In this document: positions 1 through 64,000 of the stretch, piece after piece
How the letters are laid out: each line of letters begins with the position of its first letter
How positions within the stretch are numbered: the first letter of the stretch is position 1
Assembly (NCBI GenBank): GCA_041658425.1
Contig: JBBAAF010000001.1
Location: 26,793 to 90,792 of the forward strand
Source of the DNA: Bacteroidales bacterium
GTDB lineage: Bacteria > Bacteroidota > Bacteroidia > Bacteroidales > UBA12481
DNA: 64,000 bases
Direction of reading: 5' to 3'
Position numbers and translations under genes: made by a program
The notes under the pieces: generated by a model
The model's input: only the letters and a program-made list of their open reading frames with translations
What the model was told of the DNA's origin: nothing
Database searches by the model: none

Positions 1-2417
1 ACCTCACCTCCTACCAGCTGATGCAGGCCGGAGCAACCGTCAAGGCTATCGTAGAAGCCATGCCCCGCGAGGGAGGTTTCCCTGTTCAGGCCAACCGGGT
101 CAGGAGACTGGGTATTCCGGTCATCCTGAATCATTTGCTCATCAAGGCTATCCCAAATGAAGATCGTACCGGTATCATCGGAGCTGTTATTGCTGAATCA
201 GAAAATTTCCAGCCCATCCCCGGAACCGAAAAGATCATCGAAGGTATCGACGCTATCAACATCTGTACCGGATTGGTCTCTGATGATCAGTTGCTCATCA
301 AAGGCAAGGAAGTCTTTGGCCGGAATGTCTATGGTGCCGGCGATGCCATCCGTATCGGTGAAGGTACCAGCGCTGTTCTCAGGGGAAAACAGGTAGCCTA
401 TGAACTTCTTGAGGAGATGGGTGAACGGTTTAATTATGATGAGTTTTTGAGTATTTCGAAAGAATACATTGATAGCCAGCAACATCCTATAAGGGTCATC
501 GGGCAGCCCGATCTGCCGGATTCAGTGAGAATGAACCAGAAAGGATTTGTCCAGATCGACTGTTTATATGGTTTTGCCTGCAATCCTTGTGAATTTGCCT
601 GCCCGCATGGTGCCATTACTAAAACCTCAACCAGCACGGTACCGGAAATCGATTTCGATAAATGTATCGGATGCATGGATTGTGTTTATCAATGCCCGGG
701 CCTCGCCATATTCGGATATAATCTGAAGAAAGACTGGCTTTTCCTGCCTATTGAATATGTTGCAGAAGCCGGTTCAGAGTTATTCCTGGTTGATAATAAC
801 GGGAAAAAGCTGGGTACTGGTATGATCGATAAAATCCTAAAAAAACCAAACAAAACCGATATAGCACGGGTCCGCTCACTGGATATTCATGGTGAAGAAC
901 TGGTTAATGTCAGAGGATTTATTGTGAAGGAAAAATTTCCTGATCCTATATTGATCCGGCCGGTTCAGATCAAAACCGAAAACCCGACTTACATCTGTCA
1001 TTGTGATGATGTAACATACGATGAGATTCTGAATACCATTGGCGACCGCAAGTTTATCTCGGTTGATGAAATCAAGCATACCACCCGTTTGGGGATGGGA
1101 GCCTGTCGAGGAAAACGCTGCATCAAGCGGCTCAAAACAGCCCTGCATAGCAGTGGCATTCAGATAGTTGGGGATGCTACTCCAAGAGGACCTCTATCCA
1201 ACCAGATCGAAATGGGTGAGTTATACCCGAAAGATGTACCCGATCAGATCAGGATTGTTGATCATGGCCGTCAGCCCCGTATCCTGAAAGTGGCTTCGCT
1301 GGTTGCCGGCGGCGGTATTGCCGGGTCAGCCGTCTTCCGTTACCTCGCCGAAGCCGGTCAGAAGCCGGTTTTGATCAATTTTGGCCGCGGAGCATCCTGG
1401 AGGAATATTGCCGGTGGACGGCCAAATTTCAGTGTTCCCGAACTTTCCGACATCGCCCGGCATAACCTTGAGATATTCAAAGAATTACAGCAGATAAAGA
1501 ATATCGATTTTCGTCAGATCGACTATGTAACCTTTGCCCATGATGACCAGATGTTCAAAGCACTGGAAGTATCGATGGCCTGGTCGGATGCCGAAATGAT
1601 TGAACCAAAAGATTACCGGTCAAGGATTTCTCCTTTTATCAACCAAAACCTGTACAAAGACTATCAGGCTGCATTAATTACCCATGATTGCTGGCAGGCC
1701 ACTCCGGGCAGGGTTATCGACCTGATCAGGAGGTTAGGTATCAATAATGGCGGCACCGTTCTCGAAGACTGCAAACTGATTGATGTTTACAAAAGCGGCA
1801 ACGAATATGTGATGCTGGTTCAGAATCATGATAAAGAATATATAGAGATCCACACCCCTGTTTTCGTAAATGCCATGGGTCCGGAGGGTCATAAAATCGC
1901 TCGCAAGATGGGCATCGAAATAGGTTTGTATCCTGTTAAACATCAGGCATTTATAACCAGAAGATTACCGATGCTCGGGGTCAATGGCGCTCCGCTGCCG
2001 ATGGTTATCGACCGTCGTCGCTACAAAGGCTTTACGGCAGTTTATGGCCAGCAGCTGGGAGAAACCGGCCAGGTAATTGGCTGTGCCTCACCGGCTATGG
2101 ATGCACAAGAAGCAGAGAAAAACCTAAAGATCAATTCTCAGGACTTCCTGGAAATCGCCTCCGAGGTTTTTGTTAACTGGATTCCTGAATTGTCATCTGT
2201 TGGTTTCCAGGCAGTTTGGGCAGGATATTATGTTGAGCCGCGGATGATTCTGGATCCTGATTTAGGGCTTTTCCTCGGATTGCGCGGTCAGGGATTTATG
2301 CTCGGCCAGTACCTGGCAAAGATGTACGTTGACCGGCTCATGGGCCGGCCTGTTCCCGACTATTTCAGTCAACTGTCGATGAAGGGCGATGGTCTTCTTG
2401 AAAAAGCTTTTAAATAG
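1..2417 (+). CDS. Multidomain flavoprotein, 5'-truncated at the window edge. It comprises the end of a pyridine-nucleotide-disulfide-type FAD/NAD(P) domain, a 2x[4Fe-4S] ferredoxin, a BFD-like [2Fe-2S] domain and a DAO-type FAD oxidoreductase. It resembles a fusion of sarcosine/opine/proline dehydrogenase alpha and beta subunits.
   Basis: The frame is open from nt 3 with no upstream stop. Motifs: VYGAGDA; CNPCEFACP and CIGCMDCVYQCP; ICHCDDVTYDEI...GMGACRGKRC; VAGGGIAGSAV (GxGxxG) opening a ~380 aa DAO-like region. Confidence 0.8.
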   Translation, partial: LTSYQLMQAGATVKAIVEAMPREGGFPVQANRVRRLGIPVILNHLLIKAIPNEDRTGIIGAVIAESENFQPIPGTEKIIEGIDAINICTGLVSDDQLLIKGKEVFGRNVYGAGDAIRIGEGTSAVLRGKQVAYELLEEMGERFNYDEFLSISKEYIDSQQHPIRVIGQPDLPDSVRMNQKGFVQIDCLYGFACNPCEFACPHGAITKTSTSTVPEIDFDKCIGCMDCVYQCPGLAIFGYNLKKDWLFLPIEYVAEAGSELFLVDNNGKKLGTGMIDKILKKPNKTDIARVRSLDIHGEELVNVRGFIVKEKFPDPILIRPVQIKTENPTYICHCDDVTYDEILNTIGDRKFISVDEIKHTTRLGMGACRGKRCIKRLKTALHSSGIQIVGDATPRGPLSNQIEMGELYPKDVPDQIRIVDHGRQPRILKVASLVAGGGIAGSAVFRYLAEAGQKPVLINFGRGASWRNIAGGRPNFSVPELSDIARHNLEIFKELQQIKNIDFRQIDYVTFAHDDQMFKALEVSMAWSDAEMIEPKDYRSRISPFINQNLYKDYQAALITHDCWQATPGRVIDLIRRLGINNGGTVLEDCKLIDVYKSGNEYVMLVQNHDKEYIEIHTPVFVNAMGPEGHKIARKMGIEIGLYPVKHQAFITRRLPMLGVNGAPLPMVIDRRRYKGFTAVYGQQLGETGQVIGCASPAMDAQEAEKNLKINSQDFLEIASEVFVNWIPELSSVGFQAVWAGYYVEPRMILDPDLGLFLGLRGQGFMLGQYLAKMYVDRLMGRPVPDYFSQLSMKGDGLLEKAFK

Positions 2418-2460
2418 GCGATAAACATTTTCAGGATAGGGTTGATCAGCCATTAAATAA

Positions 2461-2489
2461 AAAAAAGGCGGTTGGGAGCCGCCTTTTTT
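2461..2489 (+). terminator. Rho-independent terminator, possibly bidirectional
   Basis: The sequence is aaaaaaGGCGGttgggagCCGCCtttttt. It has a 5-bp GC stem with an A-run before it and a T-run after it, 44 nt after the stop of the upstream CDS. Confidence 0.7.
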
Positions 2490-2777
2490 ACCAACAACAC
2501 CTTTCATGTCCCCACAATCAAGAACCACCTTACAGATAAGAAGAAGTTGAGAAGAAAGAAGTTTTATTGCAACTAAGCCTAAAATCCCTTTATCTAATCT
2601 CTTGTTTTTTCTCGTTGAACTTTCCCCTATCTAACCTTTTGCGATATAAAGATACATCACAGATATTAAAACTGCAAATCTTTTTAACCAAATAGGCCGG
2701 AGAATTATAAACATTCGTACCCGATTTTTTCAAATTAATGATTTTCTGATACTTATAAAAAAATATTCTACAGCAGT

Positions 2778-3347
2778 TTATGGAAAAATCAGAATATCCT
2801 GCAAAAATCTTTTCGGCACATGATGAACCTGACTCTGATCACGCCAGTAGCGGATATCCCCGTCCTTTACCGGTTCAATGACAACTTTTTCCACCGGTTT
2901 CCCGATAGCCAGAACCAGAAGGATTTCAAGGTAGTCAGGAATGGAAAAAAGAGTTCTTAATTCGTCTCGATTTATAGAACCAATCATGCAACCACCCAGG
3001 TCTTTTTCCACAGCGCCCATGAGTATCGTTTGGGCACATATTCCAAGATCGATTTCAAACTTCGAGCCAACCCGGGTATCGCCAAGAATAATTATATATG
3101 CTGTTGGCCGCTCTTCGGCAATCGGTCCGGCCCAATCTTTCAGGTAACCGGCCCAGGCCAGACAGGGAAATAATTTTTCGCATTGATCAGGCTTATTAAC
3201 GACCATAAACTTGAGTGCCTGTTGGTTGCGGCTCGAAGGACAGATTCTTGCAAGTTCAACCAGGTGTTCCATCATTTCCACCGATACGGCAGTTTTGCCG
3301 TCAAACCTGCGATAACTGCGGTTTTTTAGAACTATATCAATTAACAT
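2778..3347 (-). CDS. Nitroreductase family protein
   Basis: MLIDIVLKNRSYRRFDG... is a typical nitroreductase N-terminus, and the fold length fits (~189 aa). I chose the internal ATG at 3347 because the longer ORF overlaps the divergent gene. Confidence 0.75.
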   Translation of the reverse strand: MLIDIVLKNRSYRRFDGKTAVSVEMMEHLVELARICPSSRNQQALKFMVVNKPDQCEKLFPCLAWAGYLKDWAGPIAEERPTAYIIILGDTRVGSKFEIDLGICAQTILMGAVEKDLGGCMIGSINRDELRTLFSIPDYLEILLVLAIGKPVEKVVIEPVKDGDIRYWRDQSQVHHVPKRFLQDILIFP

Positions 3348-3396
3348 ATCTGGTTTAGGATTTATATATTTGTCATCAAACAAAATTTCTACCAAA

Positions 3397-4068
3397 ATGA
3401 ACCCTGAAGAATTGCTGGCAAAGATCGCAAAATGCGTTGAAAGAGGTAAAGTTAATAAAACATCCCCGTATCCCCCCGACATGAAAGAACAGGACGGTGC
3501 CGATGAGCTGAGCGCTCAGGCATTATTAGAAGGAATACCTGCTGATCAGGTTCTTAGTAACGGCCTCGTTCCGGGAATGCAAATTGTAGGTGTTAAATTC
3601 CGCGAGAATAAGGTTTTTGTACCGGAAGTGCTGATGGCTGCAAAAGCTATGAGTGCCGGTATGAAACACCTGAAGCCCTACTTCCAGTCGGGTGCTGTTA
3701 AGCGTAAAGGGGTTTTTATTATTGGTACCGTAAGGGGCGACCTTCATGATATCGGAAAAAACCTGCTGGGAATGATCGTTGAAGGGGCAGGATGGCAGGT
3801 GGTAGACCTGGGAATTGATGTCCCGGCAGCCAAATTCATCGCTGCAGTAGATGAAAACCCTGGCGCATTTGTTGGACTCAGCTGTCTGCTCACCACTACC
3901 ATGCTGAATATGGAGAAAATCGTTCACGAAATTCGAGCCAGCCGTCCCGATACCAAAATTTTGATTGGCGGCGCACCCGTAACAGATGATTTCCGCAAAA
4001 GAGTTGGTGCCGACTGGTATTCACCGGATCCACAGGGTGCCGTTGAGTATTTGAATAAAATCGGGTAA
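3397..4068 (+). CDS. Cobalamin-binding corrinoid protein (MtaC/MtbC/MtmC-like methyltransferase cognate corrinoid protein)
   Basis: It has a B12-binding helical cap followed by a Rossmann domain with the DxHxxG motif (GDLHDIGKNL) and GLSCLLTTT. I chose the ATG at 3397 because the track ORF starts at a TTG. Confidence 0.85.
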   Translation: MNPEELLAKIAKCVERGKVNKTSPYPPDMKEQDGADELSAQALLEGIPADQVLSNGLVPGMQIVGVKFRENKVFVPEVLMAAKAMSAGMKHLKPYFQSGAVKRKGVFIIGTVRGDLHDIGKNLLGMIVEGAGWQVVDLGIDVPAAKFIAAVDENPGAFVGLSCLLTTTMLNMEKIVHEIRASRPDTKILIGGAPVTDDFRKRVGADWYSPDPQGAVEYLNKIG

Positions 4069-4070
4069 AC

Positions 4071-5150
4071 ATGCCTCTCACTCCCCGTGAAAATCTGATC
4101 CGTGCAGCCCGCCGGCAGGGATTTGAATGGATTCCTATTGATATATTACTGTGTGACTCACAGGTTGATGCCTTTAAAAAGACCTTTGGGGATATCGATT
4201 ACTTTGATTGGTTCGGCGTTGATTTCCGCTGGGTTACTTTGACTGAACATCCCGGTTATACCGATGGCCGTCAACTGTTTCGCAGGGAGATCCTCCCGGC
4301 CGATACGGAAATCGATGTTCTCGGTATCGGGCACTCCCAAGGATCAGAAGCGGCTTACCATATGACCCGGATGCACCATCCGCTGCAAGGATGTGAATCC
4401 ATCGAGGAAATTTTGAATTATCCTTTGCCGGTTTTCAACCGGGCAGAAAATCAGCCGCTATTTGACCGGGTGAACTCCCTTCATGAACAAGGATTGGCAG
4501 CTATGTGCCAGATGCAGATGACCATCTGGGAAGCTGCCTGGTATATCCGGTCGATGCCTGACCTGCTGATGGATATGATGCTCGGCGATGAAAAAGCAAC
4601 CGTTCTTCTGGATCGTATTACTGAATATGCCATCCGACGCGTTAAACTCTATACCAAAACTGGCGTGGATATCCTCTCGCTAGGCGATGACGTTGGTATG
4701 CAGAGCGGCCCCCTGATGAGTGTCGATCTCTGGGAATACTGGATCAAACCACGCTTTAAAAGCGTTATTGATGCCGCTCGCAGAATAAATCCCGATGTTC
4801 TGGTTTTCTACCATTCCTGCGGCGATGCAACTGCATTTATCGGGGGACTGATCGATTGCGGGGTCGATATCCTGAATCCGATCCAGCCTGAATGTATGGA
4901 TTTTAACCAGATACACGAAACATACGGCAACCGGCTTTCATTCTGGGGAACACTCGGAACACAGCAATTGCTTCCTTTTGGAACTCCGGAGCAGGTGAGG
5001 GAAATTTCCCTCGACCGCATCCGCACCGTTGGTTCCAAAGGTGGGCTTATCCTCGGTCCAACACACCTGGTAGAACCGGAAGTACCATTTGAAAACCTGG
5101 TGGCAATGAAAAATGCCGCCCGCGAACTATATCCAAAAAAGAAAAAATGA
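4071..5150 (+). CDS. Uroporphyrinogen decarboxylase (URO-D)/MtaA-CmuA family methyltransferase
   Basis: URO-D-family length (359 aa) and C-terminal HSCGD/ILNPIQPE-type motifs. It starts 2 nt after the corrinoid protein stop. Confidence 0.75.
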   Translation: MPLTPRENLIRAARRQGFEWIPIDILLCDSQVDAFKKTFGDIDYFDWFGVDFRWVTLTEHPGYTDGRQLFRREILPADTEIDVLGIGHSQGSEAAYHMTRMHHPLQGCESIEEILNYPLPVFNRAENQPLFDRVNSLHEQGLAAMCQMQMTIWEAAWYIRSMPDLLMDMMLGDEKATVLLDRITEYAIRRVKLYTKTGVDILSLGDDVGMQSGPLMSVDLWEYWIKPRFKSVIDAARRINPDVLVFYHSCGDATAFIGGLIDCGVDILNPIQPECMDFNQIHETYGNRLSFWGTLGTQQLLPFGTPEQVREISLDRIRTVGSKGGLILGPTHLVEPEVPFENLVAMKNAARELYPKKKK

Positions 5151-6031
5151 CAACAAAACTGAGTGAACGGCTTAAAAAAGGTGAAATAATCATTTCAGAT
5201 GGTGCACTCGGCACCATGCTTCAGGCCGCCGGATTGGAACCCGGAGTTTGTCCGGAAACCTGGAATATTGACTTTCCCGAGCGGATTGAAGCTATTGCCC
5301 GGGCTTACGCTGAGGCCGGTTCAGAAGCAGTGGAAACCAACACCTTTGGAGCCAACCGGTTCAAGTTGAGCCATTATGGCCTTCAGGACAAGGTGGTTGA
5401 ATTTAACCGGAAGGCGGTTGAGATCACCCGCCGGGCTATAGGTCCCGACCGGATCGTTCTCGGATCGGTGGGCCCAACCGGTATCCTCCTGATGATGGGT
5501 GAAGTATCCGAAGATGAAATGTTTGAAGCCTTCCGGGAACAGGTGGTAGCCCTGGCCGAAGCCGGTGCTGATGCGATCTGCATCGAAACCATGACTGCCC
5601 TGGATGAGGCAACTTTGGCCATAATAGCTGCGAAAGAGCATACCAATCTGGAAGTGATCTGCACCATGACCTTTGACAAAACGATACAGGGAGATTTCCG
5701 TACCATGATGGGAGTATCACCTGAAGAGATGACCCTTGCATTCAAAGCAGCCGGTGCAGATATAATAGGCACAAATTGTGGCAACGGCATGGAAAATATG
5801 ATCCCGATTGTGGAAGAGATACGCCGGACTGATCCGGAAATTCCCATCCTGGTTCATGCCAACGCCGGCAAGCCTCATTACCACGATGGCAAGAATATCT
5901 TTGATGAAACCCCTGAAATCACTGCCTCATACGTTCCCAACCTGATTAAGGCCGGCGCTACGTGCATCGGTGGCTGCTGTGGAACCACGCCGGAGCATAT
6001 ACGGCGGATCGTGAGGAACGTGAGGACGTGA
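5147..6031 (+). CDS. Homocysteine S-methyltransferase family protein, resembling a stand-alone MetH Hcy-binding domain
   Basis: SDGALGTML N-terminus. Zn-ligand motifs GTNCGNG and GGCCGTTPEHI. There is a 4-nt overlap with the upstream gene. The last ~6 codons lie inside the tandem octamer repeat. Confidence 0.85.
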   Translation: MTTKLSERLKKGEIIISDGALGTMLQAAGLEPGVCPETWNIDFPERIEAIARAYAEAGSEAVETNTFGANRFKLSHYGLQDKVVEFNRKAVEITRRAIGPDRIVLGSVGPTGILLMMGEVSEDEMFEAFREQVVALAEAGADAICIETMTALDEATLAIIAAKEHTNLEVICTMTFDKTIQGDFRTMMGVSPEEMTLAFKAAGADIIGTNCGNGMENMIPIVEEIRRTDPEIPILVHANAGKPHYHDGKNIFDETPEITASYVPNLIKAGATCIGGCCGTTPEHIRRIVRNVRT

Positions 6032-6113
6032 GGACGTGAGGGCGTGAGGGCGACAAGGACGTGAGGACGTTAAGTGCGTAAAGAAGGTTAAGAACGCGAA
6101 GAAAGAAAAGATT
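6010..6113. repeat. Tandem octamer array of about 7 contiguous CGTGAGGA/CGTGAGGG units, decaying into purine-rich low complexity
   Basis: Read directly: cgtgagga a cgtgagga cgtgagga cgtgaggg cgtgaggg cgacaagga cgtgagga cgttaagtg..., ending in gaagaaagaaaag. Confidence 0.9.
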
Positions 6114-6165
6114 GTTAATTAAAAAACAAGCGTGCAGGGGTTGAACAGTAGGTAGAATAGCAATT

Positions 6166-6188
6166 TTGTAATAACTTTGTAATTACAA
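6166..6188 (+). promoter_or_regulatory. mazEF promoter/operator: a Bacteroidota-type -7 box overlapping a perfect palindrome
   Basis: TAACTTTG (TAnnTTTG) at 6172-6179 lies 22 nt upstream of the ATG. The perfect 12-bp palindrome TTGTAATTACAA is at 6177-6188. TTGTAAT is directly repeated at 6166 and 6177. Confidence 0.55.
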
Positions 6189-6200
6189 AATAAAACCAAA

Positions 6201-6446
6201 ATGGAAATCCCGATTATCCGCATCGGAAATTCTAAAGGTATTCGGTTGAGTAAAACGGTCCTTGAACAGTATCAAATCACCGATAAGGTAGAATTGGTGC
6301 TGGAAGAGGATTGTATTGTGCTTAAGCCTTTGACCAAACCAAGAACCGGTTGGGACGAGGCATACAGCCGCATGAATGAGAATGGCGATGATCAGTTGCT
6401 AATCCCGGATGTTTTTCCTGATGAAGAGCCGGAAGAATGGAAATAG
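6201..6446 (+). CDS. mazE: AbrB/MazE/SpoVT-family antitoxin
   Basis: The N-terminus IIRIGNSKGIRLSKTVLEQ is a SpoVT-AbrB swapped-hairpin motif. The C-terminal tail is acidic. It overlaps the toxin gene by 10 nt. Confidence 0.85.
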   Translation: MEIPIIRIGNSKGIRLSKTVLEQYQITDKVELVLEEDCIVLKPLTKPRTGWDEAYSRMNENGDDQLLIPDVFPDEEPEEWK

Positions 6447-6760
6447 TTCAATACCAAATCGCCCTGGTCAACCTGGATTCAACGGTCGGCAGTGAAATTC
6501 AAAAAACCAGGCCTTGTGTGATCATTTCCCCGGATGAGATGAACCGCCACCTTCAGACCGTCGTGGTTGCGCCTTTGACCACTACGTCAAAACCCTATCC
6601 AACAAGAATCAGGATCAGTCATGAAAACACAACGGGGTGGATCGCTGTAGATCAGATCCGTACCATAGACAAAAGCCGGATCATCCGGATTGAGGGCATG
6701 CTTTCTTCATCAGAAATTAAAACCCTCAAATCCATCATCCGGCAAACCTTTGTCGACTAA
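6437..6760 (+). CDS. mazF: PemK/MazF-family endoribonuclease toxin
   Basis: 107 aa. VNLDSTVGSEIQKTRPCVIISPDEMN and VAPLTT are typical of PemK/MazF. Confidence 0.85.
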   Translation: MEIVQYQIALVNLDSTVGSEIQKTRPCVIISPDEMNRHLQTVVVAPLTTTSKPYPTRIRISHENTTGWIAVDQIRTIDKSRIIRIEGMLSSSEIKTLKSIIRQTFVD

Positions 6761-6792
6761 CCTCTAACCTCCTAACCTCTTAACCTTCTCTC
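6759..6792. repeat. Short tandem 7-8 nt array (CCTCTAA/CCTCCTAA/CCTCTTAA) at a convergent gene junction
   Basis: Read directly: cctctaa cctcctaa cctcttaa ccttctc. It contains the sod stop codon and last codons. Confidence 0.85.
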
Positions 6793-7371
6793 CGCTTCTG
6801 CCCAGTTTACAACGTGCCAGAATGCCTCGATATAATCCGGCCTCCGGTTCTGGTAGTTAAGGTAATAAGCATGTTCCCAAACATCCAGGGCAAGGATCGG
6901 GGTACCTTTGACATCGGCGATATCCATCAGCGGATTATCCTGATTCGGGGTTGAGGTGACCACTAATTTGCCGTTAGATTTCACCAGCCAGGCCCAGCCT
7001 GAACCAAACCGCGTAGCTGCGGCAGTGGAGAATTTCTCCTTGAAAGCTTCAAACGATCCAAAATCGGTTTCAATGACTTTCAGCAGTTCCCCGGCAGGCT
7101 TTCCGCCGCCATTCGGCGACATGACCGTCCAGAAAAGGTTGTGGTTGTAAAATCCGCCGCCATTGTTCCGTATCCCTACCGGGTATTTCGATACATGAGC
7201 AAGGATCTCCTCAATACTCAAATTTTCGGCATCAGTACCTGCAACCAGGTTATTCAGGTTGTTGGTATAGGCAGCATGATGTTTGGAGTGATGAATCTCC
7301 ATCGTGCGTGCATCAACGTAAGGCTCCAACGTATCGTAAGCGTACGGTAATTCAGGCAATTTAAATGACAT
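6772..7371 (-). CDS. sodB: Fe/Mn superoxide dismutase
   Basis: [14 protein letters not shown]-like N-terminus, HHSKHH, and [15 protein letters not shown] lies 8 nt upstream of the ATG. The Fe versus Mn assignment cannot be made from sequence. Confidence 0.95.
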
Positions 7372-7451
7372 AATATAATCTCCTTAAAATTTATTACTTA
7401 GACTCATCCTCAATAACAAACTTGTTGAAGGTTTTGTTTAGGCCTCCGTAC

Positions 7452-7486
7452 AGCGTGTAGGGGTCCCCGCCTTCACGGGGATGACA
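7452..7486. repeat. REP-like 34-nt hairpin element, copy 1, in inverted orientation relative to copy 2 at 58161-58194
   Basis: agcgtgtaggggTCCCCGccttcaCGGGGAtgaca. Its reverse complement matches 58161-58194 at 30 of 34 positions. Confidence 0.85.
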
Positions 7487-7531
7487 GGAGCGAAGTAGAT
7501 TAAAATACAAGAGCCTGATACAGAGCACTTA

Positions 7532-7569
7532 CCCCCTCCTTCATAAGGAGGGGGCAGGGGGAGGTACTT
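7532..7569. repeat. G/C-rich palindromic element, probably the terminator hairpin of the lanB operon. It belongs to the same family as 51584-51720.
   Basis: CCCCCTCCTT cat AAGGAGGGGG is a perfect 10-bp stem. It is followed by cagggggaggtactt, which resembles ccagggggtgggtactt at 51675-51691. It overlaps the stop and last codons of the 7541-8431 CDS. Confidence 0.7.
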
Positions 7570-8431
7570 CACGTTCCTTCCCCCTCGCCTTCGCCGACTC
7601 ATAATACCGGCTCAGAAAATCATACAGTACCAGCTCCTGCAGCCGGTGCCGGGTGCGAAAGGCGCGGTTCAGGCTCATGTGGATCAGATCCGGGAGAAGA
7701 TAGGATTCAAATAATTTTGAGCGGTCGCTGAATGTTTCCTGTAGCTGTTGAATAATCCTTCTTGCATCAGCTGAACGTTTTGCTATAAAAACATCAGGTC
7801 CAGCCGTGCCGGTTTCTATCACCGGATTTAACTCTGCTGAAATTTTCCGGTACTTATCATCCAATTGGCCTTTCATGGTCTTATTTAAACCGAACAAGGA
7901 AGCTGCCGATTCTTTTAACCGATTGACTACGTTTATCTTATCATCAATATTTGCCCCGAAGTCATCAAGAAAAACATCAACGGATCGCAACGCACTTTTC
8001 CATATTTCGGGGTCGTCCTCTCCGGCCCGGCGACTGATCTCATCAAGCCAATAAAGCGAATCAATCTCAAACCAGCTTTCAACCATGGACATGCTCTCAA
8101 CGCCATAACGATCATATTCAGGCTCATAGGTGCCGGCTTCTATCTTCCAGATTAAGTCTTCATCCAGCAGTTCGGTGCAGGAGCGCTGAATCTGATTCAA
8201 CAGGATTCCGGAATGAACCGGATCAGATAATAGAAACCTCAGCCGTAAATGGTACTCCGGATCAAGATAGTGGACAAAATGAAACAGTGTTACCAGAGCT
8301 GATTTTTTCCAGTCTGATAATAGTTCCTGGAACGGACCGGTCATCCACTCCTCTAAAGCCTGCGGCCCACCATAAATTTTGATATATAGCCAGTCGCTTC
8401 CGGGAGGGAATTTCAGTGCGGGTTTTTTCAT
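7541..8431 (-). CDS. LanB C-terminal (SpaB_C, thiopeptide-type) glutamate-elimination domain protein; the small half of a split lanthipeptide dehydratase
   Basis: MKKPALKFPPGSDWLYIKIYGG... and FHFVHYLDPEYHLRLRF are typical of TIGR03891-type domains. The ATG overlaps the upstream TGA as ATGA. The C-terminal PPPAPSL tail is encoded by the repeat. Confidence 0.8.
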   Translation of the reverse strand: MKKPALKFPPGSDWLYIKIYGGPQALEEWMTGPFQELLSDWKKSALVTLFHFVHYLDPEYHLRLRFLLSDPVHSGILLNQIQRSCTELLDEDLIWKIEAGTYEPEYDRYGVESMSMVESWFEIDSLYWLDEISRRAGEDDPEIWKSALRSVDVFLDDFGANIDDKINVVNRLKESAASLFGLNKTMKGQLDDKYRKISAELNPVIETGTAGPDVFIAKRSADARRIIQQLQETFSDRSKLFESYLLPDLIHMSLNRAFRTRHRLQELVLYDFLSRYYESAKARGKEREVPPPAPSL

Positions 8432-10650
8432 GATTTCCGGAAGCAAAATACAAACTGGTTGGCATGTGATCCATCCGGACTTTTTACGGGTGTTCCCGGG
8501 GAAAGATAAAAAGGCCGTATCCTCACAAAGGAGTAATTCCGGATAGTATCCCAAAGAGCCATCAAAAGATTAGAATTGGTCCAGTTGAAATAAAGCTCCT
8601 GATCGGATGACATCCACAACATTTCATCGGGCATTTGCCGCTCATTTTTCCATGCGATCAATTCTGATAAATCGAGCTCATTTCTTTCAATATGAATCCA
8701 TTTGGCAATATCGTCACAGCGAATCAACCAAACCGGAGGCGAAAGGATCAGGTTTTTAAAACGGATTCCCGGTATAAAAGGAGCTTGCCTGATAACCTCA
8801 CCCCAATCGGGTTTGTATGCCAGATCGGGATCCTGCAACTGAATGCGATGCAGGAACTTATAAACAGCCAGGTTACCCAGCTGGTGATTATACGCGTTAG
8901 TCGAATACGGATGAATCTTCTTGCCGGAAGTCGCCGAATAGAGAACAATTCGCTGGTTTTCCATGGCAACCAGCAGATCGGTTACCGGGATCTGCTGATC
9001 CTTGATTTTGGCAGAGCGGGCGAGGTAAGGGATCTCAAAATCCAGAAAAGCCGGCCGCTGCAATACATTACCGGTCCGATCCTCAGGCAGGTGAACCACC
9101 TCTGCAAACACCATATCCGGATAGACAGTTTTCTCCTCTTCTATTAACTGATTAATCCACTCGTGGGTAGAATCGGGATCAGCAAATCCAAAACGACCGA
9201 GCAGGTAAGCAGGATTGCCCGATGATCCATGCAGCAGGTGAATATTCAGTTCACCTGGTGATTCTGGTTCAAACAATTCTACCATGGCTGTCATTTGGGT
9301 TGGCCAGTTTCCATTGTGGATTCCAATCGACTGCAAATCTGATGATTCCAGATTGACATATTGTTGCCCAATCCGGATAACTTCATAAAATCTCCCTACC
9401 AGCCAACCATTTCCCTGATTACCTTCGGCGGAACCGGGACTAAAGGCTGGTCCCCAGCGGAGGTCGTCGATCCATGGTACCGGATCGGTCCAATAGCCCT
9501 CAACTGACCCTTCCAGACCAATACCGGTTTCGGGGTCCAGGGCCTTAACCAGCAATATCTTACGGTCGCCATACCGCTTGATGAAAGAATCCCTGAATCC
9601 TTTCAACACATCGGTGCTGCTGGCTGAAGTCAGGGCTTTAATGATCCGCAGTCCCAGTAAAATCTGACCTGATAGGTGTGAATCGATCGTCATGGCACTG
9701 TTGCTCAATTTCATATCCACCTGTATCAAATGGTTTCGGTTTACATATACCGGTATCGTTGCCAGAATGGGATCAATCATGGGCAGATTCGCCAGAACCG
9801 ACGACGGTTGGTTCATCAGGTCAAAGAGGTTTTTCAACTTCACCAACGATCGGACAACATCATGATTTTCAAACTCCTGAGTGAGCTGAGATATCAGACA
9901 TTCAATGTATTCCGGGCCGCAAATAACCGGCTCTAAACCGGTAACGATAACCTGCGAGTCGACTAGCGATTCCACAAAATCCAGCACTTCCGGTTCAGCC
10001 CATCCGCCGGTTATCAGGTATTTCCGGATCTCGTTCAGATTCCGGCCACCGTAACAGAATTCCAGAATATCTCCGATTACACCGCTATCATCGATGGTCA
10101 CGATATCGTAAATCTTTCTTGATTTTCCGGTCGGGATTTTGACTTCCACATAATGCCATCTCGATCCCACACGATACAAAGAGGTATTCGCCGTAAAAAT
10201 GAGCTTTTCCCGGATGGACCGGTCGGATTCAAGAAGGCGGGCTATACCCATCAGATATTCCATATCCGGTCGGGCATGCAGTTGATGATCAACTCTTTCG
10301 CCCAAATTGACTGCTGTTTCTGATCCGATTTTTCCGGTGGAAAAACCGGCAAAAGTTCCGAATGGTGTGCACCTCGATGAGAACCTGCAGAGGTAACGGA
10401 GAAGGGAATACAATAAGCCTGGATCAGGTAAGGTAGATTTACCTCCATTGAATTCCTGCTCAATTCGCTGACTAAACTCGTAACTTCCCAGCACTAGCCC
10501 TTCCCTGATCAAAGCATCCTTCCACAATTCCTTCAGATAGGGGAATAACTGGTCGGGTGAATCCGGTATGGTAGATAAAAAGTTGACAGGCAATAGCGGA
10601 GCCCTGAGCATGAAATGATCATAAGGATCATAGGTAATACGTTTCCCCAT
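8428..10650 (-). CDS. Lantibiotic dehydratase N-terminal (glutamylation) domain protein; the large half of a split LanB
   Basis: 740 aa. The N-terminus FMLRAPLLPVNF, then LYRYLCR...RCTPFGTFAG, match the Lant_dehydr_N family hallmarks. Confidence 0.85.
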   Translation of the reverse strand: MGKRITYDPYDHFMLRAPLLPVNFLSTIPDSPDQLFPYLKELWKDALIREGLVLGSYEFSQRIEQEFNGGKSTLPDPGLLYSLLRYLCRFSSRCTPFGTFAGFSTGKIGSETAVNLGERVDHQLHARPDMEYLMGIARLLESDRSIREKLIFTANTSLYRVGSRWHYVEVKIPTGKSRKIYDIVTIDDSGVIGDILEFCYGGRNLNEIRKYLITGGWAEPEVLDFVESLVDSQVIVTGLEPVICGPEYIECLISQLTQEFENHDVVRSLVKLKNLFDLMNQPSSVLANLPMIDPILATIPVYVNRNHLIQVDMKLSNSAMTIDSHLSGQILLGLRIIKALTSASSTDVLKGFRDSFIKRYGDRKILLVKALDPETGIGLEGSVEGYWTDPVPWIDDLRWGPAFSPGSAEGNQGNGWLVGRFYEVIRIGQQYVNLESSDLQSIGIHNGNWPTQMTAMVELFEPESPGELNIHLLHGSSGNPAYLLGRFGFADPDSTHEWINQLIEEEKTVYPDMVFAEVVHLPEDRTGNVLQRPAFLDFEIPYLARSAKIKDQQIPVTDLLVAMENQRIVLYSATSGKKIHPYSTNAYNHQLGNLAVYKFLHRIQLQDPDLAYKPDWGEVIRQAPFIPGIRFKNLILSPPVWLIRCDDIAKWIHIERNELDLSELIAWKNERQMPDEMLWMSSDQELYFNWTNSNLLMALWDTIRNYSFVRIRPFYLSPGTPVKSPDGSHANQFVFCFRKS

Positions 10651-10659
10651 GTCCTGATC

Positions 10660-11490
10660 TTATATGATAAAATAATTTTCAGGAACATCATTGATTAATC
10701 CAGCTGCTATCGATTTGTCAATCAGTATCCTAATAGCTCTTTTGCCTTCATCACCCAATTCAACGCTGTATTCATTTACAAAGGTTTTCAAATGGGCATC
10801 CAGAACATCCTGATCCATTGATTGTGCGAATTGCCTCATATAGGGGATGGTTCCCTGCGGATTATCGAGCGCAAATTCCAGACTCTTCCGTACCAGCCGG
10901 TTGACTTTTTCAACCACATCCTGCGGCAACCGCCTGTGCGCCATGATCCCGCCCAAAGGGATCGGGGCATCAGCAGATTCCTCCCAATAATGCCCCAGAT
11001 CGCGCAACAGAACCAATCCCCTCTTCTCGTAAGTGAAACGGTTCTCATGAATCAATACACCGGCATCCGTGAGGCCATCGAGAATGGCCTGTTCTATATC
11101 TGAAAAAACAAAAATCTTCTTTTCCTTGATGTTCGGATAGGCCATCCGCAATAGCAGATTAGCCGTGGTATATTCCCCTGGGATAGCAACCGTCATGCTT
11201 AGATACCGCGGATCCAGACACTGGTTTCTTGCCACCAGCACTGGTCCGCTTCCTTTACCCAGTGCACTGCCCGAATCCAGGATCCGATAATTCTTCCATA
11301 CATGGAGCCAGGCGTGGTAAGAAAGTTTGGTAATATCGAGCTCTCCCTTAAATGCCAGCAAATTCAGATCCTCTACATCAGTGAGATACGGAACAAACTC
11401 AAGATCTTCATTATCGATTTTACCATTCACCAGGGCATCGAAAATAAAGGTATCATTCGGACAGGTACTATAGCCCAGACTTATTTTCAT
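10660..11490 (-). CDS. mqnD: 1,4-dihydroxy-6-naphthoate synthase (futalosine pathway, VitK2_biosynth family)
   Basis: The N-terminus GYSTCPNDTFIFDAL is characteristic of MqnD rather than MqnA (ISYLN). 276 aa. Confidence 0.8.
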   Translation of the reverse strand: MKISLGYSTCPNDTFIFDALVNGKIDNEDLEFVPYLTDVEDLNLLAFKGELDITKLSYHAWLHVWKNYRILDSGSALGKGSGPVLVARNQCLDPRYLSMTVAIPGEYTTANLLLRMAYPNIKEKKIFVFSDIEQAILDGLTDAGVLIHENRFTYEKRGLVLLRDLGHYWEESADAPIPLGGIMAHRRLPQDVVEKVNRLVRKSLEFALDNPQGTIPYMRQFAQSMDQDVLDAHLKTFVNEYSVELGDEGKRAIRILIDKSIAAGLINDVPENYFII

Positions 11491-12098
11491 AATAATCCTG
11501 ATATTACTCTGGTTAATGCCTCAATGGCTTCTTCGGTTTTCCAGCTATGCCGGTCGCGGACTCCAACATAATTGGAGATCGCCCGGATCTGGATCACCGG
11601 GATATCCTCCATTTTGCATACATAAAAAACTGCAGCTCCTTCCATACTCTCGATTTGGGGATTGAATTTATCTGCCAGGCGGGCTTTACGTTCCGGGCCT
11701 GCGGTGACCAGATCCACTGTTATTCCGCTAACGGCTTCGAGTTTGAGCGACCGGTCTTCCGGCACATCCATCCAGCCGTTCCGGAAGGGTTTTTCATCGG
11801 GTTGGTCAATTCCCACATCCACAAAGGTATCACGGATAACCTGCACTACTTCACCTGGTTGCAGGGGAAGGAAATAGCTGCCCGCAATACCGGAATGAAT
11901 TACCTTTTCATATCGGTTGGCTGCAAAATGTTTGGTCAGATTATAAATAACAGGCACGGTTCCGATCCCGGCGATCAATAATTTCCAGCCACTATCTTCT
12001 TTTTGATACACAATCGGATCTTCCGTCTGGGTAAACCCGGCAGATCGAATAAGGGGTAACGCTTCAGTGAGCGATGGAATAATAATCAATTGGCTCAT
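11487..12098 (-). CDS. mqnB: Futalosine hydrolase (PNP/UDP phosphorylase family)
   Basis: 203 aa with IAGIGTV, SGIAGS and [12 protein letters not shown] motifs. It has a 4-nt overlap with mqnD. Confidence 0.75.
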
Positions 12099-12186
12099 TT
12101 ATGGATCAGGATTGATGCCCGAAGTTAATCTTTCTGAACAAAAATTATTCTTTCTTTGTCCTAACATTCTATCAAATATTCACAAA

Positions 12187-12813
12187 ATGGAATTCAATCT
12201 TTACGAGAACAACGGCAATGGTTATCAGAAAATTGAACGTTATGACGATGAGAAAACGGAAGAGTTGGCTCAACATTACCGCAGGATTCTTGATTTGATC
12301 GGTGAAGATTCCAATCGCGAAGGTTTATTAAATACACCTTTGCGTGTGGCTAAATCCATGCAGTTTTTCACTCAGGGTTACAAGCTGGATCCTGTGGAGA
12401 TACTTAAATCAGCCACGTTTCAAGAGGATTACCGCCAGATGGTATTAGTGAAAAATATCGAATTATATAGTCTGTGCGAGCATCATTTACTCCCATTCTT
12501 CGGCAAAGCACATGTAGCCTATATTCCCAACGGTCATGTAACCGGGTTGAGCAAGATAGCCCGTGTAGTGGATGCTTATGCCCGCCGGCTGCAGGTTCAG
12601 GAGCGACTCACAACCCAGATCCGCGATTGTATCCAGGACACGCTTCAGCCGCTTGGAGTAGCCGTAGTTATTGAAGCTCAGCACATGTGTATGCAGATGC
12701 GTGGCATCCAGAAACAGAATTCTGTGACCACGACGTCGGATTTCACCGGGGCTTTCCTGCGGACTGCTACCCGTGAGGAATTCATCCATCTGATCACCGC
12801 ACATCTCCATTAA
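12187..12813 (+). CDS. folE: GTP cyclohydrolase I
   Basis: [32 protein letters not shown] and LQVQERLT motifs. I chose the ATG at 12187 because the longer ORF overlaps mqnB. Confidence 0.95.
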
Positions 12814-12821
12814 AATTTAAT

Positions 12822-13706
12822 ATGAAGAAAGCGTATGTTTTTCCCGGTCAGGGAGCCCAGTTTCCCGGTATGGGAAAGGATCTGTATGATCAATCTGAAA
12901 TAGCCCGGACCCTTTTTAAAAAGGCTGATGAAATTCTCGGGTTTGGTATTACCGACATCATGTTTAACGGCACCGAAGAAGATCTTCGCCAGACAAAAGT
13001 CACTCAGCCGGCGATTTTCCTGCATTCGGTCATACTGGCTAAAGTGATGGGCGACCGGTTTCAGCCCGACATGGTAGCCGGTCACAGCCTGGGCGAATTC
13101 TCTGCCCTTACTGCCGCCGGTGCCCTGAGCTTTGAAGATGGTCTGACCCTGGTCTCAAAGCGCGCACTGGCGATGCAGAAAGCATGCGAGGCAACGCCAT
13201 CCACCATGGCTGCTATCCTCGGTGTAGACAATGAGGTGGTTGAAAAGGTATGTTCCGAGATCTCTGAAGTAGTGGTCCCGGCTAATTACAATACGGTCGG
13301 GCAGATAGTCATTTCCGGATCCCATGCCGGAATCGACCTTGCCATTGCCAGATTGCAGGAATTGGGAGCCAAACGCGCAATGAAGCTTCAGGTTGGCGGG
13401 GCATTCCACTCGCCGCTGATGGAACCTGCGCGGGCCGAACTCGCAAAAGCGATTGAAGAGGCCCCGATAGTTGCGCCGGTTTGCCCGATATTTCAGAACG
13501 TTGATGCACTTCCTGCCACTGATCCGGGAACCATACGCAAGAACCTGGTAGCCCAATTGACAAGTCCTGTGCGATGGACTCAAACCATACAGAACATGCT
13601 CGCAGATGGAGCTACCCTATTTACCGAAGTTGGCCCGGGTACAGTTTTGCAGGGATTGATTAAAAAGGTTGACCGAAACGTCGAAGCAGTCAGTGCAGCG
13701 CTTTGA
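12822..13706 (+). CDS. fabD: Malonyl-CoA:ACP transacylase
   Basis: FPGQGAQ, GHSLGEFSAL and GAFHSPLM motifs. Confidence 0.95.
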   Translation: MKKAYVFPGQGAQFPGMGKDLYDQSEIARTLFKKADEILGFGITDIMFNGTEEDLRQTKVTQPAIFLHSVILAKVMGDRFQPDMVAGHSLGEFSALTAAGALSFEDGLTLVSKRALAMQKACEATPSTMAAILGVDNEVVEKVCSEISEVVVPANYNTVGQIVISGSHAGIDLAIARLQELGAKRAMKLQVGGAFHSPLMEPARAELAKAIEEAPIVAPVCPIFQNVDALPATDPGTIRKNLVAQLTSPVRWTQTIQNMLADGATLFTEVGPGTVLQGLIKKVDRNVEAVSAAL

Positions 13707-13730
13707 CCGTCCCTTTTATGATATAATTCA

Positions 13731-15071
13731 TCAGTTAATCGGAACTGGATTTTTGGGAAGGGTAAACGTTACCCGGGTCCAGACACCGACTTCGCTGGCA
13801 ACCCAGATCCTGCCTTGGTGATTCTCTATGATTTGCTTTACAATAGAAAGTCCAAGGCCGGATCCTGTTTTTATGTCTTTCGGAACATTGCTGGCCCGGT
13901 AAAATTCATCAAATATTTTTGAAAGTTCCTCCTTTGGAATCCCGATCCCTGAATCCGACACCTCTGCAATAATTTGATCCGGCTGGTTTTTAACTGATAG
14001 GCCGATGTGGCCTCCGGGTGGAGTGTATTTCACAGCATTCATCAGGAGGTTTGAAAACAATTCTTCAAGAGTAAAGGGATTACCGACAATTTTTGGGATG
14101 GAATTATCAAAATAGAAATTGAATTTGATGGATTTGTCCGCCGCGAGAATCTGGACAGTTGATACTACTTTTTGTACAAGATCTTTCAACAAAAACTCCT
14201 CAAACTCCTTTTCCTGCTTCAATCGTTTCTGGGTAAGGTTTAAAAGATCCTTAACAAAACTTGTAAGCAATTCTGTTCTTACATAAGCCCGGTTGATGAA
14301 TTCCTCTTGTCTTTCATTCAGCGATCCGGTAATTTTTGTTCGGACAACCGAAAGGCTGCTGATAATAGCTGCCAGATGCCCTTTGATATCATGTGTTACA
14401 CGTAACACGTATTGATGCTGCAGTTTATCCTTCTTTTCAAGTTCTATATTCGATCTCACATAGGATTCTTCGATTTTGATTGATCTGGTAAAGATCATGT
14501 GAGTCAAGCTAACCAAAAGAAAAGAAGTGAAACTGAAGATGAAACCGGTTCCTATGAGGTAAAACTGATTTTGGTACAAATCATGATTTACAAATCCTTT
14601 CAGATTATAATGAGGTATCACTCCGAAATATTCAAGAAAAGCCAGTAATGCCACAAGGATGAGAGCAAAGGTTGTATGCAGGTAACTTTCAATGGAGGTA
14701 AATATCGAACTGGCAATAATCATATGAAAAAAGTAGAAGACAATTAAAGGATTTTCTATGCCCCCGGAATAGTGAAGCATTAAGGTCAAAATAATAAGAT
14801 CGGTGATTATCTGGAAGTGTATTTCCCGTTTGATCCATACGATTATCGGGCCGCTTTCTTTCCTGATGATCCGTCGCAGAAGAAGGAAATGAATACTGTT
14901 CAGGGTCAGAAGAATCAGGGTCAGGATGTATATGGGTGTATCCTGAATGGATACACTGAACAGATTTTTAACAAGATAGGCTGATATTATAAGAACGACA
15001 ATGGCAATCCACCTGATTCTGATAAACCATTTGGCAAATAGCACATGGGCAGGGATCAGTCTTTTATCCAT
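13731..15071 (-). CDS. Membrane sensor histidine kinase with an N-terminal domain of about 6 TM helices plus HisKA and HATPase_c
   Basis: H-box VTHDIKGHLAAI, N-box LLMNAVKYTPPGG, G1 DSGIGIP, G2 GSGLGLSIVK. The ATG at 15071 lies 1 nt after the upstream stop. The track ORF starts at a TTG at 15095. Confidence 0.85.
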   Translation of the reverse strand: MDKRLIPAHVLFAKWFIRIRWIAIVVLIISAYLVKNLFSVSIQDTPIYILTLILLTLNSIHFLLLRRIIRKESGPIIVWIKREIHFQIITDLIILTLMLHYSGGIENPLIVFYFFHMIIASSIFTSIESYLHTTFALILVALLAFLEYFGVIPHYNLKGFVNHDLYQNQFYLIGTGFIFSFTSFLLVSLTHMIFTRSIKIEESYVRSNIELEKKDKLQHQYVLRVTHDIKGHLAAIISSLSVVRTKITGSLNERQEEFINRAYVRTELLTSFVKDLLNLTQKRLKQEKEFEEFLLKDLVQKVVSTVQILAADKSIKFNFYFDNSIPKIVGNPFTLEELFSNLLMNAVKYTPPGGHIGLSVKNQPDQIIAEVSDSGIGIPKEELSKIFDEFYRASNVPKDIKTGSGLGLSIVKQIIENHQGRIWVASEVGVWTRVTFTLPKNPVPIN

Positions 15072-15072
15072 A

Positions 15073-15462
15073 CTAACTGGACAGAATTTCTTCAATCATC
15101 CTCGCCAGGATAATCGGATCGATCGGTTTATCCTGAAACCGGACGTTAGGAAATAAAATCTCATCTTCCACTCCTGAAGCCAGATTAACCCCGAGTTGAT
15201 CGACCATACCCGTTAGTATAATGATCGGCAATTTTTTAAACTCAGGTTCTTTTTTGATCAGGTGTAACAGGTTATACCCCTCAAGATTGGTTCTCATCAT
15301 CACATCAAGAACCAGAAGATCAGGCTTTTCACTCCGGAGTAGGGCCAAACCGTCGGTGCCATTATCTGAGGTAATCACAACAAACCCTTGACTTTCAATT
15401 GTAACCTGAATAGATCTGAGCAGGTCTTCATCGTCATCAATTAATAAAACCTTTTTATTCAT
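15073..15462 (-). CDS. Stand-alone receiver (CheY-like) response regulator with no output domain
   Basis: 129 aa. VLLIDDDEDL, phospho-acceptor context DLLVLDVMM, and PIIILTG. Confidence 0.9.
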   Translation of the reverse strand: MNKKVLLIDDDEDLLRSIQVTIESQGFVVITSDNGTDGLALLRSEKPDLLVLDVMMRTNLEGYNLLHLIKKEPEFKKLPIIILTGMVDQLGVNLASGVEDEILFPNVRFQDKPIDPIILARMIEEILSS

Positions 15463-15488
15463 AACTATTGATTTTATTTAACTTTCGA

Positions 15489-17234
15489 TTACGCATATTC
15501 AATCTTACTGATTAATGCATCGATCTGGGCAAGGACCTGATGATCTGAAAATTGACGTCCTTTAATGGCAGCCGATGGGCAAGCAGCTACACAAACGCCA
15601 CATGCCTTGCACAGTGCACTGATAATATGGCTTTGCCTTTTTTCTTCGTCGTATTCAATAGCGCTGAACGGACATAGCTTGTTACAGAACCGGCAGCCCG
15701 AGCAAAGATTTTCATCAACTTCGGAGTATACGGCATCAACCTCAATTTTGCCCTTGGATATCTTTGCCAGTATCCGTGCTGCAACTGCCCTTGCTTGTGC
15801 TACTGAATCCGGAATATCTTTGGGTGCCACACAGGTTCCGGCAATAAAGATACCGTCGGTGGTTGTTGCTACAGGTTCCAGTTTCGGATGGCTTTCGATA
15901 AACCATCCGTCTTTATCCTGGCTGATATTGACCAGGTGCGCAACTTCGGCAGAATCCTCACGGGCTTCCATACCTACCATAAGCACAACCAGATCGGCTG
16001 GGATCTCTATGAGCTCACCCGAAAGTTTCTCGTTGACTTCAATCAGCATTTCACAATCGTCCTTCGGACCTGCCCGATGAATAACCGGACGGTCGCCCTT
16101 TTCATACATCAGGAATAAAGTCTTAACCTCTGAGGAGCGTTTGTAGAATTCTTCATGACCTTTGCCGAAAGCGTGCATATCAATATAAATATCTGACACG
16201 TAACTTGCCGGATTGGCAGATTTAATCTCGTGAACATATTTTAGTGCCGTCATGCAGCATACCCGTGAACAGTAGGAATGAAATTCAACATTCCTGCTTC
16301 CGACGCAATGGATAATGGCAACGTATTGCGGAACCTTACCTTCTTTTGTTTCAATGCGGCCGGCACGAATCATCTTTTCCAGTTCAAAAGATGTAATTAC
16401 GTTGGGCAGTTTCCCGTATCCATAATGAGTAACCCGGGAAGCATCAAATTCCTTGTACCCGGTACACACAGCAACACTCCCGATCCGAACTTCAATAGGC
16501 TTAGTCCCCGTACTTTCTTGACCATTCTGTTTCTCGATATTAGCCGTGAAATTGCCGACGAATCCGGTCAGACTGGTCACTTTTGATTGCAGGTGTAACT
16601 GAATCTGCTTGTTGTTGAATACGCGGGTAATACGTTCAGTTAAGAGATCGCGTGCCGAATAAAGGTAGGGAGCGGTAAGATCCACACGCGCCAGATTGCC
16701 GCCTAGGCGGCTATCTTTTTCAACCAGATAGACCAGGTAACCTGAGTCCGCCAGTTCCAGGGCTGTAGTCATTCCCGCAATGCCTCCCCCAATAACCAGC
16801 ACATTCGGACACATATCAACCGAAATACTTTCCAGCGGCTCATGTAGCTCGACGCGCTTAACCGCTGCATAGGTTAAAGCCATGGCTTTTTTTGTTGCCT
16901 CCACCGGATCATCGTGAACCCAGCTGCATTGTTCGCGGATATTCGCCATCTCAAACAGGTACTGGTTTAGACCAGCAGTTCTCAGGGCTCCCCTGAAGGT
17001 TCGCTCATGCATATTTGGACTACAGGCAGCAACAACAATACGGTTGAGCTGGTTTTGTTTAATATCCTGGACGATCATTTCCTGCCCGGGATTCGAACAC
17101 ATATATTTATACGTTTTCACTAAGGTCACATTTGGAATGGTGGATATAAACTTTGCAACTGATTCCACATCCACCATTTTGGCAATGTTGGTGCCACACA
17201 TACATAAATAAACTCCTATTCTGCACTCTTTCAT
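15489..17234 (-). CDS. hdrA: HdrA-like flavoprotein, type 1 (N-terminal Cys domain plus C-terminal 2x[4Fe-4S] ferredoxin domain), module B
   Basis: GVYLCMCGTNIA...VVAACSP; GGGIAG; HCVGSRNVEFHSYCSRVCC; C-terminal CSGCRFCNKLCP and CKACGVCVAACP. Confidence 0.85.
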   Translation of the reverse strand: MKECRIGVYLCMCGTNIAKMVDVESVAKFISTIPNVTLVKTYKYMCSNPGQEMIVQDIKQNQLNRIVVAACSPNMHERTFRGALRTAGLNQYLFEMANIREQCSWVHDDPVEATKKAMALTYAAVKRVELHEPLESISVDMCPNVLVIGGGIAGMTTALELADSGYLVYLVEKDSRLGGNLARVDLTAPYLYSARDLLTERITRVFNNKQIQLHLQSKVTSLTGFVGNFTANIEKQNGQESTGTKPIEVRIGSVAVCTGYKEFDASRVTHYGYGKLPNVITSFELEKMIRAGRIETKEGKVPQYVAIIHCVGSRNVEFHSYCSRVCCMTALKYVHEIKSANPASYVSDIYIDMHAFGKGHEEFYKRSSEVKTLFLMYEKGDRPVIHRAGPKDDCEMLIEVNEKLSGELIEIPADLVVLMVGMEAREDSAEVAHLVNISQDKDGWFIESHPKLEPVATTTDGIFIAGTCVAPKDIPDSVAQARAVAARILAKISKGKIEVDAVYSEVDENLCSGCRFCNKLCPFSAIEYDEEKRQSHIISALCKACGVCVAACPSAAIKGRQFSDHQVLAQIDALISKIEYA

Positions 17235-17254
17235 GACTTCAAATTTTATTTGAT

Positions 17255-18406
17255 CTAATAGGAATAAGCGGGTAAAACAGCTCCCTGTCTTTTCAGGGCT
17301 TCCCGGCGTATCTCAGCAAAATACATCGCGAGTGGCCTGTACACCAGATGTGACCATTTGCTGAAGGGCATCCTCAGTAACCATGGAACCACAGCCATCA
17401 GATGAATGATATAAGTGACGTTAGCGAATTCATTAAGACCGGTGCGATGGAATATGTGCTGACTAATACCAGTCAGGACAATGACAAACAAGAGAATCAC
17501 AAACACCCAGTCCGTACTGTGCGATTTCTTATACTGAACATAGTTTTTTCTGATTAGGCGGTTCCGTATAAAATAGATGGTACCTATTGTCAGCCCGATG
17601 GTTGCCAGGTAGCCGAAAATATGAACGGGCCAGATTATCCGGGGTCCGTATTGCAACTTTTCAACAAACCCCATGACCAAAACAAGCATAATGACATAAC
17701 CCAGCATTAAGCCAAGGTGAACGATCCAGGGCATGAAAACTTTAGTGTTGCGTTTTCTTTCGCATTCTGAATATCTCTTCTGAGAAAAGAAATGCCATAC
17801 CATCAGGTAGAGTTTCTTCGGGTACAACCACCAGGGTACTGGGAAGCTGGTTCCTCTCACCATAACAAAAAACCACATACGCACTGCGTTGATCAGCAGA
17901 AAAACCGCCAGACAAGCGCCGACCAGCAAATCAAAACTATGAATAAAGTGACTTGGCAGGAAGGCCCCTTCCCCATCATAGATACTGAAATTCCCTTGTG
18001 AAAGTCCATAAAATAACAGGAAAGCTCCGGTTAATAAGGCGACTCCGATAACCGCAAGTATCTCAGTGGTCAGGGATTTAAAAAAAAGCCGGGCAATACC
18101 GGTGATATCGTAGCGTGAGATTAGCCATCTTCGCAGGCTCATCATGGTCTCACCCGGGTCCGCTTCGCGGGGACACTGCTCTGAACATTGTCCGCAATAA
18201 TAGCACAGCCATGGTTCCAGGGTGGTTTCAATTTTCCGTCCCAATCCCATCTGCAAATAGCGCATTGACTTTCGCGGAAACCGATATACCTCATCGGCAT
18301 GGAAACAAACAGTCGAACAATCACCGCAGTGATAGCAGAACTTCACGTCTTCGGCTCCAAAACGTTCCAGATCGTCAATTAGCTTTGGATTTACTCTGAT
18401 TGCCAT
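17255..18406 (-). CDS. HdrC-like 2x[4Fe-4S] domain fused to a NarI/HdrE/DsrM-like six-helix membrane domain (QmoC-like), module B
   Basis: CYHCGDCSTVC and CYYCGQCSEQCP, then about 6 hydrophobic helices with conserved His, then C-terminal PFSKWSHLVYRP (NarI-type). AAGGAGGT lies 5 nt upstream of the ATG at 18406. Confidence 0.8.
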   Translation of the reverse strand: MAIRVNPKLIDDLERFGAEDVKFCYHCGDCSTVCFHADEVYRFPRKSMRYLQMGLGRKIETTLEPWLCYYCGQCSEQCPREADPGETMMSLRRWLISRYDITGIARLFFKSLTTEILAVIGVALLTGAFLLFYGLSQGNFSIYDGEGAFLPSHFIHSFDLLVGACLAVFLLINAVRMWFFVMVRGTSFPVPWWLYPKKLYLMVWHFFSQKRYSECERKRNTKVFMPWIVHLGLMLGYVIMLVLVMGFVEKLQYGPRIIWPVHIFGYLATIGLTIGTIYFIRNRLIRKNYVQYKKSHSTDWVFVILLFVIVLTGISQHIFHRTGLNEFANVTYIIHLMAVVPWLLRMPFSKWSHLVYRPLAMYFAEIRREALKRQGAVLPAYSY

Positions 18407-18416
18407 AATGACCTCC

Positions 18417-20219
18417 TTATACAGTATGAATAGTTTTGGCCCTTTTCTCAATCTCGCTCAGGGAGACACTGGACAGATGTCCGATTCCTCTCCCACTGGA
18501 TATGCTGCGTAATACGCCCGCCGCTACAGCAGATGCCTGTGCAACAGTATCGGGGATATCTTTCGGTCCCTGGCACATTCCTGCTACATAAATCCCACCT
18601 TTTTCCGTATCAGTGGGGTTGCCGTTATAATCCAATTCCGAGAACCAGCCATCAGAATCCCTGGTGATTCCTAACATTTTGCTGATTTCTTCAGTACCCG
18701 TTGACGGGATAAGCCCGACAGCCAGTATCACCATATCGACTTTAAATTGAACCATCCGGTCATGGATAATATCTTCACCCTTTACTGTCATCTGTTCATT
18801 GACCATTTCAACCGATGCCGAATGGCCCCGGACTACAAATGTTCCTTCATTCCTGATCCGATCGGCAAATTCTTCGTAACCTTTGCCAAATGCACGCATA
18901 TCAATATAAAATTCATAACATCTGACATCAGGGATCTTTTCTTTGATCAGGTGAGCAAATTTCAGTGAATACATGCAGCAAACGCGGGAGCAGTAGGAGT
19001 TGTATTTATTGTTTCTCGAACCCACACAATGTAAAATTGCCACATTGCGGGGAGGTACCCCTTCGGGAACGAACACCCACTCCTCCAGTTGGGTCTTCCT
19101 GTTGAATAATTTCGTTTTTGTCACAATTCTTCCCCCCGTGCAACCGGAAGCATTGGTAAGGCGTTCAAATTCGATTGAGGTTAGAACATTGGGATATTTT
19201 CCATAACCGTATTGTTCAATCTTCTGTACATCAAGCAATTCATAACCTGTGGCTATGATAATATTACCGACTTCCAGATCGAGAAAAGATTCGGCTTCCG
19301 TTAGGTTAATACATTCCTTGGGGCATTTTTTTGCACAGACACCACATTTTATTCCATTCGAAAGAATATAGGTGCACGAAGCCTCATCGATAAGGTAAGC
19401 ATTGGGCACCGCCTGGGGGAATGGAATATAAACGGCTTTCCTTTTAGTAATTTTTGAATCGAACTCGCTATCTACCTTTACCGGGCATACATCAGAACAT
19501 ATACTACAGGCAACACATGAATCAACATCTATGCGGCGAGGACGCTGATGGATCCTGACACGGTAGGAACCGGGATTCCCGCTAACCTCCGTAACATTGG
19601 AATAGGTAAGCAGCCGGATCATATCATGCTGCCCAATCGAAACCATCTTCGGTGTAAGGATACAAGCTGCACAATCAAGGGTTGGAAAAGTTTTATCAAA
19701 CATAGCCATATGGCCACCTATGGTGCCGGTCTGTTCAACCAGGTAAACCTGTTTACCCGCGTTGGCGATCTCCAGTGACGCCTGGATACCTGCAATTCCC
19801 CCTCCAATAACCAGCGTGGAATGGTTAACCGGATTTCCTGTCGGAATCGCAACCAAGGCAAAAGGGACTCCCATGTTGGCACAGGCAACCGTCGCCTTGG
19901 CCCGGTCGAGCGCGATATCACCCGTTGCCCCGTGCTCTTTGAAAGAAGCCAGTCTGACCTCATCTGTATTACACCTGGCCAACGCCATTGCTTTGGTAAA
20001 AACCGGCTTATAATAGCCAGGCATATCTCCTGCGATTACAATCCTCGTGAGGCTGTTTGTCAGAATCAAATCAGCCAGAAGGGACGCTTTCAAATGAGGT
20101 TTCACTCCAAGGTTCTGAACGATCTCGACCCCGGGCAAGTTAGCTGCATACTTTGCGATTGCATCAATATTGAGATTCTTACCATCCTCTACCTGGCAGA
20201 AAAAAACACCGTTTCGCAT
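18417..20219 (-). CDS. hdrA: HdrA-like flavoprotein, type 2 (degenerate N-terminal domain, DCAAC motif, inserted ferredoxin domain, no C-terminal ferredoxin domain), module B
   Basis: GGGIAGIQASLE, FDKTFPTLDCAACILTPKM, CVACSICSDVCP...CGVCAKKCP, HCVGSRNNKYNSYCSRVCC. AGGAGG lies 7 nt upstream of the ATG. Confidence 0.85.
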   Translation of the reverse strand: MRNGVFFCQVEDGKNLNIDAIAKYAANLPGVEIVQNLGVKPHLKASLLADLILTNSLTRIVIAGDMPGYYKPVFTKAMALARCNTDEVRLASFKEHGATGDIALDRAKATVACANMGVPFALVAIPTGNPVNHSTLVIGGGIAGIQASLEIANAGKQVYLVEQTGTIGGHMAMFDKTFPTLDCAACILTPKMVSIGQHDMIRLLTYSNVTEVSGNPGSYRVRIHQRPRRIDVDSCVACSICSDVCPVKVDSEFDSKITKRKAVYIPFPQAVPNAYLIDEASCTYILSNGIKCGVCAKKCPKECINLTEAESFLDLEVGNIIIATGYELLDVQKIEQYGYGKYPNVLTSIEFERLTNASGCTGGRIVTKTKLFNRKTQLEEWVFVPEGVPPRNVAILHCVGSRNNKYNSYCSRVCCMYSLKFAHLIKEKIPDVRCYEFYIDMRAFGKGYEEFADRIRNEGTFVVRGHSASVEMVNEQMTVKGEDIIHDRMVQFKVDMVILAVGLIPSTGTEEISKMLGITRDSDGWFSELDYNGNPTDTEKGGIYVAGMCQGPKDIPDTVAQASAVAAGVLRSISSGRGIGHLSSVSLSEIEKRAKTIHTV

Positions 20220-20252
20220 TTTATCTCCTCCTGATTAAGGCATTTCCAATAG

Positions 20253-21716
20253 TTAGTTCCTAGTGATACGCTGCAATAATTCCCCATTTACGTCCCGGAT
20301 TTCCAGGATCATGGGCATCTCCCCGGGCAGACTGTGCGTTGCGCACGAAAAGCAGGGATCATACGCTCTGAACGCCATCTCCACCATATTTAATATCCCG
20401 TCGGTTACCGTTATCCCTTTTTTAATCAACCCCTGGGCCGCTTTTTTAATCGACATGGTAATCGCAGCATGATTATTGGTCGTTCCGACAATTATATTGG
20501 CTTTGGTCACAATACCCTTTGCATCCGTCCAGTAATGGTGCGTGAGTGTGCCTCTCTGTGCTTCCACGATCCCAACGCCTTCTCCAACAATTTTATCCAG
20601 CGGGGTCCGAAGTTCTTTCCCTGTGATATCAGCATCCAGAGCCAGTTCAAGACAATGCTCAGCCGCATAAAGCAATTCGATAAGTCTGGCCCAATGCATG
20701 GCAAGGGTTGCATGCACGGGTTTTCCGCCCAGAATCGTGTACATGCGTTCGTACTCTTGTTGAGCAAGCGGTGTGGCCATCCCATCTGATGCGTTTAATC
20801 TTGATAATGGCGTAGCATGGTAAACACCCGAATCTTGTCCTTCGACAAATCCTTTCCATCCGATCTTTTTCAGATACGGGAATTTCAGGTAACTCCATGG
20901 TTCAACCCGTTCCGCCACAAAATCACGATATTCAGCCGGTGAATACTTGCAGAGTTCCTTTCCCTCTGTGTCCACTACCCTTACCTTGCCATCATAAAAA
21001 TTGACTTTGTTATTCGCATCAACGAGCCCCATTGAATGAAGACAAAGGGAATAGGGCCCGTTCAGAATAATATCAACATACTGTTTATTGCTGAGGACGA
21101 CATCCTCGAAAATCTTGAGTGAAAATTGTGCAAATTTTATGAAACCGTTAGATTTCCCGATAATATCATCTCGTTCCAGTTCCGATAGTCCTCTTCTCAC
21201 ACCCCCTGGGATGTTCATCACCACGAAGGTCTGGTGTCCTCCTAATAAAGCCTGGATTTCCTGGGCGAGCCGGCGTTGTTTGATCACTTCCGTTCCGATT
21301 TCAACACCTACCTTATTAATGACACCCAAAATATTTCTTTCTGCCTTCGGAGCCTGAGGTCCGACCACAAAATCCGGTGCTGCGAGTGCATAAAAGTGAG
21401 CAATATGGCTATGAACAAAGTGAGCCATATAAAACAATTCCCTGAGTTTTTTCGCGGTCGGGGGAGGTTGCACACCAAAGACAGCATCGACCGCCTTTCC
21501 GGATGCCATATGATGGCAGCCCGGACACACACCACAAATCTTAGCCACTATGGCCGGTAATTCTTCCACGGGTCTGCCTTCGCAGAATTTTTCAAATCCC
21601 CGAAGTTCCGGGACCTGGAAATACACATTTTTTACATCTCCTTCATCGTCAAGAAAGATTTCAATTTTCCCGTGGCCCTCAAGCCTGGTAATTGGATCGA
21701 TGGTAATTCTTTTCAT
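20253..21716 (-). CDS. mvhA: [NiFe] hydrogenase large subunit, group 3c (MvhA-like), module B
   Basis: N-terminal RLEGHG and KICGVCPGCH. C-terminal DPCFSCATH followed by a ~26 aa cleavable extension. AGGAGG lies upstream of the ATG, and the ATG overlaps the upstream stop as TAATG. Confidence 0.9.
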   Translation of the reverse strand: MKRITIDPITRLEGHGKIEIFLDDEGDVKNVYFQVPELRGFEKFCEGRPVEELPAIVAKICGVCPGCHHMASGKAVDAVFGVQPPPTAKKLRELFYMAHFVHSHIAHFYALAAPDFVVGPQAPKAERNILGVINKVGVEIGTEVIKQRRLAQEIQALLGGHQTFVVMNIPGGVRRGLSELERDDIIGKSNGFIKFAQFSLKIFEDVVLSNKQYVDIILNGPYSLCLHSMGLVDANNKVNFYDGKVRVVDTEGKELCKYSPAEYRDFVAERVEPWSYLKFPYLKKIGWKGFVEGQDSGVYHATPLSRLNASDGMATPLAQQEYERMYTILGGKPVHATLAMHWARLIELLYAAEHCLELALDADITGKELRTPLDKIVGEGVGIVEAQRGTLTHHYWTDAKGIVTKANIIVGTTNNHAAITMSIKKAAQGLIKKGITVTDGILNMVEMAFRAYDPCFSCATHSLPGEMPMILEIRDVNGELLQRITRN

Positions 21717-22690
21717 TATAATCTCCTCCTTATCATTGCGGTAGGAAGACTGAAACGATAAAACGTTCCGGCGGGATCAACAATATCTTCGATTATTGCT
21801 TCAATTTCTGCCGGTTCTTTTGCGTCAATAATGCTCGCTATGGCCGACATGATCTTTGCCCCGGGATCTGCCACATCTGCAGTGGGACCATAACATCCGC
21901 GGCAGGGAGCATTCCCTTTGATGCAACGGTAGCCGCATCCTGACCGGGTGGCAGGTCCCATACAAATTACTTCCTGTTCCATGAAACAGGTAACCCCATC
22001 ATCGTATATTTCCCACGGACGTTTAAATTTCTTAATCAGTTTGTTCTCGGTTTTCGTCCGGATACACTCTTCGCACTGTGCTTTTACCCCTGCTCCGACC
22101 ACGGAGCCTTTGGGTGGCAGTTGTGCACCTGTAACAATAGCCATAAATACTTCGACCAATCGTTCCGTTTGAGGAGGGCATCCCGGAAGATAATAATCTA
22201 CATCCACTACCTTATCAAGAGGACGGACATCGTTATAAAACACAGGGATTTTAAGCGTCCCTTCCGGGACTTCATATTCAGCCTGAGGTTTAATTTTTTC
22301 AGGGTTCACGGTTGATTCACTTTCTTCATATACTCTCCGGAAAATTTCTTCCTTAGTATAAAAATTTGCCATGCCAGGGATTCCGCCGAGGTGGGAACAG
22401 CTACCATAGGCGACGAGGATTTTTGATTTTTTCCTGAGCAGTTTTGCAATATGTTCATTTTCGCTGTTCCTTACAGCTCCGTTGAAAAGAGTGAGATCAA
22501 TATACCCATCATGCATTTCCTCTACATCCTGATACTTGGTATCCAACGCAATAGGCCAGAAAACAAGATCAGCCGCCGCAACTACATCAAAGAGCTTTTC
22601 ATGCACATCCAGTACCGATACACAACACCCTCCACAAGCGGCTCCCCAATAGACGGCCAGTTTGAGTTTAGGTTTCTGTTCGTTCATCAT
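21716..22690 (-). CDS. mvhG: [NiFe] hydrogenase small subunit (MvhG-like), module B
   Basis: WGAACGGCCVSVLD, GSCSHLGGIPG, YLPGCPP, and C-terminal Cys clusters CMGPATRSGCG...APCRGC. Confidence 0.9.
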   Translation of the reverse strand: MMNEQKPKLKLAVYWGAACGGCCVSVLDVHEKLFDVVAAADLVFWPIALDTKYQDVEEMHDGYIDLTLFNGAVRNSENEHIAKLLRKKSKILVAYGSCSHLGGIPGMANFYTKEEIFRRVYEESESTVNPEKIKPQAEYEVPEGTLKIPVFYNDVRPLDKVVDVDYYLPGCPPQTERLVEVFMAIVTGAQLPPKGSVVGAGVKAQCEECIRTKTENKLIKKFKRPWEIYDDGVTCFMEQEVICMGPATRSGCGYRCIKGNAPCRGCYGPTADVADPGAKIMSAIASIIDAKEPAEIEAIIEDIVDPAGTFYRFSLPTAMIRRRL

Positions 22691-22704
22691 TCAGGCGGTT
22701 AAGA

Positions 22705-23130
22705 TTAGGTTAGTTCTTCCATCACTTGTTTTAACCTGCAAGGTCCCAGTTCGGTAATCGTTTCCGTGAAACTATTTACCAGCTCAGCAAATTGCTTTCC
22801 TTCACTGGCACTGATCCATTCCAGTTTGAGCCGCTCCTGTTCGATCCCCATCTGCTGAATATACTTTTGAAGAAGATGATACCTTCGTAAGCAGCGGTAA
22901 TTACCTTCCTGATAATGACAATCGCCAGGATGGCATCCGCAGACCAGCACGCCATCGGCGCCACGGATAAAAGCCCTGAGAACGAATGTTGGTTCAATGC
23001 GGCCTGAGCACATCACCCGGATAGCACGCACGTTGGGCTGGTATTTCATTCGCTGTGTACCGGCAAGATCTGCTCCCGTATATGAACACCAGTTACACAG
23101 AAAGGCTATAATTTGTGGTCTGAATTCCAT
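22705..23130 (-). CDS. mvhD: Methyl-viologen-reducing hydrogenase delta subunit (MvhD/FlpD-like [2Fe-2S] protein), module B
   Basis: [25 protein letters not shown] and [11 protein letters not shown] motifs. Confidence 0.9.
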   Translation of the reverse strand: MEFRPQIIAFLCNWCSYTGADLAGTQRMKYQPNVRAIRVMCSGRIEPTFVLRAFIRGADGVLVCGCHPGDCHYQEGNYRCLRRYHLLQKYIQQMGIEQERLKLEWISASEGKQFAELVNSFTETITELGPCRLKQVMEELT

Positions 23131-23510
23131 CTTTACTTATCTCCCAAATGATCGGTTTGAGTTACGATTTCTTATTCTGCACCAAGAAATTATTCATGCT
23201 GAGGAAGCTAGCACGATTTTAAGAACGAGCTTGTGATTATACCCGGAATGAAAGTAAAACTCCTGACAGTCTATCTGCAGGATGAGGACAATCAAAATGC
23301 CAGCAGGATTCTCCCGCTGGTGTATTATAAGCTATCCAAAATTCTGACCCCAAATCCATTCATCGCGAAGATCAGGGGCATTGCCAGTAGGAATCCTGTA
23401 ACTGGCGGACTGAAAAGGATATATCCCTTTCTTATGTAGAAGGCTAAAACCAGTAAGTGGGTAAGGTACAGTAACTTATTCACACGGATAGGGTTTATGC
23501 GTGATTTTTT

Positions 23511-23852
23511 TCACAAGGTATAAAAAGAACCTATATCTATATTGACCAAAAGATTATTTTTGAAATCAATTGACGAAGATGTGTTTGAGCAGTCATCAAG
23601 ATACTCTTGCCGATTGATGATTTTGGCGGTATCCTGAATCGGGCTAAGGGCGATCAGTCCAGTATTTTTCCCATGTCGGACTTTCAGTAGTATTCCGTTG
23701 TGTCCGTCGAATGAAAACCGGGAGCTGATGAGATTGTGACCCTCGGGGTAAAAACACTCCTTAATAATGATTGCCTTTTTCTGCGGTTTAATGACTCTTT
23801 CCGGAGTTGGAATATATAATGTTCCCTTTGCTGTAAATGCTCTCATATTCAT
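23511..23852 (-). CDS. Hypothetical protein of about 113 aa with no recognisable motif
   Basis: The ORF follows the maturation protease directly. The ATG at 23852 lies 4 nt after the protease stop (the track start is a TTG). It has no Cys, TM or signal features, and its composition is AT-rich. Confidence 0.4.
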   Translation of the reverse strand: MNMRAFTAKGTLYIPTPERVIKPQKKAIIIKECFYPEGHNLISSRFSFDGHNGILLKVRHGKNTGLIALSPIQDTAKIINRQEYLDDCSNTSSSIDFKNNLLVNIDIGSFYTL

Positions 23853-23856
23853 TGTT

Positions 23857-24333
23857 TTAAGCCAAATTATCAAAAACCTGTTCTGTGATTAAGTACTCCT
23901 TTATTTCCTTGAGCATTTCTGGATAGCGGCTCTTTAAGGGTGGTGTCAGTTCATTCGAAAACACCTGGTCTTCGATTATCTCAACTGCGATAATCCGGAT
24001 TTCCTCCGGTAATTTGATATTTAGTTTTTTACCCAGCCTTAGAGCTGTCAGAAAACTAATATCATGGAGATTTGATAAATGCATGGTTTCACGGAAATCA
24101 TCGGGACTGAACAGGTAAACTGAACCCGGGATACCATTTTTTGTCCGGATAGCATCGATCAGGATGGCCTCATCGTATCCGTTGAGGAGTTCAACAATCT
24201 CCAATCCACCCACGCAGGCGCACGCGAAATGAACATTCTGGTTCAGGCAATATTTACTGAGGTCATTGACTAATCTCGGACCTATACCGTCATCAGTCAA
24301 TATTTCATTTCCGATTCCAAGGACCAGCTTCAT
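23857..24333 (-). CDS. Hydrogenase maturation endopeptidase (HyaD/HybD/FrhD family)
   Basis: MKLVLGIGNEILTDDGIGPRL, the DAI motif, and a length of 158 aa. Confidence 0.9.
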   Translation of the reverse strand: MKLVLGIGNEILTDDGIGPRLVNDLSKYCLNQNVHFACACVGGLEIVELLNGYDEAILIDAIRTKNGIPGSVYLFSPDDFRETMHLSNLHDISFLTALRLGKKLNIKLPEEIRIIAVEIIEDQVFSNELTPPLKSRYPEMLKEIKEYLITEQVFDNLA

Positions 24334-24359
24334 TTTTTAATCATGGTTGGGTAATATAA

Positions 24360-25823
24360 TTAATCCCGCTGAATCGAACGAATTATTTTTCCATCAGAAT
24401 CTTTAAAATTAACCAAGAGAGGCATTTGTCCCGGCAAACTGTGTGTTGCACATGAAAAACAGGGATCATAAGCGCGGAAAGCCATCTCGATCTGGTTAAG
24501 AATGCCCTGATCGGGTTCAATACCGGCTTTAATGACATGTTGTGCAGCCTTTTTAAGTGACATGCAAATAGCAGCGTTATTGTTTGTAGTACCTACAATA
24601 ATATTAACTTTAGTTACCACACCTCTCGAATCGGTCCAATAATGGTGGGTTAGCGTACCCCGTTGAGCTTCCACACATCCGACTCCCTCACCGACAATTT
24701 CTTTCAGGTCGGCTCGAAGCTCTTTACCCGTGATTTCCGGATCCTTGATCAGCTCGTTAAATCGTTCAGCAGCATACAATAGCTCAACCAAGCGAGCCCA
24801 ATGCATTGCCAGGGTTGCATTGACAGGTTTCCCGCCGAAGGTACTGAACAATTCCTGGTATGCCTCATTGGCCAATGGGGTGGCCATTCCGTCGGCGGCA
24901 TTAAGCCTCGACAAAGGCGTTGCATGGTAAACGCCTGAATCTTGTCCTTCCACAAACCCCTTCCAGCCGATTTTCCTCAGGTAGGGAAACTTCAGGTATG
25001 ACCAGGGCTCAACACGTTCGGCGATATATTCAAGATAATCGGTAGGATGATATTTAAATTTCTCTTTCCCTTCAGTATCGACCACTCTCACCATTCCATC
25101 GTAGAAATTGACCTTATTGTTTGAATCAACCAGGCCCATGGAGTGAATCTTCAGATTATAAGGACCTTCGAGGATCATGTTAACATAATCATTATTTGCC
25201 AGAACCACATCCCTGAAGAGCTGAAGGCTGAATTTGGCAAATTTCTGAAATCCTTTCCCGGTCGGTATCAATTGATCCCTTTGCTCCTCGGTCAGTCCTT
25301 TCCTGACACCACCCGGGATATTAAGTACCACATGGGTCTGATGCCCCCCAAGCATTGCCTGAATCTCCTGTGCGAGCCTGCGTTGGTGTATAACCTCAGT
25401 CCCGACTTCTATGCCGACTTTAGCAATCACACCGAGGATATTCCTCTCGGAGGGATCGGCATTGGGACCAACCAGAAAATCCGGGGCAGCAAGAGCATAA
25501 AAATGGGCGATATGACTGTGAATAAAATGTGCCATATAGAATAATTCCCTGATTTTCTTCGCCGTAGGGGGTGGTTCCAGGCCAAATACGGCATCTATCG
25601 CTTTGCCGGCCGCCATGTGATGGCATCCCGGACAAACTCCACAAATCTTGGTCACGATCCGCGACATTTCCTCCACAGGCCGTCCTTCGCAGAATTTTTC
25701 GAACCCTCTGAGTTCCGGGACCTGAAAATACACGTTCTCAACATCTCCCTGATCTGTAAGGAAGATTTCAATTTTTCCATGGCCTTCAAGACGGGTTATC
25801 GGATCAATGGTAATCTTTTTCAT
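24360..25823 (-). CDS. mvhA: [NiFe] hydrogenase large subunit, group 3c (MvhA-like), module A
   Basis: It has the same motifs as 20253-21716. By eye it is about 80% identical to that paralog (87 of the first 100 residues). Confidence 0.9.
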   Translation of the reverse strand: MKKITIDPITRLEGHGKIEIFLTDQGDVENVYFQVPELRGFEKFCEGRPVEEMSRIVTKICGVCPGCHHMAAGKAIDAVFGLEPPPTAKKIRELFYMAHFIHSHIAHFYALAAPDFLVGPNADPSERNILGVIAKVGIEVGTEVIHQRRLAQEIQAMLGGHQTHVVLNIPGGVRKGLTEEQRDQLIPTGKGFQKFAKFSLQLFRDVVLANNDYVNMILEGPYNLKIHSMGLVDSNNKVNFYDGMVRVVDTEGKEKFKYHPTDYLEYIAERVEPWSYLKFPYLRKIGWKGFVEGQDSGVYHATPLSRLNAADGMATPLANEAYQELFSTFGGKPVNATLAMHWARLVELLYAAERFNELIKDPEITGKELRADLKEIVGEGVGCVEAQRGTLTHHYWTDSRGVVTKVNIIVGTTNNNAAICMSLKKAAQHVIKAGIEPDQGILNQIEMAFRAYDPCFSCATHSLPGQMPLLVNFKDSDGKIIRSIQRD

Positions 25824-25834
25824 GTCCTGTGGTT

Positions 25835-26842
25835 TTAATTAACGGGCTTGGGGACAGACATTTTTTTTCGAAGAATGGCTTTGGGCAGGCTAAACCTGTA
25901 AAAGGTACCAACAGGATCGACGATCGCATCCACAATTTCCTCTATCTCTATTTCCAGGTTGCTGTCTATTATGGTCCCGATTGCTGACATCATTTTAGCC
26001 CCCGGATCAGGCGCATCGGCAGGTGGACCGTAGCAGCCCTGGCAAGGGGCATTCCCTTCGATGCAACGATAGCCGCATCCTCCTCTGGTGGCAGGGCCCA
26101 TACAGATCACACCTTGTTCAAGAAAACAGGTTTCGCCGTCATCATGAATTTCCCATGGACGGTAAAACTTCCTGATGACCTTGTTATCCGTTTTCTTTCT
26201 CTTGCACTCATCGCATAAAGTTTTTTCCCATGCTCCGACAACCGAACCATTTGGGGGTAATTCGGCCATGTTGACTATTGCCATGAAAACCTCAACGAAT
26301 CGTTCTGTTTGAGGAGGACATCCAGGAAGATAGTAATCCACATCCACGACCTGGTTCAGGGCTCTCACATCATTGAAGAATTCCGGCAATTCCAGTTCAC
26401 CCTCAGTTACATTGAAATGAGTCTTTGGAATGATCCCGTCAGGATTTAAGGTGGACTCGGTCTCCAGATAGATACGGTTAAAAAGTTCATTCTTGTTTGT
26501 CAGATTGGCCAGACCGGGAATTCCACCCATATGTGCACAGGATCCATATGCCACTAAAATCTTGGATTTTTGCCTTAGGAGCCTGGCCATATGTTCGTTT
26601 TCGCTGTTTCGTACCGCGCCGTTAAAAAGGGTCAGATCGATAAAACCATCTGGCATAGCTTCCACATCCTTATACTTGATATCGAGAGCTATAGGCCAGA
26701 AAACCAAATCAGCAGCGGCCACCACCTCGAATAGTTTCTCATGCACGTCAAGCACAGAAACACAGCATCCACCGCAAGCAGCCCCCCAATAGATAGCCAT
26801 TTTTAGTTTCGATTTACCTTCATTTGCCATGTTCGGTTCCAT
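25835..26842 (-). CDS. mvhG: [NiFe] hydrogenase small subunit (MvhG-like), module A
   Basis: WGAACGGCCVSVLD, GSCAHMGGIPG and YLPGCPP. The start overlaps the mvhD stop as TAATG. Confidence 0.9.
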   Translation of the reverse strand: MEPNMANEGKSKLKMAIYWGAACGGCCVSVLDVHEKLFEVVAAADLVFWPIALDIKYKDVEAMPDGFIDLTLFNGAVRNSENEHMARLLRQKSKILVAYGSCAHMGGIPGLANLTNKNELFNRIYLETESTLNPDGIIPKTHFNVTEGELELPEFFNDVRALNQVVDVDYYLPGCPPQTERFVEVFMAIVNMAELPPNGSVVGAWEKTLCDECKRKKTDNKVIRKFYRPWEIHDDGETCFLEQGVICMGPATRGGCGYRCIEGNAPCQGCYGPPADAPDPGAKMMSAIGTIIDSNLEIEIEEIVDAIVDPVGTFYRFSLPKAILRKKMSVPKPVN

Positions 26843-27267
26843 TAAACAAAAGTTTCCAGCTGTAGTTTTATTGTTGACGGACCCAGATTTCTAACCGTTT
26901 CCGTCATATGATTAACCAGCTCGGCAAATTGCTTGCCCTCGCTGGCGCTGATCCAGGCAAGCCTTACTCGGTCAGGTTCAATCCCCATTTGCATGATATA
27001 CTTTTCAATCAGTTTAAATCGCCTGAGGCACTTATAATTACCCTCATGGTAATGACAGTCTCCCGGGTGGCAACCACAAACCAGTACCCCATCTGCTCCC
27101 TCGAGAAAAGCTTTGAAAATAAAGGTAGGACAAACTCTTCCCGAGCACATAATCCTGATAATCCGTAGGTTGTGCGAATATTTCATGCGGCTGGTCCCTG
27201 CAAGATCTGCACCGGTATAGGAACACCAGTTGCATAGAAAAGCGACGATTTTTGGCTCGAATTCCAT
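26842..27267 (-). CDS. mvhD: MvhD/FlpD-like [2Fe-2S] subunit, module A
   Basis: [18 protein letters not shown] and [12 protein letters not shown] chose the start at 27267 (MEFEP...) by homology with the module B copy. The alternative ATG at 27279 would overlap hdrA. Confidence 0.88.
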
Positions 27268-27271
27268 AGTT

Positions 27272-28999
27272 TCAGACATCTAATAGTTGTAACATGACTC
27301 CTTCGATCTGTGCGAGAATCTGTTTCTCGGTGAAGTGACGGCTCCCAATGGCACCGGTAGGGCAGGCAGAGGCGCAGGTCCCGCAACCTTTGCAAATGAC
27401 TTCGTTGACGCTGCAGACTTTTTTCTCCTTGAGGTATTCAATGGCTCCGTAGGGACATACATGAACACAGGTTTGGCATCCGCAGCAAATCTCTTCGCGT
27501 ACGCTTGAGGTGATAACTTCCACCTCGATTGAGCCCTTATAGATCATGGCAAGAACTCTCGCTGCAGCCGCCTTGGCCTGGGATGCCGAATCGCTGATCT
27601 CTTTCGGTGCCTGGCAACTTCCTACGATAAATACACCGTCCGTTGTAGTGGCTACAGGATCCAGCTTAGGGTGTTTCTCGATGTAAAAATTATTGCTACA
27701 CCGGCTGATCCCGAGAACCTGGCTTAACTGCTTGGATGTTTCCTGGGCCTCCATTCCAACCATCAGGATCACCAGATCAGCAGGAACCTCAACTTGCTCT
27801 CCGCTAAGCAATTCCTTCATTTCGATGACGAGTCTGGTCTTTTCGTTTTTGCCGGCCTCATGGATATAGGGAAGTTTACCCTTTTGGTCGTACATCAGGA
27901 ACATCACGCCTCTTTTGGCAGTTTTTGAATACATCTCTTCACAACCCTTGCTCATCGACCGCATATCAGCATAAATCTGATAAACATGAGCTTTAGGCAG
28001 CAAATCCTTTATCTGGTTTGCAAATTTCAAAGCTGTCTGGCAACATGTTCTTGAACAATATGGCAGAAAATCAGGATTTCTGCTGCCAACGCAATGAATT
28101 ATAGCAACATGTTTGGGCTCTTGCCGTGAGTCCAGCCTGATATAACCGTGTCTGAGCATTTCCTCAAATTCCACGCTTGTTATAATATTAGGCAGCCTCT
28201 GATAGGCATAGTTTGAAAGCGGGACGGGCTTAAATGGTTTTAAGCCTGTGGCCACAATGATATTGCCAAATTCGAGCTCGGATTGAGTCTCTCTGTGATT
28301 GACCGTTCCGATGAAATTGCCTACATATCCGGACAGTTTTACCAACTGGGAATTCAGGTAAACCTGGATATGCGGATGAGAAGAGACTTCTTCAATGATC
28401 GGATTCAAATACTTTGAGGCCTCATCAAGGTTGGGAAAAGTCCGGTTTATCTTTTTCATCATTCCTCCCAGGCTTTTTTCTTTCTCAACCAAAAAAACGA
28501 TACGACCGGTTCGTGCAATCTCCCGTGCTGCTGTCAATCCGGCTATTCCTCCTCCGATAACCAGAGTAGCCGGATTCACTTTAACGCTACGTTTGTTTAA
28601 AGCTTCCTGCCAACGGACACGCTTGACCGCTCCTGTAACCAGGTCTATCGCTTTCAGGGTAGCTTTTTCGCGATCATCATGAACCCACGATACCTGTTCC
28701 CTGATATTAGCCATCTGAAACAGGTAAGGATTTAGTCCGGCTTTCTCAAGAGCCTTCCTGAAGGTCATTTCATGGATCCGGGGAGAACAGGCGGCTACTA
28801 CGATACGGTTGAGATTCATCTCCTGTATATCTTTGACCATAAGGTCCTGGCCCGGATCGGAACACATATATTTATAATCCCGTGCAACCACAACGCCTTG
28901 CAATTTGCCGGCCTCAGCAGCTACTCTTTCGACGTCTACATTCTTGGCTATATTTGTACCACACCAGCAGATGTATACCCCGATTCTGATTTCTTCCAT
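27272..28999 (-). CDS. hdrA: HdrA-like flavoprotein, type 1, module A
   Basis: [38 protein letters not shown]-terminal [12 protein letters not shown] and [12 protein letters not shown]. It is about 60% identical to 15489-17234 by eye (64 of the first 100 residues). Confidence 0.85.
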
Positions 29000-29010
29000 A
29001 GCGTTAGAAC

Positions 29011-30201
29011 CTAAATAGCAGGCGTTAATTCAACAATAGACTGACGATTCTGACCTGCCCGTCTGAGACGGTCAAAATAGACAGCGAAGGGCCGGTAAGC
29101 CAGATGCGACCATTTTGAGAAGGGAACCTCGATCACGATCATCGGAACCAGAAAGGCGAGATGGATAAGATAGGTAAAATACGTTGCGGCCGGCAAACCT
29201 GACAACCGGAAAATATGAATCAGAATGCCTGTGACCGCAGTAAAAAACAGAAGAACGATAAACATCCAGTCGGACGGATGCGAAAATTGCATCTTAAGAT
29301 CGGTTTTCCTGATCCTGCCGATAAAGGTGTATATCAGGAAGAACAATATTCCAAAAGTGGAATAGTAACCCAATAAACGCTGCCAGTGGTACCAGGGTTT
29401 GATCTCCTCGATCTGGAACTCCTTCAGGAAAGCCACAATCAGGGTGAACATGATGGTATAGCCTGTCATAACCAGCAGGTGGCCAATCCAATAGGTCCTG
29501 TTATCGCATTTTGAGAACCTGGCCTGGGTTACAAAATTGTATATCAGGCTCCAGAATTCCGTGAAATAAGAATAAAAGGGAACTTTCAGGTTCCTATCTG
29601 AAAGGATCACCCGGTAAAACATGTGAAAGATATTGCTGATCAGTAATCCGGCCACAAGGATTGCCATCAGGAGATCCCCGTATTCGATGAGCTGGACGAA
29701 CCGGGATCCGGAAATCCCGTCGGCAAGGCTGTTTATCATGACCCCGCCCTGTTCATTAACAAAAGCCTCCGGTTTAGAAAAGAGGAGCGTTGACGGGGGG
29801 AGAAAGACCAGAAACGAAATAATAACACCAAGCGCTATTAAAATTATGGCTGCCAGCTCCCAGATCTTTCGTGTATAAAACAACCTGGATATGCCCGTCC
29901 AGTCATAACAGGAAGTCAGATACCGGCGTAAAACCATCATTAATTCGCCCGGATTGGCATTACGCGGGCAGGTTTCGGTGCATTCGCCGCAATAGTAGCA
30001 GAGCCACGGATCGACACTGGAAACCAATGGCTTTTTAAGTCCCATCTGAGCCAATCTGATTCCTCTCCGAGGAAAAAGATTATCATCCTTTGTGAGAGGA
30101 CAGATCGCCGTACAGTTACCGCAATGGAAGCATTCATTCCATTCACGGAGTCCATATTTGTGTAGTTCCTGCTTGAATTCCGGATCGACTCTGGATATCA
30201 T
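29011..30201 (-). CDS. HdrC-like::NarI-like membrane fusion (QmoC-like), module A
   Basis: CFHCGNCTAICP and CYYCGECTETCP, about 6 TM helices, and PFSKWSHLAYRP at the C-terminus. Confidence 0.8.
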   Translation of the reverse strand: MISRVDPEFKQELHKYGLREWNECFHCGNCTAICPLTKDDNLFPRRGIRLAQMGLKKPLVSSVDPWLCYYCGECTETCPRNANPGELMMVLRRYLTSCYDWTGISRLFYTRKIWELAAIILIALGVIISFLVFLPPSTLLFSKPEAFVNEQGGVMINSLADGISGSRFVQLIEYGDLLMAILVAGLLISNIFHMFYRVILSDRNLKVPFYSYFTEFWSLIYNFVTQARFSKCDNRTYWIGHLLVMTGYTIMFTLIVAFLKEFQIEEIKPWYHWQRLLGYYSTFGILFFLIYTFIGRIRKTDLKMQFSHPSDWMFIVLLFFTAVTGILIHIFRLSGLPAATYFTYLIHLAFLVPMIVIEVPFSKWSHLAYRPFAVYFDRLRRAGQNRQSIVELTPAI

Positions 30202-30207
30202 GTCTTT

Positions 30208-31971
30208 TTAATTTATCATATAGGTTAACGGAAATACCTCTGAATCTGTAAGCCTGTCGCTCATAATGCTTTGCAGCACACCGGCAGCAGCCGCCGAAGC
30301 CTGAACCACCGAATCCGGAATATCTTTTGGACCCTGGCAAACACCTGCGATCCAGATACCCGGCCGGTTGGTCATTACAGGATCAATCTCATACCGGACT
30401 GCTTTAAACCAGCCGTATTCATCCACGTCAATTCCCAGAATACCTGATAGTTTCTTCTGGTCATCTGCTGGTTCCAGGCCTACGGATAAGATAATCATAT
30501 CCATATCCTGTTCGAGCATCCTGCCGGCAAGAATATCTTCCGTTCTCAGGTGGAGATGTCCGTCAATTTGCTCCACACGTGCAGTTTTACCCCGAATCAT
30601 GCGGACGCCTTCATCCTGAATCCGGCAATAAAACTCCTCATACCCCTTGCCAAAGGCCCTCATATCTATGAAGTATTCAAATATCTCGGCCGATGGAAGC
30701 TTTTCCCTTACCAGGTGTGCCAGCTTCAGCGAGTACATGCAGCAAACCTTTGAACAGTATGGATTGAAATTCTCGTCGCGGCTTCCCACACAATGGATTA
30801 TTCCAATCTTCTGAGGCTTACCGCTGTCATTTACAAATACAGGATTCCCCTTTTTATCAGTCGTCCTGAAAGTGATCTCACCGCCGGTTGGGCCAGCAGC
30901 ATTGATCAATCGTTCGAACTCAAGAGAAGTCAAGACGTTCGGGTATTTTCCGTATCCAAAGCGGTCAATCCGTGAAGCCTTGAAGGCCTTGAAGCCATTG
31001 GCAACAATAATGTTTCCTGCTTCTATCTCAATCTCACGTGGTACTTCATACAGATTGATACAGCCGGCAACCGGGCAAACTTTGACGCAAACTCCGCATT
31101 TCCCCTCCTGTATAAACCTGCAGGCTTCACCATCAATCATATACTTATTGGGAACTGCCTGTGGGAATGGCATATAGATAGCTTTCCTCAGGGTTATTCC
31201 CTCATCAAATTCACTGGGAACCTGAACCGGACATTTTTCGGAACAGGTCCCGCAACCGATACAGGAATTAACTTCAACCCATCGCGGCGACTGCCTGACT
31301 GCAACCTTATAATGTCCCGGTTTCCCATTGACAGCAACAACCTCTGAACGGGTCATGAGTTCAATAAAAGGATGCTGACCCACTTCAACCATTTTGGGAG
31401 TAAGAATGCAGGCGGCACAATCAAGGGTCGGAAAAGTTTTGTCGAACTTGGCCATATGACCGCCTATCGTCCCGGATTTCTCTATCAGGTAAACTTTCAG
31501 ACCAGCATTGGCAATCTCCAGGGAAGCCTGAATTCCTGAGATTCCTGCGCCGATGACAATGGTATCCTGGTGAACATGGGAAGACTGATTTCTTTTACCC
31601 ATAACCTGGGAATGAGCCCGCTCAAGCAACTCATATACATCCTGGATCCGGCTTTCATAAACGCACCATATATCGCCAAAATCTGCAATAACAACTGATT
31701 CAGCATGATAACCGAGATGTGTCATTGCCGTACGAACTATGTGTGTGAACCTTTCCGGCCTGATTCCGGCAAGAATCACTGAAGTTAACCGGTGATGCTT
31801 GATTGTTTCCGTTAAAACATGGAAATCAGAGAAAAGGTATCTTGACTGATCGATGATAACCGGTATCTTAAGGTTATCTCTGACAAAAGCGATCAGATCT
31901 GACAAATCTACCGGCGTGTACCCGGATGGGGGCTCGCAGAAGATTATTCCGATTCGATCATACTTGCTCAT
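30208..31971 (-). CDS. hdrA: HdrA-like flavoprotein, type 2, module A
   Basis: GAGISGIQASLE, FDKTFPTLDCAACILTPKM, CIGCGTCSEKCP...CGVCVKVCP, HCVGSRDENFNPYCSKVCC. The N-terminal ~130 aa are barely similar to the module B paralog. Confidence 0.85.
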   Translation of the reverse strand: MSKYDRIGIIFCEPPSGYTPVDLSDLIAFVRDNLKIPVIIDQSRYLFSDFHVLTETIKHHRLTSVILAGIRPERFTHIVRTAMTHLGYHAESVVIADFGDIWCVYESRIQDVYELLERAHSQVMGKRNQSSHVHQDTIVIGAGISGIQASLEIANAGLKVYLIEKSGTIGGHMAKFDKTFPTLDCAACILTPKMVEVGQHPFIELMTRSEVVAVNGKPGHYKVAVRQSPRWVEVNSCIGCGTCSEKCPVQVPSEFDEGITLRKAIYMPFPQAVPNKYMIDGEACRFIQEGKCGVCVKVCPVAGCINLYEVPREIEIEAGNIIVANGFKAFKASRIDRFGYGKYPNVLTSLEFERLINAAGPTGGEITFRTTDKKGNPVFVNDSGKPQKIGIIHCVGSRDENFNPYCSKVCCMYSLKLAHLVREKLPSAEIFEYFIDMRAFGKGYEEFYCRIQDEGVRMIRGKTARVEQIDGHLHLRTEDILAGRMLEQDMDMIILSVGLEPADDQKKLSGILGIDVDEYGWFKAVRYEIDPVMTNRPGIWIAGVCQGPKDIPDSVVQASAAAAGVLQSIMSDRLTDSEVFPLTYMIN

Positions 31972-32021
31972 GGTTTGTAAGGATTATGAATTCTATTGCG
32001 CATCGAAAGAATCACCTTTTT

Positions 32022-32039
32022 TTGTGAAAAACTGATCAA
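32022..32039. promoter_or_regulatory. Candidate Rex operator upstream of module A hdrA
   Basis: TTGTGAA-aaac-TGATCAA compared with the Rex consensus TTGTGAA-N4-TTCACAA. The left half is perfect and the right half matches 4 of 7. It lies about 50 nt upstream of the ATG at 31971 (minus strand). Confidence 0.4.
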
Positions 32040-32212
32040 TATCTAACTATCTCGTTACAATCTCATTAGATAAGTTACAATTTTTTATATGATAATTAAC
32101 TATGACAATTATCATGTTTTTTATATCACATTAATTATCTTATCTTTATAAATGGATAAAAAGTCTATTTCTTCTAAAGGCATTAAAGTGGAATTACGGT
32201 ATCGTTTCGTTA

Positions 32213-32230
32213 TTGTGAAATTCATAACAA
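32213..32230. promoter_or_regulatory. Candidate Rex operator immediately upstream of rex (autoregulation)
   Basis: TTGTGAA-attc-ATAACAA. The left half is perfect and the right half matches 5 of 7. It ends 4 nt before the rex ATG. Confidence 0.45.
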
Positions 32231-32234
32231 AAAA

Positions 32235-32870
32235 ATGTCCAATAAGAACCATATTAAGAGATTGCTCCTATACCGCTTATGCCTTCTAAGATTTAAGGAA
32301 CTTGGGTTTAAAAAGGTATTTTCGCATAACCTGGGGAACGAGGCAGGTGTCAGTGCCGAACAGGTTCGTAAAGACTTCTCCCAGTGCGAAATATCCGGCA
32401 ATAAAAAAGCAGGTTATAACATTGAATCTCTGCTGATCACGCTCAATGAGAAGTTTGTATTGAGCGAGGTTCGCAATATTATCCTCATTGGCATTGGCAA
32501 CATGGGAAGAGCTATTGCCAACTATAACCATCATTATATAGGAACCAATGTTTATATAGTTGCAGCTTTCGATATCGATCCGTCAAAACAAAATCAGAAA
32601 TCTGGAATACCCGTATTTTCATTGGACAAACTTTCAGCCGTTATTCAAGGATTTAAGGTTAACACCGCAATTATTTCCACACCTGCCATCTCAGCACAAA
32701 ACGTTTGTAATCAACTGGTTGATAACGGAATTAAGGGTATATTGAACCTGGCGCCAGTAATATTAAAAGCCCCCAGAGACGTCATTATCAGTAATGTAAA
32801 CCTTAGCGCAGAGATTGAAGCTATTATCTATGATTTGAATAGAAAAAAAGATGGATTGGATGTTGATTAA
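32235..32870 (+). CDS. rex: Redox-sensing transcriptional repressor Rex
   Basis: N-terminal winged helix (RLLLYRLCL...VSAEQVRKDFS), then a Rossmann fold with ILIGIGNMGRAIANY, and AIISTPAISAQNV...GIKGILNLAP. Confidence 0.9.
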   Translation: MSNKNHIKRLLLYRLCLLRFKELGFKKVFSHNLGNEAGVSAEQVRKDFSQCEISGNKKAGYNIESLLITLNEKFVLSEVRNIILIGIGNMGRAIANYNHHYIGTNVYIVAAFDIDPSKQNQKSGIPVFSLDKLSAVIQGFKVNTAIISTPAISAQNVCNQLVDNGIKGILNLAPVILKAPRDVIISNVNLSAEIEAIIYDLNRKKDGLDVD

Positions 32871-32882
32871 ATCCGATTGAAA

Positions 32883-35189
32883 ATGAACAGGGACCGATCA
32901 TCGTTTCAGATTCATGTTCACGGGATGGTACAGGGCGTAGGGTTCCGGCCATTTGTCTACCGATTGGCACGGGAATTAAACCTGGATGGTTCCGTTGAGA
33001 ACCGAAATGACGGTGTCTGGATCAATTTATTCTGTACGCGGGAAGGACTGGATATTTTCATCAGTTTACTGAAACGACAGGCACCACCTCCATCAACGAT
33101 CCTGTCCGTTGAAGTTATTCACCAGGCAATGAATAATGCTCAGTCAGGCTTTCGGATACTGGCAAGTCAAAATGGCTCCGATGAAATTACCGGTATTTGT
33201 CCGGATATCGCTGTGTGCGAGAAATGTCTGGAAGACATGAAAAACCATCCGCGCCGGATAAGCTATCCTTTCGTGAACTGCACACATTGCGGGCCCCGGT
33301 TCAGTATTATCCGGGAGCTACCATGGGACCGGCCCAACACATCAATGTCAGGGTTCAGCATGTGTGACGGCTGCAGAGCTGAGTACACCGATATGCTCGA
33401 CCGTCGCTTTCATGCTCAACCGATCGCTTGTACGATATGTGGGCCGGTTTACTATCAGAAAGGCTTTCAACCGGGCGCTGAATTATGGGCGGATATGGTT
33501 GGACAGATCATTCAGGCTTTACTCACCGGCCGGATCGGAGCTATTCAGGGTATCGGAGGATACCACCTGGTTTGCGATGCCACAAATGCTTTGGCTGTGG
33601 CCGAACTTCGCAAAAGAAAGCACCGTGACGGTAAGCCTTTTGCGGTAATGTTCATGGGTATTGAGGAAATTCGACAATATTGTGAATGCTCGGAAGCAGA
33701 GGAAAAACTAATAACCTCATGGCAACGTCCCATTGTTATCCTGAAAGAGCATAAATGCTTAAATTCCCTGGTCAACAAGGGTTTAGGGAGCCTCGGGGTT
33801 ATGCTCCCGTATACTCCACTGCAACACCAGCTCATGACCGAAGGGAAATTCCAGGCATTAATCTGTACCAGTGGAAATCTTTCCGATGAACCCATCGTCA
33901 TTACACCGGAGGCAGCTGAAGATAAGTTAAAAGATATTGCTGACTTTTTTATACATAGCAACAGACCCATCATTAACCGGACAGATGATTCTGTTGCACG
34001 ATTAGCCGGAGAAAATACGATTCTTATCCGGAGATCCCGTAGCTATGTTCCCACGGCAATACAGATTAGTCTGTCTGTGGATGGTATTCTTGCTCTCGGC
34101 GCAGAACAGAAAAACACATTTTGCCTGGGGAAGAATCGTGAGGCCATTCTAAGTCAGCATATCGGGGATCTGAAAAACTTTGACACCTTTCAATTTATGG
34201 AGGAGTCCCTGGCCAGATTTAAGAAGATATACCGTTTCAATCCGACTCTGATAGTCACCGACCAACACCCCGATTATCTTTCAACGCAATTTGGCAATTC
34301 CCTCGGTATCCCGGTCATAGCAGTGCAGCACCATCACGCGCACATCGCCTCATGCATGGCGGAGCATCAATTGGATGAACCGGTGATCGGAGTTGCTTTT
34401 GACGGCACCGGACTTGGAACCGACCAAACCATCTGGGGCGGGGAGTTTCTGATCGCCACACTCGATCAATTCACCCGGTTTACCTGGCTGGACCCCGTGA
34501 AGGTCCCCGGCGGTGATCAGGCAGTAAGAGAACCCTGGAGAGTCGCGATAGCTTACCTTTATAAATGTTACGGGGAAAATATTCCATTTGAATCTTTCAC
34601 TGGACTTCAAGGTATACCTGAGATTCAGCGAAATCAAATCATCAGCCTATTAAAGTCAGACGTTCCTGTTCCAGTCTCCTCTGCTGCAGGCCGGCTCTTT
34701 GATGCAATCTCAACCCTGACCGGTTGCTGCATTGAGAACACCTTCGATGCCGAGGCACCCATAAGACTGGAGATGGTTGCTAATCAGCTGGAAACAGGTG
34801 AATATCCTTTTCAGCATGATCACACTATTTCCTTTACTTCTACTATAGAAGCCATCCGGGTCGATCTTGAAAATCATGTTCCCGTATCCGTGATTTCTGC
34901 CAGATTTCACAGAACCCTGGCAAGAGCCATCCTGGAAACCTGTCTCCAGGCAAGGGAACTGACCAGGCTTAAGAGTGTGGTTCTGTCGGGAGGAACTTTT
35001 CAAAATGCATTTCTCACCCGGATTACATGTTCAGCCTTATTAAAGAACAAATTTAACGTATATACCCACCGCGTAGTTCCACCCAATGATGGCGGAATCT
35101 CCCTGGGTCAATTGGTTGTTGCAGCAAAAAAACAGATTAAAAAAAATGTGTCTAAGCATCCCGGCCGAAGTTCTATCCACCAACAGTAA
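32883..35189 (+). CDS. hypF: Carbamoyltransferase HypF
   Basis: Acylphosphatase domain (HVHGMVQGVGFRPF), two Zn-finger CxxC pairs (CEKC...CTHCGPRF; CDGC...CTICGP), and YrdC and Kae1-like domains. The ATG is at 32883 (the track start is a TTG). Confidence 0.95.
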   Translation: MNRDRSSFQIHVHGMVQGVGFRPFVYRLARELNLDGSVENRNDGVWINLFCTREGLDIFISLLKRQAPPPSTILSVEVIHQAMNNAQSGFRILASQNGSDEITGICPDIAVCEKCLEDMKNHPRRISYPFVNCTHCGPRFSIIRELPWDRPNTSMSGFSMCDGCRAEYTDMLDRRFHAQPIACTICGPVYYQKGFQPGAELWADMVGQIIQALLTGRIGAIQGIGGYHLVCDATNALAVAELRKRKHRDGKPFAVMFMGIEEIRQYCECSEAEEKLITSWQRPIVILKEHKCLNSLVNKGLGSLGVMLPYTPLQHQLMTEGKFQALICTSGNLSDEPIVITPEAAEDKLKDIADFFIHSNRPIINRTDDSVARLAGENTILIRRSRSYVPTAIQISLSVDGILALGAEQKNTFCLGKNREAILSQHIGDLKNFDTFQFMEESLARFKKIYRFNPTLIVTDQHPDYLSTQFGNSLGIPVIAVQHHHAHIASCMAEHQLDEPVIGVAFDGTGLGTDQTIWGGEFLIATLDQFTRFTWLDPVKVPGGDQAVREPWRVAIAYLYKCYGENIPFESFTGLQGIPEIQRNQIISLLKSDVPVPVSSAAGRLFDAISTLTGCCIENTFDAEAPIRLEMVANQLETGEYPFQHDHTISFTSTIEAIRVDLENHVPVSVISARFHRTLARAILETCLQARELTRLKSVVLSGGTFQNAFLTRITCSALLKNKFNVYTHRVVPPNDGGISLGQLVVAAKKQIKKNVSKHPGRSSIHQQ

Positions 35190-35373
35190 TATGGCCATTG
35201 TGCAAATAGGTGGGCTAATGATCCAGGCGTCTCTCGATCTGGTTGAGGATATCCGCGTAGGCGATTATGTCCTGATCCATACCGGATTTATTATTCAGAA
35301 GATTTCAATGGAGGAGGCAGAGGAAACTAAAAGACTCATCCGTGAGATTGAAAACCTTAATGATGCTCCATGA
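35146..35373 (+). CDS. hypC: Hydrogenase assembly chaperone HypC/HupF
   Basis: The N-terminus MCLSIPAEV has the invariant Cys2. About 75 aa. It overlaps the hypF 3' end. Confidence 0.9.
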   Translation: MCLSIPAEVLSTNSNMAIVQIGGLMIQASLDLVEDIRVGDYVLIHTGFIIQKISMEEAEETKRLIREIENLNDAP

Positions 35374-36422
35374 ATATTGTTGAGGCTTTATTGTTTGCCA
35401 TCCGAAGGGAAGCTACCCAACCGGTCCGGTTGATGGAAGTTTGCGGAGGACATACTCATGCTATCAGGAAATTCGGAATACCAGGACTCCTTCCCGGTAC
35501 GGTCAGCTTACTGTCCGGGCCCGGTTGCCCGGTTTGTGTAACCCATACCGGATTCATCGATCAAGCCATTCATTTGGCCCGAAACTATCCGGTGATCATA
35601 ACCACTTTCGGCGATCTCATCAGGGTACCCGGATCGGATCAAAGCCTGGAAACCGCCCGAGCAAACGGAGCAGATATCCGACTTGTCCTTTCTCCGCTGC
35701 AAGCTTTAACCCTTGCTCAAACCGAGAAGAGTAAACAAGTGGTTTTTTTGGGCATCGGATTTGAAACAACCGCTCCCTCGGTGGCCGTCACAATAAAAAC
35801 CGCCCTTGAACGGGGAATCGGTAATTTTTCTGTTTTGAGTGCCCACAAGATAATGCCGCCGGCTATGGCCGCTTTGGTCAATCATCAGCCCAACCTCGAC
35901 GGTTTCATTTGCCCGGGACATGTAAGTACCATAACAGGCTCGGCTATATATGAATTTCTTGCACAAGACCATGGAATACCTTGTGTTATTTCCGGTTTTG
36001 AAGCTTCAGATATTCTGGAATCAATATTACTGTTGATCAGACAGATAAATAGTCATCAGCCTAAAGTTGAGATTCAGTACAGGCGGGCTGTGAAAATGGA
36101 AGGCAATTTGAAAGCCCTGGAAATCATGCATGAAGTATTCGTCCTTCGTGACGATTGGTGGCGTGGGTTGGGAATCATCCCGAAAAGTGGCCTCATTCCT
36201 GATGGCAAGTATGCCGGTTTCGATACCCTGCAGCGATTTAACCTGCCTGAATTTCCGGATACCGGCAATCGTGGATGCAGATGCGGCGATATCCTCCGTG
36301 GATTAATTACTCCTCCTGAGTGTACATTGTATGGGAAAACCTGTACCCCTGACTCACCGGCCGGTGCCTGCATGGTGTCGTCTGAGGGGACCTGCCAGGC
36401 TTTCTACCGCTATCAGAATTGA
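35370..36422 (+). CDS. hypD: Hydrogenase formation protein HypD
   Basis: MEVCGGHTH, GPGCPVCV, GFETTAP and PGHVS motifs. It overlaps hypC as ATGA. Confidence 0.95.
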   Translation: MNIVEALLFAIRREATQPVRLMEVCGGHTHAIRKFGIPGLLPGTVSLLSGPGCPVCVTHTGFIDQAIHLARNYPVIITTFGDLIRVPGSDQSLETARANGADIRLVLSPLQALTLAQTEKSKQVVFLGIGFETTAPSVAVTIKTALERGIGNFSVLSAHKIMPPAMAALVNHQPNLDGFICPGHVSTITGSAIYEFLAQDHGIPCVISGFEASDILESILLLIRQINSHQPKVEIQYRRAVKMEGNLKALEIMHEVFVLRDDWWRGLGIIPKSGLIPDGKYAGFDTLQRFNLPEFPDTGNRGCRCGDILRGLITPPECTLYGKTCTPDSPAGACMVSSEGTCQAFYRYQN

Positions 36423-36438
36423 AAATGAAAAGCTAACC

Positions 36439-37452
36439 ATGAAAGACAAAATACTATTAACGCATGGTAGTGGGGGTCGGATGACCCGTGAATTGATACG
36501 CGATCTCTTTCAGCCCTACCTGAACAATGAATATCTTGAAAAAGAATCCGACGCAGCAATACTTCAACCGGTAACAGGTAAGATTGCGGTATCCTGCGAT
36601 GCATTCGTAGTTCATCCTATCATCTTTGCCGGAGGAGATATCGGCAAACTCTCAATATGCGGTACTGCCAATGATCTGGCGGTTGCCGGTGCCAAACCCC
36701 ATTCAATAACAGCTTCCTTTATTCTGGAAGAAGGACTTGAAAAGTCCCTTTTGGAAAGAGTGGTATCGTCCATGGCCCGTGAAATAAAACAACTCGATAT
36801 TGCACTGATTGCCGCTGATACCAAAGTGGTTCCAAGTGGTCTATGCGACAAAATATATATTACCACTACCGGAATTGGTACCGTTATTCCTGATCTAGAG
36901 CAGGTCTCCAACGGGAAAGGGATTCAGGCTGGTGATCGGATTATCCTTAGTGGCACAATCGGCGATCATGGGGCAGCAATCTTTTGTGCCCGGTATCCGG
37001 AGCATATTCTGACGACAATCGAGAGTGATTGTGCTTGCGTATATCCATTGATTGAAATGATTTCAAGCTTCGGCACTGGCATTCGGTTCATGCGTGATCC
37101 CACACGGGGAGGATTAGCAACGGTTTTATGCGAAGTCACAGAAAAGAAAGCCTGGGGCATCACTATTAAGGAAAGCCTTATCCCGGTAAGGAATGAAGTT
37201 GCAGGATTATGCGACCTGGTTGGTCTGGATCCCCTTTACCTGGCAAATGAGGGTAAGTTCATAATGGTTGCCGCTGAATCGATTTCAAATGAAATACTAA
37301 CCGCTTTACGATCTCATCCGCTTGGAAAAAACGCTTGTGAAATTGGTGTGGTCACCCGGGAAAATCCGGGTCGGGTTATTTTGGAAACCCCGATCGGGGG
37401 CACGAGATTATTGACCATGCTTTCAGGGGATCCCTTGCCACGAATTTGTTGA
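36439..37452 (+). CDS. hypE: Hydrogenase expression/formation protein HypE
   Basis: THGSGG N-terminus, AIR-synthase-like fold, and C-terminal PRIC motif. The ATG at 36439 avoids overlap with hypD. Confidence 0.95.
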   Translation: MKDKILLTHGSGGRMTRELIRDLFQPYLNNEYLEKESDAAILQPVTGKIAVSCDAFVVHPIIFAGGDIGKLSICGTANDLAVAGAKPHSITASFILEEGLEKSLLERVVSSMAREIKQLDIALIAADTKVVPSGLCDKIYITTTGIGTVIPDLEQVSNGKGIQAGDRIILSGTIGDHGAAIFCARYPEHILTTIESDCACVYPLIEMISSFGTGIRFMRDPTRGGLATVLCEVTEKKAWGITIKESLIPVRNEVAGLCDLVGLDPLYLANEGKFIMVAAESISNEILTALRSHPLGKNACEIGVVTRENPGRVILETPIGGTRLLTMLSGDPLPRIC

Positions 37453-37460
37453 ACCTTACC

Positions 37461-37802
37461 ATGCATGAATTGGCTGTCATAGAAGGAATTATAGAAACGA
37501 TGACTGAGGTCGCCGCAGCCAATCGTCTATCCAGGATCTCACGGCTGGATCTGGTTATTGGCAAAATGCACCAGTTGGTACCCGATATGCTTGAGTTTTC
37601 GTTTGAGACTTGCACGCAGGGTACCGTGGCTGAAAAGTGTAAACTTGTGATCGACTGGAGGCCAGTTATCGTGACTTGCCGTGATTGCAGTAACCGGTCT
37701 GAGATCATCGACAGTATATTTATCTGTCCGCATTGCGGAAGCTTCCGTCTCAATACTGAATCTGGTAAAGAGCTATATATTAAATCAATAACAGGAGAAT
37801 AA
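37461..37802 (+). CDS. hypA: Hydrogenase nickel insertion protein HypA
   Basis: MHELAV N-terminus (the MHE Ni site). Zn site CRDC...CPHCGS. Confidence 0.93.
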   Translation: MHELAVIEGIIETMTEVAAANRLSRISRLDLVIGKMHQLVPDMLEFSFETCTQGTVAEKCKLVIDWRPVIVTCRDCSNRSEIIDSIFICPHCGSFRLNTESGKELYIKSITGE

Positions 37803-37803
37803 A

Positions 37804-38466
37804 ATGGATATAGTATTAATGAAGAATGTTCTGGACAGAAACCAGAATAAGGCAGACGAAAACCGCCTGAGATTATCAGAAAGAGGTATTCTTATGATCA
37901 ATATTATCAGTTCACCAGGAGCCGGAAAAACCAGCCTTCTTGAAAAAACCCTAGCTCACTTTTCGGGGATATTGAAAATTGCTGTCATTGAGGGTGACAT
38001 TGCTACCGACCGTGATGCCCGGAGACTACAACCTTATAATTCCCAAATCATTCAAATAAACACCGAAGGAGGATGCCACCTCGATTCCCACTCGATTGCC
38101 AAAGCATTTGAGCATTTGGATCTGGACAAACTTCAATTGATCATTGTGGAAAATGTTGGCAACCTGGTATGTCCCGCAGAATTTGATTTGGGTGAAAACC
38201 ATAAGATAGCCGTGATCAGCGTTCCGGAAGGTGATGACAAGCCGGTTAAGTATCCGCTGCTGTTCAGGGAATCCTCAGCTATTATTCTGAATAAGACAGA
38301 TCTGATCCCCTATACAAATTTCAGCCTTGAACAATTCAGAAATTACGTTAGGGAACTGAATGGCAGTATTCCTGTTATGGAAATTTCATGCACCACCGGC
38401 TCAGGATTGTCGGTTTGGTTTGACTGGATCCGGGCTCAAATAAAAGAGAAAGGCGTACCTGCATAG
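37804..38466 (+). CDS. hypB: Hydrogenase nickel incorporation GTPase HypB
   Basis: P-loop SSPGAGKTSLLE, ENVGNLVCPA and NKTDL motifs. Confidence 0.95.
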   Translation: MDIVLMKNVLDRNQNKADENRLRLSERGILMINIISSPGAGKTSLLEKTLAHFSGILKIAVIEGDIATDRDARRLQPYNSQIIQINTEGGCHLDSHSIAKAFEHLDLDKLQLIIVENVGNLVCPAEFDLGENHKIAVISVPEGDDKPVKYPLLFRESSAIILNKTDLIPYTNFSLEQFRNYVRELNGSIPVMEISCTTGSGLSVWFDWIRAQIKEKGVPA

Positions 38467-38501
38467 ATACGCCTGTTTCCTTTTCTGCAGTCTGCAGTCC
38501 G

Positions 38502-39881
<1,380 letters not shown>

Positions 39882-39957
39882 TCAAGCTGATTTAATCACA
39901 CAGTTTTTATCAGGTATTAGTATGATTTTACTCAATATTCCTTACCCGAAAAGGCTA

Positions 39958-42900
39958 TTATTCAGGGTCAGCAGTTATCGCAGTTCCCCTTCCACCAAAT
40001 CCGGGCTTATAAATAACTCCGCGGTTCTGAGCCCCATCGATTTTGATGTGTAAAGGATCCTCAAACTGAATATGCCTGATATATTCATCCTCATAGACGC
40101 TTTCGAATCCCGAAAGGAAATCGAGATCATAGTAACCATCTTTCAGATAAGGATTAATAGTAAGATATCCAATCCGGAAGGAGGTAAGGTTCTGGAAGAA
40201 ATGGGTACCCTGGCTTGGGTCGATCCGGTAATCGGGAAGCCCGGATTCCACAATTACACGGGCAGCCGAAATCTGCGGCCATTTAACCGGGATCCCCAGC
40301 CAGGGATCACTTGAACCCCAGCGGCCAGGCCCTACCAATACATAATTACCGCCCTTGGTGATAAACTGATCATTCAACCTCTCTATCCGGCTGGTAATGG
40401 TATTGCTATCAGCAGCCCTGAAACATTCCGGTTTCACATAAACAAAGTCGCGAATGTTCCGGATAAGGCCGTTCCCAAGCGCTGAAACGGAATAAATGAT
40501 GGTATTCTCTTCAACTACTTCCTCGAGCCGGAAACTGAGTTCATCAGAATTTTCAACAACCGGCCGAATCTGAAGGAAATTGAATATTTTCGGTGTTCCC
40601 GGCGGCACATCGAGGTTGACTGCAAACTCCATTTCAATCGGATTGTTCATTTCCTTTTCACCGACTTTCATCAGGGTCATTAATATATCAGAAAGAGGAA
40701 AAGTATTGTGCTTCAGAATATTATTAAAGGTAATCACCCTCCTGCCCTTTTCGGTGAAATTGTCGCGGATGATATGGTTGTCCATGTCAAAGGTAGAAGC
40801 TACAAACCGTAAGGCTGAATCTTCTTCGGCATCGCGGATTTTCAGCTTCAAAATATTAACCCCGTCATCTGTGGAAGGATGGAAATGGTCGGCAAACAGA
40901 TCCAGCGCATAAAACTCGCGCTGCGTTTCCTTCAGGGCACTGTCGGCAGAGGATAGTTGCAATATTTTAGACGGATATTTCGGGGAGAATCGCAGTCCCG
41001 CACCTCCTTCAACAATCAGTTTACCCAATCCGAAAGCGATATTGGCAATGCCATCTTCCGGCCTTTCTAACCCGACCGGATAAAAATTAATCGACCGGAC
41101 CACGCCTGATATCGTTGGATAAAAGCGGTTTCCATATCGGTTCCCGCACACCTCCTGCAAAATTATAGCCATGCGCTCTGCATCAATCACATTTTGAGTG
41201 GCTGCCAGGTAAGTTTTTGAATTTTTGAAATATACTGAAGCATAGACTGACTTAATCGCATCGGAAAGCATATATACCATCTTCTGCTTATCTGATTCAA
41301 CCTTCGGCAGCATAAAAGTAGAATATATACCAGCAAATGGCTGATAATGACTATCCTCCAGCATGCTCGAAGACCTTATGGCAATAGGATTTTTTACCAC
41401 GCGGGCAAAAGCTTCCAGGTCTTTGTAAATCCGCACCGGAAGTGTAGCACCTACAAAACTTTGAAGAATCTGCTCATCGGTTAACCTCGAAGTAACCACT
41501 CTCCAGAGGTTATTCAGGTCCATAAACTCTTCAAAGACCTCGGTCGAAATAACCACTGTTCGCGGAATGGTGACCAATACCCCATCCCAATGGTTACCCA
41601 GATCATGATGCTTAATAAAGGAGTCAATAAAGGCAAGCCCTCTTGCCTTACCTCCCAGCGACCCTTCCCCGATTCTTGAAAACAGCATATACTCATCAAA
41701 CCGGGTCCGGTCAAATGTTGAAATGACTCCCCTGGCCTTCGATAAACGGTAGCTCGATATTATGTTGAAGATGTACTGCCGGCCGTCCTCCACACTTCCG
41801 AAATCCTCGAGTGTTTTATGTTTAAGATGACTTCCGATCTGAAAGAAAGCTCTGGCATTGAACCACTTAGAGAAATCATTATTATTAAAATGATATTTGA
41901 GCGAATGGGTCGGGATTTTTAAAATGATATCCTGCATCTCTTTCAGGTTCGAAGCCCTGCCGATCTCTTCCCCGGTTTCGGGTTCCCTGAAAATAAAATC
42001 ACCGAAATTCATGTATCTCACCATGAAATTCCTCAGTTCAATATCCAGCGTTTTGGAATATTTATGCAGAAAACTGGCGTTCAAATCGGTGGCGGCAGCT
42101 TGATTGCTTAATTCCGAAGATTGCAGCAGGAATGGCACATACGGATCAACCTCCCTTACCGTTTTGCAGAATTTCAGACCTGCTTCCTGGTCCTTCTTAC
42201 CTTTCCGCTTGTAAGAAATATCAGAAATGATTCCAAGAGTGCTATCCCTATACTTGTGGAAAAGATCCATGGCCGCTTCGTAATTGGTGGCGAGAAGAAT
42301 TTTCGGCCGGCCCCGCATCCTGAGCATCTTGCGATGTTCATTCAATCCTTCCAGCATGAAGGATTTAGATTGTTTGAACACAATCTTATAGATCGCAGGC
42401 AAAAAAGAGGAATAGTACCTGACCGAATCCTCCACCAGTAAAATGGTTTGGACCCCCACCTCATTAACGTCGTACACCAAGTTCATCCGGTCCTCAATCA
42501 GCTTGATGATAGCCAACAAAAGATCCGCATTACCCAGCCAGGAAAAAACATAATCGATGGCACTAAGATCTTCCTTCTCGAGCTTTATCGAGACCTCCCT
42601 GCTAAAATGAGTCAATACAACAATCGGAATATGAGGATATTCGGACTTTATCTTTTTTGATAACTCAAACGGGTCCATTTCGCCAACGCTCAACATCGAA
42701 ATAACCAGGTCGATGTGTTCCCGCTCCAGGTGATCAAAAGCTTTGCGGGCAGTATTGGCCTGAATAAAAACCGGCGGATACCTAAGGTTAAGCGCAACAT
42801 ATTCATTAAAAATCTGCTCATCGATCCGCCCGTCCTCCTCAAGCATGAAGAAGTCATAGTTACTGCAGATAATCAATACTTTATTTATCCGGCGCTGCAT

Positions 42901-42966
42901 AAGGAATTTAAATTCCGCTTCGCCGAAATCGGTATTTGGCCGGTTTAATTGGGTAAATTCTTGCAT
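39958..42966 (-). CDS. Large signalling protein of unknown function: pseudo-receiver, receiver (REC), central domain, and a PPDK_N-type PEP/pyruvate-binding ATP-grasp
   Basis: VLIICSNYDFFMLEEDGR is REC-like but lacks the acidic pair. ILLVEDS...GIISDI is a canonical-looking REC. GSLGGKARGLAFI is the PPDK_N/PpsA N-terminal signature. The C-terminus has GPGRWGSSDPWLGIPV and GTHFFQNLTS. No swivel-His GGxTxH motif is seen. Confidence 0.75.
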   Translation of the reverse strand: MQEFTQLNRPNTDFGEAEFKFLMQRRINKVLIICSNYDFFMLEEDGRIDEQIFNEYVALNLRYPPVFIQANTARKAFDHLEREHIDLVISMLSVGEMDPFELSKKIKSEYPHIPIVVLTHFSREVSIKLEKEDLSAIDYVFSWLGNADLLLAIIKLIEDRMNLVYDVNEVGVQTILLVEDSVRYYSSFLPAIYKIVFKQSKSFMLEGLNEHRKMLRMRGRPKILLATNYEAAMDLFHKYRDSTLGIISDISYKRKGKKDQEAGLKFCKTVREVDPYVPFLLQSSELSNQAAATDLNASFLHKYSKTLDIELRNFMVRYMNFGDFIFREPETGEEIGRASNLKEMQDIILKIPTHSLKYHFNNNDFSKWFNARAFFQIGSHLKHKTLEDFGSVEDGRQYIFNIISSYRLSKARGVISTFDRTRFDEYMLFSRIGEGSLGGKARGLAFIDSFIKHHDLGNHWDGVLVTIPRTVVISTEVFEEFMDLNNLWRVVTSRLTDEQILQSFVGATLPVRIYKDLEAFARVVKNPIAIRSSSMLEDSHYQPFAGIYSTFMLPKVESDKQKMVYMLSDAIKSVYASVYFKNSKTYLAATQNVIDAERMAIILQEVCGNRYGNRFYPTISGVVRSINFYPVGLERPEDGIANIAFGLGKLIVEGGAGLRFSPKYPSKILQLSSADSALKETQREFYALDLFADHFHPSTDDGVNILKLKIRDAEEDSALRFVASTFDMDNHIIRDNFTEKGRRVITFNNILKHNTFPLSDILMTLMKVGEKEMNNPIEMEFAVNLDVPPGTPKIFNFLQIRPVVENSDELSFRLEEVVEENTIIYSVSALGNGLIRNIRDFVYVKPECFRAADSNTITSRIERLNDQFITKGGNYVLVGPGRWGSSDPWLGIPVKWPQISAARVIVESGLPDYRIDPSQGTHFFQNLTSFRIGYLTINPYLKDGYYDLDFLSGFESVYEDEYIRHIQFEDPLHIKIDGAQNRGVIYKPGFGGRGTAITADPE

Positions 42967-42967
42967 A

Positions 42968-45900
42968 TTATTCAAATTCCTGACAATCCCGCTCATTGCT
43001 AATCCGGATTAGAGACTGTCTCTTTTTACCGTCCATGACGATATCCATATCGTTCTCAAATATAACATGCTTGAAATACCGCCCCTCCTCAATAACAGTC
43101 TGCTGCTGTATTAAATCGTACTGAATGAAATTCTTACCGCCTGTATGAATGGAAAAGTACCCCACATTCATGGAAGTTACGTTATGGAAAAAGTGGGAGC
43201 CAAGAGAGGCATCCAACGGAAAATCAAACAAATCGGTCTCAACAATTACCCTGGCGTTTGAAATTTGTGACCATTTAACCGGAATCCCGATAAATTTATC
43301 ACGCGACCCCCATCTTCCGGGACCAATCAGTACATATTCCTTCTTCAGCTTTCTCATTTCTATATTCATATGCTCGATTTCAGCAGCCATTTCCTCAGTC
43401 TTCATCTTGTCAAATTTCTGAGGATCAAGAAAGATCAAATCACGGATACATCTCAATCTGCCGTTTCCGAGGCTTTTTTCGGAATATAATATAGAATTCG
43501 AATGATCAACCTGGTCGATATCCACCGTAAAATCCTCATCTGCGCCAACCATGGGCTTAATCTGGAGGAGGTAAAATGATGCGCGATGCTGGCTGTCGGG
43601 CATTAGATCCACCGCATATTCAATTTCAACGGCCGTTCCAAGAGCTTCATGAACAACATCCAGAATAACCTCAACTGTTTTGGCAAGAGGCGTATATCCA
43701 AAATGAAGGATATCTGCAAAATTCAGCACACGGGGGCCAAACCCCTGCAAGCCAGGATCAAGCCGGTCATTATTAGCATTATATACCGAGGCAAGATGAT
43801 TAATGGTTCCATGCTTCTCTGCGACGGAGATATCGAGTTTAGCCAATCCTGCTTCTTCTCCGTCAAGGAGGTTCAATTCTCTTTTTTTGAGATCTGCAGC
43901 ATAGAAACAGACCTGCGAGGTTTTCAGCTGATCCTTGAGGGAAGAGATCTGCAAGGTGGGATACTTCGGTGAAAACCGCCATGCTTTCTCGCCCTCCATA
44001 ACATACCTGCCTAATCCGAGGGCTATCACGGCGCAACCATCATCGGGTTCCATATGAGCAACCGGATAGTAGTTATAGGACTGAGCCGTACCGCTAATGT
44101 GCGGATAGTAGTATTTTTCATACTCATTACCAACAAGTTCCTGGATAACCACTGCCATTTTCTCCTCTTCAACCCGGTAATTGACCGCTTCAAAATACAT
44201 CCTGGCCTCGGGTGAAAAAATGGAGGCATAAACCATTTTGATCGCATCCTGCAATTGATCGTACCTGACATTATAATCTGGATCAGAATTCGGCAGCACA
44301 TAAGTTTCGAAAATGCCCGCAAACGGATGAAGCAGGGAATCTTCAAAAATACTGGACGAGCGAATCGCGAGCGGCATGTTCAACAGTTTCAGAAATGTTT
44401 TGAGTTTCTTCTTTAGGTTGAACGATAAATCGCCGGCCAGGAACATTTCCCTGACTTTCATATAATCCTGTTCATCAAGGACCGGGCTGGTGAGGTTGTT
44501 CCGTTGCATGAATATTTCAAATTCATCGGTTCCGATGATCGCCGTGCGGGGTGTGCGGATATTGATGTCGGGTATAATATGAGTAAAATCAAGGTTATTG
44601 ATCAGGGTATTGATAAAGGCCAGGCCACGGCCCTTTCCTCCAAGTGATCCGGTACCCAGACTGACTATATTACGCCAGTCGAGGACGGCGGTTTCGTCAA
44701 AGTTGACCACCTTTCCCTTGTCTTTATCGATCCGGTAATTCTGAATCACATCGATGATATACTCACGGAGTTCCTTCGGGCTGCTAAAATCACCGGCCTT
44801 TATCGGGTTGATGATTTTGGCAAGCTGAATCTCACCCCTGGCCATCAGCCATAAAGAAAAATGATTTTTTAGAGCATGGTATAGAATCGATTCTTCAGGT
44901 ATCGTTCGCAAATGATTCTCAAAATCCTTCATCGACCGGGCCACAGCGATTTTCCGCCCCTGGTTATCACGGTAAACAAAATGTCCGAATCCCAGTGAGT
45001 AGGTGATAAAGGTTTTCAGATCCTGGAGCAATGTTTCAGAGTTCTTGTTCATGAAAGTTGCCTTGAGCTCAACAGCAGCCGAAGCACATTCAGCATCAGA
45101 GGATTGCAGGATCATAGGCAGATCGGGCCGGTGCGAATGAACATAACGGAGAAAGCTGATACCTGCGGTTTCATGGACTAATCCTCCCCGTCTGAATTTC
45201 ACGTCGGAAATTACGCAGGCCAGGTAATCCTGATATTTATTAAAGTAATTGATTGCCTCCTCATAGTTGGTGGCCAGGACAATCTTGGTACGGGCTCGCA
45301 TTCGCGACACCTTATCGAGTTCATTGGTATTGGCCTCGGCGATTAATTCCTGGGTTTGCTCAAAAACCAGTGTGTAGAGCATCGGAAGGTATCTGGAATA
45401 ATACCGGGGAGAATCCTCAACCAACAGGATCACCCGCACCAGTCCCACTTTGGTATCATTCTCCAGATTCACTTCGTCTTCCAGGAGTTTTACCATGGCG
45501 AAGAAAATCTTTGAATCCCCGTTCCATACAAACAACCGGTCGATCGCTGGCAGTATGGATTCCTGTTCATCAAAGAGGCCGATCTTCGAACTATTGTTGA
45601 GCAGCAAAAAGATTTTCATCTCGGGGTACCTTCTTCTGATCCGCTCAGCCAGCTGCAATGGGCTTCGTGTATCTACGCCCACCATCAGCACCACAAAATC
45701 GAACGACTTCTCTTTCAGCATCTCCAGTGCATCATCCGCGGAGGTGGCTCCGGTAATCCTTGGCAGGGACGAGAGACTCAGGTGGTAAACTTCGCCCATG
45801 GTCTGCTCGAAGAAACGGTCTTCATTTTCAAGGATAAAGGTGTCGTACAGAGTGGCAACCAGCAGAATTTCAGATACCTTAAACCTCATCAGATCATGGA

Positions 45901-46489
45901 AAATATTCTTGTCGGCCGTAAGTTTGCTGAGAAACTGCTGAAGCAGCAGCCGGCTATCCTTCATCGATTCCGTATAAACAATCTTCTTGTATTTGTAATC
46001 ATCCCTTTCACGGGGCGGTTTCACAGCAATCGTCTTCCCTAACAATCCATTCAGATATCCGGTGATCAATCCGGCTATATTGTTAATCAGATTTCGCTCT
46101 TCGTTCAGGAAGGGTCCTTCATCAGCTTCCGGCAATTGTTGCGTATAGAATACCTGTAATAACCCTCCTTTACCATCTGATGAAAAAAATTCCTGCTGCT
46201 GCAGCCATTCGGTCTGCTTGAACCGCAGACTCTGATACTCCTGATCGTCATATAGGATCCGTGCACAGGCTTTCTGCGGGTATTGCCATCCCCGCGGCAA
46301 TATAAGCGCGATCTGCCTGAGGGCTTCAGGCAGTGGCTTCCCCTCCGAAATGATAGTGGTCGTGCGGTTAATCGTCATGAGCTCCTTCACACGCTCCGTA
46401 TGCTCAGCGAGCAGCCGTTGCAGGTCGGGACGTTTGGTGCGGTTCTGTTCCATGGCAAAATTATTCTCTGCTATTGCCGAAGATAGCAA
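42968..46489 (-). CDS. Paralog of 39958-42966 with an extra N-terminal GAF-like sensor domain (GAF-like, pseudo-REC, REC, PPDK_N ATP-grasp)
   Basis: N-terminus LPRGWQYPQKACARILYDDQEY...GPFLNEERNL. ILLVATLYDTFILENEDR; ILLVEDS...CVISDV; GSLGGKGRGLAFI; GPGRWGSRDKFIGIPV; GSHFFHNVTS. An alternative start at 46453 is possible. Confidence 0.75.
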   Translation of the reverse strand: MLSSAIAENNFAMEQNRTKRPDLQRLLAEHTERVKELMTINRTTTIISEGKPLPEALRQIALILPRGWQYPQKACARILYDDQEYQSLRFKQTEWLQQQEFFSSDGKGGLLQVFYTQQLPEADEGPFLNEERNLINNIAGLITGYLNGLLGKTIAVKPPRERDDYKYKKIVYTESMKDSRLLLQQFLSKLTADKNIFHDLMRFKVSEILLVATLYDTFILENEDRFFEQTMGEVYHLSLSSLPRITGATSADDALEMLKEKSFDFVVLMVGVDTRSPLQLAERIRRRYPEMKIFLLLNNSSKIGLFDEQESILPAIDRLFVWNGDSKIFFAMVKLLEDEVNLENDTKVGLVRVILLVEDSPRYYSRYLPMLYTLVFEQTQELIAEANTNELDKVSRMRARTKIVLATNYEEAINYFNKYQDYLACVISDVKFRRGGLVHETAGISFLRYVHSHRPDLPMILQSSDAECASAAVELKATFMNKNSETLLQDLKTFITYSLGFGHFVYRDNQGRKIAVARSMKDFENHLRTIPEESILYHALKNHFSLWLMARGEIQLAKIINPIKAGDFSSPKELREYIIDVIQNYRIDKDKGKVVNFDETAVLDWRNIVSLGTGSLGGKGRGLAFINTLINNLDFTHIIPDINIRTPRTAIIGTDEFEIFMQRNNLTSPVLDEQDYMKVREMFLAGDLSFNLKKKLKTFLKLLNMPLAIRSSSIFEDSLLHPFAGIFETYVLPNSDPDYNVRYDQLQDAIKMVYASIFSPEARMYFEAVNYRVEEEKMAVVIQELVGNEYEKYYYPHISGTAQSYNYYPVAHMEPDDGCAVIALGLGRYVMEGEKAWRFSPKYPTLQISSLKDQLKTSQVCFYAADLKKRELNLLDGEEAGLAKLDISVAEKHGTINHLASVYNANNDRLDPGLQGFGPRVLNFADILHFGYTPLAKTVEVILDVVHEALGTAVEIEYAVDLMPDSQHRASFYLLQIKPMVGADEDFTVDIDQVDHSNSILYSEKSLGNGRLRCIRDLIFLDPQKFDKMKTEEMAAEIEHMNIEMRKLKKEYVLIGPGRWGSRDKFIGIPVKWSQISNARVIVETDLFDFPLDASLGSHFFHNVTSMNVGYFSIHTGGKNFIQYDLIQQQTVIEEGRYFKHVIFENDMDIVMDGKKRQSLIRISNERDCQEFE

Positions 46490-46522
46490 GATTCAGATTA
46501 AAAACCGAACCAGAAAGAATCG

Positions 46523-47539
46523 TTATTTCACTTCCCAGGTCGAACCTGAATACATCAAATCGTGTATGGTATGAATTTTACTCTTTTCGTGTATCGCTTC
46601 AATCTGCTCTTCCATCTTCACATCGTATGATTTCGTGGCTTCGCAGGCACGTATCACACCAAGTGCCACCGGATATTTCGGATAGTCCATGTTGGCCAGC
46701 AACAGGTGAATCCCGGCAAATTCGGTATGCGTATCATGCACCAGAAGATCTTTTTCGGATATCCCATTATCGCCCAATTGAACAACATGCAGCTCGTTGT
46801 CCTTCATCATCAGACCTTTATCCTGGTTCTTTCCGAAGATCATCGGTTCACCATGTTTCAGCATGATAATGCGGTCGTCCCTGTTATCGCGGTCGGTGAT
46901 GTCGCCAAAGGTTTGGTCGTTGTAAATGACGCAGTTCTGCAACACTTCAGTGATCGATGTTCCTTTGTGCTTTGCAGCTTCCAGCAGGATCTCGGTCGAG
47001 ATCTTAGGCATCGAATCGATGGTACGGGCAAAGAAAGTACCATTGGCTCCGATAGTGATTCCACCTGGCTTGAAAGGCTGTTCGATGGTTCCAAAGGGCG
47101 AAGTCTTGGTCACTGAGCCTTGTTTCGACGTTGGTGAATATTGCCCTTTGGTTAAGCCGTATATCCGGTTATTGAACAGGATCAGGTTAACATCGATATC
47201 CCTGCGCACCAGATGTATAAAATGGTTGCCCCCGATAGCGAGTCCGTCACCGTCGCCGGTAATGATCCAGACACTCAGGTTTGGATTGGATGTTTTCACC
47301 CCGCTGGCGACTGCCATTGCGCGGCCATGGATTCCATGAAACCCGTATGTATTAACATAATAGGGAAAACGGGATGAGCATCCGATCCCGGATACGAACA
47401 CAACATCTTCATGTTTGTATCCGATCTGGGAAAGGGCTTTAAGAACAGAACTAAGAATAGCGTGATCGCCGCAACCGGCACACCAGCGAACCATCTGGTT
47501 GCTTTTAAAATCTTCCGGTTTTAATTGTTGTATGTCCAT
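46523..47539 (-). CDS. korB: 2-oxoglutarate/2-oxoacid:ferredoxin oxidoreductase beta subunit
   Basis: WCAGCGDH and the TPP-binding GDGDGLAIGGNH motif. 338 aa. Confidence 0.9.
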   Translation of the reverse strand: MDIQQLKPEDFKSNQMVRWCAGCGDHAILSSVLKALSQIGYKHEDVVFVSGIGCSSRFPYYVNTYGFHGIHGRAMAVASGVKTSNPNLSVWIITGDGDGLAIGGNHFIHLVRRDIDVNLILFNNRIYGLTKGQYSPTSKQGSVTKTSPFGTIEQPFKPGGITIGANGTFFARTIDSMPKISTEILLEAAKHKGTSITEVLQNCVIYNDQTFGDITDRDNRDDRIIMLKHGEPMIFGKNQDKGLMMKDNELHVVQLGDNGISEKDLLVHDTHTEFAGIHLLLANMDYPKYPVALGVIRACEATKSYDVKMEEQIEAIHEKSKIHTIHDLMYSGSTWEVK

Positions 47540-47542
47540 TCT

Positions 47543-49387
47543 TTAGTCCTCCAGGTTTTTAAGTATCACCTCTTTAAGGTCTTTTACGGTAAACGGTAAT
47601 CCCATGATCTTATTGAACTTCCGGTACGGATACTCCGGATGCTGCATCCTCAGATAATTTGCAAATTGACCGAGGTTAATTTCGCAAACCAGGAGTTTCT
47701 TGAATCTTCCAAGAATCTCACGTGTATTGGTTGGCAGCGGATAAATATAGTTGAACTGGGCGAGTGCCACTTTGTGGCCTTCGCGGCGCACCTCGGTTAA
47801 AGCAGTGACCATGTGCCCATAGGTACCGCCCCACCCGATGATCAGCAGTTCGGCATCCTCATCTCCGACAATTTCCAGCGGTGGAATATCCTTAGCTACC
47901 TTTTGGACTTTATTCTCGCGAATATGACTCATCAGTTCATGATTCTCAGGAACATAAGAGACCGTTCCGGTAATATTCATCTTCTCGAGACTGCCCAACC
48001 GGTGCTCCATCCCATGGGTACCCGGAACAGCCCAGGTTCTTACCAAAGTTTCGGGATCCCTGGCATAAGGTTGCCAGTTCTGAGTATCCGGTGCCACTCT
48101 TGGTACTTTGATATCCGGAAAATCATTCAAATCGGGAATCCTCCACGGTTCTGATCCGTTGGCCAGGAATCCATCGGTAAGCAGGATAACCGGTGTCATG
48201 TGCTCTACAGCAATTTTACAGGCCATATAGGCATAATCGAAACAGTTGGAAGGTGTTGATGCTGCCATAACCACTACCGGGCTCTCCCCGTTGCGGCCAT
48301 ACAAAGCCTGCATCAGGTCGGATTGCTCGGTTTTGGTTGGCAGGCCCGTTGAAGGACCTCCGCGCTGAACATCAACAATAACCAGCGGAAGCTCAATCAT
48401 AACGGCCAGGCCAATGGCTTCGCCTTTAAGTGCCAGTCCCGGACCGGAAGTGGTGGTAACCGCTAATGACCCTGCAAAGCTCGCTCCGATAGCGGTACAG
48501 ATACCTGCGATTTCATCTTCTGCCTGGAATGTTTTCACTCTCAGATCTTTACGTGCAGCTAGTTCTTCCAGGATACCGGTGGCCGGGGTGATGGGATAGG
48601 AACCGCAGAATAGTTGCAGATCGGCCTTTTCGGCAGCAGCCATCATACCCCAGGCTACAGCAGCATTACCATTGATGCTCCGGTAGGTGCCTTTCTCTAT
48701 CTCAGCCGGCTTTACCTTAAAGTTAGCGGTAAAGGCCTCAATGGTTTCGGCATAATAATATCCATCGTACAACACCTTGATATTGGCCTCAACAAGAAGC
48801 GGTTTCTTGGCAAACTTCGTGTTGAAGAAGTTTACGGCATGCTCCAGAGGCCGGTCGTATAGCCAGCTGACAATACCGAGGGCAAACATGTTTTTACAAC
48901 GCAGAATCGATTTTTGATCCAGTCCGATGTCTTTCAGGCTCTCCCTGGTCAGATTGCTGATCGGGGCTGAAATCACCTGGATCCCTGTAACATCCTCTTC
49001 CAGAAAAGGATCCCCCTTGTATCCGGCTTTCTCGATATTTTTGGCATCAAACTGATCGGCATCATAGATTATGATCCCATCGGGTTTAACCCACCTGAAA
49101 TTTGCTTTCAGTGCTGCCGGGTTCATCGCAACCAGCACGTCACAATAATCACCCGGAGTATTGATCTGGGTATGACCAAAATGGACCTGGAAGCCGGAAA
49201 CTCCACCAACTGTTCCCTGTGGCGCCCTGATCTCTGCCGGGTAATCCGGGAAAGTGGAAACATCATTACCGTAAAGTGCTGACGTATCGGAGAAAAGAGT
49301 GCCGGTAAGTTGCATACCGTCGCCCGAATCACCCGAAAACCGTATGGCCACTTCTTCGATTTCGATGACTTTTGCCTGTTTACTCAT
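47543..49387 (-). CDS. korA: 2-oxoglutarate/2-oxoacid:ferredoxin oxidoreductase alpha subunit
   Basis: 614 aa, a fused gamma/alpha-type OFOR subunit. GNAAVAWG, YPITPA and TSGPGL motifs. Confidence 0.9.
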   Translation of the reverse strand: MSKQAKVIEIEEVAIRFSGDSGDGMQLTGTLFSDTSALYGNDVSTFPDYPAEIRAPQGTVGGVSGFQVHFGHTQINTPGDYCDVLVAMNPAALKANFRWVKPDGIIIYDADQFDAKNIEKAGYKGDPFLEEDVTGIQVISAPISNLTRESLKDIGLDQKSILRCKNMFALGIVSWLYDRPLEHAVNFFNTKFAKKPLLVEANIKVLYDGYYYAETIEAFTANFKVKPAEIEKGTYRSINGNAAVAWGMMAAAEKADLQLFCGSYPITPATGILEELAARKDLRVKTFQAEDEIAGICTAIGASFAGSLAVTTTSGPGLALKGEAIGLAVMIELPLVIVDVQRGGPSTGLPTKTEQSDLMQALYGRNGESPVVVMAASTPSNCFDYAYMACKIAVEHMTPVILLTDGFLANGSEPWRIPDLNDFPDIKVPRVAPDTQNWQPYARDPETLVRTWAVPGTHGMEHRLGSLEKMNITGTVSYVPENHELMSHIRENKVQKVAKDIPPLEIVGDEDAELLIIGWGGTYGHMVTALTEVRREGHKVALAQFNYIYPLPTNTREILGRFKKLLVCEINLGQFANYLRMQHPEYPYRKFNKIMGLPFTVKDLKEVILKNLED

Positions 49388-49418
49388 GACAAATTATTGT
49401 TGTTAGGATATTAGGGTG

Positions 49419-49426
49419 CAAAAGTA
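49419..49426 (-). promoter_or_regulatory. Bacteroidota-type -7 promoter box for korAB
   Basis: The minus strand reads TACTTTTG, 32-39 nt upstream of the korA ATG. Confidence 0.5.
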
Positions 49427-49579
49427 AGCAGATTTATATTGTGATTAAAATGATATTTTCATGTGTGCTTTTACAGCTCAGGAATCAATAAATATTGACT
49501 GGCTATGGCTCTGATAAAATCCAACCAGAGAGATGATCGATAAAATCGCCAACAACTACCTTTTCTATGCGGGATGGTA

Positions 49580-50395
49580 TCAGGAGGATTGACCGCTGCC
49601 CGCAGTTGGCAGACCGTCCAACTTAGCAACAAGGTGTTGTGCACCTGTCAATTGCGCCATAACTTTGCTTAAGCCCTCGGTGTCCCCGGTGGTATAGAAC
49701 TGATAACCGATAACCTCTGAACTTGTATTCAATCCATTATGCTCTTCCAGTACTTTTCTCGTTTGACGGGCAACCGCGGGCGCCGGGTCAATAATCCGGA
49801 TTCCGGCAGGAAGAATTCCCTGAATTATCGGAATCAGGAAGGGGTAATGGGTGCATCCCAATACCAACTGATCAATGCCCTGCTCAACCATCGGTAGCAG
49901 ATATTTGATCAACAATTCTTTTGTTTCGGGTGAATTAATCATTCCATTTTCGATCAGCTCAACCAGGCCGGTTCCGGCTCTCTCATGCAGTTCCACCGAA
50001 TAGGCATAGAGCCCCATAGATCGTTTAAAATGCTCACCCTTAAAGGTTTGTGCCGTTGCCAAAACCCCAATATGGCCTGTTTTCGATTCCATAGCCGCGG
50101 GCTTAACCGCCGGCTCAACTCCAACAAAAGGAAGATTAAACTCCCGGCGTAAAGTGGTGATCGCCGCACCGGTGGCGGTATTGCAGGCGATAACAATCAG
50201 TTTACATCCCTGATCGATCAGGAATCTGGTTATCTCCCGGGAGCGACCGGTAATGAAACTTTTAGATTTTGTTCCGTAAGGTGAATGGGCTGAATCCGCC
50301 ACATAAATCATCGACTCATGCGGAATCTCCCTCACAAGTTCATTCCAAACACTAAGACCACCGATTCCGGAATCAAAAACGCCTATGGGTGCCAA
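49580..50395 (-). CDS. murI: Glutamate racemase
   Basis: PIGVFDSGIGGLSV, IACNTA and GCTHYP motifs. The TTG start lies 1 nt after the skp stop. Confidence 0.93.
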   Translation of the reverse strand: MAPIGVFDSGIGGLSVWNELVREIPHESMIYVADSAHSPYGTKSKSFITGRSREITRFLIDQGCKLIVIACNTATGAAITTLRREFNLPFVGVEPAVKPAAMESKTGHIGVLATAQTFKGEHFKRSMGLYAYSVELHERAGTGLVELIENGMINSPETKELLIKYLLPMVEQGIDQLVLGCTHYPFLIPIIQGILPAGIRIIDPAPAVARQTRKVLEEHNGLNTSSEVIGYQFYTTGDTEGLSKVMAQLTGAQHLVAKLDGLPTAGSGQSS

Positions 50396-50396
50396 G

Positions 50397-50930
50397 CTAC
50401 TTGATGCCCAGCTTGGCTTTCACAAGTGGTAAAATATTCAGGGATTCATCATCCGGAAAGTAAATTACTACACTACTTTGACTTTGAGTATCAAGTATAT
50501 AGGTAAATTTATTAGACTCAGCCACAGCCTTGATGGCATTCTTTAACTTGGCTATGATCGGAGTCATCAAGTCAAGTTGCGTTTTATCAAGTTCCTGCTG
50601 AGCAACAGTCTGAAAATTCTGAATTTTACCCGACATATCTCGCAGTTCAGTTTCCTTTGCATTACGGATAAATTCCGACAATGAATCCCTTTGCTTAGTA
50701 TAAGTATCGAGCAAATTCGTGTACACGGTATTCATGGATTCGAAATTCTTATTGATCTCCACGTTGAATTTTTCATAGATTTTTGCAGCACTATCACGCT
50801 CCGGCATCAATTGAAGAATTGCTTGTGTATCGATATGACCGATTTTTTGCTGAGCAAAAGAAGCAGTTCCGCTTACGAGAATGAACATCGCACAAGCTAC
50901 CAGGGTCAAAAGTAATTTTTTCATTTTCAA
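50397..50930 (-). CDS. skp: OmpH/Skp periplasmic chaperone
   Basis: Signal peptide, coiled-coil-rich 177 aa, located downstream of bamA. Confidence 0.85.
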   Translation of the reverse strand: MKMKKLLLTLVACAMFILVSGTASFAQQKIGHIDTQAILQLMPERDSAAKIYEKFNVEINKNFESMNTVYTNLLDTYTKQRDSLSEFIRNAKETELRDMSGKIQNFQTVAQQELDKTQLDLMTPIIAKLKNAIKAVAESNKFTYILDTQSQSSVVIYFPDDESLNILPLVKAKLGIK

Positions 50931-50995
50931 CGATTAACAGTTAATATAGAACAACCTAATAATGTGTTACTTAAAACGGAGCACAAAGATAGAAA

Positions 50996-51511
50996 TTAAT
51001 TTTGAATTCCCATCTTTTTCAGCACATCGTCACTTTTATCGAATTTTGGATCGGTAAAAAGCATGGTCGGACCGGCAGCCACATCAAAAATAATGGAATA
51101 GCCTCCTTCTGCCGCAAGATCTTTAACTGCCGTAAAAACATCATCCTGAATGGGTTTTACCAATTCCGTACGTTTCTTGTATAGTAACCCTTCCGGGGCA
51201 AAGTATTTTTTCTGCAATTCCTTGACATCTTTTTCCCGCTGCATGATTTCCTCTTCACGCTTGGTTCGCATTTCTTCGGTCAGAAGAACCCGTTCGGCCT
51301 GGTAATCTTTATACAGTTTCTCAATATCGGTACGCTTGCCCTCAATCTCTTTCTGCCACTCTTCGGAATACTTATCAAGTTGCTTTTGTGCTGCATCATA
51401 AGCAGGTATCCTGCCCAGAATATAATCCGTATTTACATAAGCAAACTTCTGGCTGAATCCCATCGTCACCCCGACGATCAGTAAACTTACTGTGAACAAT
51501 ATCTTTTTCAT
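50996..51511 (-). CDS. skp: OmpH/Skp periplasmic chaperone (second copy)
   Basis: Signal peptide, and a charged coiled coil (KQLDKYSEEWQKEIEGKR...). Confidence 0.85.
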   Translation of the reverse strand: MKKILFTVSLLIVGVTMGFSQKFAYVNTDYILGRIPAYDAAQKQLDKYSEEWQKEIEGKRTDIEKLYKDYQAERVLLTEEMRTKREEEIMQREKDVKELQKKYFAPEGLLYKKRTELVKPIQDDVFTAVKDLAAEGGYSIIFDVAAGPTMLFTDPKFDKSDDVLKKMGIQN

Positions 51512-51583
51512 AACCTTAAAATTTTTCTGATTACTTCAATTTTCGTACCAAGTAACGTTTCTTTCATGTAATTTTTTTCTCAG

Positions 51584-51720
51584 GTACCCACCCCAACCCC
51601 TTCCTGAAACAGGGAGGGGCCTCGCTCCGAGGGAAACTCGGTGCTCCTTCCCCCTCCCGTTTTAAGGGAGGGGGCCAGGGGGTGGGTACTTAAAGTCCAA
51701 TTGGCCAGGGGGCGGGTACT
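51584..51720. repeat. Nested G/C-rich palindromic intergenic element (~137 nt) between bamA and skp
   Basis: The outer stem pairs GTACCCACCCC (51584-51594) with GGGGTGGGTAC (51679-51689). The inner hairpin is CCCCCTCCC gttttaa GGGAGGGGG (51650-51674). A direct 18-mer repeat, ggccagggggYgggtact, sits at 51673 and 51703. Confidence 0.85.
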
Positions 51721-51723
51721 AAC

Positions 51724-54222
51724 TTACAATTGCGGTCCCAGCACAAAATGGAACTGACTGTGGTTTTTGCCCGGGTTATTCGGAATTTCATCAAATCCAT
51801 AACCCCAGTCAACACCCATCAGGCCGAACATCGGCAGATAAATCCTAACCCCAACACCAGCTGCCCTTTTCATATCGAACGGATTGAACTCCTTAAATTC
51901 ATACCAGGCATTACCTGCCTCGAAGAAGGCCAGGGCAAACAGGGTGGCATTCGGGTTCAGCGAAATCGGGAAGCGCATCTCCATGGTAAATTTCGTGTAC
52001 AGATTCGCACCTTTTGAAGGTGTCAGCGATCCATTGGCGTATCCCCTCATAGCGATAATATCACGGCCGTAATAGCTATATCCCATCATCCCGTCGCCCC
52101 CGACTTCAAAATTCTCAAACGGGGATCTTGCATACTGATCATAGTATCCAAGGTATCCGAATTCTGCCTTGGTGGCCAAAACAAAGTCGCGTGTTTCACC
52201 GTCTTCGGATCCGCCAATCGACCAGAGTTTGGTATACCAGGATGATTTGAAGCTCCATTTATGATATTCGATCCACTTATAGCGCTCTGTTTCTGTAAGT
52301 TTACTATAATCCTTGCCATTAAACAAAGAATAGGGCGGTGTAATCTGCAGGTTGAGCGAAAAACTGGATCCCATCCTTGGATAGATGATCTGATCCACTG
52401 AACTTCTGCCGAAAGTGTTGGTAAAACTAAAGTTATTGCTGACCCCGTTTTTGATCACAAAGTACGACCAGTCGTCAAGTAAATAGCGTTGAAACGATAA
52501 CTGGTTAAACAAGGTAAAATAATCATCAGGCCAGTTGAGCCGGCGTCCCAAACCAATTGAAGCCCCGGAGATTTTCATCGATTGGTTAAGCGGGTCTTCT
52601 GTCTTCCTTCCGTTGGTTTGAATGGTATGATACAGTGATACCGATAAGGAATTCGGTTTCTTGCCGCCCAACCAGGGTTCAACAAAAGAGGTGCTGTAAG
52701 ACTGATAGTACTTGCCGTTCGACTGGGCACGGATACTCAGGTTTTGTCCGTCACCCGAAGGCAGCGGCCTCCAGGCTTCCTTCTTGAAAAAATTCCGGGC
52801 TGAAAAATTCCCAAACTTAACACCCAGAGTTCCGATAACCATACCGGCTCCCCAGCCTCCTGAAATCTCGATCTGATCATTCGCGCGCTCAACTAACTTA
52901 TATTCAATATCAACAGTCCCATCAAGCGGGTTGGGAATTGGAATCGGCTGAATTTTTTCCGGATCGAAAAAACCAAGCTGCGATAATTCCCGAACCGAAC
53001 GGATAACAGCGGAACGGTCAAATAAGTCGCCCGGTTTGGTGCGGATTTCCCGGCGGATAACATGTTCATTTGTCCTGTCATTGCCGGTGATGATCACCTT
53101 ATTGATCCGGGCAACCTGGCCTTCATGAATGACGATCTGAAGGTCGATGGAATCATTGTCCACATTTACTTCCTGGGTTTCGGCATCATAGAACAGATAG
53201 CCTTTGTCCATATAAGCATTACCAACAGCATCGGGATCATTTCTCAGGCGGTTTTCCAGAACTGTCTGATCATATACCGCACCTTTCTTAATCTTCAGTC
53301 CTGCCGAAAGTTGTTCGCTGGTATATTTCACATTACCTGCCCAGGAGATGTTCCTGAAAAAATACTGTTTACCCTCTTCCATACGGATAACCAGCCCAAC
53401 GGTCCCATCCGGATTATGGTAAAGGGAATCCTTGACGATCCGTGCATCCCTGTATCCTAAAGTATTGTATTTGGCTATAATATTATCCTTGTCATCCTTG
53501 AAGTTGCTTTCAAGAAACTTTGATGCCTTAAAAATGTTATACCAGGCTTTTTGTTTGGTTTCCTTCATAGCCTTCCGAAGCTTTTTCTCCGGCAGGACGG
53601 ATACATTCTCAAAGGTGATCTTCCCGATCTTAACCTTATTCTTTTTATCGACCTTAATATCAAGGACCGTTGAGTTCTGCAAAAGGGTATCAGCTTTCTG
53701 AGTAATAAACACTTCCGTGTTCAAATAGCCTTTGTCGATAAAATGTTCCTTCACCAGGAATTCTGTTCTCGAAAGAGTATACGGAGTAACCAGGTTACCT
53801 CTCACCAGCTTGACTTTCTCTTTCAGATCGTCGGCTTCCTGCTTATTTACTCCTGTAAACGAAAAGCGGGCTAACCTTGGCATTTCCTGCAGGTAGATAT
53901 CAAGAAAAATCTGGTCACCCTCGATCTTGGTGGCAGTAATCCTCACATCTGAAAAGAGTTGCTGATCCCACAATTTCTGGATTGCTGTTGGAATGGCCTC
54001 ACCCGGAACTGTGATCATTTTCCCAACATCCAGTCCTGAAAATTGCAACAAAACATTGTGTGTTAGATACTTGACCCCAGATACAGTTACCCCGCCGATT
54101 TGGTAATCCCGGGGAGTTCGCGAATAATCAAGAATTCGCAACGGCTTATTGGTGATTTCCTGGTTAAAGGCAACAACGGTGGAAAGAATAAGGACGACAG
54201 ATAGTACTAATCTTTTTATCAT
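51724..54222 (-). CDS. bamA: Outer membrane protein assembly factor BamA
   Basis: 832 aa with POTRA repeats and a C-terminal beta-barrel ending ...FHFVLGPQL. Confidence 0.95.
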   Translation of the reverse strand: MIKRLVLSVVLILSTVVAFNQEITNKPLRILDYSRTPRDYQIGGVTVSGVKYLTHNVLLQFSGLDVGKMITVPGEAIPTAIQKLWDQQLFSDVRITATKIEGDQIFLDIYLQEMPRLARFSFTGVNKQEADDLKEKVKLVRGNLVTPYTLSRTEFLVKEHFIDKGYLNTEVFITQKADTLLQNSTVLDIKVDKKNKVKIGKITFENVSVLPEKKLRKAMKETKQKAWYNIFKASKFLESNFKDDKDNIIAKYNTLGYRDARIVKDSLYHNPDGTVGLVIRMEEGKQYFFRNISWAGNVKYTSEQLSAGLKIKKGAVYDQTVLENRLRNDPDAVGNAYMDKGYLFYDAETQEVNVDNDSIDLQIVIHEGQVARINKVIITGNDRTNEHVIRREIRTKPGDLFDRSAVIRSVRELSQLGFFDPEKIQPIPIPNPLDGTVDIEYKLVERANDQIEISGGWGAGMVIGTLGVKFGNFSARNFFKKEAWRPLPSGDGQNLSIRAQSNGKYYQSYSTSFVEPWLGGKKPNSLSVSLYHTIQTNGRKTEDPLNQSMKISGASIGLGRRLNWPDDYFTLFNQLSFQRYLLDDWSYFVIKNGVSNNFSFTNTFGRSSVDQIIYPRMGSSFSLNLQITPPYSLFNGKDYSKLTETERYKWIEYHKWSFKSSWYTKLWSIGGSEDGETRDFVLATKAEFGYLGYYDQYARSPFENFEVGGDGMMGYSYYGRDIIAMRGYANGSLTPSKGANLYTKFTMEMRFPISLNPNATLFALAFFEAGNAWYEFKEFNPFDMKRAAGVGVRIYLPMFGLMGVDWGYGFDEIPNNPGKNHSQFHFVLGPQL

Positions 54223-54238
54223 ACTGATTTTTCAGATG

Positions 54239-54976
54239 TTATAATTGCTCGCTGGTTTTGCCGAACCGTCGTTCACGGTTCTGATAATCTAATAAGGCTT
54301 CATAATAATCTTCAGTCTTGAAATCAGGCCATAGTTTTGAGGTGAAATACAACTCAGTATATGCCAATTGATATAGCAGAAAATTGCTGATCCTGTATTC
54401 GCCGCTGGTTCGGATCAGAAGTTCAGGATCCGGAATGCCGGCGGTTTGCAGGTACTTTTCAAAAGTACCACAGTTCATCTCATCCGGACTGATCTTGCCA
54501 TCACACGCATCCTTAATGATTTCGCGCGCAGCCAAAATTATTTCATACCTTGAACTGTATGAGAGGGCAAGAACAACCGTCAGTCCCGTATTGGCTGCGG
54601 TTGCTTCTATGAGCTGAACCAATTCGTTGCGGGTATTTTCGGGAAGTTTGGTCAGATCACCGATAGACCGTAATCTGATATTATTATCTAAGAGCTTTTT
54701 GGTTTCCTTTTTGATTGTTGATACCAGCAATCCCATCAAGGCATCAATTTCTTCCGCCGGACGGCCCCAGTTTTCAGTGCTGAATGCATAAAGAGTCAGA
54801 TATTCAATACCCAGTTCGGCACTGGCTTTAACCACCTCATCAACCGGTGTCACTCCGTTCTGATGCCCGAAAATCCGGGCAGCGCCTTTCCGGACGGCCC
54901 ATCTGCCGTTACCATCCATGATGATCGCAACATGCCTCGGTAACTTCTCCCTGATTAGTTTATCCTTCAGACTCAT
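54239..54976 (-). CDS. uppS: Isoprenyl transferase (undecaprenyl diphosphate synthase)
   Basis: HVAIIMDGNGRWA, FSTENW and RTSGE.RISNFLL motifs. Confidence 0.95.
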   Translation of the reverse strand: MSLKDKLIREKLPRHVAIIMDGNGRWAVRKGAARIFGHQNGVTPVDEVVKASAELGIEYLTLYAFSTENWGRPAEEIDALMGLLVSTIKKETKKLLDNNIRLRSIGDLTKLPENTRNELVQLIEATAANTGLTVVLALSYSSRYEIILAAREIIKDACDGKISPDEMNCGTFEKYLQTAGIPDPELLIRTSGEYRISNFLLYQLAYTELYFTSKLWPDFKTEDYYEALLDYQNRERRFGKTSEQL

Positions 54977-55638
54977 TTAAGTTTTTTGCGTTCGTTATCG
55001 TAAAACGGACAGGTTCTGCAAAAGTTACTAACCATATATCCAAGAGTAATACCGACATGCGATCGCCAGTTTGACATTAATAAATTATACACAGGCGCAT
55101 CGGGAATTTCGTAATCTTTCTGATATCCTTTTCTTAAAGCCCATTCCGCTCCGATGGTCAGGTTTGGAGTGGCGTTATATCTGACGCCAACATTAAAAGG
55201 CACCCTGATATTCCTGACCAGGTAATTACCCTTTATGGCATCTGCATTTGTTGGTTGCATTATGTTATCCCAAAGCGGTCTATCAACTAGGTAGCTCAAT
55301 CCGACCGAAATATAGGATGTGACCAATTTTTTATCACGTTTAGGGCTGAGCGGATGGAAGTTAAACTCAAAAAGACCGAATGCATCAATCATGTTTGGTT
55401 TGAGATTTACCCGGTCGAACCCGACATTAATGCCTCCCCGCCAGGAATAGCGGGCATTCATGCTGTAACGATAGTAACCACCGGCTGCATAACTCAACCC
55501 GTTAGCATCAGGTATAGGCAGAATGTTATAAAGATGGCCCTGGGTCATTCCCAGGAATAACCCATAGTCATAGCTTTTCTGAGCATTCACTCCGAGCGCG
55601 GCAGAAATAAACCCGATGATTAAAAGTGTTTTCTTCAT
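54973..55638 (-). CDS. DUF6089-type outer-membrane beta-barrel protein
   Basis: Signal peptide MKKTLLIIGFISAALGVNAQ, an alternating beta-strand pattern, and the conserved position between uppS and nadK seen in Bacteroidota. Confidence 0.7.
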   Translation of the reverse strand: MKKTLLIIGFISAALGVNAQKSYDYGLFLGMTQGHLYNILPIPDANGLSYAAGGYYRYSMNARYSWRGGINVGFDRVNLKPNMIDAFGLFEFNFHPLSPKRDKKLVTSYISVGLSYLVDRPLWDNIMQPTNADAIKGNYLVRNIRVPFNVGVRYNATPNLTIGAEWALRKGYQKDYEIPDAPVYNLLMSNWRSHVGITLGYMVSNFCRTCPFYDNERKKLK

Positions 55639-55736
55639 TTCTGAATAACTGCCAAAGCGCAAAGATAGTATAAAATACAAAGGTTTTTTCGAGCCATTAC
55701 GTGACGCGTGGATGATATGGAAAGTTACACCGGCTG

Positions 55737-56639
55737 CTAATTTCTTCTATCTGCTCCCCACATCAGTTTTGTTCTCAGGGTGTGATAAAAGTTATGTTCC
55801 CTAAGCCGGATGGTCTTTATGCAGAATGGCGCTTTGTATATGGTGAGTTCAAGCCGGTCTTCAATAACTGCCGAACGTGAATCGGCCGAAACAAGAAGGT
55901 TCCCGCTGCGGCTTTCAATTTGGAGGGTAAGTTTCATCGAATCCTTAAAAACCAGCGGCCTCACCGTCAGATTATGCGGTGCAATCGGAGAAAGGATAAT
56001 ATTTCGTGTATCCGGTAAAACCAGCGGGCCACCTACACTCAATGAATAAGCAGTTGATCCTGTTGGCGTGGCAACAATCAGCCCATCAGCCCAATATATA
56101 TTCAGAAATTGCCCATCCAGGAAGGCAATTATTTTGATCATGGATGAATCATCACGCTTATGTACGGTGATTTCATTCAAGGCAAAATTAAAATCTCCGA
56201 AAACAGGCTGGTCGCTATCCACCTGAAGAAGTACACGCTCATCAATCCCTGCCTTATTCCGCATGACTGTATCCACTGCAACAGAGATCTCATCCTGCGA
56301 GATATCTGCCAGAAAACCAAGTCGCCCGCTATTTATTCCTGCCAGAGGAATTGGAAGATCCCTTACCAGGGTAACCGCCTCAAGGAATGTACCATCGCCA
56401 CCGATACTGAACATGACTCCCTGCAAGCCTTTTAAATCCTCATAGGTTTGAAAGATCCCGCCATAGGAATATTTTTCATCGTTCCATGAATCGATGAAAT
56501 CTTTTAACGGACCGAAAATCATTACTTTAACATTATATTCAAGTAACTGATTCAACAACAGCCGAAAAGGAAGCCTGAACCCCTCATCAAATTCCCTGCC
56601 GAATAAGAATATATGCTTCACAACCGGCTCAGTTTTCAT
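55737..56639 (-). CDS. nadK: NAD kinase
   Basis: GGDGTFL, TPTGSTAY and NE.TV motifs. Confidence 0.93.
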   Translation of the reverse strand: MKTEPVVKHIFLFGREFDEGFRLPFRLLLNQLLEYNVKVMIFGPLKDFIDSWNDEKYSYGGIFQTYEDLKGLQGVMFSIGGDGTFLEAVTLVRDLPIPLAGINSGRLGFLADISQDEISVAVDTVMRNKAGIDERVLLQVDSDQPVFGDFNFALNEITVHKRDDSSMIKIIAFLDGQFLNIYWADGLIVATPTGSTAYSLSVGGPLVLPDTRNIILSPIAPHNLTVRPLVFKDSMKLTLQIESRSGNLLVSADSRSAVIEDRLELTIYKAPFCIKTIRLREHNFYHTLRTKLMWGADRRN

Positions 56640-56645
56640 ATCCCA

Positions 56646-57311
56646 TCAAATATTCATGTATTTCATAAACTCCTCATATCTCGACCGGTAAAAATCATCC
56701 AACTGGCTGTTAGCCAGAAAATAAGACTTTACGGTATAACCATAACGATCAAAGGAGCGCATCAATGAACTGGTTTCCTCAGTGTTAACCTTTATTGTGG
56801 CCGTAAGTTCCCGGCCATTCGGATCAGGAATCACGTACAGACTGATCATCTTCGCATTATTGTCCTCGATAATCCTCGACAGCATTGTTGGAGAGTAATC
56901 CTGCAGAGCAAGGCTAAGGACAAGTATGGCGCCGGGCTGACCGGCCGCGGTGAGCATGCTGAAGTTCCTTACCAGCGAAGGCAAAGTTATGCTGCCTTTA
57001 TACTCTTTCCCTGGTGTAAGTACCGGCAAAAGCGTCAGTTCATAACGCGACACCAAATCAATAACTTCGTAAACATGCTGATTTTCAATTACTGAAATAG
57101 CCAATAAATTGATTACCTGCGTACCTATGAGTTGGCTTGGGTCGGTAAACTCCCTGACATCTTTTTCTGATATCAGGCCAAGATATTCCCCGTGATCAAC
57201 AACCGGCAGGTGAGCAACCCTGAATTCCACCATCCGGTCAATGACCTGACTCACTGTATCAGATCCTGTTACAGCAGGGATAAGGTTGGAAACCAGGTCT
57301 TGGGCCAGCAT
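56646..57311 (-). CDS. CBS domain pair protein
   Basis: Two CBS motifs (HLPVVD...GLISEKDV; LLPVL). I chose the ATG at 57311 to avoid overlap with the divergent pdxJ. Confidence 0.75.
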
Positions 57312-57327
57312 TTCGGCGGATAATTCG

Positions 57328-57335
57328 TAATTTTG
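57328..57335 (+). promoter_or_regulatory. Bacteroidota-type -7 promoter box for pdxJ
   Basis: TAATTTTG, 24 nt upstream of the ATG at 57359. Confidence 0.45.
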
Positions 57336-57358
57336 TTCAAATAATAAATCCAGACACA

Positions 57359-58075
57359 ATGACCAGATTAAGTGTAAATATAAATAAAATTGCCACACTC
57401 CGGAATGCGAGAGGTGGCAATGTTCCCGATGTACTGAAAGCCGCGGTGGATTGCGAACGTTTCGGGGCTCAGGGAATTACCGTACACCCGCGTCCGGATG
57501 AACGCCATATCCGTTATCAGGATGTATTAGATCTCAGACCATTGGTAAAAACCGAATTTAATATTGAAGGATATCCCTCTGAATCCTTCATTCAACTGGT
57601 TACCAAGGTAATACCTGAACAGGTTACGTTGGTCCCGGATGCACATGATGCAGTAACTTCAAACGCAGGATGGAACACGGTGAAATATCAAATCTTCCTC
57701 AGGGAGGTTGTAGCACGGTTTCATGAGAAAGGAGTCCGGGTTTCGGTATTCGTTGATGCTAATCCTGAAATGGTCAGGCATGCGGCTGCAATCGGTGCAG
57801 AGCGAATCGAGCTGTACACCGAACCCTATGCCAGGCAGTTTCCGAAAAATCCTGATGAGGCCATCAAACCCTTTATCGAAGCGGCTCTCGTTGCCTCCGG
57901 GTACAACCTGGGAATAAATGCCGGTCATGATTTAAGCCTTGAAAACCTGGAATTCTTTCATAGTAAAATACCTGGTTTACTGGAAGTTAGTATCGGCCAT
58001 GCCCTGATTTCCGATGCACTCTATTTTGGCCTCGAGAATACTATTATGATGTATCGTGCAAAGCTTCAGGGTTAA
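57359..58075 (+). CDS. pdxJ: Pyridoxine 5'-phosphate synthase
   Basis: [29 protein letters not shown] and HAGHDL-like motifs. Confidence 0.95.
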
Positions 58076-58085
58076 CAGCCGAAAT

Positions 58086-58144
58086 GCGTGAAACGTGACG
58101 CGTGACGCGAAAGAGTGACAAGTGACAAGTGACGAGTGACAAAA
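58086..58144. repeat. Tandem heptamer array (CGTGACG / GTGACAA / GTGACGA units)
   Basis: Read directly: gcgtgaaa cgtgacg cgtgacg cgaaaga gtgacaa gtgacaa gtgacga gtgacaa. A related cgtgacgcgtgg is at 55700-55711. Confidence 0.9.
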
Positions 58145-58160
58145 GTTTGGCAAGTGCTGT

Positions 58161-58194
58161 TGTCATCCCTGCGAAGGCGGGGACCCCTTGACGC
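58161..58194. repeat. REP-like 34-nt hairpin element, copy 2
   Basis: tgtcatccctgcgaaggcggggaccccttgacgct matches the reverse complement of 7452-7486 at 30 of 34 positions. It abuts the stop of the hydrolase gene. Confidence 0.85.
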
Positions 58195-59006
58195 TACATG
58201 GAGTTCTGCAACTGCTTTTTTATGATCGAAACAAATGCAGCGGGCTGTTCGGCGTGGAGCCAGTGCCCGGCATTCTTGATTGTGACTATCTGAGCGTTCG
58301 GATATAGTTTACGGATCATGACAAGATCCGGTTCACGTATAAAGTCAGAATTTTCACCTCGGATAAAAAGAACCGGAAACTGGTCAAAAACTCTGCCTTC
58401 GGCCAAAAATGATTCCAACCCGGCTGATAGGTTATCAAGATTTCCGAGCAATGCTTCAGGGTTCAATCTCCAAAAATATCCGGATCCGGGCTTTTTTTCA
58501 ATATTCTTCAGCAAAAACTGCCTGAGCTGTTTGTCGGGCAGCCGGTTCTCAAGCTGCCGGTCAATATCTCCCAATCCGGTAATTTTAGTAAAATCAACCG
58601 CCAACATCGATTTCAGCACCTTGATATGAAAAGCCGAATGGCTGGTATCCAAGGTGTTATCAAGATAACTTCTTGGGCTGATTTCAGCTATAATTAAACG
58701 GCTGATTCTCGATGGATTTTGGGCTGCAAACCACATAGCCGCTTTTCCGCCCATCGAATGGCCCAAAATTACAGCCCTGCTCAAATCATGGTCATCCATC
58801 ATCTCCAGCAAATCGGCTGCGAGCACCTGGTAGTTATGCTGATCTGAATGTGGAGACCTGCCGTGATTTCGTTGATCCACAAGGAAAACTTCGCAAAAGC
58901 CTGAAAGATTCTTTGCAATCGTAAGCCAATTATCGCCCGAACCATACAGCCCGTGCAGAATAATAACCGGATATCCTTTTCCCAGATGCTGTACGTAAAG
59001 TTTCAT
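58194..59006 (-). CDS. Alpha/beta hydrolase fold protein
   Basis: HGLYGSGDNW, the nucleophile elbow GHSMGG, and the C-terminal GHWLHAE His motif. Confidence 0.85.
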   Translation of the reverse strand: MKLYVQHLGKGYPVIILHGLYGSGDNWLTIAKNLSGFCEVFLVDQRNHGRSPHSDQHNYQVLAADLLEMMDDHDLSRAVILGHSMGGKAAMWFAAQNPSRISRLIIAEISPRSYLDNTLDTSHSAFHIKVLKSMLAVDFTKITGLGDIDRQLENRLPDKQLRQFLLKNIEKKPGSGYFWRLNPEALLGNLDNLSAGLESFLAEGRVFDQFPVLFIRGENSDFIREPDLVMIRKLYPNAQIVTIKNAGHWLHAEQPAAFVSIIKKQLQNSM

Positions 59007-59009
59007 AGA

Positions 59010-59621
59010 CTATTCCGACAAATGTTCACGGATAAGCGAGCTTAGTACCCTGATTCCAACCTTATTATCACCTCCCTGAGGTATGATCAGGTCAGCATAT
59101 CTTTTTGAGGGTTCGATAAAATCGAGATGCATTGGTTTAACCGTCTTTTCATATCGGTTCAGGACGATCTCGGCCGACCGGCCCCGTTCCTGGATATCGC
59201 GCCGTATAACCCTCGCCAGCCTGTCATCAGCATCGGCATCGACAAATACTTTAATATCGAGAAGATCCCTCACCTCCTTCTGGGTGAGTACCAGTATGCC
59301 TTCCACGATTACGACTTTTCGCGGTTCAATCAGTATGGTTTCGGATGATCGGGTGCACGTCAGATACGAATAAACCGGCTGGTGGATCAGCCTTCCGCGC
59401 CGGAGCTCTTTCAGATGCTCAATCAGCAATGGCCATTCAATTGAATCAGGATGATCAAAATTCAGTTTTTGCCGCTCTTCCAAAGGAAGATGACTATTGT
59501 CCTTATAATATGAATCTTGCGGGAGCAGCGCTACCTCTCCTCGCAGAAAGCAGCTCATAACCTTATTCACAACGGTTGTTTTTCCACTCCCGGTTCCACC
59601 GGCTATACCTACGATTAACAT
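59010..59621 (-). CDS. udk: Uridine kinase
   Basis: P-loop GIAGGTGSGKTT, and DSYY...FDHPD motifs. Confidence 0.93.
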   Translation of the reverse strand: MLIVGIAGGTGSGKTTVVNKVMSCFLRGEVALLPQDSYYKDNSHLPLEERQKLNFDHPDSIEWPLLIEHLKELRRGRLIHQPVYSYLTCTRSSETILIEPRKVVIVEGILVLTQKEVRDLLDIKVFVDADADDRLARVIRRDIQERGRSAEIVLNRYEKTVKPMHLDFIEPSKRYADLIIPQGGDNKVGIRVLSSLIREHLSE

Positions 59622-59678
59622 ATTTTGCTGAAGATTCAGGAGGTAATTGTATATTTACCGATTAAGTCTTTCCAAAAA

Positions 59679-59993
59679 ATGATCAGACACATCGTTCTCT
59701 TCAAAATAAAGGATTTTTCTTCAGAATCCGAAAGAAACGAAGCCTTACAAAATGTTTTGGTCACCTTTCGGTCACTGATCGGCCAGATTCCACAGATCCG
59801 GCAATTCAGGGTGGAACCGGATTGCGTTCATGGGCCTTCATCATATGACGTGATCATTGACAGCGTTTTTGATAATACTGAGGATTTGAAAGCTTACCAG
59901 GAACATCCTGCTCATTTAGATGCTGTGGCTTTGAATAAACAATGGTCGGAAAGTAAAATTATGGGCGACTATTTCTTCGAAAACCGTACCTAA
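59679..59993 (+). CDS. Dabb (stress-responsive A/B barrel) family protein
   Basis: MIRHIVLFKIKD... and ...YQEHPAHL are typical of the Dabb domain. About 104 aa from the ATG at 59679. Confidence 0.8.
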   Translation: MIRHIVLFKIKDFSSESERNEALQNVLVTFRSLIGQIPQIRQFRVEPDCVHGPSSYDVIIDSVFDNTEDLKAYQEHPAHLDAVALNKQWSESKIMGDYFFENRT

Positions 59994-60020
59994 ATCAACC
60001 CCCTAAATAAATCAAAAATT

Positions 60021-61019
60021 ATGCTATATCCTTTACGCTTTAAGCCGATTTACCAGTACCGATTATGGGGTGGAAATAAATTAAGAGATGTACTATGGAA
60101 GAAAGATGCACCTGACATGACCGGGGAAAGTTGGGAAATATCCGGAGTTGAGGACAACCAATCTGTTGTAAAAGAAGGGTTTCTGGAGGGAAATGACCTT
60201 CAGGAACTGATCGAGGTTTACATGGGAGATCTGGTTGGTGATGCTGTTTATGAAAAACATGGAACCGAATTTCCATTGCTGATCAAACTGATCGATGCTC
60301 ATGATGTTCTATCGGTTCAGGTTCATCCTGATGATGCCCTGGCTGCCCAAAGGCATCATGCTTATGGGAAAACCGAGATGTGGCATGTGATCCAGGCTGA
60401 TCCCGGGTCGGTCATTTATACCGGATTCAACCGGGAAATCAGCCGCGAGGAATTTCTCACCCATGTGAAACAGAAGAAAGTTCAGGAAGTTCTTAATGTC
60501 GAACCCGTAAAAGCCGGAGATGCCTTTTTCATACCGGCCGGCCGGGTTCATGCTACCGGTGCCGGGATACTCTTTGCTGAAATTCAGCAAACCAGTGATA
60601 TTACCTACCGGATATTCGACTGGAACCGGTTGGAGAAAAATGGCAGGCCCAGAACATTACACACCGATTTGGCCATTGATGCCATTGATTTCAAGCATTA
60701 TCCAAGCTACCGGACTGATTATCCCGCCTCTACAAATCGCCCGTCACCCGTAATCACCTGCCCGTATTTTACCGCTAATCTCATCTGGTTTAGCCGGTCT
60801 GTTGAACGCGACTATCTCGACATTGATTCTTTTATCATTTTCATCTGCATCCAGGGCTCTTTCCTGCTGAACTATGGAGAGGGTAATCCGATGCTGGTCA
60901 AAACCGGCCATACCATTCTGCTACCTGCTATCTTTAAGGATGTTATTCTTGAACCCCGCGGGGAGACCCGGGTACTGGAAGTATATATTGACAACCGCCA
61001 GGCTTCAACAACGATTTAA
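60021..61019 (+). CDS. manA: Class I mannose-6-phosphate isomerase
   Basis: Y.WGG, SVQVHPDD, KTEMWH and AGRVHA motifs. Confidence 0.88.
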   Translation: MLYPLRFKPIYQYRLWGGNKLRDVLWKKDAPDMTGESWEISGVEDNQSVVKEGFLEGNDLQELIEVYMGDLVGDAVYEKHGTEFPLLIKLIDAHDVLSVQVHPDDALAAQRHHAYGKTEMWHVIQADPGSVIYTGFNREISREEFLTHVKQKKVQEVLNVEPVKAGDAFFIPAGRVHATGAGILFAEIQQTSDITYRIFDWNRLEKNGRPRTLHTDLAIDAIDFKHYPSYRTDYPASTNRPSPVITCPYFTANLIWFSRSVERDYLDIDSFIIFICIQGSFLLNYGEGNPMLVKTGHTILLPAIFKDVILEPRGETRVLEVYIDNRQASTTI

Positions 61020-61020
61020 A

Positions 61021-61650
61021 GTGAATCCTGAGAATACTATTAAAACGGTCACCTTTTTAAGTGCCGGCAATGATCCTGGCAAGTGTCCAAGCCCTGACCG
61101 GCCGGAGTACGCCTTTATCGGACGATCGAATGTGGGCAAGTCAAGCCTGCTTAACATGATTGCAGGCCGTAAAAGCCTCGCCCGCATTTCGGTATCCCCC
61201 GGCAAAACTCAGACGATTAATCATTACCTGGTAAATGATGCGTGGTATCTGGTTGATTTGCCCGGCTACGGATATGCTAAGGTATCCAAAACGATGCGCG
61301 AAAAATGGACGGGCTTTACGAGCAAATACCTGATTAAACGGCCCAACCTGATGTGCCTTTTTCAATTAATCGACAGCAGGATTGAACCCCAGGCAATTGA
61401 CCTGAGTTTTTCAAACTTTCTTGGACAGGAAAAAATTCCTTTTGTACTGGCTTTTACCAAATCCGACAAGGTAACCATCAATATTCTCAACAAAAACATA
61501 TCGGCTTATTGCAAAGAGATGTCGAAAACTTGGGAACAGCTTCCCCGTCAATTCATTACATCATCTCAAAACAAAAAAGGAAGGGAGGAGCTTCTTGAGT
61601 TTATTCAACAAACCAACCTTCTTTTCAACCGGCAAGGTATGAACCCCTAA
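61021..61650 (+). CDS. engB: Ribosome biogenesis GTPase YihA/EngB
   Basis: EYAFIGRSNVGKSSLLN (G1), DLPGYG (G3) and TKSDK (G4). The GTG start at 61021 lies directly after the manA stop. The longer track ORF is an in-frame read-through inside manA. Confidence 0.88.
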   Translation: MNPENTIKTVTFLSAGNDPGKCPSPDRPEYAFIGRSNVGKSSLLNMIAGRKSLARISVSPGKTQTINHYLVNDAWYLVDLPGYGYAKVSKTMREKWTGFTSKYLIKRPNLMCLFQLIDSRIEPQAIDLSFSNFLGQEKIPFVLAFTKSDKVTINILNKNISAYCKEMSKTWEQLPRQFITSSQNKKGREELLEFIQQTNLLFNRQGMNP

Positions 61651-61658
61651 TAATTATT

Positions 61659-61666
61659 TAACTTTG
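61659..61666 (+). promoter_or_regulatory. Bacteroidota-type -7 promoter box for prs
   Basis: TAACTTTG, 44 nt upstream of the ATG at 61710. Confidence 0.45.
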
Positions 61667-61709
61667 GTGCGGTATCCCTTTTGCCCTCTTTTACAAAAAA
61701 ATCGATTCT

Positions 61710-62648
61710 ATGCAGCCAAATAGTCCGATTAAAATCTTCTCAGGAACCGGATCACAATACCTGTCTGAGAAGATTGCAGCCGCGTACGGCACCGAGTTGG
61801 GGAAAGTTTCTGTATTAAGGTTCAGCGATGGAGAATTTCAGCCTTGCTATGAAGAAACGGTTCGCGGTGATTTTGTTTTTATCATTCAATCTACCTTTGC
61901 CCCGGCTGAAAACCTGCTCGAACTTTTGATGATGATTGATGCAGCCAGTCGTGCCTCAGCCTATAAAATCGTTGCCGTTATCCCGTATTTTGGTTTTGCC
62001 AGGCAAGATCGTAAGGACCGGCCTAGGGTATCGATAGCTGCCAAACTGATGTCAAATCTTTTGGCAGCAGCCGGTGTCAGCCGCGTAATCACCATGGACC
62101 TGCATGCCGACCAGATCCAGGGCTTTTTCGATGTGCCGGTGGATCACTTGTATGCTTCTACGGTTTTTATTGATTATATCCGCAAACTTCAACTTGAAGA
62201 CCTCGTTATCGCCTCTCCTGACACCGGTGGAACCAAACGGGCAAATTCCTACTCAAAATACCTCGACTGTCCCATGGTTATTTGCCATAAAACCCGGAAG
62301 GGCGCAAATGTGATCGGAGAAATGACCATAATCGGCGAAGTGAAGGATAAAAATGTTGTTGTGGTAGATGATATGATCGATACCGCTGGTACCATAACCA
62401 CCGCCGCAAACCTGATTATGGACAAGGGAGCAAAATCCGTGAGATGCGTCGCTACTCATCCGCTGCTTACCGGCCCGGCATTCGAAAGAATTGAACAGTC
62501 AGCCTTACTCGAAGTTGTGGTCACCGATTCAATCCCCTTGCGTAAGCCAAGCCCGAAAATCAAAGTGATCTCCATTGCCGGTCTTTTTGCTGATATCATC
62601 AAAAAAGCGTATAATAATCAATCAATCAGTAGTACTTTCCTCTTTTAA
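61710..62648 (+). CDS. prs: Ribose-phosphate pyrophosphokinase
   Basis: PYFGFARQDRK, and the DLHA and VVDDMIDTAGT PRPP motifs. Confidence 0.95.
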   Translation: MQPNSPIKIFSGTGSQYLSEKIAAAYGTELGKVSVLRFSDGEFQPCYEETVRGDFVFIIQSTFAPAENLLELLMMIDAASRASAYKIVAVIPYFGFARQDRKDRPRVSIAAKLMSNLLAAAGVSRVITMDLHADQIQGFFDVPVDHLYASTVFIDYIRKLQLEDLVIASPDTGGTKRANSYSKYLDCPMVICHKTRKGANVIGEMTIIGEVKDKNVVVVDDMIDTAGTITTAANLIMDKGAKSVRCVATHPLLTGPAFERIEQSALLEVVVTDSIPLRKPSPKIKVISIAGLFADIIKKAYNNQSISSTFLF

Positions 62649-62652
62649 TTGC

Positions 62653-62660
62653 TACATTTG
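62653..62660 (+). promoter_or_regulatory. Bacteroidota-type -7 promoter box for rplY
   Basis: TACATTTG, 35 nt upstream of the ATG at 62695. Confidence 0.5.
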
Positions 62661-62694
62661 CACCCTCTTTTTAGCCGGATAGTAATATAATGCA

Positions 62695-63291
62695 ATGAAA
62701 ACATTTGATTTAAAAGGTTCGCTCCGGAAGGAGCTAGGTAAAAAAGCAACCAAACAGGTTCGCAAAGAAGAAAAAATTCCTTGTGTTCTTTATGGTAACG
62801 GTGATCCCGTCCATTTTGTAGCCAACGAGAAGGAATACGGTAAGGTAATCTATACCCCGAGTACTTTCCAGATCAACCTGGATATTGAAGGAACTATCTA
62901 TCCAACCATCATGAAGGCTATCCAGTTTCATCCGGTTACGGACAAGATTCTTCACATCGACTTTATCAGAATAGCTGATGGGAAACCCGTTAGTGTCAGC
63001 ATTCCGGTGCGCCTCGAAGGTTTTGCCAAAGGAGTTCAGCAGGGTGGAAAACTGAAACTTGAAATGCGGAGAGTAACCGTTAGCGGAATGATTAAATCCA
63101 TTCCGGATGAATTGCTGCTCGATGTCACCAATGTCGAAGTAGGCCAGTCGATTAAGGTTCGCGATCTTTCTTATCCTGAATTTGAAATTCTGGATCCGAA
63201 GAATGCAGTAATCGCTTCTGTTAAAACTATCCGTGTAGCCAAAGGCGCTGCCGAAACCCCAGTTGCAGCAGTTGCCGAAGTCAAAGTTTAA
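62695..63291 (+). CDS. rplY: 50S ribosomal protein L25/general stress protein Ctc
   Basis: RKEEKIPCVLYG and HIDF motifs. 198 aa long form. Confidence 0.93.
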   Translation: MKTFDLKGSLRKELGKKATKQVRKEEKIPCVLYGNGDPVHFVANEKEYGKVIYTPSTFQINLDIEGTIYPTIMKAIQFHPVTDKILHIDFIRIADGKPVSVSIPVRLEGFAKGVQQGGKLKLEMRRVTVSGMIKSIPDELLLDVTNVEVGQSIKVRDLSYPEFEILDPKNAVIASVKTIRVAKGAAETPVAAVAEVKV

Positions 63292-63317
63292 TCTGATTAA
63301 CTATTAAAAATTGCCAG

Positions 63318-63884
63318 GTGAAATATCTGATCGCAGGATTGGGTAATTTCGATAAGGAATACGCCAACACCCGGCATAATATAGGATTTACAATATTGGA
63401 TGCCTTTGCCGAGGCGTCCAATATTAGTTTTACCCCTCGCCGGTACGGAGATGTTGCAGATTACCGCTATAAATCCCGGGATTTTGTGCTGCTAAAACCT
63501 TCTACCTATATGAACCTGAGTGGCAATGCAATACGCTACTGGCTTCAAAAATCGAAAATAGAAGAACAAAATCTACTCGTTGTAGTGGATGATCTGGCAC
63601 TGCCATTCGGTCAACTCCGCCTTCGAAAAATAGGCAGCGACGGCGGTCATAATGGACTGAAACATATCACGCAGGTCCTTGGTCATGAGGATTATGCACG
63701 CCTGCGTTTTGGAATCAGCAGTCAAGAAAAGCTCTTTAACACGATCGATTATGTTCTGGGTGAATGGTCGCCTGAAGAAAAGGCCCAGCTCCCCGAAAAA
63801 ATAAAGATAGCCTGCGAAATCATCTTAAGCTTTTCCTGCTCAGGTATCGATCGAACCATGAACACGTATAACACCCGCCCCTGA
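63318..63884 (+). CDS. pth: Peptidyl-tRNA hydrolase
   Basis: GLGNFDKEYANTRHNIGF, YMNLSG and GGHNGLK motifs. GTG start. Confidence 0.93.
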   Translation: MKYLIAGLGNFDKEYANTRHNIGFTILDAFAEASNISFTPRRYGDVADYRYKSRDFVLLKPSTYMNLSGNAIRYWLQKSKIEEQNLLVVVDDLALPFGQLRLRKIGSDGGHNGLKHITQVLGHEDYARLRFGISSQEKLFNTIDYVLGEWSPEEKAQLPEKIKIACEIILSFSCSGIDRTMNTYNTRP

Positions 63885-63962
63885 CTATTGCTTTAGGCCA
63901 CCTTGAACCTCGCATCGCTGTTAAATTCTTGTTAACCACGCTTTCCGCTTCCTCCGTTACCC

Positions 63963-63970
63963 TATCTTTG
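63963..63970 (+). promoter_or_regulatory. Bacteroidota-type -7 promoter box for a gene that starts at about 63987 and runs off the window
   Basis: TATCTTTG is followed 17 nt later by ATGAAAAGGATTAC, which reaches the window end. Confidence 0.35.
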
Positions 63971-64000
63971 CCCAAAATTCGGATAAATGAAAAGGATTAC

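Follow-up and report, generated by a model that had tools for sequence, protein, structure and literature searches.

A split LanB dehydratase carried behind mqnB and mqnD in uncultured freshwater Bacteroidales

Gene organization of the locus

The window analysed here is a stretch of 64,000 nt from a Bacteroidales bacterium (GCA_041658425.1, contig JBBAAF010000001.1, positions 26,793-90,792, forward strand), and all positions below refer to the window. Four genes on its minus strand lie between folE and sod. The first, mqnB (11487..12098), encodes a 203-aa protein of the futalosine hydrolase family (PF01048 and TIGR03664), and the second, mqnD (10660..11490), a 276-aa 1,4-dihydroxy-6-naphthoate synthase (PF02621, E 1e-66). 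They are followed by the two halves of a split class-I-type lantibiotic dehydratase: LanB-N (8428..10650; 740 aa, PF04738) is the glutamylation half, and LanB-C (7541..8431; 296 aa, PF14028 and TIGR03891) is the glutamate-elimination half with its SpaB_C, or thiopeptide-type, domain. mqnB and mqnD overlap by 4 nt, 9 nt separate the mqnD stop from the LanB-N start, and the LanB-C ATG (at 8431) and the LanB-N TGA share an ATGA overlap. Re-derived ORF calls agree with the original prediction on these genes, their coordinates and their junctions. Gene calls also confirm the predicted flanks, sod (6772-7371) on the LanB-C side and folE on the other, the true start of folE being 12187 and not 12067. 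The LanB split, which had been predicted to be real, is genuine because the split and the start codon are conserved in all loci of the clade described below, mostly with the same ATGA overlap. A frameshift artefact as its source is thereby ruled out.

We infer that mqnB-mqnD-lanB-N-lanB-C are co-transcribed as one unit. The 88-nt divergent intergenic region between mqnB and folE (12099..12186) appears to be the sole room for a promoter of the unit, and an A/T-rich stretch, TAATTTTTG, lies ~45 nt upstream of the mqnB ATG. At the opposite end, an inverted repeat (7532..7554) crosses the LanB-C stop with perfect 10-bp arms (7532-7541 and 7545-7554) and a 3-nt loop. The original prediction let the unit end at this hairpin. 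The perfect repeat is real, but a terminator role is not supported: the hairpin has no T-tract, and therefore was not called in a terminator scan of the window, and it is not conserved. It is present only in the window and in L012, the one close relative examined that shares the PPPAPSL tail, and is absent from the remaining clade loci. A second palindrome, of the TTGTTATTTAGAAT-N3-ATCTAAGTAACAA type (7390..7420, minus strand), precedes sod by 20-50 nt in almost every clade locus and also in the LanB-less relatives L059 and L061. Because this upstream palindrome is conserved, sod is, on sequence grounds, a separately controlled gene, and the palindrome probably marks the downstream boundary of the unit. 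Membership of sod in a LanB cassette or operon was rejected, since sod has its own upstream palindrome and adjoins mqnD in L059 and L061. The spacers between lanB-C and sod are variable and non-coding across the clade loci. No Rfam match and no tRNA is present in the 64-kb window.

MqnB scores 125.4 bits against TIGR03664, marginally above the cut-off of 124.7, and in alignments it carries an in-frame 14-aa deletion of conserved residues relative to all relatives. Among PDB entries, MqnD matches T. thermophilus MqnD best (2czl/3a3u, E 1.5e-61), in an alignment that runs from end to end (residues 3-274 against 4-271). The 64-kb window contains no mqnA, mqnC or mqnE.

Domains and conserved residues of the LanB pair

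LanB-N matches PF04738 (Lant_dehydr_N) over residues 45-693 with an E-value of 2.6e-104. Its profile matches MadB (9g04, E 1e-65) and also NisB, colinear over the whole glutamylation domain. We take NisB residues R83, R87, T89, D121, D299 and R464 to be those found essential for glutamylation by published mutagenesis. They align to R89, R93, T95, D129, D312 and R486 of LanB-N, which are invariant in 25 clade sequences, and five of the six are invariant across an 18-sequence super-clade (see below). The AF2 model of LanB-N (pLDDT 76) resembles MadB, MibB and NisB in Foldseek (TM 0.69-0.74) more than the thiopeptide/goadsporin split enzymes TbtB and GodF (TM 0.52). In this model, residues ~152-231 form a beta-strand and three helices (pLDDT ~70-92), colinear with the leader-binding winged-helix (RRE-like) region of NisB and MadB. 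An N-terminal block with an RSTPFG-type motif and a block at ~521-540 are strongly conserved across the super-clade. LanB-N is 737-743 aa long and free of frameshifts in ~40 homologues, with ~140 invariant columns that include all aligned catalytic residues.

LanB-C matches PF14028 (E 1e-54) and TIGR03891 ('thiopeptide-type'). Its invariant blocks H61-L-R63-x-R65, E105..R108-Y-G and H251..N255-R256, that is HLRxR, PExxRYG and HxxxNR, align to MadB and MibB. Their Arg/Arg/His presumably correspond to R786/R826/H961 of NisB, which itself is unaligned at the sequence level. Judged by these residues, both LanB halves look catalytically intact. PADLOC gave no match for LanB-N or LanB-C, and a defence-system role of the pair was dropped for this reason.

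Lanthipeptide partner genes

The lack of LanC, YcaO, ABC transporter and precursor noted in the original prediction holds over the 64 kb, and related loci agree: neither the window nor the ±10 kb around the pair in more than 17 related genomes yielded a precursor, LanC, YcaO, protease or transporter. A tblastn search with a Bacteroidota LanC query returned none in the window or in any clade locus; the same search detected LanC within 10 kb in 17 of the 20 conventional split-LanB loci L023-L042 and also in L005/L006. The precomputed Pfam annotation of the window lists no PF05147, no YcaO and no second SpaB_C paralogue, and the 64-kb window holds no leader protease or ABC exporter. No small ORF is conserved across 16 loci, a comparison that very short or atypical ORFs could escape. 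Near the lanB pair, no LxLxKx5L (the leader motif of PMC7268733) or FxLD leader with a Ser/Thr/Cys-rich core was found. Neither the spacer between lanB-C and sod nor the surrounding ±10 kb yielded a precursor.

Conservation and loss of the LanB pair

The mqn-lanB adjacency is not peculiar to one genome, a case that the original prediction had reckoned with: 15 GTDB species genomes share the arrangement, as do metagenome contigs. Its carriers are a group of uncultured freshwater Bacteroidales. A metagenome scan with MqnD as query returned 5 loci only. A literature search found no description of lanB-mqn linkage, as had been anticipated. Throughout the clade the junctions are tight, with gaps of 2-30 nt or 4-nt overlaps. 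The whole region is syntenic in this tight clade, so that the adjacency there counts as one evolutionary event.

Over the same genome pairs, dN/dS is about 0.16-0.20 for lanB-N and lanB-C, against 0.02-0.06 for fabD, folE, mqnB, mqnD and sod (folE values for three pairs were disregarded because of an over-extended query). The LanB pair is under purifying selection and evolves 3-8 times faster than the neighbouring genes. Ratios of 0.16-0.20, above those of the neighbours, suggest that the LanB genes are functional but evolve like accessory genes. Across the clade loci, identity to the window is 43-92% for LanB-N and 45-90% for LanB-C, compared with 80-92% for fabD and 79-92% for sod. In GC and GC3, the lanB genes do not differ from their neighbours. 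This match indicates long residence and excludes a recent horizontal insertion.

Two close relatives, L059 and L061, keep mqnB-mqnD-sod and lack the LanB pair. In both, only 113-115 nt lie between mqnD and sod, free of any lanB remnant, and the flanks are syntenic (fabD and sod each 84% in L059; the sod genes of L059 and L061 91% identical). The LanB pair is dispensable in these close relatives. LanB-carrying genomes are monophyletic in only 0-1% of bootstraps in both the mqnB+mqnD tree and the mqnD-only tree, which points to LanB loss in L059 and L061. A sod-only tree was set aside as invalid, its outgroups having no sod. The more distant L056 and L060 (MqnD 48-53% identical) also have folE/mqnB-mqnD; they lack LanB, and the genes downstream are unrelated.

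The mqn-associated LanBs form a super-clade with 100% bootstrap support, apart from all LanC-linked relatives, and some of its subgroups share no more than 31-36% identity with the window protein. Two further super-clade subgroups supply three sister-group cases in which LanB-N and an MqnD homologue occur on equal-sized contigs of overlapping source (24,889, 113,708 and 8,874 nt), co-residence being read from matching size and source and not from the DNA. This co-residence suggests that the linkage outlived divergence to 31-35% LanB identity, beyond usual neutral synteny. At comparable MqnD divergence, downstream synteny is otherwise lost, as in L056 and L060. A viral-contig scan for the sister group returned nothing.

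Discussion

On balance, we lean slightly towards an orphan peptide dehydratase, inherited vertically and acting in trans, that is co-transcribed with mqnBD while being biochemically independent of menaquinone synthesis. The four genes would form one transcription unit, its promoter probably lying in the divergent region between folE and mqnB. MqnB and MqnD would perform their ordinary futalosine-route steps toward menaquinone, and the last two genes would supply a complete, putatively active split LanB. LanB-N may bind a leader-bearing peptide and esterify its Ser/Thr side chains from glutamyl-tRNA(Glu). LanB-C, translationally coupled through the ATGA, would then eliminate glutamate, so that dehydroalanine or dehydrobutyrine is left. 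Genes elsewhere in the genome are assumed to encode the substrate peptide, together with any cyclase or exporter. The insertion behind mqnD would be old and vertically inherited, providing constitutive co-expression without biochemical coupling to menaquinone. The absence of partners nearby, together with close relatives that live without LanB, suggests that the pair is probably a passenger and not a part of menaquinone synthesis. The original prediction offered two alternatives, a substrate encoded elsewhere or one in a housekeeping or quinone-related context. The former seems the better. The latter is disfavoured by the one-event synteny, by the LanB-less L059/L061 and distant Bacteroidota, and by the faster evolution of LanB.

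Some observations count against the passenger reading. These are the 100%-bootstrap super-clade and the co-residence of LanB and MqnD in the sister groups. In addition, it is unusual among RiPP genes that a dehydratase, parted from the rest of its cluster, stays in a single housekeeping operon.

Alternatively, the pair might be the dehydratase of an ordinary bacteriocin-type lanthipeptide or dehydropeptide, whose precursor, LanC and transporter sit together at one distant locus after a rearrangement split the cluster. Class I clusters of Bacteroidetes commonly have split LanBs (PMC7268733). Outside the super-clade, the nearest relatives whose context is known (29-30% identity) adjoin LanC (L006), as do most conventional Bacteroidota split-LanB loci, and the LanB-N model is nearer to the lanthipeptide LanBs than to the thiopeptide/goadsporin enzymes. 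However, no cluster partner was found in the 64 kb here or within ±10 kb in the more than 17 related genomes. Bacteriocin clusters are usually patchy and mobile, and vertical inheritance at one housekeeping site over many species is atypical of them. We regard this explanation as unlikely, although it deserves to be taken seriously.

A functional link to the operon seems to us more doubtful. In this case, a LanC-less LanB branch would dehydrate a conserved substrate tied to quinones or redox, and selection would keep LanB in the mqnBD operon. Such a substrate could be a peptide or protein that serves as a scaffold alongside futalosine-pathway enzymes, or a redox-stress peptide under joint regulation with menaquinone. 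The operon-tight packing kept in every clade genome agrees with this proposal, as do the separation of the super-clade from all LanC-linked LanBs and the strong conservation of its RSTPFG-type and 521-540 blocks. So does, indirectly, the MqnD co-residence in two further subgroups, including an 8.9-kb contig, at an MqnD divergence where L056 and L060 have lost downstream synteny. Yet this sister-group linkage rests on matching contig sizes and not on DNA. L059/L061 have an intact mqnB-mqnD-sod without LanB, L056/L060 have mqnBD without it, and the mqn genes evolve 3-8 times more slowly than the LanB genes. Every residue that ordinary glutamylation and elimination of peptide Ser/Thr require is retained, and we know of no futalosine-pathway step that requires LanB-type chemistry. 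The stronger form of the proposal, in which the mqn-linked LanBs are a distinct, ancient, LanC-less branch that stayed attached to mqnD over family-level divergence and dehydrates a quinone- or redox-related cellular substrate and not a bacteriocin, is a shade less probable again. If true, it would give tRNA-dependent LanB chemistry a role in primary metabolism.

Finally, it is highly improbable that the two lanB genes are a decaying, non-functional remnant of a lost lanthipeptide cluster, as their separation from all partner genes, their rate (the fastest in the region) and their traceless loss in L059 and L061 might suggest, given a dN/dS of 0.16-0.24, far under 1, the uniform LanB-N length without frameshifts, the ~140 invariant columns with all aligned catalytic residues, and retention across the deep super-clade.

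To our knowledge, self-contained RiPP clusters are almost the sole setting in which LanB enzymes have been described. At this locus, an intact LanB pair, stripped of every partner, is carried vertically inside a housekeeping operon and has its own well-separated branch. If the orphan dehydratase acts in trans on a distant precursor, this calls for caution in cluster-based genome mining, which would either overlook the enzyme or take the mqn genes for tailoring enzymes. If instead the association with mqnD is selected, cells would seem to use glutamyl-tRNA-dependent dehydration for a purpose other than antibiotics. The LanB-carrying genomes and their LanB-less sisters, L059 and L061, offer a direct comparative route to the substrate.

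Comparison with known systems

MadB (9g04/9g05), NisB (4wd9/6m7y) and MibB (5ehk) resemble the window LanB in fold (TM 0.69-0.74) and in a colinear glutamylation domain. All six glutamylation residues of NisB and the elimination-domain blocks of MadB and MibB are kept here. Nevertheless, identity is only ~17-20%, and the three are single polypeptides of ~1000 aa encoded beside LanA, LanC and LanT, whereas the window enzyme is split into 740 and 296 aa, with those partners not nearby. PEARLs, small LanB-like peptide aminoacyl-tRNA ligases, also have a Lant_dehydr_N-type fold and use aminoacyl-tRNA on a peptide scaffold. Unlike the window pair, which has a full, ATGA-coupled elimination partner and intact motifs, they have no elimination partner or glutamylation-type chemistry. 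The thiopeptide/goadsporin split dehydratases (TbtB/TbtC, 6ec7/6ec8; GodF, 9jhq) work without LanC, and TIGR03891 matches LanB-C here. Their structural similarity is lower (TM 0.52), however, and they have YcaO or azoline-forming enzymes and a precursor alongside, none of which was found at this locus.

The split LanBs of other Bacteroidota (pinensin-type; L005/L006 and L023-L042) come from the same phylum and have the same N/C split into adjacent or overlapping genes of similar size, ~730-750 and 280-300 aa (PMC7268733). They differ in being at most 31% identical to the window protein and in not belonging to the 100%-supported super-clade. As a rule LanC lies at most 10 kb away from them, and none has mqnB or mqnD nearby. 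The plain mqnB-mqnD pair of Bacteroidota, as in the LanB-less L056, L059, L060 and L061, has the same folE / mqnB-mqnD order and overlapping genes. The window lineage differs from it by two lanB genes added behind mqnD.

Results

The four minus-strand ORFs occupy 7541-12098, and their junctions are as originally predicted. The menaquinone gene mqnB (11487-12098; PF01048/TIGR03664, Pfam and NCBIfam) overlaps mqnD (10660-11490; Pfam PF02621) by 4 nt. A 9-nt gap separates mqnD from LanB-N (8428-10650; 740 aa, PF04738), the glutamylation half of the split dehydratase, and the ATG of LanB-C (7541-8431; 296 aa, PF14028/TIGR03891), the elimination half, overlaps the LanB-N TGA as ATGA. The flanks are also those predicted, sod (6772-7371) and folE, the latter starting at 12187 and diverging from mqnB across an 88-nt intergenic region. 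The PF02621 protein can be identified as MqnD rather than MqnA, because its closest solved relative, matched end to end (E 1.5e-61), is T. thermophilus MqnD (2czl/3a3u). The window MqnB scores marginally against TIGR03664 (125.4 bits, cut-off 124.7) because 14 residues (HGGIFRWIFHENLW) are missing between Q99 and P100, at ~11800. They are present in every relative, even in 93%-identical L012; the gap would be an in-frame deletion or an assembly error, and MqnB function in this genome may be impaired.

The predicted perfect 10-bp hairpin is present at 7532-7541 / 7545-7554, where it spans the LanB-C stop codon, but it lacks a T-tract and was not called by a terminator scan. It was seen only in the window and in L012, the one close relative examined with the same PPPAPSL tail. 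The lanB-C to sod spacers are non-coding, variable and in part low-complexity. In one subclade they consist of short tandem repeats with TTAGTGA, CACCCCA and GTGCCCC units (L014 13051-13222, L015 13066-13279, L016 13060-13263), and L018 LanB-C ends in a repetitive KTED/GRQ tail. Judging by sequence, the 3' end of lanB-C is a hypervariable spot.

A palindrome, TTGTTATTTAGAAT-N3-ATCTAAGTAACAA, lies at 7390-7420 (-), 20-50 nt upstream of the sod start, and is preceded by a AAACAAAA box. It keeps its position in the clade loci with LanB (L008-L022) and in two close relatives without LanB (L059 and L061), and is degenerate in L015 and L016. It probably serves an oxidative-stress regulator as operator or promoter. 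To judge from this conserved element of its own, found also in LanB-less genomes, sod is separately controlled. Between sod and an S-methyltransferase gene, a toxin-antitoxin pair is inserted (6201-6446 (+), AbrB/doc-partner-like antitoxin; 6437-6760 (+), MazF/PemK toxin), which also occurs in L002 and is absent from most clade loci.

In a word-based protein search, LanB-N belongs to a tight family (43-100% identical, 737-743 aa) from Bacteroidales MAGs, followed by a gap, with the next matches at most 30% identical. Scanning GTDB with each species represented by a single genome gave 15 species that carry the family, all uncultured Bacteroidales from freshwater, groundwater or sediment. The original prediction had named an adjacency unique to this genome as the finding that would speak against it, and the adjacency is not confined to one genome. 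The order folE / mqnB-mqnD-lanBN-lanBC holds in every clade locus extending far enough, and sod follows lanBC in all such loci except L002 (disrupted) and L020 (no hit). Because fabD, folE and a methyltransferase/cobW/URO-D block are equally syntenic, the adjacency in the clade counts as a single inherited event. Neither mqnB nor mqnD was found at ~20 conventional split-LanB loci.

L059 (Logan SRR29366200; fabD and sod 84%, MqnD 63% identical to the window) and L061 (JGI 3300037307; MqnD 57%) lack the LanB pair. Flanking synteny is kept (hydrogenase, fabD, folE and mqnB-mqnD upstream in L059; sod, GH172, methyltransferase and cobW downstream in L061), and sod comes directly after mqnD, across a spacer of 113-115 nt that shows no trace of lanB. 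In the more distant Bacteroidota loci L056 and L060 (MqnD 48-53% identical), folE/mqnB-mqnD is kept and no LanB follows; the genes downstream are unrelated and encode a HEAT/DNA-alkylation-repair-like protein or a LytTR regulator. Since mqnBD stands without LanB in all these loci, mqnB-mqnD is the older unit and LanB the addition. The LanB pair is dispensable, as cells retain mqnBD without it.

Neighbour-joining trees were built from MqnB+MqnD (300 bootstraps), MqnB+MqnD+sod and MqnD alone. L059 and L061 cluster together (100%, MqnB+MqnD). LanB-bearing L017 falls outside the core clade plus L059 and L061 with 100% (MqnB+MqnD) and 99% (MqnB+MqnD+sod) support, and joins L059 and L061 in the MqnD-alone tree (79%); LanB-bearing genomes are monophyletic in 0-1% of replicates. 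The simplest history would be one acquisition and one clean loss, read from short alignments in which the L017 mqnB is partial.

An exhaustive HMMER search recovered LanB-N relatives missed by the word-based search (P0174-P0183, 31-36% identical to the window protein). With the tight clade they form a super-clade (100% bootstrap, neighbour-joining), apart from all LanC-linked LanBs; its sister subgroups are P0174-P0183 and P0323-P0326. Co-residence was inferred where a LanB-N and an independently searched MqnD homologue lay on identically sized contigs with at least one common source: P0174 with P0156 (24,889 nt, NCBI), P0323 with P0127 (113,708 nt, NCBI and ENA in common, P0127 also in JGI and Logan) and P0321 with P0169 (8,874 nt, Logan). 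The same matching recovered 12 known in-clade LanB-MqnD pairs and gave no MqnD match for ~37 conventional LanB contigs. These matching sizes suggest indirectly that LanB and MqnD share contigs in two further subgroups, one contig being only 8.9 kb.

Between L014 and L015 or L016 (dS ~0.7-1.0), dN/dS was 0.02 for fabD, 0.025 for folE, 0.035 for mqnD, 0.05 for mqnB, 0.05-0.06 for sod, 0.16 for lanB-N and 0.16-0.20 for lanB-C. The low lanB values therefore indicate purifying selection, with a constraint 3-8 times weaker than that on neighbouring genes. The amino-acid identities of clade proteins to their window counterparts agree with this (fabD 80-92%, sod 79-92%, MqnD 58-95%, MqnB 56-87%, LanB-N 43-92%, LanB-C 45-90%). 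The lanB genes do not differ from their neighbours in GC or GC3, so the pair is long resident.

The predicted lack of RiPP partners was borne out. According to Pfam annotation precomputed for the native contig (197.6 kb), the window contains only housekeeping and energy genes, among them two MvhADG/Hdr-like hydrogenase sets, hypA-F, BamA/OmpH, POR, gdh, corrinoid methyltransferase genes and the MazF pair, and no further mqn genes. Of the 20 conventional split-LanB loci L023-L042, 17 have LanC within 10 kb by tblastn with Bacteroidota LanC, as do L005/L006; the search found LanC neither in the window nor in any clade locus. Clustering small ORFs from 16 loci gave no conserved precursor peptide, and a scan for the Bacteroidetes leader motif LxLxKx5L (PMC7268733) or FxLD gave no match. 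Rfam, tRNA and PADLOC searches returned no match for the LanB genes.

Elsewhere in the window, the two tandem hydrogenase sets with FAD/Fe-S (Hdr-like) oxidoreductases (~15,500-31,970 (-) and 32,235-38,466 (+)) are accompanied by the full hypA-F maturation set. Relative to L001 and L002, this block is inserted between fabD/histidine kinase and gdh. Beside gdh, all clade loci encode two adjacent giant proteins (39,958-46,489 (-) in the window; 1012 and ~1161-1173 aa), which show PPDK_N and a weak response-regulator signal. A conserved non-coding patch (window ~2567-2714, L011 ~19,700-19,960, L012 ~20,900-21,200, L019 ~21,700-22,060) lies between a second sod paralogue and the genes for nitroreductase and the B12-binding protein. 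It matches nothing in Rfam and gives rise to spurious small ORFs that look conserved on both strands.

A LanB-N profile built from 25 orthologues is colinear with MadB (9g04, E 1e-65), NisB and MibB. NisB R83, R87, T89, D121, D299 and R464, shown by published mutagenesis to be essential for glutamylation, align to LanB-N R89, R93, T95, D129, D312 and R486, all six invariant in the clade. The invariant LanB-C blocks HLRxR, PExxRYG and HxxxNR align with the same blocks in MadB and MibB. The AlphaFold model of LanB-N (pLDDT 76, pTM 0.74) matches MadB, MibB and NisB with TM 0.69-0.74, and the split enzymes TbtB (thiopeptide) and GodF (goadsporin) more poorly (TM 0.52). Its residues ~152-231 are predicted to form a strand-plus-helix segment at the position of the NisB leader-peptide-binding region. 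LanB-N and LanB-C agree with LanB in every sequence and structure feature that could be tested, and the pair looks like an intact enzyme.

Discussion

We lean slightly toward the following reading. A single transcript would run from the folE-mqnB intergenic region to lanB-C. MqnB and MqnD would work in the futalosine pathway, and LanB-N and LanB-C, coupled via the ATGA overlap, would form a split class-I-type peptide dehydratase. Using Glu-tRNA(Glu), the pair would glutamylate Ser/Thr of a leader-bearing peptide encoded elsewhere, and glutamate elimination would yield Dha or Dhb. The mqn position would be a hitch-hiking site, without biochemical coupling.

Alternatively, an ordinary lanthipeptide cluster may have been split by rearrangement, leaving LanA and LanC together at a single distant site. 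We consider this unlikely, and it overlaps the hitch-hiking reading, the sole difference being what lies elsewhere. Selection may instead maintain a functional tie with quinone or redox metabolism, a reading that would gain from the sister-subgroup contigs, which point to a possible wider and older mqnD-LanB association. Confirmed adjacency on those contigs would make the association older than the tight clade and inert synteny harder to invoke, given that synteny downstream of mqnBD has broken down in L056/L060 at similar MqnD divergence. However, the evidence leans away from a role in menaquinone synthesis, and such a tie seems to us quite improbable. That the LanB pair is a decaying remnant is very improbable, since purifying selection on the lanB genes speaks against a relic.

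A literature search found no paper connecting LanB to futalosine or menaquinone genes. At the level of the gene cluster, the mqn-linked system differs from pathways of the class I lanthipeptide, thiopeptide/LAP and PEARL types; the mqnD-associated LanB is an orphan, vertically inherited branch.

Follow-up and report, generated by a model that had tools for sequence, protein, structure and literature searches.

Reciprocal loss of cofactor modules in two HdrA paralogs encoded with a QmoC-like membrane subunit and an Mvh-type hydrogenase in a Bacteroidales bacterium

The window, a 64-kb stretch of Bacteroidales DNA, carries two gene clusters, A and B, each encoding two HdrA paralogs (types 1 and 2), a QmoC-like protein and [NiFe] hydrogenase subunits of the Mvh type:

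15489..17234, minus strand: cluster A HdrA type 1, 581 aa (NCBIfam; alignment to HdrA)
17255..18451, minus strand: cluster A QmoC-like subunit (NCBIfam qmoC, 185.5 bits; alignment)
18417..20219, minus strand: cluster A HdrA type 2, 600 aa (NCBIfam; alignment to HdrA)
20253..21716, minus strand: cluster A MvhA-like large subunit, 487 aa (ORF and Pfam listing)
21716..22690, minus strand: cluster A MvhG-like small subunit, 324 aa (ORF and Pfam listing)
22705..23130, minus strand: cluster A MvhD, 141 aa (Pfam FlpD, E 1e-56)
23857..24333, minus strand: HycI-type hydrogenase maturation protease, 158 aa (Pfam HycI; operon end in most loci)
24360..25823, minus strand: [NiFe] hydrogenase large subunit, MvhA-like, 487 aa (PDB top match MvhA 5odc_F, E 2.6e-122; Pfam NiFeSe_Hases/HoxH)
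25835..26842, minus strand: [NiFe] hydrogenase small subunit, MvhG-like, 335 aa (Pfam Oxidored_q6 on its identical L001 copy; conserved synteny)
26842..27279, minus strand: MvhD-type subunit, 145 aa (Pfam FlpD, E 2.7e-55; NCBIfam VhuD and HdrA2 C-terminal region)
27272..28999, minus strand: cluster B HdrA type 1, 575 aa, 'arm'/QmoB-like (alignment to HdrA; AF2 and Foldseek)
29011..30201, minus strand: cluster B QmoC-like membrane subunit, 396 aa (NCBIfam qmoC NF038018; HdrC-like domain; TM helices)
30208..31971, minus strand: cluster B HdrA type 2, 587 aa, 'core'/QmoA-like (Cys194/Cys197 equivalents, C185/C188)
32235..32870, plus strand: Rex-like redox-sensing regulator (Pfam Put_DNA-bind_N and CoA_binding)
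32877..38466, plus strand: hypF, hypC, hypD, hypE, hypA and hypB, [NiFe] hydrogenase maturation (Pfam, identical contig L001)

In cluster B, the QmoC-like gene sits between the two hdrA paralogs, with the MvhD-type gene directly 3′ of type 1 and the rest of the MvhDGA-type hydrogenase next to it. The Rex-like gene is divergently transcribed from this cluster, Rex-box-like sites occur at 32022-32039, 32213-32230 and 23499-23516, and its product is a possible regulator of cluster B. Genes for a 2-oxoacid:ferredoxin oxidoreductase lie, like the hyp genes, close to the clusters. No HdrB or HdrC gene was found in the window.

Archaeal HdrA was the top match of both types among PDB chains (phmmer, E 1e-145 for type 1 and 1e-126 for type 2), and module content was scored on a MAFFT alignment of the four window HdrA proteins with the 5ODC_A sequence rebuilt from phmmer outputs. 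Type 1 keeps cysteines at HdrA positions 11, 13, 46 and 71 and all 8 of those in the C-terminal 2x[4Fe-4S] ferredoxin domain; Cys194 and Cys197 are gone (E/K or S/D at these positions), and nothing remains of the inserted ferredoxin domain (about 237-315). Type 2 is the reciprocal: Cys194 and Cys197 are present within FPTLDCAACIL, the inserted ferredoxin domain has 8/8 cysteines, the chain stops short of the C-terminal ferredoxin domain, and the N-terminal domain keeps its length with its cluster ligands lost. Common to both are the FAD motifs and the HA4 cluster ligands (386/399/403/404, retained with K409 in type 1). Neither paralog keeps all cluster ligands, in agreement with the original prediction, which had given type 1 the N-terminal cysteines and C-terminal ferredoxin domain without DCxxC or the inserted domain, type 2 the converse set, and both a CxGSRx(n)CSxxCC motif. 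Only its description of the type 2 N-terminal ~130 aa as Cys-free needs amending: this region is degenerate and holds 1-3 cysteines, with Cys12 recurrent in many homologues. Both chains retain the HdrA fold, as AF2 models of type 1 (575 aa; pLDDT 82.3) and type 2 (587 aa; pLDDT 77.8) matched 5odc_A in Foldseek with E 7e-66 and TMq 0.87, and with E 1e-56 and TMq 0.75 over 586 columns, respectively.

The reciprocal partition is not a chance outcome, because all 46 type 1 and 44 type 2 homologues (80 species-level loci) conform to it, as do independent sets of 40 database homologues per type. The type 2 N-terminal domain, which had been singled out as highly divergent, is indeed the least conserved part (mean column identity 0.47, versus 0.78-0.83 for the other domains), while the type 1 N-terminal and C-terminal ferredoxin domains both reach 0.83, and the type 2 inserted ferredoxin domain, with all 8 cysteines invariant, ranks among the most conserved. 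Gene order is equally stable: type 2, QmoC-like, type 1 was scored in 32 of the 34 class I loci with enough flank, and the other two have type 1 with an overlapping QmoC-like ORF call. The synteny T2-QmoC-T1-MvhD-MvhG-MvhA-HycI spans Bacteroidota and Ignavibacteriales, and in loci with enough flank the type 1 and type 2 genes were never found apart.

In a full-length alignment to NCBIfam qmoC (NF038018), the cluster B QmoC-like protein scores 195.6 bits, short of the model's cutoff of 300. Its N-terminus is an HdrC-like di-cluster domain with two CxxCxxCxxxC motifs, and its membrane domain has six TM helices predicted from hydropathy. No solved QmoC structure exists, and the QmoC-like profile matches the HdrC chains of solved Hdr complexes in the PDB. 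An alignment of QmoC-like proteins revealed 8 invariant Cys and 5 invariant His outside the cluster motifs; His 241/308/329/347/366 are candidate haem b ligands, and these residues, together with homology, suggest that the protein may bind haem and quinone. The cluster A copy is divergent (39% identity to that of cluster B) and likely starts at an ATG near 18406, not at the listed TTG at 18451, because homologues align from residue 16.

The likeness to QmoA/QmoB, which the original prediction had called conceptual, goes further than that. The canonical (type I) QmoABC of sulfate reducers and sulfur oxidisers, for which QmoA and QmoB were taken from an aprBA-qmoABC contig, likewise pairs two HdrA-derived flavoproteins with a QmoC that joins an HdrC-like di-cluster domain to a membrane domain, and it shows the same partition: QmoA carries the inserted ferredoxin domain, a Cys at position 197 and neither terminal domain, and the MvhD module goes with the B-type subunit, fused to canonical QmoB and encoded separately in the window. 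The two systems nevertheless differ, in that a degenerate N-terminal domain persists in type 2, the genes run A-C-B in the window and A-B-C in canonical Qmo, and the linked genes are those of a hydrogenase rather than aprBA. Type I QmoA and QmoB group together, apart from the window pair, in 100/100 bootstraps. QmoABC has been reported to contain two FAD groups and two haems b (PMC3333476).

In solved Hdr structures, the arm of HdrA is mobile and acts in trans: its targets FAD′, HA4′ and HA5′ belong to the partner HdrA′ (PMC12350162). The partner's Cys197 was reported to complete the N-terminal cluster of HdrA (PMC9012536), whereas one cryo-EM study placed residue 197 in a selenosulfide bond and not on the cluster (PMC13518236). 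Because type 1 has only the arm modules and type 2 only the core modules, a homodimer of either would lack a full path, and one complete unit would arise only when the type 1 arm meets the type 2 core. Together with the conserved pairing, the reciprocal conservation and the likeness to Qmo, the trans-acting arm argues that types 1 and 2 probably form an obligate heterodimer with an asymmetric electron path, as originally proposed.

We assign a probability of roughly 0.6 to the reading that each cluster encodes a membrane-anchored, Qmo-type, flavin-based bifurcating complex containing this heterodimer and fed by the Mvh-type [NiFe] hydrogenase. Such a complex would comprise MvhA, MvhG, MvhD, HdrA type 1, HdrA type 2 and the QmoC-like protein, with QmoC replacing HdrBC. 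Of the two symmetry-related bifurcation units in the canonical HdrA homodimer, the heterodimer would retain a single one. Type 1 would serve as the arm, docking MvhD and the hydrogenase through its N-terminal [4Fe-4S] and C-terminal di-cluster domains; type 2 would be the core, supplying the FAD at which bifurcation takes place, the HA4 cluster, Cys194/197 and the inserted ferredoxin domain with its two clusters. Electrons from H2 would enter through MvhAG and MvhD and pass along the type 1 arm to the type 2 FAD. From there, the high-potential electron would reach menaquinone by way of HA4 in type 2 and then the HdrC-like clusters and haems b of QmoC, and the low-potential electron would reach ferredoxin by way of the N-terminal shuttle cluster of type 1 and then the inserted ferredoxin domain of type 2. 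The likely reaction is bifurcation driven by H2, with menaquinone and ferredoxin as acceptors; we infer which FAD would bifurcate, and derive direction and substrates from thermodynamic reasoning. The pair would thereby connect the hydrogenase with both ferredoxin and the quinone pool of the membrane. Type 1 may in addition have a redox role of its own outside this model, since its sequence keeps the FAD motifs, K409 and the HA4 ligands.

The same subunits and heterodimer could instead form a plain H2:menaquinone oxidoreductase, with the ferredoxin-type domains as wires, or run in reverse, evolving H2 by confurcation from reduced ferredoxin and menaquinol during fermentation; we regard this as a less probable yet serious alternative. 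Confurcation has already been proposed for Qmo (PMC3333476), Bacteroidales are largely fermenters, a 2-oxoacid:ferredoxin oxidoreductase that would supply reduced ferredoxin is encoded close by, and a Rex-like regulator adjoins the cluster. The invariant cysteines and high conservation of the type 2 inserted domain, however, argue that a low-potential branch is in use, and by our calculation reduced ferredoxin and menaquinol average about -260 mV against -414 mV for H2, so that H2 evolution would need a very low H2 pressure.

It is improbable that the paralogs do not pair at all, a type 1 homodimer with Mvh forming a soluble module and a type 2 homodimer with QmoC a separate membrane module, even though solved HdrA and the HdrA-like proteins of sulfur oxidisers are homodimers and both types keep FAD and HA4. 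A type 1 homodimer would have arms but no Cys197 or low-potential exit, and a type 2 homodimer would have the exit but neither an entry domain nor domains for MvhD docking; the genes, moreover, stay together in loci with sufficient flank, and QmoA and QmoB, which show the same split, are parts of one complex. Comparably improbable is a disulfide reductase that has the pair as its A subunit and HdrBC-like or DsrC-like partners encoded elsewhere, with QmoC as no more than an accessory anchor. The top family matches are HdrA and HdrA2, and the window covers 64 kb of a 197.6-kb contig, but neither the window nor any of some 50 syntenic loci contains a CCG-domain gene, and the HdrC-like domain that would contact HA4 is part of QmoC, itself encoded between the two hdrA genes. 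An ordinary QmoABC of dissimilatory sulfur metabolism, carrying electrons between menaquinol and APS reductase, is very unlikely despite the QmoC architecture, the QmoA/QmoB-like partition and the JGI annotation of close homologues as QmoC, given that aprAB/sat were not found in the window and related loci examined, the QmoC-like proteins reach 185-227 bits where the equivalog cutoff is 300 and true QmoC has 351-512, core identity to the canonical Qmo counterparts is 28% (type 1 to QmoB) and 35% (type 2 to QmoA) versus 40% and 48% to archaeal HdrA, and the operon has its own hydrogenase.

The heterodimer idea favored here is well supported and not new, having been published for ANME/Moorella HdrA (2022), for 'type II Qmo' (2023) and for a cluster of Mvh, two HdrA and QmoC in Archaeoglobi; the split-HdrA design, known from sulfate reducers and archaea, has apparently so far been undescribed in Bacteroidota. 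In ANME HdrA5/6, 12/13 and 3/4 (tandem or fused) and in Moorella MetFV-HdrABC-MvhD, complementary loss of Cys197 and the N-terminal cluster domain led to the inference of a heterodimer breaking two-fold symmetry (Chadwick 2022, PMC9012536); compared by description, these archaeal or acetogen pairs have mostly HdrBC-type or unknown partners, and none has QmoC. The methanogenic Archaeoglobi Ca. Methanoglobus nevadensis and Ca. M. hypatiae have a highly transcribed cluster of MvhAGD, two HdrA and HdrC-QmoC, for which bifurcation of electrons from H2 between menaquinone and ferredoxin was proposed; compared by description, it agrees with the window in component list and proposed reaction. The MvhAGD-HdrABC complex of methanogens (PDB 5ODC, 7BKB, 8RVU) shares with the window the hydrogenase module, MvhD, the HdrA fold, the FAD and HA4 sites and the HdrC-like di-cluster domain. 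That complex, however, is soluble, has a symmetric HdrA homodimer with four modules per chain and reduces CoM-S-S-CoB through HdrB, whereas the window has a membrane cytochrome-type domain in place of HdrB.

In 'type II' Qmo (Chernyh 2020; Neukirchen 2023, PMC10504309), the A and B subunits are nearer to HdrA than to canonical QmoAB. The same holds for type II-like clusters of the form MvhD-A(~432 aa)-B(~650 aa)-QmoC, which were found in Bacteroidales, Krumholzibacteriota, Chloroflexota and Phycisphaerae, with QmoC-like proteins 44-52% identical to the cluster B copy and the arm/core partition of the window. Unlike type 2, however, their A subunit lacks the N-terminal domain altogether; unlike type 1, their B subunit has a half-degenerate inserted ferredoxin domain and a His replacing K409; and the order is D-A-B-C, with hydrogenase genes not adjacent. 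As to a possible duplication shared with the window pair, neighbor-joining support for grouping type 1 with the type II-like B subunit fell from 86% to 25% once type I sequences were added.

Cluster B (31971 down to 23857) holds one copy each of two HdrA paralogs, an arm-like type 1 (575 and 581 aa in the window) and a core-like type 2 (587 and 600 aa), together with a membrane iron-sulfur protein and the component set of an Mvh-type [NiFe] hydrogenase (putatively group 3c, by subunit set and family matches), namely an MvhA-like and an MvhG-like subunit, MvhD and a maturation protease, with hyp genes adjacent. Cluster A is a second, older paralogous set. The window belongs to a metagenome-assembled Bacteroidales genome, is contained in the identical ENA contig ERZ27247322 k141_353228 (197.6 kb), and has a Porphyromonadaceae MAG as its nearest named relative.

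30208-31971, minus strand: HdrA type 2, 587 aa (cluster B)
29011-30201, minus strand: membrane iron-sulfur protein (QmoC-like), 396 aa (cluster B)
27272-28999, minus strand: HdrA type 1, 575 aa (cluster B)
26842-27279: mvhD, directly downstream of cluster B type 1 (Pfam FlpD)
25835-26842: MvhG-like small subunit, downstream of mvhD in cluster B (Oxidored_q6)
24360-25823: MvhA-like large subunit, cluster B (PDB match MvhA, 5odc_F)
23857-24333: HycI-type protease, end of cluster B (HycI)
22705 down to 15489: cluster A, with mvhD-G-A, type 2, QmoC-like and type 1
Upstream of cluster B, opposite strand: Rex-like regulator and hypFCDEAB

The large subunit was nearest to MvhA of the Mvh-Hdr complex (5odc_F, E 2.6e-122), the MvhD subunits matched Pfam FlpD (E 1e-55), and the Oxidored_q6, HycI and hypABCDEF families were identified around the hydrogenase genes. 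Neither an HdrB nor a stand-alone HdrC gene was found within the 64-kb window, and a CCG-domain disulfide reductase gene was absent from both the window and the syntenic loci. Between the two clusters lies a 120-aa ORF with no Pfam match (23511-23873; a 113-aa gene in the public annotation).

Archaeal HdrA was the top match of both types in a phmmer search of all PDB chains, and the four window proteins were aligned to residues 1-650 of 5ODC_A, rebuilt from the phmmer outputs, whose numbering and cluster names (HA3 to HA6) we follow; its source organism is Methanothermococcus thermolithotrophicus according to the PDB and M. wolfeii according to Chadwick et al. (PMC9012536). The alignment confirmed the division of modules in the original prediction. 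Type 1 has cysteines at positions 11, 13, 46 and 71 and a C-terminal ferredoxin domain with 8/8 cysteines; residues 194 and 197 are E,K or S,D, and the inserted ferredoxin domain is cleanly deleted. Type 2 is its reciprocal: the N-terminal domain is normal in length with its ligand set gone, the Cys194/197 region reads FPTLDCAACIL, the inserted ferredoxin domain carries eight cysteines, and the chain stops ahead of the C-terminal ferredoxin domain. Both types have the thioredoxin-reductase-like FAD domain, the four HA4 ligands of the predicted CxGSRx(n)CSxxCC motif and K409, so that type 1, too, retains its own FAD site and HA4 cluster ligands. Neither type carries all four HdrA modules in one chain, and neither retains every cluster ligand; the NCBIfam HdrA/HdrA2 scores were 354-587 bits against cutoffs of 1100-1400. 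AlphaFold2 models of type 1 (pLDDT 82.3) and type 2 (pLDDT 77.8) had sufficient confidence for their folds to be compared, and superposed on 5odc_A in Foldseek with TMq values of 0.87 and 0.75, respectively; the type 2 match spans 586 columns, which indicates that its N-terminal domain persists as a fold. That domain is highly divergent, as predicted, with a mean column identity of 0.47 against 0.78-0.83 for the other domains of type 2. It is not Cys-free, as had been claimed, but contains 1-3 cysteines, and many type 2 proteins keep a single cysteine at the HdrA Cys11 column (residue 12 in the product of 30208-31971).

To see whether this division goes beyond chance, a QmoC-like alignment was scanned against one genome per species of the GTDB set, which returned a QmoC-like relative in at least 591 species-level genomes. 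Among the best 80 loci of these species we distinguished two architectures. Class I, the arrangement of the window, runs type 2 (~600 aa), QmoC-like, type 1 (~578 aa), MvhD, MvhG, MvhA, HycI and comprises about 50 Bacteroidota loci and one Ignavibacteriales MAG; class II runs MvhD, a 432-aa HdrA, a 645-690-aa HdrA and QmoC-like, in Bacteroidales, Krumholzibacteriota, Chloroflexota and Phycisphaerae. Ligand columns read in 141 HdrA homologues showed no exception, all 46 type 1 proteins (46/46) showing CCCC, no C194-C197, no inserted domain and a C-terminal domain, and all 44 type 2 proteins (44/44) showing the reverse. Domain conservation was likewise reciprocal, the N-terminal domain being by far the least conserved part of type 2. 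In 32/34 class I loci with enough flank, qmoC lies between type 2 and type 1; the other two (L029 and L031) have type 1 and an overlapping QmoC-like ORF call.

Variants of both classes were also observed. The type 2 protein of some Bacteroidales/Rikenellaceae (L043:3976-7017; P0063, P0095, P0099) is an N-terminal fusion of about 1010 aa, with a response-regulator receiver and a glycine-cleavage-H-like (lipoyl-type) domain, in an unchanged type 2-QmoC-type 1 order. The A-type HdrA of two class II loci (L050:2714-5467 and L079:2182-5001) reaches 917-939 aa, and in L050 contains an inserted GltD/NfnB-like module (Fer4_20 and Pyr_redox_2), akin to the NfnB insertion of ANME-1 HdrA9-11, which suggests an NAD(P)H-linked variant. 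One class II Qmo-like cluster (433, 653, 93 and 379 aa), that of L085, sits among archaeal-looking genes (diphthamide synthase, DNA polymerase II small subunit), gene content by which this HdrA-like Qmo form spans both domains.

[quoted passage not shown] HA3 has been reported to take Cys197 of the partner as a ligand (PMC9012536). Judged from sequence and published structures, the division in the window fits this path closely: type 1 has kept precisely the modules of the arm and type 2 precisely those of the core (FAD', HA4', Cys197' and HA5'/HA6'), the reciprocal unit being dismantled on both sides of the pair. As in the adjacent or fused tandem HdrAs of Chadwick et al. (2022), the N-terminal cluster and Cys197 lie on different copies, whose genes are here separated only by qmoC. 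A homodimer of type 1 would have neither the low-potential exit nor Cys197, and a homodimer of type 2 neither the entry nor a docking place for MvhD; a heterodimer would instead form a single asymmetric unit of type 1 arm and type 2 core.

The putative third partner is a QmoC-like protein. The cluster B copy gave a full-length match to NF038018 (NCBIfam qmoC; positions 2-359 of 360), scoring 195.6 bits, and the cluster A copy scored 185.5 bits, both below the 300-bit cutoff for equivalogs. The PDB comparison contained no solved QmoC structure; the first 95 residues of the 396-aa protein matched HdrC of solved Hdr complexes. It has two CxxCxxCxxxC motifs (8 Cys), six predicted TM helices and, apart from the cluster motifs, five invariant histidines. 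Three of these lie at the ends of helices and two near such ends, a number that would suffice for two bis-His haems of the kind found in QmoC and HdrE. In methanogen Hdr, HdrC contacts HA4. With an HdrC-like N-terminus, a membrane domain and no HdrB, the HdrC module is here fused to a putative quinone-type membrane anchor. The cluster A copy (17255-18451) is 39% identical to that of cluster B, with all Cys and His kept and a loop of ~17 residues following the first helix missing; its listed TTG start is probably 15 codons too far upstream. When A and B lineages were compared for congruence, nearly all loci proved to be B-type. The QmoC of cluster A in the window was aberrantly divergent, and that of an A-type cluster in another genome (L059) was no closer to it (43%).

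The nearest relative of the hydrogenase large subunit being MvhA, with hyp genes adjacent, the system may be likened to Mvh-Hdr, with QmoC replacing HdrBC. By that analogy its likely function is the oxidation of H2, bifurcating to menaquinone (exergonic) and ferredoxin (endergonic), which is also what others have proposed for a highly expressed cluster of MvhAGD, two HdrA and HdrC-QmoC in methanogenic Archaeoglobi. The same components may alternatively act as a linear H2:quinone reductase, or may run in reverse, as an H2-evolving confurcation.

Whether the pair is a form of Qmo can be judged from the canonical complex. A library-wide search returned one distant match of 511.8 bits on the qmoC model, and its contig order, aprB-aprA-qmoA-qmoB-qmoC, identifies it as a canonical Qmo locus. 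In a feature table built from the canonical loci L083 and L084, QmoB combines an N-terminal Cys domain with HA4, a C-terminal ferredoxin domain and a fused MvhD domain, and lacks Cys194/197 and the inserted ferredoxin domain. [quoted passage not shown] Type 1 thus has the architecture of QmoB, with MvhD as the next gene, and type 2 that of QmoA plus a vestigial N-terminal domain. QmoABC, for which binding of two FAD and two haem b groups is reported (PMC3333476), can be seen as a precedent for A-type and B-type HdrA paralogs together on QmoC.

The likeness to QmoA/QmoB in the original prediction thus held for the complementary modules; it did not extend to phylogeny. In the flavin-domain core, type 1 is 28.0% identical to canonical QmoB versus 39.5% to archaeal HdrA, and type 2 is 34.8% identical to canonical QmoA versus 47.7% to archaeal HdrA. 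In NJ trees the canonical (type I) QmoA and QmoB clustered together, apart from everything else, type 1 and type 2 included, in 100/100 bootstraps; type 1 grouped with the class II B subunits in 86% of bootstraps without type I sequences and in 25% with them. We rejected a canonical (type I) Qmo on the qmoC score below cutoff, the lack of apr/sat (no aprBA/sat near the clusters of the window or related loci) and this phylogeny. That type I clusters separately is in line with published work in which Qmo assembly took place on two or more occasions (PMC10504309, PMC8477390). Type II Qmo (Neukirchen et al. 2023), with reference proteins from Vulcanisaeta moutnovskia and Ammonifex degensii, is defined by A/B subunits nearer to HdrA than to canonical QmoAB and may or may not accompany Dsr/Apr (PMC10504309; PMC8477390). 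The type 1/type 2 pair fits this description, as judged by the published definition and a comparison with class II loci.

Taken with the core identities, the separate clustering of type I also indicates two or more independent origins of the arm/core split. Such recurrence in turn argues for a split imposed by the trans-acting mechanism. A bolder reading, tentative at a probability of roughly 0.4, is that many Bacteroidota and some Ignavibacteriota possess a so far uncharacterised energy-conserving, membrane-anchored Mvh-HdrA(arm)/HdrA(core)-QmoC hydrogenase that would bifurcate H2 electrons between menaquinone and ferredoxin, and that, the split having arisen at least twice (in type I QmoA/B and in HdrA-like lineages), the single asymmetric unit would be the minimal working form of HdrA-type bifurcation.

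The idea of a heterodimer is itself already known. The asymmetric HdrA concept was published by Chadwick in 2022, HdrA-like Qmo in 2020-2023, and the cluster of Mvh, two HdrA and QmoC in 2022-2024. Among open papers, a scope outside which the HdrA-diversity review of Appel et al. 2021 falls, we found no description of the Bacteroidota version or of its wide distribution. If the reaction is true, H2 could serve common anaerobic Bacteroidales as a source of electrons for the menaquinone pool, with fumarate respiration as one possible use, and simultaneously for low-potential ferredoxin, which would change models of H2 turnover and energy conservation for sediments, digesters and guts. As a putative natural dissection of HdrA, with the mobile arm in one chain and the bifurcating core in the other, the pair would also offer a clean test system for the trans-acting shuttle model from methanogen cryo-EM structures.

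Further observations concern regulation and the remaining genes of the window. Scanning the window for TTGTGAA-N4-TTCACAA, the consensus of Rex operators, with as many as 3 mismatches allowed, gave 4 matches against 4.8 expected by chance. Three of the four (23499-23516, 32022-32039 and 32213-32230) sit in the promoter regions of the two hydrogenase-Hdr clusters, and one of these three directly precedes the Rex-like gene itself; placement alone, not count, is thus suggestive. A corrinoid-methyltransferase-like set at 21-6031 comprises a B12-binding protein, a URO-D/MtaA-like protein and a homocysteine S-methyltransferase-like protein, and is adjoined by a 798-aa Fe-S/[2Fe-2S]/FAD protein. At 39958-46489, two neighbouring giant ORFs (1012 and 1173 aa) match PPDK_N (PEP-utilising, ATP-binding) with a weak response-regulator match; a 2-oxoacid:ferredoxin oxidoreductase of two subunits comes next (46523-49387).

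Follow-up and report, generated by a model that had tools for sequence, protein, structure and literature searches.

The window, which is the whole 64,000-nucleotide stretch of a Bacteroidales MAG that we analysed, carries on its minus strand a pair of paralogous genes flanked by korAB and gdhA.

korA, 47543-49387, minus strand: 2-oxoacid:ferredoxin oxidoreductase subunit, upstream of gene 1
korB, 46523-47539, minus strand: 2-oxoacid:ferredoxin oxidoreductase subunit, upstream of gene 1
Gene 1 (product prot1), 42968..46453, minus strand: 1161 aa from ATG at 46453; sensor, pseudo-receiver, receiver, linker, ATP-grasp, C-terminal domain
Gene 2 (product prot2), 39958..42966, minus strand: 1002 aa from M11; pseudo-receiver, receiver, linker, ATP-grasp, C-terminal domain
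gdhA, 38502..39836, minus strand: NADP-type glutamate dehydrogenase (GDH), 444 aa
Terminator-like site, 38451..38474, minus strand: just past gdhA

The initial annotation described two adjacent giant paralogs with a common architecture. Both reading frames were present at those positions, the products shared 37% identity across 973 aa (E = 0), and all of the motifs it quoted occurred in the translations. The coordinates of korA and korB upstream and gdhA downstream also agreed (gdhA scored 828 bits to NF010633). The gene 1 reading frame reaches a TTG at 46489 (42968..46489, minus strand, 1173 aa), but the ATG at 46453 is probably the true start because a database twin with 100% identity to the product, P0271, is 1161 aa long. 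The 33-nt gap reported between korB and gene 1 holds when counted from the TTG and becomes 69 nt from the ATG. The gene 2 product also had a 100% identical twin of 1002 aa, P0001. Genes 1 and 2 are joined at GAA TAA T ATG, a 1-nt gap with gene 2 starting past the gene 1 stop codon, and gdhA lies 121 nt downstream of gene 2. A consensus-only terminator scan, in which the number of sites was not above that in shuffled sequence, placed the longest stem (10 pairs) just past gdhA and found no site in the korB/gene 1, gene 1/gene 2, or gene 2/gdhA gaps.

Domain architecture

Judged by sequence, both genes are paralogous members of a large uncharacterised family with a core consisting of a PPDK/PpsA-type ATP-grasp domain and a ~190-aa C-terminal domain. 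Our literature search found no paper on the family and no characterised member, as the initial annotation had supposed. The domains were placed as follows.

46025..46429, minus strand: prot1 aa 9-143, PAS/GAF-like sensor with motifs ERxKELxxIN…WQxP…EGPFLxEER (AF2 pLDDT 76.8)
45473..45877, minus strand: prot1 aa 193-327, pseudo-receiver (REC1), Pfam Response_reg 30.8 bits, no phospho-acceptor Asp by column analysis
45005..45439, minus strand: prot1 aa 339-483, divergent receiver (REC2), Response_reg E 0.01
44660..44992, minus strand: prot1 aa 488-598, helical DUF5752-like linker, Pfam DUF5752 23.5 bits (weak)
43526..44647, minus strand: prot1 aa 603-976, PPDK/PpsA-type ATP-grasp, Pfam PPDK_N E 2.2e-34, invariant columns
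42989..43525, minus strand: prot1 aa 977-1155, family-specific C-terminal domain, GPGRWGS at 1044 and GSHFF at 1085
42487..42888, minus strand: prot2 aa 27-160, pseudo-receiver (REC1), Pfam Response_reg 34.5 bits, receiver matches in PDB
42022..42453, minus strand: prot2 aa 172-315, divergent receiver (REC2), with E179, D180, acceptor D249 (codon 42220-42222), S283, and K302
41677..42009, minus strand: prot2 aa 320-430, DUF5752-like linker, Pfam DUF5752 E 2.4e-5 as an isolated segment
40534..41661, minus strand: prot2 aa 436-811, PPDK/PpsA-type ATP-grasp, Pfam PPDK_N E 2.5e-37
39997..40533, minus strand: prot2 aa 812-990, family-specific C-terminal domain, confident AF2 model (pLDDT 85.9, pTM 0.85)

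The GAF-like N-terminus noted earlier on the upstream copy modelled as a PAS/GAF-like fold. This sensor region (prot1 aa 9-143) had no Pfam match and only weak Foldseek matches in PDB (DosP PAS at E 8.5e-4, several GAF domains at TM 0.4-0.5), and the domain was present one to three times in longer homologs. The first receiver-like domain gave marginal Pfam Response_reg matches and is a pseudo-receiver, as previously proposed: the acceptor Asp was missing, with Met91 at that position in prot2 and Met in 27/44 sequences. The second was likewise confirmed as having phospho-acceptor residues, though its sequence is divergent. The residues corresponding to E179, D180, D249, S283, and K302 were kept in 84-98% of family members (column analysis), the landmarks in prot1 were LLVEDS at 343, acceptor Asp417 (codon 45203-45205), LQSS at 449, and FMNK at 467, and nearly all PDB matches of the REC2 profile were receiver domains. 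Response regulators with enzymatic outputs (CheB, PleD, RpfG, RssB) similarly place an N-terminal receiver, in which the acidic pocket, Asp, Ser/Thr, and Lys are conserved, before a catalytic output, and PleD-type arrangements have a tandem pseudo-receiver and receiver. Unlike theirs, the receiver of this family has diverged strongly and is ~25 residues longer between beta1 and beta3. We know of no ATP-grasp phosphotransferase described as a response-regulator output.

The PPDK_N-type nucleotide-binding domain was verified in both copies. Its motifs are GSLGGK at 602, RSSSIFED at 698, and LQIKP at 963 in prot1, and in prot2 the corresponding residues are G438, G439, and K440; R531, S532, S533, S534, E537, and D538; E780; and Q799 and R801. 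GGK, RSSSxxED, E780, and Q799 were invariant in 52 members 31-49% identical to gene 2, at least 90% of which also kept R801. These motifs aligned with their counterparts in rifampin phosphotransferase (RPH) and E. coli PpsA, and the predicted active site is intact in the family. Like PpsA and PPDK, the family has the homologous N-terminal ATP-grasp domain (PF01326, with GGK, RSSxxED, and E…Q-x-R kept) directly followed by a small conserved-His domain. Unlike them, it has N-terminal receiver/sensor modules, is linked to gdh and not to gluconeogenesis, and has neither the PEP-utilizers swivel nor the PEP/pyruvate TIM barrel, both undetected in the two proteins by Pfam, HMMER, hhalign, and Foldseek. 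A reading of the pair as true PEP synthases or pyruvate phosphate dikinases, which the PPDK_N match and the names in many database records ('phosphoenolpyruvate synthase', 'pyruvate, phosphate dikinase') would suggest, is hardly credible and for practical purposes refuted, in line with the initial annotation: Pfam found no PEP-utilizers or PEP-utilizers_C domain, NCBIfam scores were 52 and 46 bits vs equivalog cut-offs of 600-1000 (52 bits against an 883-bit cut-off), PDB alignments covered only the ATP-grasp, and the proteins terminate ~190 aa past it.

The top hits in PDB and NCBIfam searches, at E of about 1e-9 and 1e-13, were RPH (PDB 5fbs, 5hv1) and the prodigiosin ligases PigC/RedH, which are same-clade ATP-grasp enzymes re-purposed away from pyruvate. 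The alignment was limited to ~150 ATP-grasp residues, and RPH and PigC possess a canonical swivel His domain and a dedicated substrate-binding domain, neither of which is found in this family.

The C-terminal domain carries the signature GPGRWGS…G[ST]HFF, whose His is invariant, and GPGRWG[ST] and G[ST]HFF were kept in every subfamily, including the core2 type at 27% identity. Invariant residues in prot2 were R882, G884, G891, P893, E907, S918, G920, H922 (codon 40201-40203), F923, F924, and N926; the invariant His of prot1 is His1087 (codon 43193-43195). The domain had no match in Pfam, by sequence in PDB, or by fold in PDB with Foldseek. PDB fold and sequence searches showed no resemblance to HPt or DHp domains, and Foldseek, hhalign, and PDB sequence searches did not detect homology to phosphohistidine swivel domains. 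Because swivel homology was not detected, the His is a candidate phosphoryl carrier only through its invariance and by analogy.

Linkage to glutamate dehydrogenase

GDH was the sole widely conserved neighbour of the family and the top neighbour cluster in Bacteroidota (32/83 loci), followed by korB (16), korA (15), and murI (12). It was found within 10 kb in 31/80 Bacteroidota species loci and within 500 bp in 21/80, in taxa including Flavobacteriaceae, Prevotella, Phocaeicola, Paludibacter, and Rikenellaceae, and adjoined 4/4 long-form homologs. GDH-linked loci showed three different orientations, and at some loci (L037, L040) a pair of gdh genes flanked or alternated with family genes. Linkage to korAB was confined to a Bacteroidales subclade (15-16/83 loci), so of the kor/gdh linkage suggested initially, the gdh part is widely conserved and the korAB part is not. 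Two substrates of GDH would come from neighbouring genes, 2-oxoglutarate from korAB and NADPH from NfnAB-like genes.

A distant subfamily, 27-39% identical (27% for the core2 type) and with a GC range of 29-72%, had the cassette order gdh, core1, sensor-core2-nucleotidyltransferase (NTP_transf_2), then a convergent metallophosphoesterase (Metallophos). GDH was within two genes upstream in 54/59 of these loci and Metallophos was the next downstream gene in 39/66, while the phosphoesterase was missing from the window and found in just 2 Bacteroidota loci. The GDH of this subfamily is of a different type, ~33% identical to GdhA of the window, and most of its loci had no receiver domain. The gdh coupling is cross-phylum, and its conservation across families, orientations, and the distant subfamily strengthens the earlier idea that the pair acts at the carbon/nitrogen node. 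Tandem family pairs were separated by 1-nt gaps or overlapped by 4-7 nt, and natural core1-core2 fusions occurred.

Candidate functions of the pair

We tentatively favour, at somewhat below even confidence, a reading in which the pair are signal-gated, probably heteromeric phosphotransferases that control GDH, possibly by covalent modification. The Bacteroidota core would be under a pseudo-receiver and a phospho-accepting receiver, and that of gene 1 also under a PAS/GAF-like ligand sensor, with the two proteins probably acting as a hetero-oligomer. Their conserved role would be control of GDH, and so of the 2-oxoglutarate/glutamate node, and the likeliest route would be ATP-dependent modification of GDH or a GDH-bound factor. 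By analogy with dikinases, the ATP phosphoryl group may pass via the ATP-grasp site to the invariant C-terminal His and then onward, gated by histidine-kinase phosphorylation of the receiver and ligand binding at the sensor. Covalent-modification switches of central C/N enzymes (AceK for isocitrate dehydrogenase, GlnE/GlnD for glutamine synthetase and PII, and the PPDK regulatory protein) offer parallels of a modifier encoded beside its target at the 2-oxoglutarate node, and the distant cassette joins kinase-like, nucleotidyltransferase, and phosphoesterase genes around gdh. There is no sequence relationship to these systems and the likeness is functional only. Several observations weigh against the favoured reading: the C-terminal domain lacked recognisable swivel homology, about 60% of Bacteroidota loci had no nearby gdh, and the phosphoesterase of the distant cassette was rare in Bacteroidota.

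An unlikely alternative is a non-canonical sensor kinase or phosphorelay, in which the ATP-grasp autophosphorylates the C-terminal His and the phosphoryl group moves to a receiver Asp. The acceptor could be REC2 of the same protein, REC2 of its partner, or a NarL-type response regulator encoded alongside, and the phosphorylated regulator would control gdhA transcription. The invariant His and conserved acceptor Asp do occur in one protein, no cognate histidine kinase was conserved nearby among the neighbour clusters of the 83 loci, and at L003 and the JGI locus, where transcriptional control fits equally well, a gene for a NarL-type (REC+GerE) response regulator immediately separates the long-form gene from gdh. 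However, a DNA-binding partner was missing at most Bacteroidota loci, N-terminal receivers normally serve as inputs, and the C-terminal domain does not resemble HPt or DHp domains. Since the distant gdh cassette is mostly receiver-less, the core cannot originally have served in His-to-Asp transfer.

The gene neighbourhood itself is equally compatible with modification of GDH and with action on a GDH substrate or product. The pair could also be a small-molecule (di)kinase that phosphorylates a metabolite of the node (2-oxoglutarate, glutamate, or a cofactor) or makes a signalling compound, with gdh linkage reflecting a shared pathway instead of protein modification; we consider this improbable. 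To our knowledge, every characterised PPDK_N-type enzyme (PpsA, PPDK, GWD, rifampin phosphotransferase, PigC) acts on small molecules or glucans, three of these (rifampin phosphotransferase, PpsA, PigC) were the best matches, and the invariant polar residues R882, E907, S918, and N926 could form a binding site. Against this, the third, substrate-binding domain is missing, other pathway genes were not conserved alongside, and the regulatory load is very heavy, with two receivers and 1-3 sensors. That load, together with the nucleotidyltransferase and phosphoesterase added in the distant cassette, is typical of regulatory modification cycles, not pathway enzymes.

Inherited synteny without function, with the proteins being signalling enzymes for an unrelated target, is strongly disfavoured. 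About 60% of Bacteroidota loci, several Bacteroides species among them, had no gdh within 10 kb, but the linkage persists through rearrangement into at least three orientations, spans two paralog clades and the divergent subfamily with its different GDH type and wide GC range, and no other neighbour approached the frequency of GDH.

Because the family adjoins glutamate dehydrogenase genes across many bacteria, the pair probably represents an unrecognised nitrogen-assimilation switch.

The gene pair between korAB and gdhA

Translation of the window confirmed both ORFs of the initial annotation as real and correctly placed, with korA and korB directly upstream of the first (murI and bamA lie farther up) and gdhA 121 nt downstream of the second.

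42968-46489, minus strand: gene 1, upstream paralog; longest ORF, 1173 aa, starting at a TTG 33 nt after korB
45869-46453, minus strand: sensor module (ERxKELxxIN…WQxP…EGPFLxEER), also present in homologous locus L003 and in database homologs P0301-P0389 and P0135
39958-42966, minus strand: gene 2, downstream paralog; 1002 aa, with an identical protein in a 'Bacteroidales bacterium' MAG

Gene 1 has an ATG at 46453, 36 nt inside the TTG (46489), that would give 1161 aa, and a database twin of that length was 100% identical. The longest ORF of gene 2 encodes 1012 aa and would run 29 nt into gene 1; homologs favored the M11 start (1002 aa). The junction reads GAA TAA T ATG, leaving a gap of 1 nt, and the paired proteins shared 37% identity across 973 residues. 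A terminator scan, which is weak evidence, found no terminator-like site in the korB/gene 1, gene 1/gene 2, or gene 2/gdhA gaps and placed the hairpin with the longest stem right after gdhA. A sigma-70 promoter scan of the region returned fewer sites than shuffled sequence, with a consensus that is uninformative for Bacteroidota. GC content was unremarkable across the region (~45%).

Elsewhere in the window, positions 15489-31971 (minus strand) held two tandem copies of an HdrA-like/QmoC-like/HdrA-like set with the small and large subunits of a Mvh/Vhu-type [NiFe]-hydrogenase, copy A also having a maturation protease. Such a duplicated electron-bifurcation-type hydrogenase module is unusual for a Bacteroidales MAG. 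The hypF/D/E/A/B genes followed at 32877-38466 (hypF and adjacent ORFs; the family search covered hypF only). In the subset of window ORFs scanned, a single conventional histidine kinase gene turned up, a PhoR/WalK-like sensor kinase at 13731-15095 (minus strand), ~25 kb from the gene pair; nothing in these ORFs indicated that it is cognate to the pair.

A dikinase ATP-grasp with receivers and a family-specific C-terminus

Both proteins matched the PPDK_N ATP-grasp strongly (Pfam E 2e-34 for gene 1 and 2.5e-37 for gene 2). Beyond it Pfam found only a marginal Response_reg match to the first receiver-like domain (REC1) and a weak DUF5752 match to the linker. We scored conservation in an alignment of 52 family members that were 31-49% identical to gene 2, whose numbering is used here. 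Residues G438, G439, K440, R531, S532, S533, S534, E537, D538, E780, and Q799 were invariant and coincided exactly with the dikinase ATP-grasp motifs (GGK, RSSSxxED, E780, Q799), and R801 was conserved in at least 90% of members. The dikinase-type ATP site is intact, its motifs in register with E. coli PpsA and with rifampin phosphotransferase (RPH), the best PDB match (E 9e-10).

The ATP-grasp was the only part in common with PpsA, PPDK, RPH, and PigC. The NCBIfam PEP-synthase, PigC, and RedH models covered only ~150 ATP-grasp residues and scored 40-52 bits (cut-offs, 600-1350), and the best scores to the PEP-synthase equivalog (52.2 and 46.1 bits) were below its cut-off of 883. Both proteins stop ~190 aa past the ATP-grasp, and Pfam found no PEP-utilizers_C match, the PEP/pyruvate TIM barrel, in either. 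The proteins differ from PpsA and PPDK in swivel domain, TIM barrel, and equivalog score alike, which bears out the earlier view that they are not ordinary members of either enzyme class. We regard this exclusion, and the architecture described here, as nearly certain.

The C-terminal ~190 aa contained the invariant residues R882, G884, G891, P893, E907, S918, G920, H922, F923, F924, and N926 across the 52 members, and the domain was modeled confidently (pLDDT 85.9, pTM 0.85). Foldseek against the PDB gave no match (best E 0.009, to chitinases, with TM ≤ 0.29) and returned no PPDK, PpsA, or EI chain at its best TM of 0.29. The isolated C-terminus had no match in Pfam, even for PEP-utilizers at E ≤ 10, and a C-terminus-only profile recovered nothing from the PDB except marginal longin-domain matches, and so no swivel domain. 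The domain does resemble PpsA and RPH in secondary-structure order and in a 'DPW … IVE … G-T-H' pattern, and in HMMER the ATP-grasp alignment ran on for ~35 residues, into the beginning of the PpsA swivel. The swivel signature G-G-x-T/S-x-H (a PROSITE-type regex) was present in E. coli PpsA, PtsI, and PtsP; at its place the two proteins read SQGTHFF and SLGSHFF instead. hmmsearch against the same three E. coli proteins gave no alignment at the His, and hhalign of the domain with the swivel returned a probability of 0.9%. With Foldseek, hmmsearch, hhalign, and the PDB profile all negative, we rejected homology to a divergent PEP-utilizers swivel and retain the likeness as a putative functional analogy. 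The C-terminus is apparently a new accessory domain, and it carries an invariant His.

REC1 matched Response_reg marginally (30.8 and 34.5 bits in Pfam; E 6e-5 in the PDB). Its acceptor position was Met in 27/44 sequences and its Lys position read Trp-x-Gly, so that it is a pseudo-receiver without the acceptor Asp and conserved Lys. The second, divergent receiver (REC2) has a complete pocket, conserved in 84-98% of sequences: the acidic pair E179 (43/44) and D180 (37/44) after beta1, the acceptor D249 (39/44) after beta3, S283 (42/48) after beta4, and K302 (44/47) after beta5, in a register consistent with CheY and RssB alignments. The Pfam receiver profile matched REC2 of gene 1 at no better than E 0.01 and missed that of gene 2, because the stretch from beta1 to beta3 is ~25 residues longer in this domain. 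A REC2 family profile found 48 weak PDB matches (E 0.0085-1), all receivers save one (TrmB, 3qph). The proteins qualify as response-regulator-type proteins through the REC2 residues, not through profile score. Two-component histidine kinase domains (HisKA/DHp, HATPase_c) were absent from both in Pfam and NCBIfam, and judged by domain content neither protein is a histidine kinase.

The N-terminus of gene 1 had no Pfam match. Its model, of moderate confidence (pLDDT 76.8, pTM 0.59), consisted of helices, a four-stranded sheet, and then a long helix, and was PAS/GAF-like in weak Foldseek matches to the DosP PAS domain (E 8.5e-4) and to several GAF domains including that of NifA (E 0.004-0.1, TM 0.4-0.5). 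This sensor module was repeated one to three times in tandem in longer homologs (1276-1582 aa), and in fused proteins it also separated one core from the other. The module seems to serve this kinase-like core as a dedicated input domain.

Family distribution and linkage to gdh

More than 8000 database matches had the gene 2 architecture. The C-terminal domain alone gave 1712 matches at E ≤ 1e-3 among 50%-identity cluster representatives, and scanning 185,579 species-representative genomes confirmed at least 599 loci. Source names for the family were 'phosphoenolpyruvate synthase', 'pyruvate, phosphate dikinase', 'PEP/pyruvate-binding domain-containing protein', and 'CheY-like'. Misannotation as PEP synthase or PPDK is thus routine, and at a minimum the first of these names should go from metabolic reconstructions. 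A literature search found no paper that treats PPDK_N combined with a response regulator, DUF5752, or Bacteroides gdhA together with PEP synthase, in agreement with the initial annotation, which knew of no characterized member. We distinguished four architectures, in which the core is the ATP-grasp plus the C-terminal domain.

Architectures of the family
Core only: 573 aa (P0181)
PseudoREC-REC-linker-core: ~1000 aa
One to three sensors with pseudoREC-REC-linker-core: 1150-1580 aa
Distant type: core-only protein, then a sensor-core2-nucleotidyltransferase protein, as separate proteins or as one fusion

The fused proteins kept all catalytic motifs and the His in both halves. Apparent 'mid-size' architectures of 705-735 aa were rejected as truncated gene calls starting within REC2; of the shorter forms, only the 573-aa P0181 seems genuine. 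A homolog search seeded from locus L056 returned Phocaeicola sequences only (~89% identical), which were abundant in gut metagenomes and brought no new annotation.

From the species-representative genomes we took 80 loci, labeled Bacteroidota with few exceptions (another or no phylum name), and clustered every neighboring ORF. GDH was by far the commonest neighbor (32/83 loci), followed by korB (16), korA (15), and murI (12 of 83), all three confined to close Bacteroidales relatives; the remaining clusters reflected local synteny. A gdh gene lay within 10 kb in 31/80 loci and within 500 bp in 21/80, placed downstream on the same strand in 11, upstream on the same strand in five, and divergently in five. 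Linked taxa included Lutibacter, Gillisia, Polaribacter, Paludibacter, Prevotella, Phocaeicola, and Rikenellaceae, and several Bacteroides loci had no gdh within 10 kb. In Lutibacter and Polaribacter the family gene was flanked by two different gdh genes. Genes alternated as gdh-family-gdhA-family at L037 (3-8175) and ran gdh-family-gdhA at L040 (8495-14517, Lutibacter oceani), with gdh of two types in each. BT_1971 and BT_1972 of B. thetaiotaomicron, taken to lie next to gdhA, were considered as candidate orthologs, and BT_1971 was rejected because it is a catalase.

A gdh gene adjoined each of the four examined long-form homologs of gene 1. Two of these loci, L003 and a JGI locus, had a NarL/FixJ-type response regulator (REC+GerE; 14621-15280 in L003) between the long-form gene and gdh, and NfnAB-like genes (DHODB_Fe-S_bind; Fer4_20/Pyr_redox_2) directly upstream. 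Another redox/NADPH context occurred at L089 (8001-19870), where a NuoE/NuoF-like pair, a 1225-aa GltD-like/molybdopterin fusion, and rubrerythrin lay between gene-1-like and gene-2-like genes, with gdh divergent upstream.

We sought the distant double-core type in metagenomes and collected 80 loci (L090-L169, 29-72% GC). In these diverse metagenomes the cassette was remarkably regular, with the order gdh (~428 aa), core1 (~585 aa), sensor-core2-NTP_transf_2 (~1060 aa), and then a convergent calcineurin-like phosphoesterase (~286 aa), as at L169 (6498-13726) and L101 (6504-13698). Its GDH was only ~33% identical to GdhA of the window, and the start of the sensor-core2-NTP_transf_2 gene overlapped the core1 stop by 4-7 nt. 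GDH was no more than two genes upstream in 54/59 loci having upstream sequence, and the phosphoesterase was the next gene downstream in 39/66. A REC-REC-core protein replaced core1 in L160, L162, and L168. An orthologous phosphoesterase preceded the gene 2 ortholog in two genome-collection loci (L011 and L031) and was absent from the window. The deep theme is therefore two divergent cores, coupled in translation, beside a GDH gene, and the korAB-gene 1-gene 2-gdhA arrangement is its receiver-decorated Bacteroidales version. The conserved partner of the family across phyla is gdh, not korAB: the gdh half of the linkage first proposed for the pair stands, and the korAB half holds for close Bacteroidales relatives only.

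A possible regulatory role at the glutamate node

A functional tie of the family to GDH and the glutamate node is probable. The neighbors fit a module for reductive amination, in which korAB would supply 2-oxoglutarate and NfnAB-like genes would supply NADPH. The phosphoesterase and Pol-beta-type nucleotidyltransferase around gdh suggest a modification/demodification cycle, and resemble the known covalent-modification cycles of AceK and GlnE/GlnD more than a metabolic pathway. Gene neighborhood makes direct covalent modification of GDH by the family possible, if somewhat doubtful. The proteins of genes 1 and 2 would form a hetero-oligomer whose ATP-dependent phosphoryl transfer is gated both by phosphorylation of the receiver and by a bound ligand; transfer would run via His922 (gene 2) and His1087 (gene 1), and its target may be GDH or something bound to GDH. 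We offer only tentatively the joint reading of a so far unrecognized covalent-modification switch for GDH with this family as its catalytic part: a hetero-oligomeric ATP-grasp 'GDH kinase' with a new type of phospho-His carrier domain, opposed by a metallophosphoesterase, coupled to a nucleotidyltransferase in some phyla, and receiving receiver and PAS/GAF-like metabolite-sensor inputs.

A phosphorelay, with His-to-Asp transfer by the family, stays alive as an alternative given the NarL-type regulators in two loci. However, most of the distant gdh cassettes are without receivers, which argues against a His-to-Asp relay as the ancestral function and lowers this alternative. Action of the core on a small-molecule substrate is a further, less likely alternative. 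Membership of the pair in a known anti-phage defence system was rejected, PADLOC models having given no match.

Overall, the analysis supports the cautious interpretation first given to the gene pair. What is new is the joining of a dikinase ATP-grasp to a response regulator, both of known kinds, and a predicted new regulatory role; the family points to a new use of this ATP-grasp, to which an apparently new accessory domain has been joined.

Bacteroidota, among them Phocaeicola and Prevotella, genera that dominate the human gut and the rumen, assimilate ammonium mainly through GDH, and how its activity is switched has been a question since the 1980s-90s. Yamamoto et al. (1987) reportedly found GDH of B. 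fragilis to be reversibly inactivated in vivo, and Baggio & Morrison (1996) are reported to have found that GdhA activity in B. thetaiotaomicron needs trans-acting gene(s) near gdhA; we treat both as leads, not as evidence. If true, the 'GDH kinase' reading would supply a molecular basis for the inactivation and would account for the trans-acting gene(s). With its conserved cross-phylum coupling to gdh, the family is a specific candidate, open to experiment, for a new regulatory enzyme where carbon and nitrogen metabolism meet.
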